Source: Ophelia neglecta (Eukaryota). Taken from it: a stretch of DNA of 64,000 bases. Below are positions 1 through 64,000 of this stretch, in pieces; the first letter of the stretch is position 1; every line of letters starts with the position of its first letter. Under the pieces are notes generated by a model, which saw nothing but the letters and a program-made list of their open reading frames with translations, was not told the origin of the DNA and did not search any database. Both the position numbers and the translations under genes were made by a program. The stretch covers positions 35,464,001-35,528,000 of the forward strand of contig OZ260667.1 in assembly GCA_965285935.1 (NCBI GenBank), read 5' to 3'.

Positions 1-410
1 GCACATCTGTATTATCATCTAGTGCAGAAATTTGTGTACATTTTTTCATGAATCCTGGTCTTTTACCAAAAACCTGTACCTGCAATTTTCAGATTTTACA
101 GTAACTAGTACATTTTTAAACCTAAAAACCCTGCTCTGTCTAGATATAATGTGGCAGGGGCTAGGTAAAACAATAACAACAAGCCTTTACGGTACAAATA
201 GTTTATTTACAATTAAATAATGTTGCACTAATGGAAGAAATAAGCATCATGGGTTCTAATATATCACAGGCAAATAGTGAACTATGCACAGTACTTTATA
301 GAACACTTTTTTTTTTGCAAAAGCACCCATGTAATTTTACTCTGTATTATTTCTCAGACATGATATTATGCCCCTCTTTACAAGTTGAGTTAATAAGGAG
401 TATTTGTTCA

Positions 411-3400
411 TTACGTCGGAGGACCATGTGTTTGGCATTCTGCAGGTGGCTCTCCAGATAAACAGAGCCGGCTATTAAGTAATGTAATGACCTCTTCTAA
501 AGAAGACTCCGGAACCTGAAAAGAGCAGTATATGACTTTATTTATTTCTAAATTATTCAGGAAATTGGACCTGAAGAAGTATCCATGCCAATCAAAAATG
601 AATTAAGTTTTATGTGCTGAAGCCACATAGCCATTCCCATAATTTACAATATCATCCAGTAATCCAATAGAGCACTAATGTTAAAATCAAATGGATAGCA
701 GTCAATAGACTCAATACAACTAGGAGAAATCTGAAATTGATTGTTCAGTGATGTCTGCCACAGTGTAGGGCCGTAGGCCTACACAGAACATTTGTCAACC
801 CTTGAGCCTGTAAGATATAAATGTTGATGATGTAGGAAAATGTGAATGAGGGGCTAGTGTGACTTGTGTACCCAACTCATATGTCAAGGCAATAAATATC
901 ACATTTATACACTTTAATTTGCACATTTAGTTCTTTACAAATGCATTGAAGCAAGAAGGGGGAATTTAATTTACTGAAGTAGTATTATGAAATCCTCAAT
1001 GCTTGCATATTGAGTCTTAGACTCCCCAAATGTGGCCGAGATAGAGACATAAATTATGTACCAGACAAATATAATAAAACAAATACTGGCTTGTTTTACT
1101 GAAGCAATATGGGCAATATGGGCCTACCACAAATCATATTTTTCTTGAACTTACATCCTTGAAAATATCACTTGTATCAAGAAATTGCGCCATATTGCCT
1201 CGCCCGGAAAGCTAATATTTGTGTCATACCGTACAGGTTTTCTACAGTGCGAATTACTACTTACCATTGTATAGCCAGCAAAGAATGAACTTAAATAATA
1301 CTCTTCAATGTTTGCATCAGCTATCGGACTTGAAACCTGGGCAACAATACCGTATTCACCTAGATGGAACCAAAGGTTGATGTTTGTATAGTGAATTTGG
1401 TTCCATCATTATTCCAACTGAGTCAGACAAAGAAATATGATAATCTTGATACATAGAGAACAGCTTTGTTCATTCTGTCAAAAAGCACATACTTGTAGGG
1501 CATTTTCCCTGCAATGTACACCACTGAGTGACCCGCAATCAGCCTGTACCAATATGTGTATCTGCAGTGTTGCCTATTTTCAAGCTTGAAAATGCAGGTA
1601 ACTGCCCTTTCCTAAGGTTTTGAATGATCAAAATGAAACATTTGCTGTGGAGTAATCATCGGCCCCCCTTCAAAGTGGCAGTTCACATAATAATCAACTC
1701 TTGTGGTATGCAAAAAGTACCACATCTACGGCATATAATTGTTATGGCGACTGGTTGGACTGAATAATTTAGGTTGAAGCATTGGCTACAAGTTAAATCA
1801 GATTGTCATTGATTTTTCTGTCAATCACTCAGTATGGAATAATTAAAGTTTATACACAGCATATACAGGTCAGCAAACTTACCAAAGTATAATCTTTATA
1901 GAAGACACTTATGTAGTACTCTAAGATGTGGGCATCTGCTATGGGGTCAGATATTTGGGCAACAATACCACATTCGCCTGGCAATGAAAATAACTTCCCA
2001 ATATAAGAAATTTAACAGTTTAATTTTACTTATTTTCAGGTTTGGCTTTCATTTTTTGAAACATTGGTTTACAACCCCAGCAATATGCAGCAGCAAAGCT
2101 AAACCCAAAAATAAATTTGACGGTCTAAAAACAGAAAGGGTACAAGTTCAATATCAAAGGCTGACCATAAATTATGTTCAGACTGGCAGACATGGCTATT
2201 ATTATGGTTAAGCCAAAATCTCTCTAACGACTTAAGCCATGTAGTATGGTTATGCTCATGATAACATGAACTATATTCATTTGTATTTAGGCAGGGATGA
2301 ATTAACAATACATATTTATGCAGTAAAGTGTGCTACTTTATATGTATCAAAATTACATATTTCTCACCTGCCCAACTCTTACATTTACATGTTTATCTTC
2401 ATTTAACCCAGTGGGTTTTTTTTCAACTGGAGAAGTTTGTGAACCAAGGAATTTAAAAAAATGATTGCCTCAACATTCAGCCTACAACTTGTATTATGGG
2501 TATACCTCAGTGGTTCAGGGAATGGGATTCACATGCTATTAGTAATTAATATTTATATTATTATTATTACCGGTATTATATATTTTATTCAAACTTTCCT
2601 TTTAACTATGAGACATTCTTCCTATTGTATGTCTAATGCCTGTCACCTGTGCCCATTCTTAGATTAATATCCAATTTCAAACTTTCTATACAACAAACTG
2701 TAAAATATTAAAGTACTGAACTACTTTTGAATAAAGCAATTAGAATGAACACTTTTTGCTACAAGGACAGTTAAATTTATACAATAGTACTGGTTATACT
2801 TTGTTGAAAAAGGTCTGAAAAACAAAGAAATGGAACCTCTATCACCATAAGGACATACTGCCCAGGAGCTTACCAGACGTATTAGTGACAACATGCAGAT
2901 CACGTTAAATGATAGAATATTGATAATAAAGTGCACACAGAGAACCTACATGCTCTTGTGGTCATAACGCAAAAAGAACTGCACCGGTGTGTCTACTTTC
3001 AACTATTGTGTTTTTGTAAGTCCAGTGTTCTGGGTGCATGAAAGCATTTTATCTCTATTTCAAACTGTCTAAATTTGCATATTATTTCATCTACTTTTTA
3101 TCATGCAATCTTATTTACATATTTTGAGCATAGCAATAAAACATCCATGGTATTTAATAACTGCATTTTCCCATCTTCCTAAACTGGACTGATCAATGGG
3201 CAATTCACATACGAGTTATTAAGTGAGACCGCCATGGGACTGTTAGTTGGCAACATAGTGGAAAGTGAGCCCTTTTCCATTGTTACAATGGCAGGTGTAA
3301 AAGAAATAGGTCTACTGCAAAGTTACTGAAAGTTGCCAGTCTTGATGAAGAGCAGTGAGCAGCCACAATTGAATAAATGGCCAGGCCAAATGTTTGTAGG

Positions 3401-6400
3401 GTGTCTAAACATATACTAATATATTAATCTTATTTGGTTTATATAATGTTCATATCACTGCTCTCAATAAACCCTGGCACCATTCTGTAAATCCTTCCCC
3501 ATAGCAAAAATGTCACATCACAATTGTACTCATGTTTACTTTATTGAAAAACTAGGAATAGAAAAGGATCAAATTAAAATACAAAGAGAAACATGTAGAA
3601 ACATAGAAGTGATGGGGTAACTGCTAACAAGTTAGTGTAACAAAGGGACATCAATCAGTATTAAATAAATGAGTCAACAGGAATTAATATTTCACAAGTA
3701 TTGAGAATTACAAAATTTCATGAATTTCCAGAATAATTAGTTTTCATTTTACTCAAAATTTTGAGTTTCTAGGGTACTACATTACAAAGTCATGGGTCGA
3801 GATTTATCATAAGTGGAAAAATGAACTGTGCTTCCCATAAATACTCACTAAACCCTAAGTCATCATGACTTCCCCCTATCTTGATCATTCGCCATGACCC
3901 TTCTGCTGTGTATATGGAATTTTCTGGAAACCTAGTCAATGAAAAACATGTTCAGCATGATTTCCAAATTAAGTGCATCCATATCAGACATAAGACTGAA
4001 TTTGAACTATTTTGATTGTCAGATTTAATCATTCCATAAATCACATTTGGAGGGATACAGTCAAACTATAAAGGTTGTTAGAAATGCATACCCTCCACCT
4101 GTTACATGTATAGTACACATGTGTCACAAGGTTCACCCCTTCTCTAATGAATTCACACTCTTTAACATGTCACTATATTCATTGCACTATTACTGCTTTT
4201 TCCTTTCAGTTCAACATCTTTCCAGTCAATACTGGTACATTTTTGGTGCTGGTTTGAGAAGTGGAAATATGGGGAGGAAATATTACAGACAGAAATGTTG
4301 GCAATTTCTGTAAATTTTACATTTAAAACAAGTTAAATTTTACAACAGCATTTCTAGTTCCCCAGATTATGCAGGATGTGAGACAAATTAAGATAGGATA
4401 AAACTTACTCATTTATAACTATTTTATTTCTAAACTACTTGTCCTTCTATACAATACAATAAAATAGTACTTGAAACCAATTTATATTTACCTTGAAACT
4501 GCATCAGAATCTAAGACTAAAGTGATGTCACCATCTACATTTGAATAGGAGAAAAAGTGTTCCTTTTCACAGTGTGTAGTTCCAAAGCTATAAAGAAGGC
4601 AATTTATGTTTTCATCAGATAACTGTGCTGCACGGCCCTTATCTCCAGTACATGTGGGTTATGATGTGTTAAAGGGAGGATTGTCTAAAAAATATGTTGC
4701 AGTGTATGAATGTACCATATGCACTATTTGATACACCATTTGTAACTATATTGAAGCAGATGAAAATCTAAATGGAATGATTATATTTGATATTGATGCT
4801 AATACTGCTATTTTATCTTTATTACAAGTTACATACCATTTTGGATAAAACAGTTGTTCTATAAGGGCAAGTCCTGCTAAATGAAGATTGTCTTTGTCTA
4901 AGCTTGTGATGTGAAATTTGTTCTTTGGTTCTGAGAATGCATGTGTTATAGGTCTATGTTGTGTGTGACCTACAAAGATAAGAATGCATAATACAGAATG
5001 CATAATACACAGAAATATAATACAATCAATATATGCTACTGTGGGAGGGACAGTCTGTGAATATTTAAAGAGCCATCCTACTTTACAAAACAAATAAAAG
5101 GGGTTAAATCAGAGGGCAGATTTTGATGCCCCCCTTCCTGAACTTGAATTACATTATAAGCTATCCAAATCCCATATTATCCCTATTTGATTACAATCCT
5201 TACAATGTTTGATAATTTTATTTGCCCCTGGCCCATGCCCATGTTAGTTTTAAAAAGCCCCCCCCCCCCCATATGCCTTATATCTTTTATCAGAATAGCC
5301 CATTCACAACTTAAATAATGGTTTGAATTAAGACATTATATATTGGGATCTCACTGAAGTTAATCAGAAATATACCAAAGACTCAGGTTTCAAAGACTCC
5401 TGACGATTACCCTCTTAATGTTATGACACTTAATACCAGCACTGACAGAGACCTTACCTGGCAGCAGTTCTTGTAAGTCTCTTTTGTCTAATGGCACTGT
5501 TGTGGCAGTGTCTACTTTGACAAAGTCTGATTTGGTGGATAGGGCTTGGATAGCTTTTTCTATATCAGACTCTTCAACCTGCATATGAATATAAATAATG
5601 ATAGTTGTTTGAAGTACTTGCAATTTATAATAAATCAGTAACTATTACCAAATGGTATAAACCCAACAGGCCTTTTTAAAGGAATATCCTTAAAGGATCA
5701 GGAATTTAATATCTATTTAATATATATTACAGATTCAAACAGGAAAGCTAGAATATCCTTTCCGTAAACTGATTTAACTGAAATCATAATTATATAATTT
5801 CTTTGCAATGTTTGGTTATTTTATCAAACTTACCAGTATATAGTCTGTTTGATATGAAGAAAGACAAAATACAGATATTTGTGCATCTGCTAAAGGAATT
5901 ATCAATGACTTGGCTATGTTTGAAATCCCTGACACTTTGACAGAGGAATATGCCCCTGCAGACACGCTGAGGGGAACCCAAGTACCCAGGGCAGTGTGTT
6001 CTGCTACATTCTGGATGACATCTATAAAAAAAACATTAATTTATAGATGTGTATCACATGAATCATACATTTTTTAATCTTTTATCGGATCTTGTCCTTT
6101 TATCTAATATCAATTATATCTTCCACTTGGAGGGGTGAAGCCAAGATGAAAATACTATCCTACACCCAACCCACCTTTTAAATGGAAAAGCCACCATACA
6201 GCTCAAAGATAAAAACAACATATATTAACGGGGTAGTTACTTTTATCACTTGTCTCAATACACAAGACATAAACACATAATTGTGATTACACCATGTAAC
6301 AGGGGCAATTCTTCTGTGATTTTGCTGTAAATTAATAATTCTTGTAAAGAAGACTTTCAAAGAATGAACAGCTAAACCATGCGCAACTTACCTGTAAATA

Positions 6401-8580
6401 TATTCTTGTCTATTACAAGGGTATAGTTATCACAGGTCTCAGTTAATGTAAAAAACCTGCACCTGAAATATTGGCAGTCAATATTTAATATGCATCTACA
6501 TTTGTATATGTTATTCTTCTTTAAAACTTAAATTACAAAACATGGGAAACATCTTAATGCAGTAGACAATGAAATGACCTGGTCACTTGGTATGCTTGGT
6601 TTCTCAATGAAAAAAAGGGTTTAGAAATGCAAACCCCCCACCCATTGAAAATGATGGTAAATCTATTGTCGGACAGTCCACTTCTGTAAAGCTTTTAAAC
6701 GCCAAGGGCAATTTTGAGAACTGGATAATGTGTGGCTTTAGATAAGTTCCCATGTATTTTTAGTCTCGAGCTGCTAAAATAAATGCTATATTCATGATTT
6801 GGAATTTTGAACTTCAAAATTGAAACCAAGGTCTAATTGGAGAACTCATTGACAACTGAATGAGTAAAATATGGTCTTCAATGGGTTCCCAATGTACTTC
6901 TAGGTTGTAACAAAGCTAAAACAAAGGCTTTATTCATAATTTTTGTAACTGAACACACAGGATAAATGTGAGAACTTAGTTTGATAAGATATGTGATTTT
7001 GCATACACTCTGACTCTCCATATTCTTCTAGGCTCTTGCTTCTGCATTAAGGCTATAATCATCAGTGTGCGAATTTAACGATAGACAGATAGACAATGTC
7101 TATAGAAAAAAAAAGGCACGGTCTAAGAAGTCTCTTATTTCCTCAGACCAATTGTCTATAACAAAATTCATGTTTATTGTGCAGTAAACCAATTTATCCC
7201 GACGTAACCTGTAAACTGCGGTAAAGTCTGTGTTATGAAATATGCCATCATGCCAGAACCTATTTCCGGTAAACTTAGCGACATCTAAATGTGATAAATA
7301 CGTATTTGAAACAACACAATGTAGTACTACTTCTTGTAGGTCCAGAACATCAAATGTTGCAGGCTAGTAGTGTACGTTTGTGACAGTTGTAAATTGGTTC
7401 CCGGTTTCCGGCGTAATTTTGCTGATGTCATACCGCGCCAGCAGAAGAATGTTATTTTTTAAGATATGTGAGTGGAGCAAACCCGGGGGAGCAAAGCCTG
7501 GCCAGGCAGTGAAAAGTGAACAAATAAATAAGATAAAATATTATTTTACTTATTCATTTTCACTGTTAAAGAGTCCATAACATTACTACATTACAGCTTT
7601 TTACACGCCCACAGAAATCTTATCTTCTGCAGATTTGGTCTATGAAAATGTGTAAAGGTCTATAAACTTTTCATTTTTCATAGACCACTTGTCTACAAAG
7701 CTAAAAAGTTAATGTCACACACTGAATCATGATTTTATCAATTTGTTCTAGAAAAATGAGGGTCTGAAGGTCAAATCTGATAATGCCATTAGAATAGCAA
7801 TACATATGCTCCCAGTACATGTTGAAAGCCTAATTGCTAAAATAAAGAAGTTCCATCATGCATGAGCAATTAGGCCTACTATGTTTTAATAATGCATACC
7901 TTCGCATTGGCACCAACCTTAACTAGCTTATGTCCATCCACCAGAGTCTCATCCCTGTTAATTTCAGCTTTGCAACTACAGTGAAACCTGTGAATTAAGG
8001 CCACCCAAGGGACTGGAAAACACTGGTCTGATTTCAGAGGTGGTCTGTTTAGACATGTTTTTAACATTGAAAGCATACAGCATGGTCCTCATATTAGTGG
8101 CCTGAATTTGCAGGTGGTCTGATTATAGAGGTGGTCTTTAAGGCAGGTTTCAGTGTATTATACTTTTGCTGCAGAGAGCACACAAACTTTTACAATATAT
8201 GAATAGCTGCTATTAAACTTTTGGCTATTGGAATTTTATTAAAAGTGCTTAAAACGATTATACTTTGGCTGCAGTGCAAACAAAATTATATATATTTGAA
8301 TTTTTTTTAATACCTGATGTAGTATAGGCAAAAGTGTCCAAAATACTACTTGGAAAAAACACCAAACACGCTAGTAGTATTAACCAATCAAACAAGGAAA
8401 GCTTCAATGTACCAAGTAGGCCTGTGTAACTAGTATAGGGTTTTGCCTGCAAAACTGAATTCTGTCTTACTCTGAATTGCCGAGCATTCCAATCCTGACT
8501 AGTTCATGCATACATCTGGCAATTTCTTGTTTTCTAATGGACGCTATCTTTAGCCTATGATCCAAAACATTCAAGTCCAT
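411..8580 (-). CDS. CASTOR1: CASTOR/GATSL-family ACT-domain protein (cytosolic arginine sensor for mTORC1), spliced, about 333 aa per isoform
   Basis: Exons (minus): 8580-8471 MDLNVLDHRLKIASI..., 6462-6392 CRFFTLTETCDNYTLVID, 6021-5834 ...IAKSLIIPLADAQISVFCLSSYQTDYIL, 5578-5458, 4969-4837, 4587-4492 HFFSYSNVDGDITLVLD, 3931-3849 WRMIKIGGSHDDLGF, then 1977-1883 OR 1359-1265, then 515-411 VPESSLEEVI...stop. All introns are GT-AG and phases close (1002 nt). Motifs match human CASTOR1 as recalled (CKFFSLTET, STYQTD, WRMVRIGG, ECGIVAQI). CASTOR1 versus CASTOR2 cannot be assigned for an invertebrate gene. Confidence 0.93.
1082..1219. mobile_element. Short degenerate MITE-like remnant
   Basis: Imperfect inverted ends: aatactggcttg...gaagcaatatgg at the left versus ccatattgcctcg...agctaatatt at the right. 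Confidence 0.3.
1265..1359 (-). CDS. CASTOR1: CASTOR alternative exon 8b (EYGIVAQVSSPIADANIEEYYLSSFFAGYTM)
   Basis: 95 nt, acceptor ttggttccatctag, donor ATG|gtaagt, phase 1 to 0, open frame; 20/31 aa identical to 8a; Gly at the position of human D304. Confidence 0.85.
1883..1977 (-). CDS. CASTOR1: CASTOR alternative exon 8a (ECGIVAQISDPIADAHILEYYISVFYKDYTL)
   Basis: 95 nt, acceptor ttttcattgccag, donor TTG|gtaagt, phase 1 to 0, open frame; keeps Asp at the position of human D304. Confidence 0.88.
7063..7724. mobile_element. Non-autonomous DNA transposon (hAT-like) in CASTOR intron 1
   Basis: Ends CAGTGTG...CACACTG, many subterminal tagac/gtcta motifs on both sides, CpG-rich interior; only a partial flank duplication (aatcat). 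Confidence 0.5.
7979..8155. mobile_element. Tc1/mariner (pogo/Tigger-like) MITE, copy 1
   Basis: TA|CAGTGAAACCTG...CAGGTTTCAGTG|TA; closely related copy at 49605-49782. Confidence 0.8.
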
Positions 8581-8707
8581 GATCCTGTGCTGAGCTGTCA
8601 GGACACAGGAAACCATTCCTCCGACGGTAAAATAATCCAGGTCAGCGAAAGAGTTTCAACGAAATTGCGTAACCAAACGCGGGACTTTGCGCGTTTCCGT
8701 GGTAAAT
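8581..8707. promoter_or_regulatory. Bidirectional promoter and 5' UTR region between CASTOR and RAD1
   Basis: 127 bp between divergent ATGs (8580 minus, 8708 plus); locally CpG-rich (aacgcgggactttgcgcgtttccg) in an otherwise CpG-poor window. Confidence 0.75.
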
Positions 8708-11700
8708 ATGTCTCTTTCTACTCAAGACGAAGAAGATGAGGATTACATATTGGTAGCCAAGTTAGATAATGCAAAAAATATGTCAAATATCCTGAAGGCA
8801 ATTCACTTTAAAGACGTAAGTTTCAAAGCAACAAAATCATCAGTAAAGTATATTATCGCTCACTCTAGTTGCGGCAACAAAATCTATATCAACAGAATAA
8901 AACTAGCAGTCACCCGTGGGCAACCACGGTGAATTGGGCAGAAGTTGAAAGTGTATTTGAGAAGAGCAGTTTTCATATGCGACTTACTTAGGGTGAGAAA
9001 AAAAGTGAAGGGGTAGATCTAAAAACTATGAAACTATTACTCATAAAAGTAGAGTTTTTTTAAAACTGTATTCCATTCATTCAAATCACAGGTACGCGAG
9101 CGGTAGGGGTAAACACCGAAACCGACCGAAACCGACCGAAACCGAGAAATGTGGACCGAAACCCTCTGAAACCGGGGCCAATCTGGTAGTTACTTGGTTG
9201 AATTGCTTATGGACGTGGGTAATATTTGTAGACGAACAATTTCCCAGGCGCTTGGCACGTCTGTTTTCTTTTTAGTATGCCAAAAAACAAATTTACGATG
9301 TAATGTGCGGACACCGACAGATCGGTGGCCATGACACTTCTAGCCCCCTGGTGGGGCCATCTGGTGGCGGTTTCGGTGTCGTGGAAATTGTCGTGGAGTC
9401 TCTGGCCAGTAGTGTTCAGCGATAAATACAGCATTTGCAACTTTATACCTATTCAGGGGTTTATAGGTACCTTAAACAGGTTTTAATATGATTGAAACTT
9501 ATGTAAGTCACGGAGCTGTCAAACTTTATCTGTCAAAATGCCTCAATGTTTACATCCGTTTACGTGTGAAAAGGGCACCAGAGGGCGGGACTCGCTGAAC
9601 ACTACTGGCCAGAGACTCCACGACAATTTCCACGACACCGCCACCAGAGGGCCCCACCAGGGGCTACAAGTGTCATGGCCACCGAACAGCCGATGTCCGC
9701 ACATTACATCGTAAATTTGTTTTTTGGCATACTAAAAAGAAAACAGACGTGCCAAGCGCCTGGGAAATTGTTCGTTTACAAATATTACCCACGTCCATAA
9801 GCAATTCAACCAAGTAACTACCAGATTGGCCCCGGTTTCAGAGGGTTTCGGTCCACATTTCTCGGTTTCGGTCGGTTTCGGTCGGTTTCGGTGTTTACCC
9901 TTACCCGTACGCGAGGCGTCTATCCCCTACTACCTATAGATAACTAAAGGTTTGCAACTTCGATGCTGCAGGGCCCGCAACTTAGTGGTCCAAGCTGTAC
10001 TTCGGGATATATTCACTCCAGCAGTGATTTTCGGCAGACAACGCCACTTTCAGGAAATAAAAGTATCACAAAAGCAACTAATTCGAACGTGTGTTCTTTT
10101 TGGTCCATAATGAAGCTGTCCCGATTAAAAGTAATCATATCCGAGCTACCCATTCATATTTTACCGAGTCTAAGTACGGCTCAAGCCATTGGAGACCGTC
10201 CATCTTTGTCAACAAGTCGGCGGCACCGGGCTCGACTCTGATGCGGCCGCTGATTGGTCAGACTCGTAACTTTAATATTTTTCCAAAATAAAATACTAGT
10301 AAATAAACCACTATTTCTTTTTTCGATGTGTTTGCCGATTCGGAATTTGTGTGCATAAATACAAAAACATAGAATGGGTAAATATTTTATAATAAGCATT
10401 TTATTACTGATCGCCGTGTATCATGGGATCGAACCGCCATCTTGAATGGAGACCTAACAACAACATTTTACGAACGATTCGGACATTTACCTGTTTACTT
10501 GTCTACTCATCTCCCTATTGCAAGGTGAAACTGTGTAAATATCAATACCCCCCCCCCCCCCTGTTAGAGATCGTATCAATTGCCTGCCCCCTCCCCCCCC
10601 CCCCACACACACACACACAGACATTCTGTCGACCTTCGTGTAATAAGTTGGCCAAAATAGGCTTGATTGATTTGATCAGAATCAATCAAATGAATGAATA
10701 GATTAATTGCAAATAGCTAAGAGACATTGTTGCCCCAGTAGACAGTGAAACGTCTGAGTGAAACCTGTGACAAACATTAGGTTAACGAGATTGACTTCAA
10801 TCTAGGTCGACCAATGGGCAATAGGCTATCTATGTACTACGTGGCTGCTGTATGTGGCGGGCCTGCCTGGTTACGCTGAAGATCGATCTTGACAGGCAAG
10901 CAACTTACCATTGATATTTGGCGAAAATTACTGAACGAGTGCCAGAAATGGCTCGAAATGGTATTAAAGTGGACTAAAACACACAAAGGGTTCGCATAGA
11001 TAATCATTGTTTGGAATTTATTGGCAAACATTGTTATGGCAGCCGAGAAACACGACTTAGACGCGATATCGGTGGCCTAATACTTGGACCGACAAGTTGG
11101 GAGTGTAGCGGTGGGGTGTTAACACTGGGCGCACAGCGAAGTTGCAAACCTTTAGTTATCTATAGGTAGTAGGGGATAGACGCCTCGCGTACCTGTGATT
11201 CAAATGGATAAAAGAAAAAAAGTCACACAGTCACAATATGAAAATATAGATAATGGCAACAAGTACAGGTTATCTTTAAAATGAATGGCAAATGACTGCA
11301 AATAACTCCATTCCCTACTATCCCATAAGAAAAAAAAGTTTAGTAAATTTGCCTTTTATTTTTATATATTTTTTTCTGTTTGAAACAGTAAGCAAATCGG
11401 TAAAATGTTCTCATGCAAATTAGGTATCTTATTAACTTATTTACTAAATTCCTCTTTTAACTGTTTTTCTAACTTGTTGCGAAAGATAAAAATAAATTGT
11501 ATTAATATCTATATAACATCATGAAGATGAAAGTATACAAACTTTTTATTCATGTTAGATTAACATAAAATTTCGCTACCTAGCACAATGTTTGATTTGC
11601 TACTACATTGTATGAATCCCCTGAACTAGCCATGGACAGTGCCTTCCCCCACTCCTACCCATCCCCATAATATTAATGACCACTCTCCTGCACCCACAGT

Positions 11701-14700
11701 GATTTTGCTGACCATCGGCCATTTGCCGACAAAAATGGTAAATGTCCTAAACTTTTAAAAAGCTTCCGGACATTTGTCCGATGGCTTTTGCCGCCTGGTA
11801 ACCTGTCAGAATCAATACAGCTCGTTTATAACGCTTGTAGAAACAGATAACTATAGTTTATTTTATGTAGTTTGTCCTGGCTAAATCCAGCGGATGTTAT
11901 TTACATTTTTATTTCCTCCGCGAAACAAAGAGAGCTCGTATTTGTTAGAGCGCCGCTCATTGGTTGAGTGATGTTCAGTCTCGCGAATTAGACAGCCTGT
12001 TGTTATCTAGCAGCTGTTTACTAGAAGTATATACGATGCCCCCTAGTTTCCATCTGCCGGGAAAATCTCCCATGCTCCGCGCAACATGTGCAGTTCCAAA
12101 TTGCTGAGCCAAACTACCAAGTAATGGTGGTGGGACAGATGTAGTGTCACTAATGTGTGTCACTGGTGTGTGTCCCAGTATTGTGACGGTATGGGGAGCT
12201 GGCAGACGTGTTTGCTTACGGCAAAGCACATTCATGAAATGAATAGAACTATTTTTTAATTTCTGTTTCAGAGTGCTATCATCTTTGCCAGCTCTAATGG
12301 GTTGAAAGTAACAGTTGAAGATGCCAAATGTGTCCAAGCCAATGCATTCATACAGAAGGAACTGTTTCAGGATTTTGTCATAAAAGAGGAACAGGCCACT
12401 TTCAAAGTTAACCTCACGGTTCTTCTGGTAGTGAAATTTATACAGGAATCAAATACTGAACGGCAGTGCTGGAAATTAAAAAGTCTTTACTGCAATGTCT
12501 AGCTAGTCTTGAGAATTACACAACGTCTCGGAACCAGGCTACAACTAATTTACTCACCCAATAAATCATCATCAGAATGAATTCATAAAAATAATGTAGT
12601 TTTGGGCAGAAAACCAGACATGCTGTATGACATGCAAACAGATAGAGCTAAATTATTGAATTCTAATGAATTCCAAATCCTTTATAATGTTTTTCAAAAT
12701 CTCTAACTGGCAAGTCAATGTTTTCTTCAGAAGTTCTGGAGATTCTGTCATACTTATCTACTCCTGTTGATTCAGGCTTTGTCTTGTTACTTCACCAGTA
12801 TTATTATCTGGATATTTGTCATTGCAGTCATACTTAATATATTGTGTAAGCAATGTCTTCAAAGTAAAGTTAGTGTCTTAGCAGGCCACAGTATTTACCT
12901 TTCAAGTTCTTTGTCTCAAGACTGTCTTAGTGTAGGCTTACATTTTGAGTACCGAGTACATAGTTTTTCGCAACAGAACGTTGAATTTTACATCTGTTTA
13001 TTTATATAATTTTGTGTGGGTCACAGAGGTGTTTTGTATCTGTATCATTTATGGCCTGTCAGTCAGTTTGACCAGCAGTTGGGGGTTATCAACTGGGTGT
13101 AGAGAAATTCTACCAGTAAAAACAGATGAGAGGTGACTTTTCCACATGATTGTTGAGTGGCTGGCGGCATTGGAGCAGTGCGTCTGCCATCTGGTCATGG
13201 TATGCACCCGCCTCTGGATCCTCCCTTATAATAAGTACCGGGGTAATAAAGGGTGTCATTGAATCAAACACAGCCATAATGTAATGTGAAGGTACCAGGT
13301 GCCAAGTCAGTTATTTTTTTATTGGGTGAGCACTATTGGTTCCTGCCGTATTGCGCCAATTATGCTGAATTTTTTATTTTTTCAAGATTCATTGGCTGAA
13401 AAAAAACTAATATTCAAATGATTATAATATACTTTATTTTATGCAGAACTAGCTGTAAATTTTGTTTATCTGGTATCAACAAATATGGATTACCTCTCTT
13501 TTTCCAAGGGAAATTGCCAGCATCATTATATATTATATTTATTGCAGGAGTGTTTGAACATTTTTGGAACCAGTCCTATTCCAGGGGTTACAGCAGCTCT
13601 GAAAATGTGTTATGGCGGTTATGGTTCTCCACTTGTTCTTATGTAAGTTGACATTCATTTAGTATTAGTATTATCATGACTTAGGTAGACCTTTAGCAAT
13701 CAGTGCATTTTATGATATGTTCTAAACTGGCGGTTAAATTAATAAGTTTGTGACATACCCTGTGCAACAAATATAAAGATATATTTATTGGTGTCATATG
13801 ATACGATACATATCATATTATATATGCCACTTGATATCGATGCGTATCCTGATACACATTCACTAAGGTCACAGCCACAACCCTATCATTTTAGGAACTC
13901 CGAAGGAAAGGCCAGTATTGACCACTTCTTACTTAGCAGCATAAACAATCAAGCACCAAGTCATGTAAAAAAAAAACCTGGTGTTGTTTTTTAGCAGGTG
14001 AAAAAATATAAAGGTTTGAGTAACAGATGTATCCAATCATTTTATTACTTATTCATTGTCCTTACATAGTAATGATAAAAACTAAGCAAGGTATCAAAAT
14101 GTCTACCTTAGGCTGGAAGAGAATGGGGTTCTCACAGACTGCAATATCAAGACTCAGGAACCTGATGAAACTTTAGATTTCAGTTTCAGCAGTGCTAATG
14201 TTGTAAACAAAATAATCATGAAGGTGAGAATAATTTTATAGAATATTATCAATATGGTCTATTTCATTAAAAGCATGATGGAAGGGTGGAATGTGTCATT
14301 TTTTCAACCTTTTGCACTTCATGAAGTAATAATTTTTAATTTCCTATGAGCATGTGCATTATTGTGTTCTTTTCCAAGTTAACATTGGTGTTTACTCTCT
14401 GACCTTATTCATTTCTTGCCAACTCAAACGACATTTCTGTCAAATCATGCCCTTAATTTTGAAACCTTTTAATTTCAGTCTGAATGCCTGAAAGAAGCAT
14501 TCCAAGAGCTGGACATGTCCAGCGAGGTTTTACAGATCCTTATGTCACCTGACCAACCTCACCTCAGACTCTCTACATTTGGAAACGCAGGAAGTACTCA
14601 TGTAAATAAGTTCAGTGGGGCAGGTATAGACAAAATTAGCATAGGTGTTAAAAAAAAGTGTCAGATTATTTGGATTTGCACATTATGCCTTGTTGCTGTG

Positions 14701-15785
14701 ACATACAAAATAACTTGTTTAACAAAGAAGATCAATTTACTTAATTTTTTTTCCTTGCAGTCTGATTTCCCTAAGGACTCTGATTTGGTTGAGTCGTTCC
14801 AGTGTCCTCAGACTCAAACCAATAGGTAAGAGGAACATGCACCAGCATGGGATCGACTTCTTATTTATTGGAACTGTAGATTTTGCAATGCCCCAGCCTC
14901 TTCTCCAACATTATCATTTCCATCCCTTATCTGTGCTATGCAGATAAGTTCAGAGCAGAAAATATATTGCAGAAATTGAGTTCTTGGAAAGTAATCCTGA
15001 ATTCCATGGACATAATAAATGAGAGGGAAGGGGGTGCAGTTCTAAGCACTGTTGTTAATAGTAAAAAAATTGCTCATCACAGTCCATTGACAATTGAACT
15101 ATAATAACTAAAAAACAAGTACAAAATACTAGACAAAGCATGAAGGAAAGCTTGTCTTACAAAAATTGATTATTTCCTTTATTTGCCATTCTTATTTCAG
15201 GTACAAGATATCATTACTGAAGCCTTCGGTAAAAGCTTTGATGCTATCAACAAGGATCTCATTGAGAACAGACAGGAGGGGATTTCTGTCCATGCAATAC
15301 ATGATAAAGACAGAGGATGGACAAGTCTGCTTTGTAGAATATTTTGTAAGTCTATTCTCAGAAGTTAAGTCCACCTTGGATTCTAAATGTACAAGTTATT
15401 ATTTCTATGGTGGCTACCCTGCAGCGCCGAAACCGAATATCTGCCCGACAGGCATTAACTGAGAAATAAGAAGTGATGTCATGGAAAATAGTTTTAATAT
15501 AACTGGTTATGATGCCACAACAGCTTTACTACTTAACTATCGTTTATTTGACATTACAGATTGAGAACGATTTCCATGTGGCAACATGTGTAATTATGGT
15601 ATCTTAATTCTCTATTTCTACTGGAGCCTATCTTTGTTTCAGTTATTTTGCTTGAACCTGCCTACAAGGGGGGGGGGGGGGGGGAGTCACCCAATTTATA
15701 ATAGCATAACCCTAACCATTGCTTATTTTAATTCTAGTGTGCCCCTGATGAAGAAGTTGAAGAAACCAGTGATTATGATGACTGA
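8708..15785 (+). CDS. RAD1: Cell-cycle checkpoint protein RAD1 (9-1-1 clamp subunit), 283 aa, 8 coding exons
   Basis: Exons 8708-8815 (LVAKLDNAKNMSNILKAIHFKD), 12272-12427 (NGLKVTVEDAKCVQANAFIQ), 13548-13642 (ECLNIFG...CYGGYGSPL), 14112-14223, 14479-14601 (STFGNAGSTH), 14761-14825, 15201-15345 (YKISLLKPS...RTDRRGFLSMQYMI...CFVEYF), 15738-15785 (CAPDEE...TGA). GT-AG, 852 nt in frame, hallmark RAD1 motifs. Confidence 0.97.
9087..11197. mobile_element. Non-autonomous TIR DNA transposon (8-bp TSD; P-like or hAT-like), host of a nested insertion
   Basis: TSD ATTCAAAT at 9079-9086 and 11198-11205. The 61-bp TIR CACAGGTACGCGAGGCGTCTATCCCC...GCAACTTCG is intact at 11137-11197; the left copy is split into 9087-9100 plus 9916-9962. 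No transposase ORF. Confidence 0.85.
9101..9906. mobile_element. Foldback / Mutator-like (MULE) non-autonomous element
   Basis: 9-bp TSD GTACGCGAG (9092-9100, 9907-9915); near-identical inverted arms of about 320 bp (9101-9422 and 9592-9906) around a spacer of about 170 bp; subterminal ACCGAAACCG repeats. Confidence 0.9.
11697..12217 (-). mobile_element. Truncated copy of the hAT MITE at 23425-24203, inverted relative to it
   Basis: Starts with TIR CAGTGATTTTGCTG and is the near-identical reverse complement of about 23680-24203; the other end is missing. Confidence 0.88.
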
Positions 15786-15939
15786 GGATCTTCTATGTAT
15801 GCCATTCCTGGCAGGATTTTAATTCACTTTCTACTTAACAACGCACCAATAGCAAACATCCTTAAGATATATCAGTTCAGTGGAGAATATGAAGTGTATA
15901 TATTTACATATCATTTTATAATTACCTGTATATACTTAT

Positions 15940-15945
15940 AATAAA
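15940..15945 (+). terminator. Probable RAD1 polyadenylation signal AATAAA
   Basis: First AATAAA about 155 nt after the stop, followed by T-rich sequence. Confidence 0.55.
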
Positions 15946-18207
15946 AACATGACCAGACTTTATTTTAGGTTTTATTTCCTTTAGAAACATTCAGTGAAGG
16001 TTCCTAAATTACATAGATGTCCAGTGCAATCAACAAATCATAACATACAATTGCAAGCCACTCTAGGAATTAAAATTACAATAACTATGTTAAAGATGAT
16101 GGTGCTATAAACAAATATGTCTTCCAAGATCATGCTAATTATTATATATCATATATACAAAATTAATTAAAACCTTATTAACATTTTCACACAGAAGACC
16201 GCATGATATCTCTCAGACCTCTATATATAGTTAATCTTTCTCAGTCTTCTAAAACCTTGTCTTTCGTAGATCCTTTTATGCACAGCAACTTCTTACATCT
16301 TGAAACTGTTCAGTAGAAATGCATTAATTTTGGTTAATAAAGGCAAAACATTGGTTGCAATGGAAATGCTTGCCCTAAACTTTCAAATGCACAATTGAAT
16401 ACTGCAGAGGCCAGTCTGATCTGCTTTCACAACCGTCATGTTCACTCCATACTGTACACATAGATAGCACATATTGGTAGATAGAACTGTCACTGGCTTC
16501 CAATTCTTTTATTTTAACAAATTGCTATCAATTATCAAATGTATGCATATTTAAATTGTTGAGGGTATATTTGTTGCTATAAATAAGCATTTTAATTAAA
16601 TTTGAAAAGAAATATATAGCAAAAATGATAGCCAAAGGTCCTGTGATTTTAATGTTTAATTTGCCAATTTGAAAAAAAGCTATAATTCAACTATTCAAAC
16701 CACTGTCAGCACCAATGCAGTTAGTTTAAGCTCATGGCTATTCCATTTAAAAGTATGAGAGGTTGGTCGAACACCCCTGTGTAAATTTGGGTCTTCATTT
16801 ACAACTGCATTCTTTAACCTTATTGTACCTTTTGGGACCATGATGGACCTACAGGTAAAAAGGTACATTCCGCCACTCACCACACTCTCATCACCATGTG
16901 AATGGAATTTTCCACTATTAATCCCCAACTAAGGCTTCAAGTTTTAATTTGTTTTGTCTCACAGAGGAGCAGCCAAACCAACTTAACCTACAGATATAGA
17001 TTGACAGGGGATGAGGATAAGAGAGGCAAGTATGAGCTACACCCATGAATAAGAGGGGGAGAGGATTAAAAGGGTGGGGGGGGGGGAAGAACCACACACA
17101 TGCAGAGAATATACCACTGACAGGGAGGGGGAAACCAAACAGAGGGTGATCATTAATCCTGACAAGGGGGGGGGCTGTACCAATGAAGGGTGAGGATTTA
17201 GGTATACCATCAGGAGGAGTAAACCAACAGAGGGTGAGGATATCGACTGACAAGCGGGGGACCTGATGGACAAAGTGCTGTACATGAATTAACAAACATC
17301 AAGTCTCTAACATTTTGCACATGGTGATTACAAAGATTACAAAAAGAGATAGCTTTGTGTAATAAAAACTTTGTTTACTGAAATGCATTGTTGATAAACT
17401 AGTATACATGTACACATTCGGTAAAATATTTCACTACATAGAGCATACACATAGAGTGTGCTTCCTTCAAGGACAACATAACAAATACCAAACCAGCCTT
17501 AGTCGGGTGCCCACATTCCATTGTAAAAAGCCCTAACTAATTAATTACAAATGGAATATGCATATTAAATGTATGACTTAGTTTTAATTAGGCCACATGC
17601 TAGTCCAAAAACATGTCTAAAATCAGACCATATTATGCTTGATACTATATACATATTTATTATGTACGAGTCCATTTTCTTGCAGATAAACACTGCAATA
17701 TCCATTTATAAATATATATCCATGTTAACTTGAGAGGGACATAGGTCAAGCTCATTTATTGGCAAAACAAGCATGTCATGTGCATCTGATTGAAACTGGG
17801 TTAAACTTCAGGGTGTATTGCCGGGGAGGGGTGCCAGGGCATACCCCTGACTGAGACACTAGGTCCCTTAAAGCACTGTAAAACTCTCATGTAGGCCATT
17901 TCAAGTATTAATAAATACTGTTATTTGAATTAATTTATTTGAGTAATGAAAAAATATCCAATCCACTCACCAATAAGAAAAAAGTCTGCCTTACATTGTT
18001 AGTAAGCATAAGACAATTAAAATGCTCATCAAAATCAATTTAATAACATAATGGCAGCCCGTTAAAAATGCATTCCGTCTGATTATTCTAAAACCATTTG
18101 TTCTTTAATTTCAGTTCATACAATAATCAAATCATCCCAAAAATGAACAAATTGTGGTAAAATTACTATCATCAGAAATGACTGGTAATTGGTATACAGA
18201 TTAAAAT

Positions 18208-21200
18208 CTACTTCTTTTTGTCTTCTTTGCAAACAATAACATAGCGTTGAGCAACAGCCAGTGGGGGTGAGTAGCCTTCTGGGTAGGAAGTGTCCTCAAA
18301 CAACACAGAGTAGTCATCTGAAGGCTGCAAAATATCACAGAAATATATGGTCAAGAAGTTATTATTGGTCAGAAATTTCGAAAATTGCCTAATGCCAGGA
18401 ATTTTACACTTGGTTCTTACTCTTTTAGGTGGTTCATGGATTAATGCTCGGTAAAAACAAGTGGTCTGAGGGTAGAGGGCAAGGACAAGCTGGAAGAAAA
18501 AGTCGAAAAAAACTTAAAATATTCAATTATCTAACTATGACAGGCTTTAGCTTTAATTTGTTTATACACATTGCTGTCTTGAAAATAATTTCATAGAAAA
18601 TCATTACAAAAATATTCTGGAAAGAAATGCACATTGCTTTTAGTATTGGCTCCAGTATTAAAATCAGAAAACCTTTTAACACAATGATCTACTCACAGCT
18701 CCTTTTGGAAACAAGGCCTCCTTGTCAGTTTCTGGATTAGCTTTCCATATGGGCAGCGGGACTATCCGTCTTTTACTCAGAATGTGCCTCCTATAAATTT
18801 GAAAGTTTGCCTCAGTATGAAGACTAAAAATAACACCAGTATACAAAATGTCTCTCACAAGTTTCTCATATGATCCACTCAGTGGTAACCCAGTGTGCCA
18901 CAGCTAGTGTGACATTGTATATCATAGCTAAACAGTTTTATCACAGCTAAACCCAGAGTTTGCAGCCACCTCAGGTCCCATCCTGATTTACATAGACTGT
19001 ATAAAATCCAGGGATGCATTACCTGTTAAAAATTGCCCCCCCCCCCTCCTCTCCCAAGGTGACCTCATTTTTACTTAAAATTCTGTGCAGGATGATTGAT
19101 TTCAAGAAGAAGGATTTATTCAAATTTACTACAATAGAAAAGTATAATATAGTTAAGGTGGTCAAGAGGTTTTACAATATTAAACAAGCATGCCAAATGA
19201 AAAATTGGCCAGGTAAAATGAAGCATACATTCAGACCTTGAAAACTGGAAAATAATTAATCATCATTAACTGGTGATACCCATCAACAAGTGTTAAATCA
19301 ATTCTTTTAATTACATTTTCACAAGGTTTCACTTTAACAGGGTGCACCATGTTACTGCATGGCTGATCATAAGAATTTAAATGTGGCTATCTTCTTAATC
19401 AATTCAGCTTCCACAACTTATAACACTACTTACTCTTTACCCTCTTCTGCATCAATGTCATCCACCTCATACTTCCCGGCGCTAGAGGCGTAGGACACAA
19501 TCTCGGCTAGGATCCAGTTTTCCTCCCCATCTTGGCCTTTTACCCTCGCTGCAATCTTGTCACCTTGCTTACCAATATAGTTGGACTCTGCTGGCACAGC
19601 CCCACACAAAGGTGGAGGCCTGATAATAAAATGGAAACAAAACGTTCAGGGCTGACTGAAGGAACCACCATTCAATAAAGTTAAATATACATCATAAAAA
19701 CTAAAGATTTGTTGTGAAGTTCACATATACTTAAAAGTTTCAAATGACCCAGGTGGTTTACATTGGCTTATTTTGAAGCCTAACTATTCAAATGAAGAAG
19801 TTAGGCATGATTTTTTTTACCTACATAAGGCAAAAGAATACAAGTCCATGTTCAGCCTTCATATACATAACTACCTCCCTAACTATTTCAGTAGTGTAAC
19901 TATGAAGCTTTTGGTTATAAAAAAGGGCAACTGAAGCCAATTGTGATAGCGAACCTTGTGCCATGTGACTAAATAAATGCTTTTGTGTTGTCTTACTACT
20001 GAGCTTTGCCATCCTTATTTCTATGATTAGGGTATTGTATTTAATTGAGACTCAACATCTTATCCCAAGAATATTTTCTCAATTTTTCTGATTCTTAGAT
20101 ACAATATATTTGAATCATATTTCAGTAGTTCTTGACGGTGACACATTAGAGGAAAAACAAGTGACTGCTATTGCAGATGAATCTGACTGAAGACAATACC
20201 TATCAGCAAAGGGCATCTCTTCATTCTTTTCATATAAAGTCTAACTATTAGTGGTCCAGATATATGATTTACCAATTTTACAATGTCAAATCCTTCGATG
20301 TCAATAAATAATATTTGATTTCTCAGTAAAAAAAAACTTAAAGATACCAAGGTCAAATATGAGGTCATACATTAATTCCCTTGGTAAGTTTTTGATACAT
20401 ACAATATGAAAGCAATATTCGTATCCTGCACCCTAAAGGCAAACAACTGCTCTCTTCTCAACACAAGAAAACCACTGCAGCAGCTTTCTTTTATTAGGGA
20501 AAGCTTTCTATTAACCAAATAAAGATATTTCATCAACAGTAAAAATGGTGAATTTTGTGTCTTTCTGATGCCATAATTCAGTTATGGGGAAACAGAGCAT
20601 TTATGACAGAAAGATACAACAAAATAAAATGGACACCCAAGTGACATATGTCACTGGTGGTCACATTAATTGGCCTCACTTTTCGCCAGGCTTGGAGATC
20701 CACAAGGGCAAGGTCAAGGCATTTTGTTGCAGCATGCTCATTAAAACTCCTCTTCTCATTATTTGCTTGGGTCTATCTCCATCTGAAAATAGTCATTGAT
20801 TTTATAGATATGGTATTAGAGTTTATATGTTAAAGACAACACTCATTCCTAGACAGCCACAGATAGTTTAAATGAAGTACTCTGCAAGTTGATCTATGTG
20901 TTAGGATAAAAGTACAAATTTTTTATTATTACTTACTTCTGTTTTCTCTGAATGATTTTATTTCAGCAATTTTGTCCAATGCTCTCCTTAAAAGCCTGCA
21001 ATATGACATTTATGGATTACTATTATTATACTAACTGTGTGCAAAAAGATGTCTGTATGGCAGGGAAGCAAATACACTGCTTTTAAAAAGCTTAATTCAA
21101 CAACAACAACAAAAACAAAACTTACTCAGCTTCACTTTCTGCATCTTGCATGGCAGTATTATACAGGCCTCTTAATTTGGTCTTATAATATGGTGATACT

Positions 21201-24200
21201 GAAAAGTAATTATTATGAAGATTAAACAAGTAGGTAGAGGATGGCCATTGTCCCTGTCTCCAAGTTAATGTCATTACCCTTCTTAGCAAATAAAGTATTA
21301 AATGACCCTTGTTGATGTTTTATGACCCCAAATTGGGAATACACATACTTCAGCGAGCTCCAATGTAGGTCACACTCACACATGATCTAACTTCAAGGTG
21401 AATATAAGGTGAAGGTTGGAAGTGTCTAACAGCTTCTGTTCCAAAGTAAATGAACTGACAAACAAAGTTGCTAAGTGACTAAATTAACCTTCCGATCACC
21501 TTGTAAAGTAGGTCAGGCTGTTATCTACTTTAACCCAGTAAGGGAGTGTATCAGTGATAGAATAAGATATATGAGTACAAAGAGTATAAGATCTTCTCAG
21601 CATCAGGTGAAAGTTGACCCCGGAAGGACAGATGCACACAAGGGTAGGTGAAAGTTGACCCCGGAAGGACAGACGCACACAAGGGCAGGTGAAAGTTGAC
21701 CCTGGAAGGACAGACGCACACAAGGGTGGACCCTGCCTTTTTCTAGGTCTTCCTTCCTTCTTGTGAAAGCGACACAATCAAGGCATAAGAATACTTCCGA
21801 TAAGACATCATTTTTGAGTTGATCTTAGTCGCCTTCAAAGTAGGCCCAGGTCATCCCTTTTCTGAATTTAACCTGAGCCCGAGGCAAAGTCAATGTAATG
21901 TGAAAGTTAGAAGTGCCTACTCAGTAGCTGCATCTGTTCAAAAGTTGTCAACCCTACAAGCAAGTTGCTCATTTAACTGACTCACTTTGTAAAAGTAGGT
22001 CGGGCTATGACCTACTTTTTAATTATTGGGGACCCCCAAGTGATGAATGTCAGTGGTAAATAAGGCAGCTGAGTAGTAACACATCCATTCAGAGGCAGGT
22101 GAAAGTTGAGCCCAGATTGACGGCTAGATGCAGCTGCGATGCATGGAGGACAGACAATTTCTAAGTCTCCCTCTCCCCTTTGGCCAAGGAACACAATAAA
22201 AATGAAATTGTTTACAGTCACCAGGTACTCTGCTTCTGCAGGTATAGTCATACTAAATAACACTGACATCACTGATGCTATATATGGTGAATAATCACTA
22301 TATCTGAGAAACCTTATTTTTACAATGAGTCTTTTGTATATTGTATATAAATTCCACTATAAACATACTTTTTGCTTCTAGTTGCATCCTTTCATGGGTT
22401 TTTGAAATATTTGACAAATTGTGCTCTCCTCTTGCTCTTTCATCCTGCAAAAAACAATAATTAGAAAGTAGAACTACAAAGATTTACCCCGGTATTTTTT
22501 TAGGTTTCTAAATATCTTGAGAATATGGTAGGACACCACAGAAAATTGTGGAAAGGGAATGACCGATGCAAACCCACTGACAATTTGACTGCCAAAGGCA
22601 TATTTGAAAATTCATCTACCCAAGTGCCTGGAAATAGCTATCACATGCAGGGGCAGGGGCAGGCCTTCTTTGGGTCAAAAAAGGACAGGGATGTTTCATA
22701 CAAGCTGATATATTGAGTCACAAATAACTTAATAAAGCTCGGCAAAATTTGGGAATAATGTCATAGTAATGATGGTGAACGATGCTAGGACATTATACAA
22801 GTACAGTGGAATCCCTCAATTAAGGGCACCCGGCGGACTCTACATTTTGGCCTTAATTTGGAGATGCCCATAATTCCAGGATGGCCAATTAAAACTAGGG
22901 ATGGGCTGCTTGGGGATGAAGGGGGGCATGGGGATACATCATGGAGTCGGAATATCACAATCGAGAACCAAACTTGGGGACGCTGGGTATTTGGTGATAT
23001 AAATAAACAGATCTTGGCCTTTAATCGGTAAAAGGCTGGTAAAATTTCACTCACGGTGTGAACATGAACAATAGGTTGGGTTTTATTTTATGTTGTGTAT
23101 CAGCTAAATGACAGGATAATGTTGTGTAATGCGTGGCGCCACCAGGTCTGCCCGCGCGATAAACAAACTTCCAGGCAAATGGGTGTCCACACACCGGGCA
23201 ATGAACGTAATATGGAGATAAAATTGGCTCATGTGATCAATATTAGTGCCCGTAATTCCGAAATGCCCGCATTTCCGAGATCCCCCCCCTACATTCAACA
23301 TGTTAAAATTGACGGTAACTGGTATGAATTTTTGCCCGAAATGCCTGTATTTGTGAGATGCCCGCAAGGAGGGATTCCACTTTACTGTTACAGGGCATTC
23401 ACTGTTAATATCTCTACCTAATTACAGTGATTTTGCTGGGTTCAGAATTTGTCCTGAATTGTCCAAAAAATTCAGGACAGTCTGCATATTTTCAGGACAC
23501 TTTTATGGCACACAATAAAGATAAAAAAAAACACCTCATAACTGATTTTAATTTGATGAAATTCAATGAATTTTTTATATGGATATGAAGATATACAATA
23601 GATGCATATATGGCAGTAATAATAGAGCTTGAGGGAGTGATTGTGGGTGAAGTGTACAACTACACGTATGTGCTTGTGCAAGCAAACACGTCTGCCAGCT
23701 CCCCACACCGTCACAATACTGGTACACACACCAGTGACACACATTAGTGACACTACATCTGTCCCCCCACCATTACTTGGTAGTTTGGCTGAGCAATTTG
23801 GAACTGCACACGTTGCGCCGAGCATGGGAGATTTTCCCGGCAGATGGAAAGTAGGGGGCATTGTATAAACTTCTAGCAAACAGCTGCTAGAAAGCAACAG
23901 GCTGTCTGATTCGCGAGACTGAACATCACTCAACCAATGAGCGGCGCTCTAACAAATACGAGCTATCTTTGTTTCGCGGAGGAAATAAAAATGTAAATAA
24001 AGTCCGCTGGATTTAGCCAGGACAAACTACATAAAATAAACTATAGTTATCTGTTTCTACGTGCGTTATAAACGAGCTGTATTGATTCTGACAGGTGACC
24101 AGGCGGCAAAAGCCATCGGACAAATGTCCGGAAGCTTTTTAAAAGTTTAGGACATTTTAATACTATTTTGTCGGCAAATGGCCGATGGTCAGCAAAATCA

Positions 24201-24484
24201 CTGCCTAATTAAAAGCCTTCCTCTCTTTTGTGCCTTACTCTGCCCCTGTGTGTCATTTTCAGATGGATTTTGAAGCACATAGTAGGTTCCTAAGTAATAC
24301 TTGCCTGGACTTGATTTATCAAGAGGTGCAATTCTTTCAGCATATCCTTTAGTTTGATATCAGCTGATACAGTAGCATCTTTCCCACCTGTAGCCATCAT
24401 GGCACTACTATTTCCTGGTGCAGTAACACTTTCTTTATCTTTTCCACTACTTGTGCTGGATGCTCCAGTCTTCAGGCGCCCCAT
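18208..24484 (-). CDS. SGF29: SAGA-associated factor 29 (SGF29/CCDC101; coiled coil plus tandem Tudor H3K4me reader), 318 aa, 9 coding exons
   Basis: Exons (minus): 24484-24305 (VSADIKLKDMLKELHLLINQVQ, GC donor), 22444-22369 (EHNLSNISKTHERMQ), 21198-21126 (SPYYKTKLRGLY), 20995-20937, 20782-20680 (MRRGVLMSMLQQ), 19619-19434 (PPPLCGAVPA...WILAE...YEVDDID), 18790-18697 (WKANPETD), 18489-18421 (LALYPQTTCFY), 18324-18208 (FEDTSYPEGYSPPLAVAQRYV). 957 nt, phases consistent. Confidence 0.97.
21400..22200. repeat. Old degenerate tandem duplication (period about 490 bp) in SGF29 intron 2
   Basis: Collinear shared blocks between about 21400-21780 and about 21895-22200; boundaries approximate. Confidence 0.65.
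21605..21727. repeat. 41-bp minisatellite x3
   Basis: Unit AGGTGAAAGTTGACCCCGGAAGGACAGAYGCACACAAGGGY starting at 21605, 21646 and 21687. Confidence 0.92.
22804..23382. mobile_element. Tc1/mariner (Tigger/pogo-like) non-autonomous element
   Basis: TA|CAGTGGAATCCCTC...GAGGGATTCCACTT|TA; CpG-rich interior. Confidence 0.78.
23425..24203 (+). mobile_element. Full-length hAT-type MITE, 779 bp
   Basis: 14-bp TIR CAGTGATTTTGCTG and perfect 8-bp TSD CCTAATTA (23417-23424, 24204-24211). Confidence 0.92.
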
Positions 24485-25244
24485 TGCAGATACTTTACTG
24501 GGTTATGTTTCCCATTTTCCTCCCTTTTCCCAGCACCATTACCACTTTAAATCTGGAAAAAACCTTACAGACTGAGAAGATTTGTCAAAGCAAGAGTAAT
24601 AAGTACATACATTCTTCAACTTGACTAGCAGGAATACCTTTGATATTTTATAGCAAAAAAGGAATGACCAAAAGGAAAACTTCAATATAAATATACATAT
24701 TGTGCAGTTGCCAAGTTGTTTCATTATTTTCCTACAGGTGATGGGACCATGTTTTACTAGACATTATTATCTTAATAGTCACACATTAGCCAATCATTTT
24801 TTGTCGGTTTACAAAATTTCTGACAAATCATGGACAAGGCAAAAGGAAAAAAAAAATTAATTATATAGAATAATTTACTGAAGGAGAAAAAATGAATAAA
24901 AAAAATGACAGGAACTTCCCAAATGGTAATAAAACTATTTTGAACATGAACAAAAAAGAGACAATAAAAAGTGCATTTTCTGGGATCATTTTCCTGAGCA
25001 GGGAATAATAAAATGGCAAATTCCTATTTCAATCTTATTATAATTTCCAAAAAAATTGACCAGGGCCGTCATGTAAACCAACATAGATATAAAGAGGTGG
25101 CTTTAGCTTCAAAACCTATGTATATATATATATTTTCAGCCAGCATGTTACTTGGAGATTTACTGGATGAAATAATGTATCATTGGTCTTCATGTTCTGC
25201 ATTAGTATATATATCCTTGTCATGGCACGGACACATTCTATCTT

Positions 25245-25703
25245 AGAAATGTGTCACTCTCCGGACTGCAATTTTTGTCCAGCTTCCCTGCAAATCCTGC
25301 ACAAACCAAGACACAGACAGGCGCCATAGATGTTCTTTTCTCAATTGATATATTATTAAGTGTCTAGCAAAATAGTGTCTTGATGTCATTTCCCAGAGTT
25401 AAATGGCTTCGAGTGGGAGGGAAATACAGGAAGTGAGCCAAATCTCAGTATGCAAGATACCTCAAAAGAGTAGTATGATCCTGTAATATTGTAATTTTCA
25501 AAATTCCTGGTGAAAATCTTGGGATTAAACACATTATGGGTTTGTGATTTTTTAATATTATTGATAGTTCTGAAATAACATCTCAACCTCATGTAACTAA
25601 CCCTGCTGATGTATTTAATTTGTGCAGTTCTTACAGGGAAGTAAAATCAAATTTTAAAGTGCGCCGAGTGGAGATTTTTCCCCAGGAAAGTGACACACAT
25701 TCT
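25245..25703. mobile_element. Degenerate MITE-like element
   Basis: Imperfect inverted ends agaaatgtgtcactctcc / ggaaagtgacacacattct; no clear TSD. Confidence 0.4.
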
Positions 25704-25899
25704 CGGTAATTTGCAGTCTCCTTGAAAGCTACCACTGCATATTACGCAGGAGGTCTTATCAGTCTTTGTACTCTTATTAATCTTAAACTAGAAGGCGGAC
25801 AATCTGCTTGTGACCTCAGCTTGGGATATAAATTGCTGGACTCAAATGTGTTGCTGCAGTTTTGGTATACCGAAAATGGACTTGTATATCAGGGTGAAT

Positions 25900-26220
25900 A
25901 TTGGCCCGAATAGTTCAGAAAATACGCGTAGCGCAGTGAGCGAACGAGTGGTGTTCTAGTTACTTACAACACCACCGGAGAGTTATTATTGCTCGAAATT
26001 AGCATATTTCCAAATCGTAGCCGATTGATTACATACCTCTCCAGATAAGTACTATTTAGAAGAAAAAATTAAATTTAAAAATTGAGTTAAATCCTGTGTA
26101 TTTGATCACTTTTTCAGTTGATCCTGATGATAACGGATGTGACTAATAGTGAAACACGCTTTCGGTTGAACCGAAGTAGACAGCATAACCGATGCAACGG
26201 TTAAACTTATTAGGCGCCAA
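25900..26220 (-). promoter_or_regulatory. Probable SGF29 promoter and non-coding first exon
   Basis: Local CpG enrichment upstream of the SGF29 ATG; candidate minus-strand donors at 25967 (gtaagt) and 26036 (GAG|gtatgt); palindrome TTCGGTTgAACCGAA at 26161-26175. Confidence 0.45.
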
Positions 26221-27014
26221 GCTTACAATACACTACTTCATGCTTGTTTTGATTGGAGAATAACTGCACAATAATTTCAAGGAGTCAATTACATTAAACT
26301 GTTCATTTCATATGTTCAAAAAATCGACGAAAATCTATTTCACTAATGCACTTGATTTTAAATAATTTTTAAGATCTAATTTACAAATTATTCCAGCATT
26401 TCCTTTTCTGTGACAGTTTTTGCATATATGTGCACTTGCAGGTTTCTCCTGCTTCAGCTTTTCAATTTATAATTTGATTAATTAATTATCCTCTATACCA
26501 TGATACATGTACTATATCAGTAGCATTAATATTTTTTCTTAAAGAGAGCCATATAAGCAGTCTGCTTCTCAGTGTTACTTTCTTTATATTTGTGTAATAT
26601 CTCTGTAGCAATATCTATGTTCTTGAATAAAATGATCATTATTAAAATAGAAACAATCTTTATCAGAAAAAATCTTTGTCAAAAAGCCTGGATATTATTC
26701 ATTGTAGACAAGTATAGGTCTCATCATTTGTAAAGCACCAATAGTCTATATATATGGAAAATATGAAAATAAGACCACCATGCAGTTACTAGAAAGTACC
26801 TCAATTTGATGACCATACAATTCAATGAATTTGCCCAGATGTGGTGATTTTGGCAAATTAAACATTTAAAGTGGCACCAAAATTACAACTAGCCTGAGAA
26901 ATTGTACCCCTCATTAAGAAAGATCTTTCTAGACCATTTGATATTCTGTTTTTTAATTTAATCATAAGTATCTTATGCTAATAATCAACTAAATGAAATA
27001 TATGTCAGCATTGC

Positions 27015-27020
27015 TTTATT
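27015..27020 (-). terminator. Candidate DIDO1-like polyadenylation signal
   Basis: AATAAA on the minus strand about 1.56 kb past the stop; another candidate at 27820-27825. Confidence 0.35.
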
Positions 27021-27099
27021 TGTAACTTTTGTAACTTGCAACATGTGTTACATGGCAATAATAAATGACACAGTATCACCCCACATTATTATTTGCAAC

Positions 27100-27123
27100 T
27101 TATATATATATATAATATATATA

Positions 27124-27159
<36 letters not shown>

Positions 27160-27203
27160 AGACAATACATAGACAGTTCATACAGGCATATATATATATA
27201 TAT
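27100..27203. repeat. (TA)n microsatellite
   Basis: Interrupted TA runs at 27100-27158 and 27188-27203. Confidence 0.9.
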
Positions 27204-28582
27204 ACATGTGCCTGTATGTATGTACAGCAATAATAACGTTAAAAAGTTAAGCGATGTTACTTGAACACAGTTATAAATTAAGTTATTTTTGTTTGGAACT
27301 TACTGCACAAACTACAGTGGTAATGGAACACACCATTAGGAATTTGGGGGGAGGGGGGACAGCTAGAAAAAATTAAGGCAGGCAATTTTTTTCTGTGCAG
27401 CCTCATGCCTGCCTATCTTGCATACATATGAGAGGATGCCTACACCTGAATGAACAACTTTTTTTTAATACAAAAAAGAACACCCAAACTTCTTTTCTGT
27501 ATAATCTTTAAGCCCCCTCCCCCTCCAGTATGCTAAATGTGCACCCCTATTAAAGTTAACTCTACAAAAATTTTGTGAAACATAAACTGATACAAACACA
27601 CCTTAATTAATTCTCTAGCCATCAGTGCTTCAATTTGCAAATGTAATCACTACCCTAGCACCTATATACTGTAGCAGTAGAATGTTTGTGGAGGTTTAAA
27701 TTAGCAGTTCTGCAAAAAAAAATGGCACTTTGTGGGTTTTTAATTTTGTGCAAAAAGATATGTAGGCCCTTTATACATGCCAAAACACTGTTCATGAGTT
27801 TCATTAAGGGACTGAGTGCTTTATTGCAAATTCACAATTTTTCACCTGCATGAAAGTTTTACTCTTACAGTACATGTGAAGTGTAATATGCCTTGAATTA
27901 AAATTTAAACACTAACAGACTTGTTCACTAATTGATACAAAATGCACTTTCAACAAGAACTCTTTTATCAAGCATAAAATATAAAGTGATTTGACTATAT
28001 GGAGCAGAAGTAATTTTTGTTTGAGCTATGATACAAATTGTTCTTATATACACCTATATACAAACATATTTTCCCAGTTTAATATAGAAGTTCTACTTAA
28101 GCCAAATCCCAGTCCAAAGCCTAACAATAGTACCTAGCCCTTAGTATGGTATTCACAGATATTAATTTGTCCGAAATACAGTTATGGCAAACAAGTACTT
28201 CATCCATAAAAACTTATGATACACCATGATACAGAAAAATCTACAGCATCAAGACAAATAATAAATATACAGGCCAAAGAAATAAAATGTCAGTATTTAT
28301 CAGAGACCACAAATCTCTCATGGTTATAAAACAAATTATAAAACAAAATCCTGTAGAAGATGAAAAGGCCATTCAGATTTATGATGAAACTGATGTGCAG
28401 GACTGAGTTATAGATGACCATTTGATAAGTCAGCTGATTGTTTCCATCATTCAGATATAGGATTATAACTGAGTGACTCCAGTCCATTACATGATTTTGG
28501 AATCCATATAGAAGCAGGAGACATTGTAAGGGGGCAGCTAATTAAATAGGTTATCATTTTACATGTAGATGCAGTCAACCAA

Positions 28583-31500
28583 TCAGTATCCACCCCTGCC
28601 TCTACCCCTGCCTCTGCTCATCTGTATCCCTCTGCCACGTCCCCTGTCAAAGTCAAAACTCTCTCCTCGGCCCCTGCCTCTAGGTCGAAAACTAACTGGC
28701 CTAGGTTCTTCATACATTGTTCTCTCAGAACCTTCACTTTCATAATATGGCTCTGTCCATTCCTCGTACTGTTCAGGTGGTCCTCTGGAGCCTGGTGGGG
28801 GACTACATCCACGGCTATGCCATTCTCTAGGTGGCATGTCTCCAGTTTCCCATTCTTGATTGTATTCATCAATGTTACCAAAATTTGTCTGATCATAATT
28901 TTCTTCAAAATCATGGTGAGGAAATCCTTCCATTGGATGTGGTTGAGGAATTCTCTCGCGTGGAAAATTCCCCCCTTGGTGTTCTCTATTCTGGAATCTG
29001 CCCCTAAATGACCCACGTACAAGTTGTCCCATATTATCTGGCCTTCCTCGTCTTGGAATTAATCCTGAATCTGGAGGTCCAAATCTGTTAGTATTCAATT
29101 CTAATTCTTCAGGCCACTCACATTGTTCATCCAATTGATGTTGCTGCTCTGGTGGCTCAAGCCTGTGATCTCTGAAGAAGTTTCCTTCTGGTCTTTCAGG
29201 ACCAGCCCTGAACCCACCTCTGCCACCTCTACCTCTCACAGATACTCCCTCTCCAAATCTCCCCCTTTCTTCTTCCGAAAATTGTGCCTGTTCAGCTTCT
29301 CTGCTCTGAAAGAACCTTCCTCTTCTATTGCCAAATGATTCAGCTCTATCTTCTTGTCTTTGCCATGGTGCATCTGGGCCAGATAGACCCTCACTATCAA
29401 ATGGCCCAAGGATACTTTTGACCATACCTCTTCCTACCGGACCCTCCCTCCTGATCTGATTTCCTCTAGTAAAAGGCTGCCCCATTCCTCTTAATCCAAA
29501 ATGCCTGGAACTATCTTGAGGAACTGGATTACTCCTAATAGCAGGACCAACCATTCTAGATAGGGGACCTCCTCTGATAATTGTCATACCTCTGTTTACC
29601 ATGACTTCTCTAGTGGGAGTGTCCAACAAACTTCTTATACCTCCCCGTATAGGCAGCCCGCCCCTTTTAGGCACATTGTCTCTTTTTGGTAGACCATCCT
29701 TTTTGGGGGGATTGTCTTTTCTTGTTTCACTATCCTTCAACATTGAACCACCTTTTTTTGAGGAATCCTCTCGTTCAGGTTCGCCAGCCTTTTTCAGTGG
29801 ACTACCCATCAAACTCTTTACACCAGCTTGACTAGGAGGACCACTCATATTAGGTTGAACATCCTTTTGGGGTAGATCTAGCTTTTTCAGTGGACCATCT
29901 TTTCTTGGTTCATCCTCTTTCTTCAGTGGACCACCTGCTTTTGGTGGACCATCTTGCATTTGTGGACAATCTACTTTTGAAGAACTCCCAGATTTTGACA
30001 GACCATCTCCTTTCGACAAACCACTCATTTTTACATGACCATCTAATTTTTGTGTATCTGTTTTTGATGGCTCAGTTTTTGGTGGACCATCTGGTTTTGG
30101 TGGATCAACCATTTTTGGTGGATCAATTGCTTTTTGTTCACCATCATTATTTGGTGGTGGAGCATCTGTTTTCAGAGCATCATCTTTTTTCAGATTATCA
30201 TCCCTTTTTGTTGAATCTGGTTTTCCAATATGCATTCTTAGGTTGGGTGGACCCTCTTTTATTGGTTGAACATTTGAATTTGGTAACTCATCTCTCCTCA
30301 TTGTTTTGGGATCTGTAGACAAACTTGCATTTTCTTTGTTCAATCTTTCTTTTCTTATTTGCATTGATTCTTTTTCAGTCTGGTCAATAGATGTTTCCTT
30401 TTTTGTTTGGTCTCCAATGCTTTGTGACTTTTCTTTGCTGCCTAAATAGTTTTGTACAGATGGTTTACTTTGCACCAATGGGTCATCTTTTTTCAGAGTG
30501 TCAACTCTAGTCTTTAAACTTTCTTTCCCTTGATTGTCAAACTTGGTTGGTGGTACCAATTCCCTTGATGAAACCTCTTTTTTTGTTGTAGCTTCCTTTC
30601 CTAAATTTTCATTCTTATTTGATGTGCTTCCGGTTAACGGCTGTGCAGCTGTTTCTTTTGAACAAAATCTGCCTTCTTTCTGTTTATCTCCTGGGATATC
30701 AACCTTTCTAGAAGTTCCTTGGCCTGATGGACTATTATTTCGGGGAGAACTTGTTTTGCTAGATGAAACTTCTTGTCTACGAAGTCCGATTCTGCCCTGT
30801 ACACTATTTCTGTCTGGAAGCCCTCTGTCAGATTCATGACCCTTGGATCCAAACATTACAGGAGGGCCACCCCTTCCAACAGAACCTGTTCTATCTGGAG
30901 CTGTACAAATTCCTGGATGATCTTCCCTCCTTGGTATATTTTCATGTCTTAGTGAGTCCTTTCTTTCTTGGCTAGTATCTCTGTCCCGGGCACCTCCATG
31001 TCTGGGAGGACTAAATCTTTCAGGTCGAAAATCTCTTTCAAAAGCACCTCTTCTGTGCAAGGGCACATCCCTTCTTTGTGAACCATCATGATGTGGTGAA
31101 GGACCTCTTCCTGGAGGACCATCATTATGTGGTGGATGACCTCTGCTGAGGGGACCATCATGATGTGGTGAAGGACCCCTAGTGAGTGGACCATCATGCT
31201 GTGGTGGAGTACCTCTGGAGGATCGTGCCTCTAGATGTGGTGCAGGTCCTCCAGTGGGCTTTCTATCTAGATGTGGTAGAACTCTGGTGGGAGGTGTATC
31301 TAGAAGAGGTGAAGGGCCTCTTCTTGGGGGACCAGAATGTTGTGGTAGAGGCCCTCTGAAAGGTTGACCTTCACGGCGTAATGAAGGATCTCCTCCTGAT
31401 GGGTCATCAAGTTGTGGGGAAAGACCCCTTCCTAGTAGACCAACATGATATAGTGAAGGTCCTCTTCCTGTTTGACCATCATGTTGTGGTAATGGACCGC

Positions 31501-34500
31501 TGTTTGATGGGTCATCACTATGTGGTGGAGGAAATCTTCTTGGTGGTCCATCATGGGGTGGTGGGGGACCTCTTCCTGGTGGACCATCATGATGCAGTGG
31601 ATGACCTCTGCCAGGTGGACCATCATGGTGTGGTGGGGGACCTCTGCCAGGTGGACCATCATGGTGTGGTGGGGGACCTCTGCCAGGTGGACCATCATGG
31701 TGTGGTGGGGGACCTCTGCCAGGTGGACCATCATGGTGTGGTGGGGGACCTCTGCCAGGTGGACCATCATGGTGTGGTGGGGGACCTCTGCCAGGTGGGC
31801 CATCATGGTGTGGTGGGGGACCTCTTCCTGGTGGACCATCATGATGCAGTGGAGGACGTCTGCCAGGTGGACCATCATGGTGTGGAGGAGGCCCTCTTCC
31901 TTTTGGACCATCATGTAATGGAGGACCTCTTACTGGTGGACCCTCATGTTGGAGTGGAGGGCCTCTTCCTGATGGATCATCAACATATGGTGGGGGACCT
32001 CTTCCTTGTGGGCCACCTCGTCCTGGTATTCCCCCTCTTCTTGATTGACCACCTCTTCCAGGTGGACCACCTCCAACTGATGGACTGCTCAATAATGGAG
32101 GACCACCTCTCATTGACGGACCACCTCTATTTATTATGCCACCTCTGATTGATGAACCACCTCTGCTCAAGAGATTACCTCTGAGCAAATGACCACTTGG
32201 TGTAGCCACACCATCAGATCTAAATTCCCCAACTCTCTGTGGAGGACCATCAAATCTAGACGGTACACCTTCAAGTCTACATTCCTCTATTCCCTCCGGA
32301 GGATCATCAAATCTAGAAGAGCCAAATCTACTCAATGGACCACCTCTGCCTAAAGTTTCATCTAGTGTTGTTTGATTATCACAATTATTTTCATCATCAA
32401 ATAAATTATCTGTCCCAAGCTCTTGAAACCTAGATGGTAAAAATCTTCTCGGAGGGCCCTCCCTTTTTTCCGAGTGATCACTAAGTGCCAGTGGGCTGTC
32501 TCTTCCTGGAGGCCTCTCCTGCCCAAAAACTCCAAACTCATCTGGAGGTTCATTTGGATCTGACATAAACATTTCCTGTGGAGGTCTGTTCCTTGGGTGA
32601 TGATCTGGTCTGTAGAGAGCATCCCTTCCCGATGGAGCATCTCTATCACTTGCTTCATCAAATCTTGAAGGTCCAAACCTACGAGGTTGTTTGTTTGTAT
32701 CTAACAAATGTTCTGGTGGAGGGACATCTCTTCCTAGGGCAGAGTGGTGTCTAAAACTAATACCTCTTCCAAGAGGACCATGTCTACTTGAAGAATCCTC
32801 TTGCCTAGAAGGACTATCTCTGGCCATTGGTGAACCACGCTCACCAGATGGCCCAACTTGTCTTGGCATTAAATCTCTATCCATTGGACCCAATCTTTCA
32901 GCTTCTCGTGCAACAGTTGATTGACTTTCATGATGTGGAGAATGAAACAGGGGGAATCCTGCACCTTTTGGTCTTGAAGGAACTCCCCTCAGATTAGGTG
33001 CTGATGGCAAACCCACATCAAACATTCCCAAATGTCCCATACCTTGTGATTTCTGACCACCTTCATCCATATTTGACTTGCCTTGCCTATCGGTTCCCCC
33101 CATTTCCATTCCTTTTAAGCCTTTATGATCAGTCACTTTTTCTTCCATAAGAGAAGAGCTACTTCGTGGGGGTCCATGGATATCCCAGTTACTCTCTTCT
33201 GACCCAGATAATGGTGTGTGTTTAAAAGTAGTCATAAGAGAGGGAGGGCATTCTCCAAGAAGCCCAACTCTTGCTACACGTTGATCATCCCTCCCCTGCT
33301 CATTTCTCCGCATATCAGGTGCCTGGCCCCAATTTCTTTTTCTTTCATGTTCTTCATGACTTAGACCCTGCAAATGTGGTTCAGCAACTCTTTTTCCTCC
33401 TCCTTGTCTTTCCAGAGGCCAACTGCTTCTGGGCATGTCTAATCTCGGAGGACCCCGATCACCAAATGGCAAAGGTCCATCCCTCTCATGAAAAGGACCT
33501 TGTTCTCCCCATTCACCTACTTCCGTATCTCTTTTTTCTATTTCTGAAGAAACACTAAATGAAGCATGAGAATCACTGGGAAATTGTTCTTGAGTAGAAG
33601 CAAAAGGCACAACATGTTCGTTCCTTCCAATAAATCCCATTCCACTATTATTGCCAATGCGACTGCTTCGCTCCAGCAACAATGGGCCTTTATAATCTCC
33701 AAGAAGTGATGGTTTCTGCATTGATTCAGAGGTTGGTGGGTGAATTTGATCCACATTCTGTTGCTCAAAGGGGAGTCCACTTCTTCCCCTCCCAACAATT
33801 CTGTTTCCACTAGGCATTGACCCCACTGAATGGAATGGATTACTTGTTGATACGCTTGAATTTGGCTGCTCCACAGGACCGTGTGGACCACTTGGCAGCG
33901 GGAGATCTTTTGCAATTCCTCTTCCTGGCCCCATAGGTGGAAAGTTAATTCGGTCATCTACATCTAATATCCTAGGTTTAGTCTGTTCTGAAATGTCTTT
34001 AGCCGATGGCCCTACTCCATGTCCATAGTCAAAGGTTTGTGTTGTGACAAAAGCTGCTTGTTTGGCTGGCAGGTCAGAGGGTCCTCCTTTTTCAGGTGCT
34101 TCCTTGACATCAATTTCTGTGGTAGGGGCCTTAGATTCAGAAGGAGGTATTACTACATCTAGGTTGGCCTTTCCATTATTACTTCCCTTGTCTTTTCCAA
34201 TGAATACTTTTTTCCTTTCCTTATCATCTTTAGATCTTTCATCAAGTTTATTCTTTCTTTCTTCTTTATCTTTAAATCGCGGGCTTCTGCTTCTTGACCT
34301 TTTCTTTCGGTCTCCCATAGGAGATACACGGCCAAACCTACCAAATCTACTCTTGGACCTGTGGGGCAATCTCCTATCTCTAGAGCGTGATCTAGCCCTT
34401 TGTCTTCGGTCACGTGATCTTGAGCGCTTCTCAGTTGACCATTTCTGATCCTTGCTTCTTGAGTCGCGATCTCGTGACCTTTCTCTCCGTCTACGCGGGG

Positions 34501-36346
34501 ATCTAGATTTTCTTCTCTCCCTGGATCTGGATCTAGACCTTCGCCTCCTGGGTGAACGGCTTTTTGTATCAGGTCTCTCAGTGTCAGATAATTCCCCTTC
34601 TTCCTTATCATTGTTTCGTTCTTTGTCAGGCTGATTTCTACTAATTTTAGTTGATTCCTTAGTATATTTTGTACTTTTGCCTTGTTCGGTTTTTGTGATA
34701 TGAATGTCATCCTCTTTACTGTCAGGTATTTTAACGGGTGAAAATGTTCCAAAGCCTGTTGGCACTTTTTCTTTGCTTCCTTTGTGTTCTGGAGAGAATA
34801 CTTCAGCTTTAGGTATTGGTATATCATCAATATCTCCAAGACCAGGAATATGAGGTAAAGAGTCTTCATCCAGCTGCCACTGCAATGTTTTTGAGGATTC
34901 TGATTTGACTCCCTTATCAGCCAACTTCACTGCTGATGCTAAAACTTTCAACATTGCAGAATCATTCAGCGACTCTGAAAGAGAGCTTGGCACACATATA
35001 CCCGAAGTAAGTGGTGTGGTCATTGTCACTAGTGGTAAAGAAATTGGTGTAACCTTCCTGTAATCTACATCACCACTTTCGCCTGAATTCAATTCAAGTC
35101 CAAATGGATTGGCTGAAAGTTGTTCTTCCTTTGGTTCACTCTTAGCAAGTGCTGCAGACCGAAGTTCACGTACAGCCTCTTTTTCCTGGTCCATTTGTTC
35201 CTTAAGTTTTTGAAGCTTCTTTTTATGCTCCTTTTCGTAATATTTCCCAATATTAGTTAATCCACCTGGATCATTGAGGGCTGCTTCAAGTTCATCATCA
35301 ACAAAATCATCATCATCTGGGTTGGATTTGGGAGTGTTGTTGCCAGAATTATTCAATACATGGGGCGGTAGCTTTTTTGTTCGAAGGTCTACATCTCCTT
35401 TCTTAGTAACCTCAGCCTTAGCTGTTTGGGGATCAACCTGCTGTGCTTTAGCCACAATATTTTTAAGATTTTCAAAAGATTTCCCTGTGAGTAAAGCTGA
35501 GAGCACATCTAAATCACTTTTTGGTTTGGGTGTCTCTTGCTCTTCTTTCACATCACTTTTTACTGGCACCGACTCCGATGTCACTGGTTTATCTGGGGCT
35601 GCCTTTTCACCTACTTTTTTGGCAAGACGTTCTCTTGCTACATTTGTAATGAGCGTTTCTTTGCCATAATCAATTGGTATAAGAGGTGGGGTTGAAGATC
35701 TGGATCTTGATTTGCTTTCCCCAGAGATCTCCTCAGCGTCTGGACTCCCAGGAGTCTCTAATGTTTCACCCGTCAAACCATGAGGCTCTGGTGAAGCTGG
35801 GGAATCAATTTCCAAAGAGTCCACCACTTTACCACTAATTAATTTATTATGCCTATGTTCAGCAGTATAAGCAGGGTAGTCTTTCTTGAGGCTTGGTAGA
35901 GTTCCTTCAGGAGGCAGTGGAATGGTGCCAAGTTCTTGCTCTACTTGTTGGCTTATATCTATCACTTCTGAAGTATCTGTCTTACCAGCATTCTGAGTCT
36001 TATCCCAACCTGGCATATCTGGGTGTGTGTTTTCTGCAGAAGAGCGCTTTATTGCCTCGTCTTTTTGTCTTTCTAAGATCTTCTTTTGCTCATCAACCTG
36101 ATTGGTTAATGTTTGCAATAACAGCCTTTGTTCATCAAGACTTCTAGTGGCTGAAGTTGCAGCCAATGTTGCTAACATAGCTGCAGTCATATCTGCAGAA
36201 AATGAGCCCATGCTGGTTTGTTGCAGCAGCTGGGTGAATCGCAAAGCAGCCTGCATGCTTGCATCATTAACATTCTCTCCTGTGCTACCACTAGTAGATG
36301 GATTTGGACTATCTGACAGCTGTTTTTCTATGAAGACATCAGTTAG
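28583..36346 (-). CDS. DIDO1: Giant terminal coding exon of the DIDO1-like gene (7,764 nt)
   Basis: Acceptor ttttttcttttag then an uninterrupted frame containing ORF 28583..36256; RS domain at about 34270-34570, RG/RGG and Pro-Gly repeats. Confidence 0.9.
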   Translation of the reverse strand, partial: LTDVFIEKQLSDSPNPSTSGSTGENVNDASMQAALRFTQLLQQTSMGSFSADMTAAMLATLAATSATRSLDEQRLLLQTLTNQVDEQKKILERQKDEAIKRSSAENTHPDMPGWDKTQNAGKTDTSEVIDISQQVEQELGTIPLPPEGTLPSLKKDYPAYTAEHRHNKLISGKVVDSLEIDSPASPEPHGLTGETLETPGSPDAEEISGESKSRSRSSTPPLIPIDYGKETLITNVARERLAKKVGEKAAPDKPVTSESVPVKSDVKEEQETPKPKSDLDVLSALLTGKSFENLKNIVAKAQQVDPQTAKAEVTKKGDVDLRTKKLPPHVLNNSGNNTPKSNPDDDDFVDDELEAALNDPGGLTNIGKYYEKEHKKKLQKLKEQMDQEKEAVRELRSAALAKSEPKEEQLSANPFGLELNSGESGDVDYRKVTPISLPLVTMTTPLTSGICVPSSLSESLNDSAMLKVLASAVKLADKGVKSESSKTLQWQLDEDSLPHIPGLGDIDDIPIPKAEVFSPEHKGSKEKVPTGFGTFSPVKIPDSKEDDIHITKTEQGKSTKYTKESTKISRNQPDKERNNDKEEGELSDTERPDTKSRSPRRRRSRSRSRERRKSRSPRRRRERSRDRDSRSKDQKWSTEKRSRSRDRRQRARSRSRDRRLPHRSKSRFGRFGRVSPMGDRKKRSRSRSPRFKDKEERKNKLDERSKDDKERKKVFIGKDKGSNNGKANLDVVIPPSESKAPTTEIDVKEAPEKGGPSDLPAKQAAFVTTQTFDYGHGVGPSAKDISEQTKPRILDVDDRINFPPMGPGRGIAKDLPLPSGPHGPVEQPNSSVSTSNPFHSVGSMPSGNRIVGRGRSGLPFEQQNVDQIHPPTSESMQKPSLLGDYKGPLLLERSSRIGNNSGMGFIGRNEHVVPFASTQEQFPSDSHASFSVSSEIEKRDTEVGEWGEQGPFHERDGPLPFGDRGPPRLDMPRSSWPLERQGGGKRVAEPHLQGLSHEEHERKRNWGQAPDMRRNEQGRDDQRVARVGLLGECPPSLMTTFKHTPLSGSEESNWDIHGPPRSSSSLMEEKVTDHKGLKGMEMGGTDRQGKSNMDEGGQKSQGMGHLGMFDVGLPSAPNLRGVPSRPKGAGFPLFHSPHHESQSTVAREAERLGPMDRDLMPRQVGPSGERGSPMARDSPSRQEDSSSRHGPLGRGISFRHHSALGRDVPPPEHLLDTNKQPRRFGPSRFDEASDRDAPSGRDALYRPDHHPRNRPPQEMFMSDPNEPPDEFGVFGQERPPGRDSPLALSDHSEKREGPPRRFLPSRFQELGTDNLFDDENNCDNQTTLDETLGRGGPLSRFGSSRFDDPPEGIEECRLEGVPSRFDGPPQRVGEFRSDGVATPSGHLLRGNLLSRGGSSIRGGIINRGGPSMRGGPPLLSSPSVGGGPPGRGGQSRRGGIPGRGGPQGRGPPPYVDDPSGRGPPLQHEGPPVRGPPLHDGPKGRGPPPHHDGPPGRRPPLHHDGPPGRGPPPHHDGPPGRGPPPHHDGPPGRGPPPHHDGPPGRGPPPHHDGPPGRGPPPHHDGPPGRGPPPHHDGPPGRGHPLHHDGPPGRGPPPPHDGPPRRFPPPHSDDPSNSGPLPQHDGQTGRGPSLYHVGLLGRGLSPQLDDPSGGDPSLRREGQPFRGPLPQHSGPPRRGPSPLLDTPPTRVLPHLDRKPTGGPAPHLEARSSRGTPPQHDGPLTRGPSPHHDGPLSRGHPPHNDGPPGRGPSPHHDGSQRRDVPLHRRGAFERDFRPERFSPPRHGGARDRDTSQERKDSLRHENIPRREDHPGICTAPDRTGSVGRGGPPVMFGSKGHESDRGLPDRNSVQGRIGLRRQEVSSSKTSSPRNNSPSGQGTSRKVDIPGDKQKEGRFCSKETAAQPLTGSTSNKNENLGKEATTKKEVSSRELVPPTKFDNQGKESLKTRVDTLKKDDPLVQSKPSVQNYLGSKEKSQSIGDQTKKETSIDQTEKESMQIRKERLNKENASLSTDPKTMRRDELPNSNVQPIKEGPPNLRMHIGKPDSTKRDDNLKKDDALKTDAPPPNNDGEQKAIDPPKMVDPPKPDGPPKTEPSKTDTQKLDGHVKMSGLSKGDGLSKSGSSSKVDCPQMQDGPPKAGGPLKKEDEPRKDGPLKKLDLPQKDVQPNMSGPPSQAGVKSLMGSPLKKAGEPEREDSSKKGGSMLKDSETRKDNPPKKDGLPKRDNVPKRGGLPIRGGIRSLLDTPTREVMVNRGMTIIRGGPLSRMVGPAIRSNPVPQDSSRHFGLRGMGQPFTRGNQIRREGPVGRGMVKSILGPFDSEGLSGPDAPWQRQEDRAESFGNRRGRFFQSREAEQAQFSEEERGRFGEGVSVRGRGGRGGFRAGPERPEGNFFRDHRLEPPEQQHQLDEQCEWPEELELNTNRFGPPDSGLIPRRGRPDNMGQLVRGSFRGRFQNREHQGGNFPRERIPQPHPMEGFPHHDFEENYDQTNFGNIDEYNQEWETGDMPPREWHSRGCSPPPGSRGPPEQYEEWTEPYYESEGSERTMYEEPRPVSFRPRGRGRGESFDFDRGRGRGIQMSRGRGRGRGGY

Positions 36347-39300
36347 CTAAAAGAAAAAAAGTATTGTTTGCATGAATACACACACATTGTTAATAAAAAG
36401 GCAACAAATGTGTTATGTTATGTACAGTATTTGATCTTACTTTTTTCTTTTTCGGGGCTAGAAAATAATGAACTTTAGTGCAAAATTAAGGGGTGCCTCT
36501 CAAGATGTTAAATTAAAGGCAGAAATTGGGATTTCATTGATTTGACTTTTGAAAGCACTACAAAGGCCTACACAAGAACTTGACCAAATGCACAACATGT
36601 GGTTTGCTATATAGGCTGCCAATGTTGGTTCTAGCAATTAAAATAAAGGTAGAAATCAAGATGTTGGAGATTTAATTTCAGAATGCATACCGAGGTCAAA
36701 TTTTACAAAAGGACACACTATATAAAAAAGTTTATGCATGACTAGTATTGAAAATGTTATCAGTCCATGGCCAAGTGTAGGCACTTCATCCCTCATGACA
36801 TGTGCTCTTCAAAAATGGTGGGGGGAACAATACCCATACACAGCACACAATATATTAAATGTGTTAAAGCATGATTCTAACCTCTTGCACAGCAATTGGC
36901 TGGTTACTGTCTTCTGTGGAAAGGGTAGGACAATAAGGATCATACGGTTCATCTCCTTCTGATGGATCAGGAACAGGAGAGCTCTTCCTTTTTTTGGGTT
37001 TTTCTTTAGCATATGCTTGTATGATTGGATCATCAATGTGTGATGCATCGATTTCCTCATTATCAGAACTGGAGTACTCATCAGCTTCGACTTCTTTGGG
37101 AGGTGATAATTCCTCGGCACTAGTAGATTTTGAAGGCACTTCTTTAGTCTCACTTTCTTTGTTTGTGTCCTGTAAAGCAAAATTCAGTGGATGAGCTTCT
37201 GAAATTGCTTAAATGCAAAATTAATAAGAGCTTGTACATATGCATCAACTGGCCCACAAAACTGTATATATAACTTATTACAGCAGGACTGCCCTGGGGG
37301 GGGGGGGGGGGGGGAGGTAATCACAGTTGACAAGAAATAAAAGTGCCCTTTCACAGCTCACAAGATAACTCTGCTGTTATTTACAAAGGTTGGTTATGAA
37401 AAGAAGTCCTACTTCTTCCTATTAAACACTTCTATCATGTCTGAGCTGCCCCATTCGACCACCACAAGGCACTGAGCATCTAGTTTTCCCAATCTGACCT
37501 TAAAACATTTACCGAAGTCAAAATAAGAGTACCCATTGTTTCCTTCAAATTTAATTCCTTTGGGGAAAAAAATGACTATCATTCCTATCTAGCACCAATA
37601 AGTCACCACAAGGATGGATAGACAATGTGACATGAAATCAGTTAAGTACCGTCAGCTCCGCTGCTGTCTTTGAACTAAGAAAAGTAATTTGTTGTGAGCA
37701 GTTGCATGAAGGATGTGAACACTGTAAATAAAATTAACCTAGATATAACTTGATTCCGAGCCTACACGACTCCGACTATCATTCGATAGGGGCAGCAAGC
37801 AATGTAATATTGACTTGCACTTAGAAAGGAACTGGGTTTTAGGGGAAGATATTCCTTGTCAGTTGATCAGGAAGTATACCAAGAAAGAGATGAACATAAA
37901 GTTTAATAGCAAAATTGAGAGTTCAATGTGAAGTGAAAAGGAGTAAAAAGGTTGTAGTGGCTCCTAAAGTCAAGTTCAAGGTAGCCACTGGATTCCTTGA
38001 TTTCAAATTAGTGGTCATACATTTGATATGTCTATCTTGTACCATTAGTGCCTTCCACTTGCAAGGCCAAACTTCAATAGCTGCATTTTTCCAAATGTTT
38101 GGCCATAATACTTTTCTGTTACACACAATATGCAAAACTTACCGTATTAGCCAGCTTGGCTTTAGCCGCTTCCATCTGTGCTTTGGCTCTCGCCAGTATG
38201 GCAGCTTGTAGAGGGTTTTGTGGCTCAGCCTGTGCCAGGGGGTTATCTACCAAGGTTTCAGTAGTAGTTGAAGGTTCTGTTGGGACAAGTGGTGGCTTTT
38301 GTTCTTCAACTGGCTGAGCATTCCGCTGCCGAGGATCACGAGGTCCAATTGCAGTTGGTGGTTTCCTTGGATCTTGTTTAATACTTACAGGTGGTTTTGG
38401 ATGGATGGGGTGGGTCTGGTCTGGAGCAAGGGGTTTAGTGCCATGAGACACTGCCTGAAACAGCAAGAATTTATTTATTTCTTGTTTGCAATTTTTCCCC
38501 CAAAACTGACAGGAAAGGAACACATGGAAATCAAATGCGCCTGGCACAAACAACTGATTATTGCATGCACTTATACCTAATAAAAAGGCAGCAATCTTGT
38601 TAAAATGGAAAATAAAATTTACCAGGCTATGAGCATTAAATGAGTGTGTTGGGTCTATTATCTTATAATATCATCATATATTAAACCAACCTCTATTGGA
38701 ATTTCTTTGGGGACAGCTTTGGTGTCAAATTTTGGATCTATCTTGATCCTTTTCGGCTGGTCTCTGTTTGTGCTTTCTGCATCGTGTCTTTCTGAGTACA
38801 TCCAAGTTATTGCCGGGGCCGGTTCCTTTTTGACACGCTTGGATTTTTGCTTCACTATAACACCTAGTAACATATTGGGCTTGTCCACACTCAATCCTGT
38901 GAATATGAGAAATTAATGTGAGAATAATAATAATTATATTTCACAGAGATACTAGTACTTATACCTGTAAACAAGGCCATCAGTGCTCCAGTTATAAATA
39001 GTAGTTCATGTGCAAGTGAGGATAAATATTCTAAAAATGTGCACACATAAAATATGTCTGACCATGTTGTAACATTAGACAAGATACTGAACAAATTCAG
39101 CAGCAAAGACATATAAAATTTAATCAATCTGGAAAATGTGTATTTTGTATCTAATATTTGTTTGATGGCAGTTTGACTAGCATTATTGTTAAAATGCAAT
39201 GTTGCCTTTTTTACTTTTTTGGATATTTCACAAGCATTTTTTGCTGTACCTGGTCCATCAAATGGCAGTAGGACTGAAGGTGGTTGGCTGCCAGCAGCCA

Positions 39301-42300
39301 AAGGTACTACATACATGTCCTTGACAGCATGACTGCAGCTACCAACTACTCCACATCGATTACGTGCCTCTAAGTAAGTGAATAGCTCTGTGTATAGAGT
39401 CTTCTCACTGCCAGCTTTAGCATCAAATTTTATGATGACTATCTCCTGAAATTGACAATTTGAAAAAAAAATTAATAGTCACTTCAACACAGGTATCATT
39501 AAAAGAGAAAAAGGTTTGGTGAAAGGTAGGTTGCTATCAAGAACCCAGGCAATTCATATAAATCTCAAATCCCTACTGTATCCTATCATCATTGGTTCCA
39601 AAGAACAGTTAACACACTTAAAAAATATTGTGGCCTAAAAATGCCATTCCTTGCATGAAAAGTACCATTCTCTCAAACCTTGTAGGCCAGGGAATGTGAT
39701 CATAATTTAATTAGGTGAACTTACTCTGTTGCTATGATGGCCTTTGATTTTTGATAGGTAGTCAAAGACATTTTCTGGAGGTAGTCTTCCCATAATATTA
39801 ATGGTGTCTGGTAACTCCTGCAATAAGATTTATAAATTATATTAGAACACAGAAACAAATTTGCATAACTCAGGAAGAGCAGTTTACAGTCATTGACTAT
39901 TCCATATAAACAAAACCAGGGAAGCATAATACAACATTATTGTGACATTTTTCTCTCCCACAGAATAGCCTTATACTAAAAAAATGCTTACAGCTAATAT
40001 ATTTTCGCAGTATCCAGACACTTGCTCTGCTTGTGCTAGAAACTTGCAAACGTCTGGAGCAAAAATGCTTCCTTTCCAGACTGCCACATCAGGAGGTCCT
40101 GTTTTCTCAGGTGCCATTACAGTGTCAGGCGCCACTTTTATCTGAGGAATGCTAGCCTTCCAGTCAGTGGGTCCTGTTCTTTCAACTGCTTTAGAATCAG
40201 AGACTCTGAAAAAGAAAACAGAAAAGTTGGTAAATAATACCCATTTTTATTAGGGGGTAATGTCTGTATGTAATGTACATATACTTTTGGTTTTACCTAA
40301 AATTGACTTTCTTAGCATATTGAGCCACAAGGTCAAAACAGAAGGGGTATGTTTATAGCTGTATTTCTGGTATGTAAACATTCCTAACAATGTGATTGTT
40401 TTGACATGAAATGAATATACACCATGGGCACTGACAGTACTTGAATATTGATTAATTTATTGTTTTTTTACACAGGTGAAAGCAATACAGAATATATGTA
40501 CAATGGGCTACTTAGAAAATATTTTGTGCATCCCATGGTAAAGAAAGGAAAATAAATATTTGCTTTAGATTAAAATCTATACTAATGAGCAATCATATTT
40601 TTTTCTTGAACTTACTTTACAATTGGTTTAGCTTCCACAGTTTTGACCAGATTTGGTTCACTTTCAGCCACAGTAGAGAGGGGTGGAGGCACAGTAGCTT
40701 TAGGACTTGGTACAGAAGAAGCAGTGCTACTTTCAACTTTATAAGTTGAGGAGTCTCTAACACAGAATGGATCATGATGGATAAAGTCTTGATTTTGACT
40801 GAAGGAACCGCTGTTAGAAGTGTCTGGCCGAGACTTGTAATCATACGCCTGACCTTTCCCGCCAGAATCACTTTTATTCTCATCTGTTGAGGTGAAGCTG
40901 ACGCGTGCCTTTTTAGAAGCTGGCTCCACCTCCTTTTCAGGTTGCCTTCCAGTACATATTTTGCAATTAAGATCAAAGAAATGTTTTCCGTGACTGGCAG
41001 TGGAGTCCACAATAATAGACGACAAAATATCAGCCTGTGGATCAACAATCCAACTGGCCTGCAAACAGAACACCGCATGATATAAGCACAAGTTTTTTTT
41101 TATCATGACAACAGTCAATTCAGACTTGAGAATGCATATCAAATAAACTGAAATTAGGAAAGAAAAGACTAAATAGTAGTTATCATTACGGACCATTGCA
41201 CTGCAGTGACAAATCATTTATCAGCCAAGCTTATTATCAGAGCAATTCCATTCAAAATTCTTGGGTGGCAAGGGGGGAGGTTTTAGGAGGGTGAATAAAA
41301 AAATCACTCAAATACACACAACACAGGTTGATAATTTAGGGTAGTTTGAAGGAAACCAGGTATTTTGTCATGGAACAGCCTGTTGAGTCATAGTGCCTTC
41401 TGTATATAATATTACAAGTTTTAAGGAACTGTAAAACCAAACTATTTGAAAATAACACAGATTTTAGTATTATTAAATATTTTTCTGGCAGAAAACATGG
41501 CCCTTCTATTTATGATTTATAGCTAAATATAATGAAACTTTTAAATGGAAATAGCAACTGCTAAACCATGAATATTTGTGTACTCTATAATTTTACAATT
41601 TTATGTTATGTTTGAGAGATTTGTACCCTAATTATTATATGGAGAGAAAAAAGGTTTTACAGATATACATGTTACTTACATGACTGGTATATGCATCAGA
41701 TGTTCTCCGAGGAGTTTTTGGAGGAGATTCTTCTTTGTCCAATTCACAAATGTCAATCTCCTATAATCAGGACATTAATGTCAAAATTTTTTAATCTTAA
41801 TAAAGTTTTGCTCCCGGAAGTTGACAGAATAGGAAACTGACAGAAGTACCTCATTAATATCATTAGCAACATCAACTGATTATTAATGGATAGGGTGAAT
41901 TGCGACAAATGTAAATGCAAACCAAACAATGAAGCTGGATATAGCTATGCTAAACATGCACATTAAAACCCAGCAATGATGTTAAAAAAAACATACACTC
42001 TGACTTTCCTTCCATTTAGCAAGTTCTTTTGATGACATCTGCTCTTCTGTTAGTCTAACTAACTTTGCTGGTTTCAGTTCAGCATGAAGAATTCTTCTAA
42101 ACAAACCCTACAAGAAGAAGTTGTATGTGTTACGGCATATTTAGATATGTGTGGGCAGTGTAAGTCAAAACTATATTAAAGGGTATCAGCATGACTTTCT
42201 CTTTTTTCCTTAATAATACACTGTTCTTAACATATATACAGATCATTATATCCTACATGCGGAAGGGGTATACCTTTAATTCAATTTCTTCCTATTTATT

Positions 42301-45300
42301 GCAAGGATCAATGCAAGGAATTTTTTTTTCTATTTTGAAAAAAAAATGCACAGTTTATCAGTGTCTTTGGACAATTTATGTGCAAAGCAGAAAGCAAACA
42401 TTGTAAACTAAGGAACCAAAAAGTATGCAAACAGAACTAAAGTGCCTGTTTTTTTTTTATATAGGGCACCTAAATTTTAAAATTTTCCCCAAATTTAAAC
42501 CTTTAATCCTTCTGATATAATGCTCATTTCATAATTTAATTTCAAAATTTCCTACAGTGTAAGTGTTACATTACAATAAAGTGCTTGGCAAGGCTTACCT
42601 TGTTTTCTGGGTCTTTGATGTTGAATATCATCACTTTGTACTTGCTTTTATACTTTGAACTCACAGCACCATAATACTTATACAACTCATCCTCTATCTC
42701 TAGGGCAAGTTTCTTTATTTCAGCTGCTGATAGCATTACATCGTCAGCAGAATTGGCCCTAAATAAAGAAATATGTTAGCTAATAAATGCTTGGGTACCA
42801 TTTTCTTTTTTTAAACTTTTCATTTGATTTTTAATTTTCAGATCACAGCCGGCGTCTTCTGAGGTCAAGACTAGTTACAGCTTTTGCAGCATGAAAATGT
42901 AAATAAAAACCAATGTATTCATGTTGCATCAGATATTAATTATTGTTTACAGCCTACAAAAAAAAAATATGCCAGCTGTTTTAATAGTCAATTGATTCTA
43001 CCTCTGGTTCAGGTTATCTCGCAAGGATTTTCTGACTCCTATACGCAATGGGTCAAGGCCTCCACTGTAGACAATCTGTTTGGACTCTCTTTGTTTCCTG
43101 GCCATTTCAGCTCTTTGTCGCTCTTTTCCCTTTTCCTCTCGTTTTTTCTTCTCCGCTTCTCGCTTCTCTCTTAACATTTCCTTTTCTCGCCTCTCCTTCT
43201 CCTTTTGCTTTGCTTGTTTCTTTGCCTCCAGTCTTTCCTTCTCTTTCTCTGAAAATGAAACCAATCATAAAATGATTGCGAACCTTTTTTTTCCGACATC
43301 CCTTCTTTTTATATTCATGTTATTCTCCTGATGACACTTATGGCAGAATAAACATACAAGCAAGTAAAAATAAGTTCATTTCAATTCAAATTTATTAAAC
43401 CTAGTAGTGTATTTATATGCTTTCTTATTTAGGTAAATATTAATATGAGTAATGTTAATGATTGAAAAATATGAAATACTGAACAATGTGTAACAAGGAA
43501 TGCCAATAAAAAAATGGAATCATTTACTCTACTTACTTTGTGCATAGAATGAGGCGGCTGACTGTCCCACCTGCTGACCAGATCTGAGCACCTCAAATGT
43601 GGGATGCTTCTCTAACCACTGTGTCAGAGTAATGTCTGTGGGTGCAGCTGGACCAGTTAAAATTTTCCCTGTTTTCCTCTCAAAAACGACAATTCTTTCT
43701 TGGGAGCCCTGAGAGCTTGGGCGGTTGCCATACATTTTGCTGCGCTCCTGTTCAATGAACTGAAGAGACTCCTCAGCATGTTTGTTAATACAAGTTTCTG
43801 AACAGTACACACTACCCTCCTTGGAATTTGCAGAACACATTGTGCATTTCTCTCTCATGGCTGCTGGAAGAAGCTGTAAAAACAGGTATGTTTATGGTGA
43901 AAACTCAATATTCTACATTGTAGCAGACTGGATTACTTTTTATCAAACCTGCACTTGATCAAACATTAAAGACTGAAAAAGAAACAATAGATATCATTCA
44001 TTTTTGCTGTTAAGTAAAAAAAACCTATAGAAAATGTGTTCAAACTCAATTATTGAAGATGTATTCTTATGACCAGAGACAGTCAAGGGAAAATATAAAT
44101 CAGTGCTATAAAATAAAATGTATCCATACCGATTCTTTCACTTTCTCTTTTTTTTCTTTGCTCCTCTTCCTTTTAGTTTCCTTCTTTAGCTCACGACTAG
44201 TTGTGGCAGTTTCCGGTTCTTCCTTGACATCCTCCGTCACTTTCTCAGGGGCAGATCCCTCTGGAGAAGTCATCTCAGGTACATCTTTCTCGGTTCTTTT
44301 CTTTTTTAATGCTTCCAACTGAAAGTATTTGAGCGTCAATTTAATGTACATGATTGTTTTTAATAAGAAGCTTTCACATCCAGTTTCCATCCTTTAATAA
44401 AAAAAAGTTCAGATTATATTTCATGCTATTGCATCTCAAAGCTCATCAACTCTTCATCTTTTTCAAAGAGTTACTTTTTACCCTTTGCCCAGTTTCTAGC
44501 AATTTGTGCAGTAGTTGGTAAGTTTTGATAACTTTATTATATTCTAAGGAGAAACCACTAGTTAGTAACTTGCTTATTGGCTGATTCTTAACATGGCAGT
44601 AAAGCCATTGACCAATTGGGTCATGCATGCACAGGGAGAAAATGGTCAGTGCATACCTCCTTTTATTAAGTACATCAGTCAACTAGAAAGTTTAAATCCT
44701 GTAATCTTACCCCTACCTTTTCCTGGAGCTGAGAGACCAGTTCTTTGTGCTGTTCAGTTTTCTGAGCCCACCCTTTGGTGTTTGCTCCCCCCTCACCTAG
44801 TCCTCGGTCATCAGAGTCTTCATGGTGCTCATCAGTCTCACTGTGAGATACCTTGGTTTCTTCTGCTTCCAGCACATATTCCTGAGCACCTGTTGGTTGA
44901 CTCTTCCTCTCTAATTTGGTTCCTGCAGATAAGATATTTTGACATCATTGGGAGAGATTAATATTAGTGTTTTAAGAAAATAGTGTCTCACAAAATGCAT
45001 GTTTTTTTACCTTTATTATTCAAATAGGTTTTGGCTGATTGCAAAATACTTGGCAGATTGCAAAATATCGAAAAATAAATAACCTTCACATGCTTCACAA
45101 ATCCACTGCACATTATTTTTGGCCATTTCTTTCCCTCTTCGTTTTGTGACACCAACACAACTGCCATGATACCACATCTCACATGTATCACAGCAAATCA
45201 TGAACCTGCAAGTGTGCCACCATCAAGTTACAAGGATATAATACATAATTCTCATTTTAATACAAACATTGTATCATGCACTTATAGATGTTATTCGACA

Positions 45301-48300
45301 GAAAAAGCTATTCATAAGAGCAAACTACAAAAGCTATTCTTAAGAGCCAATAGTGGCTATTCTTATTTTGTATATTACTTATAATTTTCTTCTTATTACC
45401 TATTATTATATGGCTTTTTACAAATGCACCATAGTTTTTCTGGATCATCTTCTGGTCCCCATTCACTATCATCATTATCCTCTTCTTCAGGGTGATCATC
45501 ATCAGAACATTCTAATCTCGGTGCTTCTTCTGCTATACCAAGTGTCATAGAATATACAATTAATGCATAAATAAGATAATAAATGTAACATCTGGTTACT
45601 TATTGGCCAGCATTCACATACAATATCCAGTTTCTACAAAAGTTTCTGTAGTTCAATGAGATAACATCAAGTTATACTAAACAGAGTTTATTGAAATTTT
45701 ATTATTAATTATTTACCTTAACTAATTAAATATCATTCAAAATAGTTGGGTAATAGCAGTATAAGTATTTTGAATGACATTTAAAAATCTAAAATTAATA
45801 ATATGATTACTAAACCCATCTGTTAACCATTTTGGGTTCGATCACATATTCAACCATTTGCTAATAAATAAATTATTTATATTGAATCTAATCTTGGTAT
45901 ATAAATGTTGTTGATTTGTCCTATTAATTGGTATCACGAATTCTCACTCTTTATATCTTTTGTTTAGAGGTTCATATTACCGGATTCTGCAAGCAATTTC
46001 ATTTAAAGGCAACCTACATTATGCCCATTATGCCATGATTGTAAAATGCTTGTAAAGGTAAATATTCATACCTGCATCATTCCCAATGTCCATACCTTCT
46101 TCCGTTTCTACATTGGACACTTTTTCTCCTTCATTGTCAGCAGCTTGGGCAGCTTTCTTTTTACGTTTTCCAGGCTGAATTAAAAAACGAATTTGGTTTT
46201 AAAGAAACAGACATTATTTAAATTTCTAGTTTGAGTAAATAAATATATTTTGAACTGACTTGCACATCTACTAGATGCGTAGCATACACAGAAAAATATA
46301 CATTTTCTACTAGGTGCTCACTTACCTTTCTGCCAGAAGCCTTTGTTGTCTTTTCCTCTTGTGGTGCCTCAGATTCCTCAGGTTCATGAGCAGACGCCTG
46401 CTTCAACAATGCCGCCTTTCCTTTTTTTCCTTTCTTGCCTGGGGTCTTCTTGGGTTTCTCATCATCCTTTGCTGTAGTTGGCGCCTTATTGTCAGCAGCT
46501 TCTGTATCAATTTCAGTACTAACTTCCATTTGCTCCTCTTCCCCTTGGATAGGATGTTCTGTCACTGTAACGGCCATTTTACCCTTCCTTCCCCTCACTG
46601 AAGCACCTTTCTTTCTTTTCCCTTTTTGGGGGGATGCTGTTGGAGTAGTATCATCCTGATTGTCCTCAGTGGTGTCTGCTGTTTGAAAAAGTTTGCTTCC
46701 CATCGGAGAAACATCACTATCCTCTTTTTCTTCGTTTTCAGGCCCCACATAATCAGTTTGTCTTTTTCCACCCCTTCTAGTTCCAACCCCTCTAACTCGG
46801 CCTCGGCCTCTTCCCCGCCCTCTCCCTCTCACATGCTTAGGAGCTTCTTCCACAGTTTCAGTCTGCTCCTTTCCTACATTACTTTTAGCTCCTCTACCTC
46901 TTCTGGCCACATTTCTCTTCCCCTTGCCCCTTACTGGAGATGTATCCATTCCCTTTTTCCCTTTCCCCTTTGGTTTTGTCTGTAACACAACCTCAGATTC
47001 AGCTTCTTCCTTATTATCAGGATTCATGAATGCGACATCCTTTGGAACTTCTCCTTCCTCCAGCTCTTCTTGATCCATCTCTTTTTCATCATCACCCTCA
47101 TCCCCATCATCAGATTCTGTGGAAAACTCAATTTTTGTTTGGCTTGTTTTTTTACCGACGCCTGGTTTTGCTTTAACAGTGTATTCGACTCGGCCATCTT
47201 CTCTTTTGGGTCTCATTGTTCGCATATTGTACTGCTTAGCCTTACCCTTGAAATGGAAAAGAATCAAAAAATGAATATTTTTATATGAGCTTGCTTTGAA
47301 GATATCCCAACTCAGTTTAATAGGTAATGAGTTATTTGACCTGATTTCTCATTCATACTACTACATCATCTATCTCACCATTCCACTATTTTCACTGTCT
47401 TCTAAGCTTTCTTCATGATCATTTTCAGACTGAGAATCCTCTGCCTTGGCCAGAGCTTCAAGAGCTTTCTGTTCTCTTTCAAGGTTTTCTTTTCTAATTT
47501 TCTCTGCCATATCTCTTTGCTCTTGGTCCTGAATCCTGGTTGATCTCCTGTTTAATACATATTTTATATTTAATTTACAGATATGTTCCTTAACCGAAGA
47601 ATAAATTATATAAACATGTACATTGTCATAATATTTTACCCAGTTAGATAATTCAAAAAATCCATACTACTTGGAAGTTTGTAACACCTGTCATAAAATG
47701 ACATTGGTTGGACTATATTTAAATTAAAACAGTGTCTCTTTTTGCTCTTTAATACCTGATAGGTTTGGGCTTGTTGCCAATTTTAGCATCGGACTTTTCA
47801 TCAGAAGTACCATCGCTCTCCTCTGTTTTGGTTTGGAGCTTAGAATCCTCTTCTTTTTCATTATCAGAGGAGTAGGCATGACTGGTTCCTTGGAAGCCAG
47901 TCAATACTGGATCACCAATAAGGTTTAGATTTATGCCATCCTGTACAAAACAAGTTTAGATTTATTGAATGGTGCTATTTAAGGCCCAAAACTGAACAGG
48001 CTACATGTATGTGGGAAGACCAAAAGTTGCAAGACAGTGTAATTGTAGACTACACTGAAACCTAAAATGGGTTTTGTAAACTATAATAAATTGACAATTT
48101 CTAACTTATTTAAAAATAACAGTGGATGGGGATATTTAGCTTATCATTTTAAGCAGTTAGAATTGGAGACAAGATGTGGCAACAAAGTGATCATAATGTA
48201 CCTTGAGGATTGACTCATCTAGTTCAAAGTCTCCTTCCACGAGTTTCATAGACATATCAGTCCCATTGAGGCCATCTTCTTCAGTTGGAGGCCCTGTCTC

Positions 48301-48883
48301 TTCGCCATCATCTTCCTCCATTGAGTTCAGGGGTGAGGCTAGATCCTCTAAAGAAGTTTGTTGTAAAATTTTCTTACCCTCCTCAGAACAGAGTGCAGAC
48401 TCAATTTGACTTATGTCTTCTTCACTCATGCCTATGAAAGGATTCTTGTCCTGCTTTAACAGAAAAAATTAAATGACCAATTTAGTGAACAAACACTTAT
48501 TACCAAATGGCTTTTCTGATAACAAACATTTCTTATTATCATTCTACAGGTCATATCAGAAGTGCAAGCATGATGGAAACATATAAATATAAAGATTAGA
48601 TCACAAACTAAATTTGAGGCACAGCTCGGATTGTTTAAAATCTTACCCCAGCAAGAGCATCATCCAGACTGCTGTGAAAGTTCCATGGACCAGCATCCTC
48701 CTCACTGGTAGATGTAGATGATACTTCGCCCTCCCCACCAGGAGTAGTAGGTGAGGTGCCCAACTTAGGCAGTGTGCTGTCCTTGCTTTTTGCTTCAGAG
48801 TCTGCCGTGGAGGTGCTTGTCACAGCAGTGTCGGGAGAAGCTATGCTACTTTTTGTGTCACCCTCGCCTTGAGCTTTGCTCAT
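28583..48883 (-). CDS. DIDO1: DIDO1/PHF3/PPS-family protein (PHD, BRK, TFIIS central domain, SPOC, long RS/RG disordered tail), about 4,320 aa, about 23 coding exons
   Basis: Exons (minus): 48883-48647, 48450-48202, 47940-47756, 47547-47379, 47246-46326, 46174-46072, 45532-45400 and 45205-45084 (PHD LWCICKKPYNNRFMICCDTCEMWYHGSC), 44922-44711, 44318-44130, 43873-43537 (SVYCSETCI; BRK ERKTGKILTGPAAP...WLEKHPTFEV), 43248-43002, 42758-42599 and 42107-41997 (TFIIS_M KYKSKY...FNIKDPENKGLFRRIL), 41760-41680, 41058-40616 (HFFDLNCKICTG), 40205-39992, 39817-39725, 39445-39250 and 38896-38691 (SPOC VWKG...LPDTI...VKDMYVVPL...LPFDGPG), 38454-38143, 37169-36882, 36346-28583. Phases close (12,972 nt). A few boundaries have in-frame alternatives, and 5' UTR exons were not located. 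Confidence 0.92.
31520..31915 (-). repeat. Coding 36-bp minisatellite encoding (PPGRGPPPHHDG)n
   Basis: Six consecutive exact 12-aa units within about 11 close units; more degenerate units extend over about 31060-32030. Confidence 0.93.
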
Positions 48884-49604
48884 CACTCTCTCTCATTGGA
48901 ACACGCTGCAAAAACACACACATCTATCAATGTTATAAGGTGTATGCAACCTTTATTAATATATTAAATCACAGTTTTCATTCTATAAATATACCAGGGC
49001 AAATATATTTTGAGTTTTAATCAGGCTGTGATTACATGGTACAATGCCGACATTAAATGTATAGCGTAGGGCATTTTCAATAATTACCAAATATATAAGG
49101 TTTCAAGACAAAATATATGTGCATACATGTTGATACTCAAAAAGTCTACAATGCTGTTCAGTTTATTAAACTATGGCAAGCACAAACTGCAACTTTTATA
49201 TTATTGATGCCATTAAATTTGAACAAAATGTAATAAATTTATGATAGGTAGGCATTTATACCCAATTATAGTTTGGAACAATTAAGACACATAGATCTAA
49301 ATAAATTGTCATAATACCTAAGAAGCACAGAAAAGCTTAAACTGATACTCATTTTCAACAAAAAAAATTCAGTTTCATAACAAAATTAAAAAAACCTAGC
49401 AATTGACTAGTCAACATTATAGAGTTTTTAGCTGCACTATGGTTTAGAAATCTGTCACAAGTCATGTACATTTATCCAAGAATCATAGTTCCGGTTCAAG
49501 AATATATAACTTCAAAATATCATGAAAAAAGACAAAACAGTGGGTAATAATTTTCAAAAATGTAAACCGCTGTCATTTATACATTTGTGTCTAAAATGTT
49601 ATTA

Positions 49605-49782
49605 CAGTGAAACCTGTGAATTAAGACCACCAAAGGGACTGGAAAATACTGGTCCGAATTTAGAGGTGGTCTGTTTAGACAGGTTATTTAACATTGAAAG
49701 TGTACCACATGATCCTCACATTATTGGTCTGAATTGACAGGTGGTCTGATTATAGAGGTGGTCTTTAAAGCAGGTTTCACTG
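49605..49782. mobile_element. Tc1/mariner (pogo/Tigger-like) MITE, copy 2
   Basis: TA|CAGTGAAACCTG...CAGGTTTCACTG; collinear with 7979-8155. Confidence 0.8.
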
Positions 49783-52700
49783 GTTATTAATTGGAACAAG
49801 CTAGACCAGGGACAATGTATGGCTGCTAATAGAGATCAGGGTATACTATCAAGTCATACATCATTTTGAAGGCAAATATCTGTGTAATTATTGGTTAAAA
49901 ATTCACACTATAAGGACCAATTAACTTGTATGCAACAGATGCTTCTCTAGCAGTACCTTACGTAAACACAATCACACTTTTAACTACACCAGTGTTAATG
50001 AATTCATGTAAAATAGTTCCCCAGAAATGTCACTTTTGTCAAATATATTACCACCTAGCAGTAAATTAATGACCATATTTATATTCAGAAGTCTTAATTT
50101 GTCCATAAATCAGTAATCAAAAAATTCTGGGAAAAAAATGATATGTTAATTAGTGCCAGGACTTGATTTAGTCATATGGAGCCATGGATTGGGTATCTAA
50201 AAGGCCATTAATCACTAAAGTGGTCTGCTTTACCATGATTTTGCTCCTGAAAGAAACTGGGGTATGCTGAACTATACAATATTACAGAAGGATCAAGCCA
50301 TGAGATTGACTGCAGGAGCTTTTAAAGGCAATAAAGACAAAAGAAAACACATGTATATACGAGACTAAATATTGACCTGTTTGAGATATTATGAAACTTC
50401 CTGTAAAATGATCTGGAAAACACACCCATTCATATACAAAGAGCTCAAAATAGGACCCAATACATGTATATTGATGCTCTGAAGAGAGCAGAATCTGTAG
50501 AAAAATCAGCTTTCTCATGAAACAAGGATCAAAAATAGAGGTTTCCTCAAAAACAAAGGCCTAAAAGAGCAGAACTAACTTTAAAGAAAGGGAGGCAAAA
50601 GAGTGGAGCATACCCATATTGCCGAATAAAGGAGTATCCCCCCCCCCTAAGTTCAGAACATGAATTGATTAACTTTAGGCAAATATAATGTAACCATGGC
50701 AACAACACAGAAACAACGAATATTTTTTATGGCAGTGCTATCCTTTTAAATATGCTTTACACTTATTTATCAGGCATATTAAGACTAGAAGTACATGGGA
50801 GTGTTTTAAAAAACTGTGAATTTAATGCTGACTGATTCAATTTGACCTACACTAACTACAACTTAGTCAAAATAACTTAAATCCTTTTCTCAACTTGAAT
50901 CTATTCCTTGAGCATTGAAAATAAGGTACCATATATGATAGCGAAATGCTGCATGCACAATAACCTGAAATAAGACACTGACATATGCTGTCATGGCCAA
51001 ACACTCTAATTGTCAATTCAATCTTTATATCAGCATGAACATTATAAAACCATGTGTCTTTCATATCAAAGCCGACCCAGATCAGACCTTTGAAGATGTC
51101 CATGAATGTCAAATAAAGTCCAATGTCAAACCACCGGTCACACCTACAGATCTGTTATATAAATCGCAGAAAAGTATGTACAATATAACTCCTCTGAAGC
51201 AGATAGTGCGACCTTAAAAATTTACCTTGCTTGATTAAAAGTTTGATGAAAATTAAATAAAACGCTTGTTTCTGCCTTTAATTGATTTAAATTTTATAAC
51301 ATGTATTAAGAGTTCAATACTGTACAATTTTATCATCAAGGTAAAAACTGAGATCCATCATTACTTGTTCATGCTTTTGGATGTTTTTGTACACACAGAT
51401 CTATTTAATGTGACAGTGACCTCAAAATTTAACTTTTGACCTACATATTTAGAGACAATCACTGAAATATCCTTTTTGTTGATTATGGTCTTGATTGCAA
51501 AAATTGACTTTCACTTAATGGACATTCTCTATGACCCTTTTAATTAACCTTTTAACCTTACTCCTTATACACACATTATCTATGCATTCATTTAGACCAT
51601 TCTTGGTATAAATGTCAATGCTTTTACTTTTTGCATACTCAATCTTACCATACATTTAAAAATATTTCTAGCCATTGAACTGTTTTCTTCTAAAAAACTC
51701 AAACAGTTGCCAGAATGTTGGAAATATTAATTAAAGCATAAATATTATTGCCTGTTCCAATGGTAAAAATATTCAAGGAATGTAATCAGATGAGGCCAGT
51801 CTGTATTGGAGAGCAGAGGAGCTCATGATGCTGCCCTGTTCAATTAGCAAATTCATAAAATTCTTTGCACTTATTAAGGAGTACTTTTTTCCATGTTTAT
51901 GATATGCCAGTGTGGTAAACATCTATATTTTAGCTAAACTTCAACTATTTCTGGTCATTATCAATTTTAAATAAACATGTGAAAACAGCATAAAAGTTTT
52001 AAAATGTTTACCTTGTTATTTAACTTTACAACACCTTTTTATGTCACCCATGATACTTCCAAGTACATTTTTAAAGCAATGAGATAATCAGTCATAGTCA
52101 AAGTCGTCATTTATTTCATTTTAAAGTATACCCCGGTACTGGTAAAGGTCTACTTAGGTCAAGGTGTATACTATTACACAAGCACTACACTTTATCTACA
52201 CTTTCATCAGGTCTTTGGCTATCTACTGATAAACATACATGTATACTACAAACTGAGTTTCAATACCATACACAATAGTTGTTACCAATGCAAGAACAGC
52301 AAAAATGTACAGTTGCATATATGCATGTATTTTTTTTTTACTAAATGTATCACTAACTGTTATTGTAATTAACCAGTGCATTGTACATTGATGGGATTTT
52401 TGTCATTATAACATTAACATAAACTAACTTAAAACTAGTTGCCTTTTTTGCAGTGATTTCCTTAGTGACAGTTGAAACAATTGTTATTTTGGATGTCTTA
52501 ATTATTTGGTAGGTATTTATGCCAAGTCAAATGCTGTACTGCATTGTGGTTACAGAAGCTTTGTAAACAAGATTGCAAAAAAAAATATCATAGCCAGGGG
52601 CCTGCAATTGACAGGAAGGAAATGTTATTGGCTTAACATGCATTGATTAAATTTTGGTATGACACGAATATCTGCTTTGCCAAAAAATTGCAATTCTTCA

Positions 52701-52849
52701 TGCCTCATGTAACTTCTTTATTTGAGTAGATAACTTCTCTTTGAGCATATAGGAAGGGGTACATTATTTTTCTGATGGCAATACTATATTAGACTCTGTC
52801 TTACTTTTGCAATGTCAAGTTTGATAAAAACACAATTTCAAACTTTAAC

Positions 52850-53170
52850 TTAGCAGCCAGAACCTAGAAGCTTGTGTTCTTTTTCATGGTCAAATCACCT
52901 TTTTTATAGATACAGCCATGATCTTGGCAGTTAGAGGCTAGAAAAACATTTCAAAACCACATGGTTCACATCTTTTTGAGTACTCATATTTGGCTTAGGT
53001 GTTCATTTTCAAGGTCAAATTGCCAAAATGACCAATAAAGCCATTATTTTAGCAGTTAGGGCCTAGAAGTACACCAGAGCACCTATTGGATACCATATTT
53101 TTCTCATCCTCTCAAGTTCTCAGATTTGACCTTGGTGTTCATTTTAAATGTCAAACTACCAAAATGATAT
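52850..53170. repeat. Degenerate internal repeats, possibly a Helentron/HINE-type core
   Basis: Recurrent ttrgcag..agr.sctagaa (x3) and ggtgttcatttt.aa.gtcaaa...ccaaaatga (x2, about 130 bp apart). Confidence 0.45.
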
Positions 53171-53958
53171 AAAATGGGGTCTTTGATCGTTTTCTAAATC
53201 TTGCCTGACCCCCAGAATAGAAGCCCTGTTGTGCTAGATAAAATTGGACTTAAGTATAAGTACATGTATGATTCAAGAATTTTCTTAGCTAAGAATTTTT
53301 TTTACAGTTGATGTGCTGAAACAATCTAAGCTGAAAATTAGTTAAGCAGGTTTGAGCATGGTGGCTTGTCTTAAATATGTGCTGTAAAAGTGTGCTCCAG
53401 TTAATGTTCCATTCGGTGTAGCTCAGAAATACGCACCACTCCTTTAAATGAATCTTTATTATTTCTTGTCATATTTTACCATTAATAGTCATACATTTAT
53501 AGTGACATTAATAGTGTATGGCATTTTTTGGCCTCTCATTGCCATTGTTAGTGGATATGTACCTATTTTATTTCCAAACTTAGATTTTGCATAACCCTTC
53601 TACCTTGTTTGGATGCAAGTCATACTTTAAAAAACACATCTAATATATTTATCCCGGCACACAGGGCAAGGTAATTTTGCTTCCAGACTATCTGCCCTGT
53701 TCTGTGAGTGAGTTACAAAAAGCTTCTTCTAGGTTGGGCATAACTGAGCTGTATATAGATATTTCTGCATTTTATTGACACCTTGTCAGCTAGGTCTGAT
53801 GAGTAGTTATACCAGCAAGTCAAATTGGTGACAAAGTGGCAGACATTATCAATGTATGATGGCAGATTTGAGAGCTTACCCAGGGGGAGGGGGGCCTCCA
53901 ATATGTAATGGGTTTGGAAGGTTTGGGAATGTTCCATGGCAGTCTCCCCTCTTCTTTT

Positions 53959-54184
53959 GGCTTTTGATTAAAAGCGGAGGCGCGGAGCCTTGTGGAGGTT
54001 AATCCAGAAAGTAGAACAGAGCACTAGACCTATCAAACCTGTCCTTAACCCTTCCCCTAACCCTAAAATTAACCCTCCATCCTAACCCTTTCCTTGCTGA
54101 CGATTATTTGCTTCATGTCACTCAGAAATACTCATGACCTCCGCCTCCGCATAGCCTCCGCACCTCCGCGTTAAATCAATAGCC
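53959..54184. mobile_element. MITE with GG-terminal TIRs and internal telomere-like CCCTAA motifs
   Basis: 8-bp TSD CTTCTTTT (53951-53958, 54185-54192); imperfect TIR of about 30 bp GGCTWTTGATTWAAMGCGGAGG; superfamily uncertain (Merlin-like or MULE-like). Confidence 0.8.
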
Positions 54185-55251
54185 CTTCTTTTAATTAGAA
54201 ACTGCTACATTGGGATATACTTATAGCATGGACCCACTCTGTATTGTAGCTTGGGATGGACAAACTCAATATGGTCATTTTAAAAGCTCTTTAATTATAC
54301 TTTTTATTTAAATTATCAAAAAGGAAAAAATAGTCTATAATATTCACTTTGAGGTATTAAAAATATGCCTAAAACAATAAACCAGCTACACTGAGTGTTC
54401 ATTGCCCCATATAGCTGATATTTATAATGAAGACCTTTTCATTCCCAAATCAGCTTGTTTGATCACTCCTGAAAGCTCCTGCTGCTCCCTTTGCCAGAGT
54501 AGCATTCGCAAAAAGAAACAGCAACACTTGACTATAGGGGCCTCAAGTGCTGCAGATACATGTTTTCAGTCACAATAAAAGCATGACTTGCTCACTTTAT
54601 CTTATGAAATCGTTTTAAGAATATCTGTTATAGGTACTGTGCTTCTGTGTGAATACTTTGAACATGCACTGAGCAAAAGGCAACAACACTTTGCAGGTAC
54701 GCATGTTCTATTGTAGACATTTCTAGAGCATGCCTCTCGGCACCTCAGCACCAGTGGCACATCATGTTCACAAATAGCCTGATTTTAGTGGACTACCGAT
54801 TAAACCAATGTTTTTCTCTGGAATCCAAGGACCTTTCATATCTGTTTTCACAGAATAGCCATTTGCTGTTATCGTGACAAATCCATCAGTATTATCGTTT
54901 CAGATTTACAACGTAGATAACCAATTGGTAGACTCTCCTAGGAGATATTTCATCTTAGCAGAATTTGTTTTTGGTCTGACTCACATCAGGGCTAACTACT
55001 GACTACATCTCATTGCAAGTGATATTTGAATATAACTTTGTATGTGTGTTGTTCTAGTAGAAAATTTGAAACTGATCACTTCACAGCAATTTAATGGAAT
55101 ATTGTTCATCAAGTTTTTGCCTTGCAGCTAGGAATCAAGCCCCATTTGTTCTATAAAGTAATAAATGTGACATAAAGAACCAATATGTTCTAAATATTCT
55201 CAGACCTAAGAACATTCAATTTCGGAATACCACTGTTCCTTATGATTAATC

Positions 55252-55582
55252 TACCACCAAAGCATGGCCGAGTGGTTAGGGAATCCGCCTTGCAAGTGGT
55301 AGATCAGTGTTCAAATCCTGATCGCATCAAACCCAAACGTAATAAATGTACCAATAGCTCCTCTGCCAGGCGCCTTGCATTTCCAGGGTAGTATCAGGAC
55401 TGACCAACAGGGTGTCAGTATAATGTGACTGGGTGGGGTTCCCTGTCTGGTGTCTACGGCAGGTACTCCAGTGAGGCAGCACTCTAAAGAGGGCATTGGG
55501 CCCACTGTCACAAGTAGGAACCGTGGTGATATGACAATATAAGTGTTGAAAGGCACGTAAAACCCCAAACAACCAACCAACT
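55252..55582 (+). mobile_element. tRNA-derived SINE (Meta-SINE-like central domain)
   Basis: A box TGGCCGAGTGG 55265-55275, B box GTTCAAATCC 55309-55318, central GTCAGTATAATGTGACTGGGTGGGG, (CAAC)n tail, 12-bp TSD TTATGATTAATC (55240-55251, 55583-55594). Confidence 0.88.
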
Positions 55583-56263
55583 TTATGATTAATCGTAGAC
55601 AATGACCAATGAATTTTAACAGGTGCTTATTCAATCCAAATTTATGAATAAACACCTACACATCTACTTGCCGAGCTGTGCATGGTCATGCTGCCATCTT
55701 TCCCACTTTGTCCCACCTGCGTGTATTCATGACAACTTTTCAGGAGAAACCGGGCCACCCCACCTTGTTGCAAAGCAATACAGCTTTGAGAATTCTGGAG
55801 AGTAGTTCCTGTCCCTGTTTTTCGTATCATGGTAAGCCAGATAAAATTGCCTAATGTTTGCAATTTATCTGGCACTAAATAAACACCACACTAAGGAGGT
55901 CTTGACTGGACACTAATTTGTGACAAAAATTGATGACACCTAAAGTTGAACAAGCAGTAAAACTGTACGCATGTATATGTTATAATTCTTGCATATCAAT
56001 ATTTACAATAAAGTTTAAAAAACATACATAACATTGTTTAAATACAAGTTACAGCGATGTGCTAGGAATATGATGTGTCCCGTTTTGAAAGCTGAAGGCA
56101 AAGCTAGGATAAAAGTAAGTTCAGTTATGATAAATACAAAAGTAGGTACATGTACATGTTTCTCTCTCAAATACTAATAACCATTGTGAAAATGGAATAA
56201 ATCTTTAAGTAAAGAAAAATAAATTTACATTCACCTAAATTAATATTATCAGTAATAAACTTC

Positions 56264-56794
56264 CTGGTGCTTATGTATATATTTTACTTAATTTTTTACT
56301 TTGACACTTATGTTAAAGAGAAATTCACAAATATGCTTATTATTAGCAAAATAACCACCTAACTTTTAATTATTCTGGGAAAATAAAATCATCGCAATTA
56401 AGGCAAGTGTACAGGTGTCACACAGTCCAAAATAGTAACATGTTTTTTGATGGCTTCGGTCACAGTATTTTCAGGGCACTTGCATGTTTATAGACCAATT
56501 AATTGAAGTGAAAAATGATGTTCCCTGCTCTCACTTAAATGGACTTGCTGGTGCTTATGTATATATTTTACTTTATGTTCTTCTTTGACACGTCAAAGAA
56601 AAATTCTCAAATATGCTTATTATAGGCAAAATAACCGCTTTACTTTTAATTATTCGGGGGAAATAAAATTATAGCAATTAAGGCAAGTGTAAAGGTCTCG
56701 CACAGTCCAAAATCAGTAACATGTTTTCGATGGTACAGGTCACAGTATTTTCAGGGCATTTGCATGTTTATAGATCAATTTATTGAAGTGAAAA
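56264..56794. repeat. Direct tandem duplication, period about 284 bp, two copies
   Basis: ctggtgcttatgtatat... starts at 56264 and 56548, collinear through ...gaagtgaaaa. Confidence 0.9.
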
Positions 56795-57150
56795 TCATTT
56801 TTTTATGAGCTATACTCTGAACAATATTGTTTTTTTCTACCCATATTCAATACATTCCTATTTAGGATTTTCTTCATATGATTACTCTTTTTTCATATTA
56901 AAACTTGGCCAAGATTTGTCTAGCACACAGGGATATGCATCTGCTAGTTTAGACACCTGGTCAGAAGGGGAGATGATAGGATCCAGTGACAACTAGAATT
57001 ATCACATAATCTGCCTTAAACTAAACTAAAGATAGACACAAATCGCAACATTTCATAGCCGTCTTTTAGTTTCAAACTCAGAGACATATTTCTTTCCACC
57101 ATTTAGCTTTTAGTTTATTACTCATTCATTTAAATGTGTCAGTCAGGACT

Positions 57151-57408
57151 GAACTAGGTCTGCGGAGGGCATACACCATTGCTGCTAAATCATTAGGTCA
57201 TTATTAGGTCAGAGCAAATTTCCAATAATTATAGTCAGTTTATTAGGGACATTACCAATCTTTCTTGGGGTTAAAATTGAGGTTGACAGCTTGGGACATC
57301 ATATCGAGCAGGGATTCATGTTAGGGGTGCTGTTTAATCAATCTAACAGAAAGACAAACCAAAAAGCAAAAAGAATATACTCCATCTTCCCTAGGGAAGG
57401 TGGCATAA
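57151..57408 (+). mobile_element. Possible Helentron-associated (HINE-like) short element
   Basis: AACTAG start, acag-type microsatellite remnant, 3' palindrome CCATCTTCCCtaGGGAAGGTGG followed by cataa. Confidence 0.4.
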
Positions 57409-58481
57409 TTACTAAAGCTGATACAATAAACAAACAAAAAATTCTTCTTTTTTGACCATTATGTATGTTTGACCTTATCAAATTTGGGTTTAAAAGAATG
57501 TTCTATTGTTACACTTCTTCTTAAGCCTATTTGACAATGATACTAAAGGACTACAATTTTAATTCCTCTTTTATAAAACTTTGTTGACTGTATGAAAGTT
57601 TGATGTATAAGGGGTCATCTTATTCTTTAAACCACCCTTTTTCTAAATGGAAAGATACAATTTCTTTTCTTAAAAACCTTAATAGCAGAGAATTTAACAC
57701 CATAGGCAAAATTCTATTGTTTTAAAATTCTATAATTCAGAATAAAATTCCCTATAATGATAAACGCTCAATTTTAATTGCATTAAAAAATCTAATATTT
57801 TGAAGAAAAGAAATATTCAGATAACAAATTTACCACTAAGTGTACATTTGTTTGAGCTGTGTCCAAGACATACAAAAAGACAAGAATTTTTTTTATACTC
57901 TTTTGTTTGTAATAAATTTTTATCACTTTTTTGGCATGCCCGGTTCGTAACAAATCAACTATAAACTGCCCTCTAGTTAAATAATTTCTCCCCGATAGAA
58001 GAAAACCAATAGAGGACAAACAGTTTTTTTTTTCAAAATTGAATAAAAAACATTAGGGGATAAGAAGTTACAAAAAGAAAAGGAAAATGGGTTTGTATTA
58101 ATGGGGGGGGGGGGGATACTTTTTGGATTATTGCCCCACTTAAACTTCATGAGAAAACAAAAACGTTTGAAACTGTCCTATTTATACAAAATTTTTAGCC
58201 TGTAAAAATGGTTAAGCTATTAATAAATATACTTTTGTATTGAAAGAGCTCTGACCTTTAGCCTACCTTAAATCACAATAAATTCATCTATATTCACGAA
58301 GGGCAGTAAACCAGCCATTAAATTTTGGTTTAATACCAATACTCGATAGGACATCATGTAAAAGAACTTATCACCTGTGTGGCAAATGTAACATTCTAAT
58401 TGAGTTAGTGGATACATGCATTACTTTTCCTTGAGAACCTTACTGGCCAGATATTCAAAACAACTGAAGAACAAGTGCTTA

Positions 58482-58799
58482 GGCCAAAAAAAAAAAAATA
58501 TTATGTTTCCGGTCGCCCGACCCTACCTAGCAAAAGGTGCCCGGTCCTGAAATTTTTATGAGCATCTTAAAAAAAATTAACAATTCTTGCCAAAGTCAAA
58601 GAAACATCGTCCCTCGCCGTCCGCTAGAAATTACATTCTCGCGACTTACTCCACATTTAATGATAAAATACTGAAAAAATTACACCCACACCGCGAGGAT
58701 CATTACAAAAAAAAATTACAAAAAAAAACTTTTTCCTACCTACCTACCCTATCTTTTTTGTCCATGTAATAGGAAACATAATATTTATTTTTTTTGGCC
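58482..58799. mobile_element. PIF/Harbinger-type MITE
   Basis: TTA|GGCCAAAAAA...ATATTATGTTTCC and inverted GGAAACATAATAT...TTTTTGGCC|TTA; 3-bp TTA TSD. Confidence 0.8.
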
Positions 58800-61700
58800 T
58801 TATTACAAATCTGCTATTCTTGCTTACATGCAAACCTAGAGTATACTGGCATTAAAGTCAATTATATACTTTACATTCCTTGGAGTAGGTAAATGGACAG
58901 GCCAATAATAAAACGAAAGCATTTTTAATACTTAATTCTCATTACTTAGACTGCATAGGGACCAAATATTTATCTCAGACCAATCTTTTTTTTTCTATTC
59001 CAGTTTTAATATGAATGTATCTGCAAAAAATATAGTAGTAAAAGGAGATTAATTCTCCAGATAACGCAACAGGCCAATGGATACTTCAATATTCATCATT
59101 TGATTTCTGGGACTGTCCATTAGTGTAATCAGTGTAATAATTGTTCAATTTTTTTACTTTGTTGTGTCATAATTTAAACAAATAGTAGTTTCACGTCTTA
59201 ACAAAAACAAGCTCCAGATGCCACATGGCAATACCGCAAACCCAACTAAAACTTATAACAGGATTAAATTAAGTTTTGTTCCAATGTTATACACAAGTAC
59301 AATATGAACAAGAAAACAAATTGCACCATTATTGCATGGTTGGAGGGAAATTTACTGTTTCATAAAGTCAAATGCAGGGCTAATCCAGCTGATCAATATG
59401 GCTTGTTATTATTTTTATTTCAATATGCATGTATAGTGTAAAGCCATAATCTAAATTTTATTGTTTAATTTGGTAAATTTCGCTCCAAGGTCATAAAAGC
59501 AAATTGTTATGTAAATTAAGGGTTAAATCAATTGCTCTAGTTTAAAAGGACAATATTTTTATGAATGTTTGTTGAAATACATTTTCATTAAAAAGAAGTC
59601 TTCTTAAGACATCAAAGTTTCCATTTACTAAGTATAAAATCAATGAGGATGTATTGGGGAAAAAACTTTAATGGGAGAATTAGGTTTCTAATATTCACTG
59701 TGTATATATCTACTTTTTACAATAGTTGGGGATATATTGTACTCATTATTTGTTTTTGCTGAAGGTGTATATATAGATTCTATGATCAACATTTAAATAA
59801 TATTCTAAAAGCTTTTTAAAACAGCAAGGGAGTGTACACTCTCTGTGCAATAACAGTAATAAAAGTGACTGGTAAACTACTGACAACAATTACCAGTACA
59901 GGTAATTTTCAGTCACTTGACCTGGTTATTGACCAACATACACTTTTTCTTACACTGCATAGCTGTATACTTTACATTTGCTTCCATACTATGGTGTAAG
60001 TCTGACAAAGCCTACTGACATATAGATCTAGCTGCATAATATTTGCTGTACTATGGCACTGCAACAGCATACTTAAGATACAGCATCCCATCACCCTTCC
60101 AATTGACCCCTGAACAGCAGATCATTCAAGGGCAGCATCAGACAGTTCAGAGATATGCAGATCAGCCCCCTCCCATAAATTCCATTTGGATATTTGCTTT
60201 TTTAAATTAATATATCACAACATGTACTCAACTGTATGAAACTCCATAAAAACAACAAGGTCCCTTTGTGTTTATATTCGGAGCTTATGAACCATGCATA
60301 TGCATATTTGGATAATTTGAACAGTCACTGTGGCAATTGTATTGTTGAAAAATAACTGGTAATCGCTTAAATCAACAAATGTTTCATGCTTAGTCATGTA
60401 GGTACTTTTATCAGTATTTCATTATCGGTTAATATTTTATAAAAATAAAATTAAATCGCAATGGGGCAAGGTTTAGATGCAATGCGTTTTTTTACTGTTA
60501 AAGCATTTAGCCTATTATTGGATTAGCGCCCAAATGTGCCGAGTACTCCTAGCTAAGCACATATGTCACATCAATTTTGATGCTTTATAACAGTCAAATA
60601 CCTTTAAGCAATGGTGGTTACAAGATTTGTTAGCCACCTGGTTGCCATGATAAGTTTTGAAATTGGCAAAACAGAAAGTCAACAAATTTAGCCATGGGCA
60701 TACGTAACATATATTGTACATAAGATGAAACACAGCTCACAAAATATAGATCTTAGAAAATAACACGACTCAGACTGTTACCTGCAGGATGCATGACTGA
60801 CAAAACAGAAGTACCTAGAACATTTAATCTTTTTTGGACTTAAAATTATCAGCAGGTCAAAATTTGCATTCCCTTTTAAATAACAATAAAATTTTAAGCT
60901 ACAACAAATTTATTTCTTATATGTTTCTTTTCTATTTGAAGGTAAACAGCTATAACTTTTTCAAACATAGTTCCTTCAACAGCTCTTTGGTACATGTTCT
61001 AACATGGGTGGGTATATTATCCTGCTTGCAGAATATTAGATTATTTCTGTAAAAATGTAACTTATCAAGGGGAGCGGGGGGGGGGGGGGGGGGGGGTAAG
61101 GGGTATTTCCGACCATCAGGATCTGCCTTTTTAAATATTCATGAACTGGGAACTCAAGGCTTAATTACTTGTGATTCAGGATTCGACAATTGTCCGGGAT
61201 AAAGGATTTTAATTTACTGGGACCCGGGAATGTTCCGTTTAATTTTACATGACTAGGTAATCAACTATTTCAATTAATCGGGAAGCAGAATACCTCATCC
61301 CTAATGGAGAGAAAAATGCAGACTTCAGTGATTTGGGATTTGCACCTTTTTCTAACTGGGAACTGGGACCCCCCTAACCTCCCCTCTTATCTCAATTGTA
61401 TGTTTGAAACTAAACTTGCACTTTAAATTACTAAGCAACAAGCCAATCAGGGGATTTAACATGTTTTTTTGCATGTGGTATACTGATGTCATCCATACAT
61501 AGCATCATTTTACCTTCCTTAAGATATTGAGATATATTTTGGCAAATGTGTGTTGTCACCCGACTATAAAAAAATATACATAGAGAAAAAAAATTATGAA
61601 AGAATTGGTTCAACGGCTCAAATCTTATTTAACAACTATTTTCTAAGTCACAAATAATAAGTAAAGCAAGCCAGGATATCATTAATGCATTCCACTGTCA

Positions 61701-64000
61701 ATTGAGAAATATTATAGTTGATTTGGCAAACTCCCATTTCAAATTAGGATATCTCTGGGTCAGTAGTGGGTAGTCACATGGGTTAGGGTAGGGTTATTCT
61801 ATTGTTTTTTTGCAGCACAGCATCATACAGCACAGCGCCGAATACAGGCAGCCAGAAAAATATTGTAGGTCTCTTAACCCATTTTTGAACACATCTCGCT
61901 AGGCTTTGAATAAGGGCCTAACTTGGCATTTTCAGTCACTGGAATCTGTAGCTTGGTGACGGGTGATAAATGAAAATTTTACAAGCACAATAAGCACATT
62001 ATAGGAACCTCTCTAACCTAGGAAGCATACATGTACATTATAAAACTGCTGAAATTTGATCTTATCCATAAGCATTCAAACCTCATGGGGCAGCACTTCC
62101 TACCTTCATAATAAATAAACAATAAGGGAAAGTATTATTTACTGAATATTCTTTAAGTTTTGGGTAAAATACTGAGATCAAGATACTGATCCCCAACATA
62201 CATATGCTTTGCCTCTGCAGGGCCTAAGCCAGAACTGAACATGATGTCACAAGGTTAAATAGCCCGTTTTACTAAAAGCACACTGGAATAACCTTAACTA
62301 CATTACTGTTTCTGTTGTACATTTACTAATTAAATATACTGACATAGCCTCGAATAGTGGATTATCCTTTTACTAGATTGTAGCTACATACAGAGGCATG
62401 CCTAATTTTGTTCTATGAACTTACTTGCATACCCTCTAACATATAGCTTCTTTTGATCACCGGGCCTTCAAGTATATATTTTAAGCATCTCAATAGACTT
62501 TCAACTAAATTTATGTCAATAACAGATAGGTGATTCTTTAATCCCCACCCCCACCCCCACCTCAAACTGTGGGCCTGTGCAGGGATGCTACTCGGGTTGG
62601 CCAACATGCATGGAACCAAAATAATTTCCAATACATTCAAGTTTGCCCAGCATTTTTTGGACTCCATCCTGTTTATATTCATGTAGATGTAACTTTGAGC
62701 AGCAACATTTGATGGAGATTACAAACATGTTTCACACATTATATCTTATAGTTCAAATCACATGCCATTTTAGAAAATCAAAACGTTATTCACCTTTAGC
62801 TGAAGTGCCCACCCACTAAGGAATAATGAATGGCCCTACTTAACTTGACAGTCTCTTTGTTTTCATATTTGGCAGCTGGCAGGGTGCATAGGGTTGAGAA
62901 AAGATTTTGGGAAACCTACAGCTGCAACTGCCCTAGAGATTCTTTTACCTGGATCAAGGTTTTAACTCTACCATTACTTTTTTTTGACTAACAAAACTTT
63001 ATCATAAAAATTGATAACTCCCACTGGTCAATGATGTTATCCTTTAATAACATAGCCCCTATGCCTCACCTCATTTAGATACCTGTCAATTTATGCATTA
63101 TAAAGGAAAGCAAGAAAAGATGTCGCAAGCCTGTGCATTTAAAGTGACACTTGGATATTCGGGACAGAGGTGGTAAAAAGGCAAGGATAATATAAGTTCA
63201 TGTTTTTAAGAGTTTTGATAGCTAAAAGCAGTAGTTTTAGAAGTCTACACCAAACCTAGTGCTTTGTATTTTAAAAGGGCTATGAAGGAGTGCTAATCCA
63301 AAGTGTTACCCATGTCTAACAATACTCTTTAGGTCATACATATCTTTTGCAATTATAAAGCCATAAAAATCTAATAAAGGTACCAGATACTTTATTTTCA
63401 GGGAGTGTAGATTACTTCACTCTTAGAAGGGAGAATTTAAAAGCATTTTGTTTGGAATTGAGGGAGGTTCCTATTTCAAGATTTTTTCCCTTTTTTGATC
63501 TGAATCGATTTTTTAATAAACATCATTAATAAACATTAAAAAAAATAAAATACGGCAAATATCTTTCTAGCACACAAGGTCAGGATACAGAAAATCATAA
63601 TTTTTTTGTTTTATATTCATGATATTACAGTAATGGCAGCATAGGATGGCTTGTTTAGAGGATATGTATATTTTCCTAATAGTAAAATGAATATTTATGC
63701 TAAGTCTTGGTATTATTAAGTGTATAATAAGTACTTAGGCTGACATTGATTGGGAAATGACTAGATTATAAAGTATAAAACAGGCAGGGAGAAGGGGAAA
63801 GCTAGCAGTCTAGGGAAATATTTGTGTTGTTGGTGACAGGCAATAGGACAGCTGTGAAAATCACCATTAGCCGATAGAAAATAAATAATATTCAGAGGGT
63901 CCAATCTGATTGTGACATAGTTTAATAAGGTATACTCCGGTTCAAACTGGTCAGGAGAAATTCTGTCGTTGTCCATATATTGATATGTAGCTACCCAAAT

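Follow-up and report, generated by a model that had tools for sequence, protein, structure and literature searches.

Introduction

In textbooks CASTOR1 is the cytosolic sensor that reports arginine to mTORC1; what is known of its biology comes almost entirely from mammals, which have two CASTOR genes. In human CASTOR1 the substitutions D304L, I280A and S111A each abolish arginine binding, and CASTOR2 gains arginine binding when the ACT4 of CASTOR1 is swapped into it (PMC5020642). S111A/D304A serves as a GATOR2 binder locked in the apo state, and the signal is relayed by the ACT4 helix (PMC12477443). CASTOR2 stays bound to GATOR2 whether or not arginine is present and can form heterodimers with the sensor form, the difference between the two proteins lying partly in ACT4 (PMC5020642).

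An earlier note, made from the letters of a 64,000-nucleotide stretch of Ophelia neglecta DNA (hereafter the window), proposed that a CASTOR gene at this locus has two mutually exclusive versions of the exon that builds the ligand pocket; the facts on D304 and I280 that it quoted are found in the literature (PMC5020642, PMC12477443). What is new here is the finding of tandem pairs of Asp-type and Gly-type pocket exons in cnidarians and hemichordates as well.

Results

A single-copy CASTOR gene in Ophelia neglecta

The identity of the gene on the minus strand of the window as CASTOR is supported by Pfam matches, tblastn with the CASTOR proteins of other animals and the reading of splice sites (Table 1). 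In a six-frame search of the genome, Castor1_N (PF18700) matched at 6396-6467 with 29.3 bits (cut-off 26.5) and at 8476-8556 with 22.3 bits, and no other credible Castor1_N locus was found. ACT_7 (PF13840) scored 36.2 bits at the ACT2 position (5828-5938), 26.7 bits over exon 8a (1877-1996), or 27.2 when its neighbours in the frame are counted in (cut-off 27), and 25.7 bits over exon 8b (1256-1360), slightly under the same cut-off. Matches to Castor1_N and ACT_7 were confined to the window locus and the whole 762-Mb genome held no second CASTOR locus, indicating a single-copy gene. The gene is intact, with nine exon positions that amount to 1002 nt when a single copy of exon 8 is counted (333 codons plus stop). 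An in-frame ATG at 8616, 36 nt upstream of the assigned one, is an alternative start. Exon 3 is common to both predicted isoforms, which places the YQTD motif in a shared exon, as the earlier note had it.

Table 1. Coding features of the CASTOR locus in the window (positions counted from the first letter of the window).
Feature	Positions	Strand	Evidence and remarks
CASTOR (GATSL) gene, coding part	411..8580	-	Pfam matches, tblastn hits to CASTOR proteins from other animals, splice sites read
Exon 1	8471..8580	-	ATG at 8580, MDLNVLDHRLKIAS..., donor GTAAGA
Exon 2 (RFFTLTETCDNYTLVIDKNIFT)	6392..6462	-	Core of Castor1_N
Exon 3, ACT2	5834..6021	-	Ser111 equivalent (ISVF) and GATOR2-binding SYQTDYIL motif
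Exon 4, linker, little conservation	5458..5578	-	Donor set by frame; least certain boundary of the gene
Exon 5 (RPITHAFSEPKNKFHITSLD...)	4837..4969	-	tblastn, splice sites
Exon 6 (EKEHFFSYSNVDGDITLVLDSDAVS)	4492..4587	-	tblastn, splice sites
Exon 7 (RFPENSIYTAEGSWRMIKIGGSHDDLGF)	3849..3931	-	End in phase 1, donor GTGAGT, equivalents of the lid residues Leu273-Gly274-Phe275
Exon 8a, Asp304-type ACT4 pocket exon	1883..1977	-	95 nt, cag| acceptor, GTAAGT donor
Exon 8b, Gly304-type ACT4 pocket exon	1265..1359	-	95 nt, tag| acceptor, GTAAGT donor
Exon 9 (VPESSLEEVITLLNSR...GPPT)	411..515	-	TAA stop codon at 413-411; 3' UTR beyond it

Two versions of the pocket exon

Exons 8a and 8b lie 523 nt apart, are equal in length, begin in phase 1, end in phase 0 and have their own AG and GTAAGT sites, the acceptor of 8b being weaker than that of 8a (TAG with a poor pyrimidine tract). 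Their translations, ECGIVAQISDPIADAHILEYYISVFYKDYTL for 8a and EYGIVAQVSSPIADANIEEYYLSSFFAGYTM for 8b, are identical at 20 of 31 residues (BLASTP E 1e-14), with 63 of 93 nucleotides shared; nine of the 20 identical residues are encoded by different codons, and the flanking intron sequence showed no similarity above background. Direct reading thus confirmed the description of the pair in the earlier note. The proposal of an old duplication with both copies under selection also held: the contrast between pS (0.75) and pN (0.21; Fisher p 4e-5) is far from the pattern of a neutrally drifting copy and shows long-term purifying selection on the pair, so that 8b has been constrained through most of its history. 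The genome contains exactly two copies of the pocket exon, and no third, decayed copy was detected in the window at E < 0.05. A search for sequencing runs of O. neglecta returned three DNA contig sets from one sample and no RNA run. In these contig sets neither exon carried a disruptive variant, the sole variant within them being a synonymous one in 8a; over window positions 1-6000 these contigs spanned the introns and contained zero splice junctions.

A PDB search aligned both exons, ungapped, to human CASTOR1 residues 277-307 and CASTOR2 residues 278-308, with E values of 5e-6 and 2e-7, respectively, for 8a, and of 1e-3 and 6e-6 for 8b. These alignments and the Pfam matches upheld the reading of 8a and 8b as alternative versions of the ACT4 pocket of CASTOR. 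Exon 8a has Asp at exon position 28 (human D304) and Cys at position 2 (human C278), where 8b has Gly and Tyr, respectively, both as first noticed. Of the two arginine-contacting side chains, the Ser111 equivalent lies in shared exon 3 and Asp304 in 8a, with Gly in its place in 8b, so that one predicted isoform has both and the other only the first. The invariant core is kept in 8b (G279, I280, V281, A282, Q283, P287, Y296, Y297, S299 and F301).

Reading frame and splicing mode

The frame was read across the junctions from the end of exon 7 (3849, phase 1) to the start of exon 9 (515). Inclusion of 8a and 8b together leads to a TAG at codon 13 of 8b, 56 nt ahead of the last junction, and omission of both shifts the frame so that exon 9 stays open for 13 codons only, in agreement with the earlier note. 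Because the frame is kept only in mRNAs with one copy, the interpretation of 8a and 8b as mutually exclusive exons is well supported, and we infer that 8b is spliced into mRNA in O. neglecta. The double-inclusion stop, 56 nt short of that junction, is borderline for nonsense-mediated decay.

An inverted-repeat search returned one notable pair only, a hairpin of 12 perfectly paired bp at the 8b acceptor, which was rejected as evidence given a folding z-score of only -1.46. Inverted-repeat search and folding found no competing RNA structures around the two exons, so their exclusivity appears to be enforced by the reading frame. No GCATG-type motif was present between or beside 8a and 8b.

The same exon pair in other animals

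Tandem duplications of the pocket exon were found in the genomes of Nematostella, Porites, Ptychodera, Glandiceps and Saccoglossus, five species from two phyla. Each pair comprises one Asp304 and one Gly304 copy with the same 95-nt boundaries and AG/GT sites, a comparative result that strengthens the case made for O. neglecta. RefSeq holds isoform pairs that differ only in the pocket exon, by 31 residues and the junction codon, for Nematostella vectensis (X1/X2), Porites lutea (X1/X2), Oculina patagonica (X1/X2) and Ptychodera flava (X1/X2 and X3/X4), and in Saccoglossus kowalevskii an old and a new gene model differ solely by the Asp/Gly exon swap. These RefSeq pairs come from automated annotation only. 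The earlier note knew of no description of the pair; no paper describing it was found in the literature searched, but the swap already stands in these annotations. Splice switching of the CASTOR sensor therefore looks widespread, since sea anemones, corals and acorn worms share the Asp/Gly pair, and undescribed.

Among hemichordates and anthozoans, orthologous copies of both types showed dN of 0.04-0.17 at dS from 0.6 to saturated, except for the anthozoan Asp copy (dN 0.36), and omega was 0.07-0.15 wherever dS was not saturated. For the Gly-type exon, dN was 0.10-0.17 among hemichordates and 0.12 between Nematostella and Porites. Both copies are under purifying selection in the anthozoans and hemichordates compared.

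Single exons also occur: the jellyfish Rhopilema has the Gly-type exon only, and Lingula, whose CASTOR was the nearest found, has a single Asp-type exon. Gly-type mRNAs were present as intronless transcript contigs. Two profile searches, seeded with the exons of the window as separate rows, yielded no near relative, Lingula being the closest, and a region-restricted search with the Ptychodera Gly isoform returned Glandiceps only. The candidate P0044, which lies on a metagenome contig and has no introns, was rejected as uninformative on exon pairs.

One origin or several

In the cnidarian and hemichordate pairs the Gly-type exon lies upstream of the Asp-type exon, whereas in the window the Asp-type exon comes first. 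Exon 8b is closer to 8a (65%) than to any foreign Gly-type exon (45-48% to the hemichordate copies), which makes an independent duplication in the O. neglecta lineage plausible. A tree of the 31-column exon lacked resolution, and AU tests rejected neither a clade of all Gly-type exons (p 0.24) nor a clade of the window pair (p 0.07).

Discussion

Taken as a whole, the data are probably best explained by a sole CASTOR gene whose mutually exclusive exons 8a and 8b would yield an arginine-responsive and a non-responsive isoform; what is said here on ligands and GATOR2 we infer from mutagenesis of the human protein. Exon 8 covers human residues 277-307, which take in the last part of the pocket lid, the ACT4 helix and the beta17-beta18 loop. 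The 8a isoform carries the Asp that in human CASTOR1 forms a salt bridge with the guanidinium of arginine, and is for that reason the proposed arginine-responsive form, expected to release GATOR2 upon arginine binding. With Gly for Asp304 and Tyr for Cys278, the 8b isoform would be without the salt bridge, so that an arginine response like that of CASTOR1 is not expected of it; it might stay on GATOR2 whether arginine is scarce or plentiful, as the engineered apo-locked S111A/D304A does, or respond to another or a weaker ligand. The ratio of 8a to 8b, and possibly mixed dimers as well, would then set the extent of arginine-driven mTORC1 activation.

Whether 8b gives rise to a protein at all bears directly on this interpretation. 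As the remnant of an old duplication it would never, or almost never, enter a productive mRNA, and the Asp304 protein from 8a alone would be made. Such a fate would suit an exon with the weaker acceptor, and one exon suffices in Lingula; we consider it improbable, however, given that the frame of 8b is open and its splice sites canonical despite saturated synonymous sites (the pS and pN contrast above), that the invariant core is retained, and that in two other phyla the Asp/Gly pairing is annotated as alternative isoforms. More improbable still, to the point that we give it very little weight, is that 8b acts as a poison exon, tuning the level of CASTOR mRNA through joint inclusion with 8a and encoding no second protein. 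The TAG at codon 13 of 8b would serve that purpose, but a poison exon has no need of a homologous 31-residue frame with pN far under pS, the stop lies only 56 nt from the last junction, and annotations of other species treat the second copy as coding.

If both exons are used, the Gly304 isoform need not be a blind constitutive inhibitor; that it senses another metabolite, or arginine with low affinity, is quite possible, although we stop short of calling it probable. For an animal to have, as its sole form, a CASTOR with no means of release would be strange, and Rhopilema has the Gly-type exon alone; Gly-type exons also occur in the intronless transcript contigs, and their strong conservation among hemichordates and between Nematostella and Porites indicates a specific function. 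The end of the pocket would be larger and neutral when the Asp side chain is missing, and main-chain contacts can persist (PMC5020642). On the other hand, arginine binding by human CASTOR1 D304L was unmeasurable, and the wild type binds no other tested amino acid (PMC5020642). The earlier note had offered an arginine-blind inhibitor and a sensor of another ligand as the two options for the Gly304 isoform. The Rhopilema gene makes it unlikely that Gly304 is just the former, or simply a dead form, and argues for Gly304 forms as regulated sensors and not blind inhibitors. A bolder extension, which we hold to be rather doubtful, is that the Asp304/Gly304 pair arose or was re-created independently, as Asp-Gly here and Gly-Asp in cnidarians and hemichordates, and was selected repeatedly, with the Gly304 form sensing a ligand other than arginine. 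Animals would in that case have repeatedly been selected to obtain two GATOR2 inhibitors from a single CASTOR gene, one gated by arginine and one gated differently, and the Gly304 form, the sole one in a jellyfish, would reveal a second input to mTORC1 via CASTOR.

Returning to the two-isoform explanation, the window and the five other genomes indicate that many non-vertebrate animals have one CASTOR gene with a swappable exon, in which Asp304 is always paired with Gly304. The swapped segment forms the end of the pocket that binds guanidinium as well as the ACT4 helix that relays the signal, and its exchange would be a natural, splice-controlled way of altering what CASTOR senses, or how strongly. 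The X1/X2 isoforms of Ptychodera and Nematostella are ready natural proteins for probing the ligand of a Gly304 CASTOR, and the answer would tell whether CASTOR has a non-arginine input and how nutrients were sensed before the vertebrate split into CASTOR1 and CASTOR2.

Among known systems, human CASTOR1 (GATSL3; PDB 5I2C, 5GT7, 5GV2) belongs to the same family and has the same order of Castor1_N and ACT_7 domains. Like it, 8a keeps E277, C278, G279, I280, V281, F301 and D304, and the shared exons keep the equivalents of Ser111, Leu273-Gly274-Phe275 and YQTD. The solved human chains, in contrast, are only of the Asp304 type, and the window adds a Gly304 copy 523 nt downstream; at the Leu113 position, moreover, the window protein shares a Phe with CASTOR2, and 8a has Lys at the Phe303 position. 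Human CASTOR2 (GATSL2; PDB 9KPB), an arginine-insensitive GATOR2 binder, is the functional analogue of a possible role of 8b. The parallel with the CASTOR1/CASTOR2 pair drawn in the earlier note is nevertheless loose, because CASTOR2 is a separate gene that keeps Asp304 and owes its insensitivity to other differences in ACT2 and ACT4. The Asp/Gly pairs in RefSeq share with the window the 95-nt exon, its phase and the tandem arrangement, in reversed order. A classical case in which ligand specificity is switched by mutually exclusive exons is FGFR2 IIIb/IIIc, where, as proposed here, tandem homologous exons encode part of a ligand-contacting domain and one is used per transcript; unlike such classical cases, which concern cell-surface receptors and channels, the CASTOR switch would act on an intracellular amino-acid sensor upstream of mTORC1.

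Two versions of exon 8 in a single-copy CASTOR gene

Exon limits in the window were read directly from the splice sites, with other animals' CASTOR proteins serving as tblastn queries for guidance. When a single copy of exon 8 is counted, the exons total 1002 nt (333 codons plus a stop), a normal CASTOR protein size. In Pfam searches of the whole 762-Mb assembly the Castor1_N and ACT_7 matches were confined to this locus, and a genome search with exon 8b recovered only 8b and 8a, indicating that CASTOR is single-copy and that exon 8 is present exactly twice. The common exons retain the Ser111 equivalent, the SYQTD GATOR2-binding motif and the Leu-Gly-Phe lid residues. A second in-frame ATG at 8616, 36 nt ahead of the start favoured by homology (8580), is a possible alternative start that would lengthen the protein by 12 residues (MVSCVLTAQHRI).

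Coordinates of the CASTOR exons, exon-8 copies and associated features (window or fetched locus numbering)
Sequence	Feature	Coordinates	Strand	Remarks
Window	E1	8580-8471	minus	splice sites + tblastn
Window	E2	6462-6392	minus	splice sites + tblastn
Window	E3	6021-5834	minus	splice sites + tblastn
Window	E4	5578-5458	minus	splice sites + tblastn
Window	E5	4969-4837	minus	splice sites + tblastn
Window	E6	4587-4492	minus	splice sites + tblastn
Window	E7	3931-3849	minus	splice sites + tblastn
Window	E8a	1977-1883	minus	95 nt; AG before, GTAAGT after; E8a or E8b, one copy per predicted mRNA
Window	E8b	1359-1265	minus	95 nt; AG before, GTAAGT after; E8a or E8b, one copy per predicted mRNA
Window	E9	515-411	minus	splice sites + tblastn
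Window	Inverted repeat	1363-1374 and 1396-1407	minus (RNA)	perfect, 12 bp; 21-nt loop
Window	2557-codon ORF	28583-36256	minus	uninterrupted
Window	36-nt tandem repeat	31071-32015		within the ORF
Ptychodera flava (L011)	Exon 8	Gly-type 56064-56156; Asp-type 56361-56453
Ptychodera flava (L011)	Conserved intron stretch	~56190-56250		alignment A4 with L012
Glandiceps talaboti (L012)	Exon 8	Gly-type 51214-51306; Asp-type 51497-51589
Saccoglossus kowalevskii (L014)	Exon 8	Gly-type 15883-15975; Asp-type 16149-16241
Nematostella vectensis (L013)	Exon 8	Gly-type 16386-16478; Asp-type 17151-17243
Porites (L015)	Exon 8	Gly-type 11198-11290; Asp-type 11640-11732
Rhopilema esculentum (L016)	Exon 8	Gly-type 8947-9039		single exon; no Asp-type
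Lingula anatina (L010)	Exon 8			single Asp-type exon; no Gly-type
Lingula anatina (L010)	Exons 5-9, twice	17332-19052 and 24612-26329		LFEI02000359.1

Exons 8a and 8b lie 523 nt apart and encode 31-residue peptides with 20/31 identities (BLASTP, E 1e-14); at nine of those 20 positions the two exons spell the shared residue with different codons, and 63/93 nucleotides are identical. The introns beside them gave no alignment above background. Both peptides matched, ungapped, residues 277-307 of the solved human CASTOR1 and CASTOR2 chains, and both matched Pfam ACT_7. The earlier note, made from the sequence only, was therefore borne out in its description of the exons (position, length, splice sites, spacing, identity and codon differences), in assigning them to the ACT4 pocket segment, and in finding no evident intron similarity. 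At the human D304 position (position 28) 8a encodes Asp and 8b Gly, and at the C278 position (position 2) they encode Cys and Tyr, respectively.

Elsewhere in the window, a long ORF rich in Pro, Gly, Arg and Ser had no Pfam match; it contains RS-dipeptide stretches and repeats a 12-residue unit (GRGPPPHHDGPP) about 26 times, and the region of the window with high GC and AT skew is explained by it.

Reading frame and splicing signals

The phase is 1 at the end of exon 7 and 0 at the end of exon 8. A frame check agreed with the logic of the earlier note: joining 8a to 8b produces a TAG at codon 13 of 8b, 56 nt upstream of the last junction, and skipping both shifts the frame. The reading frame seems to be the basis of their exclusivity. 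An inverted repeat ending 3 nt before the 8b acceptor AG would fold around the pyrimidine tract together with the branch region; it was rejected as evidence of a competing RNA structure, since the 81-nt fold was not energetically unusual compared with shuffles (z -1.46), and may be a chance occurrence. No GCATG-type motif flanked 8a or 8b. Between Ptychodera and Glandiceps, part of the short intron separating the Gly-type and Asp-type exons was much better conserved than its remainder (TTTGTCATGC...ATCATGAAATGGTAT.TTCC.AAGCT), a candidate splicing-control element whose counterpart was not found in the window.

Indirect evidence for and against use of exon 8b

Synonymous sites between 8a and 8b were saturated (pS 0.75, pN 0.21; Fisher p 4e-5), and after so much divergence a neutral copy would have kept neither frame nor similarity, which argues against neutral drift of 8b; 8b also retains the core residues invariant across CASTORs. 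A search for sequencing runs of Ophelia neglecta yielded no RNA run and three DNA contig sets from one sample, which spanned the introns and gave no splice junctions. In these sets all three exonic variants were synonymous (1961 in 8a, Val; 4884 in E5, Leu; 5891 in E3, Leu) and none was listed within 8b, whereas intronic variants were many, including a 26-nt deletion at 1699. Counting against the use of 8b is its weaker acceptor (TAG, with a poor pyrimidine tract). On balance, these sequence comparisons make it likely that 8a and 8b are functional, mutually exclusive alternatives.

Distribution of the exon pair in other animals

A library-wide exon 3 search and two profile searches recovered CASTOR proteins from vertebrates, hemichordates, cnidarians, the brachiopod Lingula and transcript assemblies, some of them with Gly at position 304. 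Searches of fetched genomic loci with the exon peptides located pairs in five species, in all of which the copies shared the 95-nt length, AG/GT boundaries and phase. RefSeq isoform pairs, compared among cluster members, differed solely in the 31 exon-8 residues and the split junction codon: X1 is Gly and X2 Asp in Nematostella, Oculina and Porites lutea, while in Ptychodera X1/X3 are Asp and X2/X4 Gly. Two Saccoglossus gene models, the older Gly and the newer Asp, likewise differ in nothing else, and intronless transcript contigs carry Gly-type mRNAs as well.

The dN/dS comparison proposed in the earlier note, performed on hemichordates and anthozoans (omega 0.07-0.15; dN 0.04-0.36), pointed to constraint on both orthologous copy types. 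Omega between Ptychodera and Glandiceps was 0.15 for Gly and 0.07 for Asp copies, and between Glandiceps and Saccoglossus Gly copies 0.10 (dS 1.78); deeper comparisons mostly had saturated or nearly saturated dS with dN of 0.04-0.17, except for the anthozoan Asp copy (dN 0.36).

One Oculina patagonica model (KAL9981270.1, P0303, 372 aa) strings the Gly-type and Asp-type copies together in that order; as two 95-nt exons would break the frame, the model is probably an artefact of ab initio prediction. In Lingula the 3' half of CASTOR occurs twice, nearly identical, and a 575-aa RefSeq model joins both copies; the duplication probably arose in the assembly or else as a very recent segmental event. 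The jellyfish Rhopilema had no Asp-type copy within the introns flanking its Gly304-type exon, and the Ser111 position is Pro in both Rhopilema and Lingula, so not every animal CASTOR has the canonical arginine contacts.

Origin of the pair

Every two-copy species has one Asp and one Gly copy, and position 304 is the only one that consistently separates them. A tree of the 31 columns gave no resolution, and an all-Gly clade (p 0.24) and a clade of the window pair (p 0.07) both survived AU tests. Cnidarians and hemichordates have the Gly copy first and the Asp copy second, the window the reverse; 8b is nearest to 8a (65%) and to the Lingula and hemichordate Asp-type exons, with only 45-48% identity to hemichordate Gly-type exons; and P0289, a metatranscriptome Gly-type sequence resembling Lingula, likewise clusters with its lineage and not with its type. 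The copy order, the identities and this clustering speak for a separate duplication in the window lineage, with Asp changing convergently to Gly (GAT versus GGC); its reversed order may represent a further, independent case.

Proposed function and comparison with known systems

In human CASTOR1 the side chain of Asp304 joins the carbonyls of Gly274, Thr300, Phe301 and Phe303 in lining the pocket that takes the guanidinium group; D304L, I280A and S111A proteins show no measurable arginine binding, and CASTOR2 gains binding once given the CASTOR1 ACT4 (PMC5020642). S111A/D304A serves as an apo-locked, GATOR2-binding protein, and the ACT2 and ACT4 helices, by rotating, pass the arginine signal on to the MIOS-releasing loop (PMC12477443). 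Exon 8 codes for precisely the lid end, this ACT4 helix and the beta17-beta18 loop. On that basis the 8a isoform would be the arginine-gated form, and the 8b isoform, without the charge partner, would either not respond to arginine as CASTOR1 does or be tuned to a different or weaker ligand. We give even chances to the Gly304 form being unresponsive to arginine. Altered specificity is at least as likely as a dead inhibitor, because Rhopilema has the Gly-type exon only.

Literature searches returned no account of CASTOR pocket exons that are alternative or mutually exclusive, in line with the earlier note, although automated RefSeq isoforms of other species already contain the swap; the feature is thus present in databases but seems not to have been described as biology before. 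The pair is conserved and can be tested, and it belongs to a pathway that has been studied intensively. The suggestion that splicing here does what the CASTOR1/CASTOR2 pair does elsewhere stands as a functional parallel only, because CASTOR2, unlike 8b, retains Asp304. We class the pair with known cases in which a choice between mutually exclusive exons changes a ligand site; the site here would be that of an intracellular nutrient sensor.
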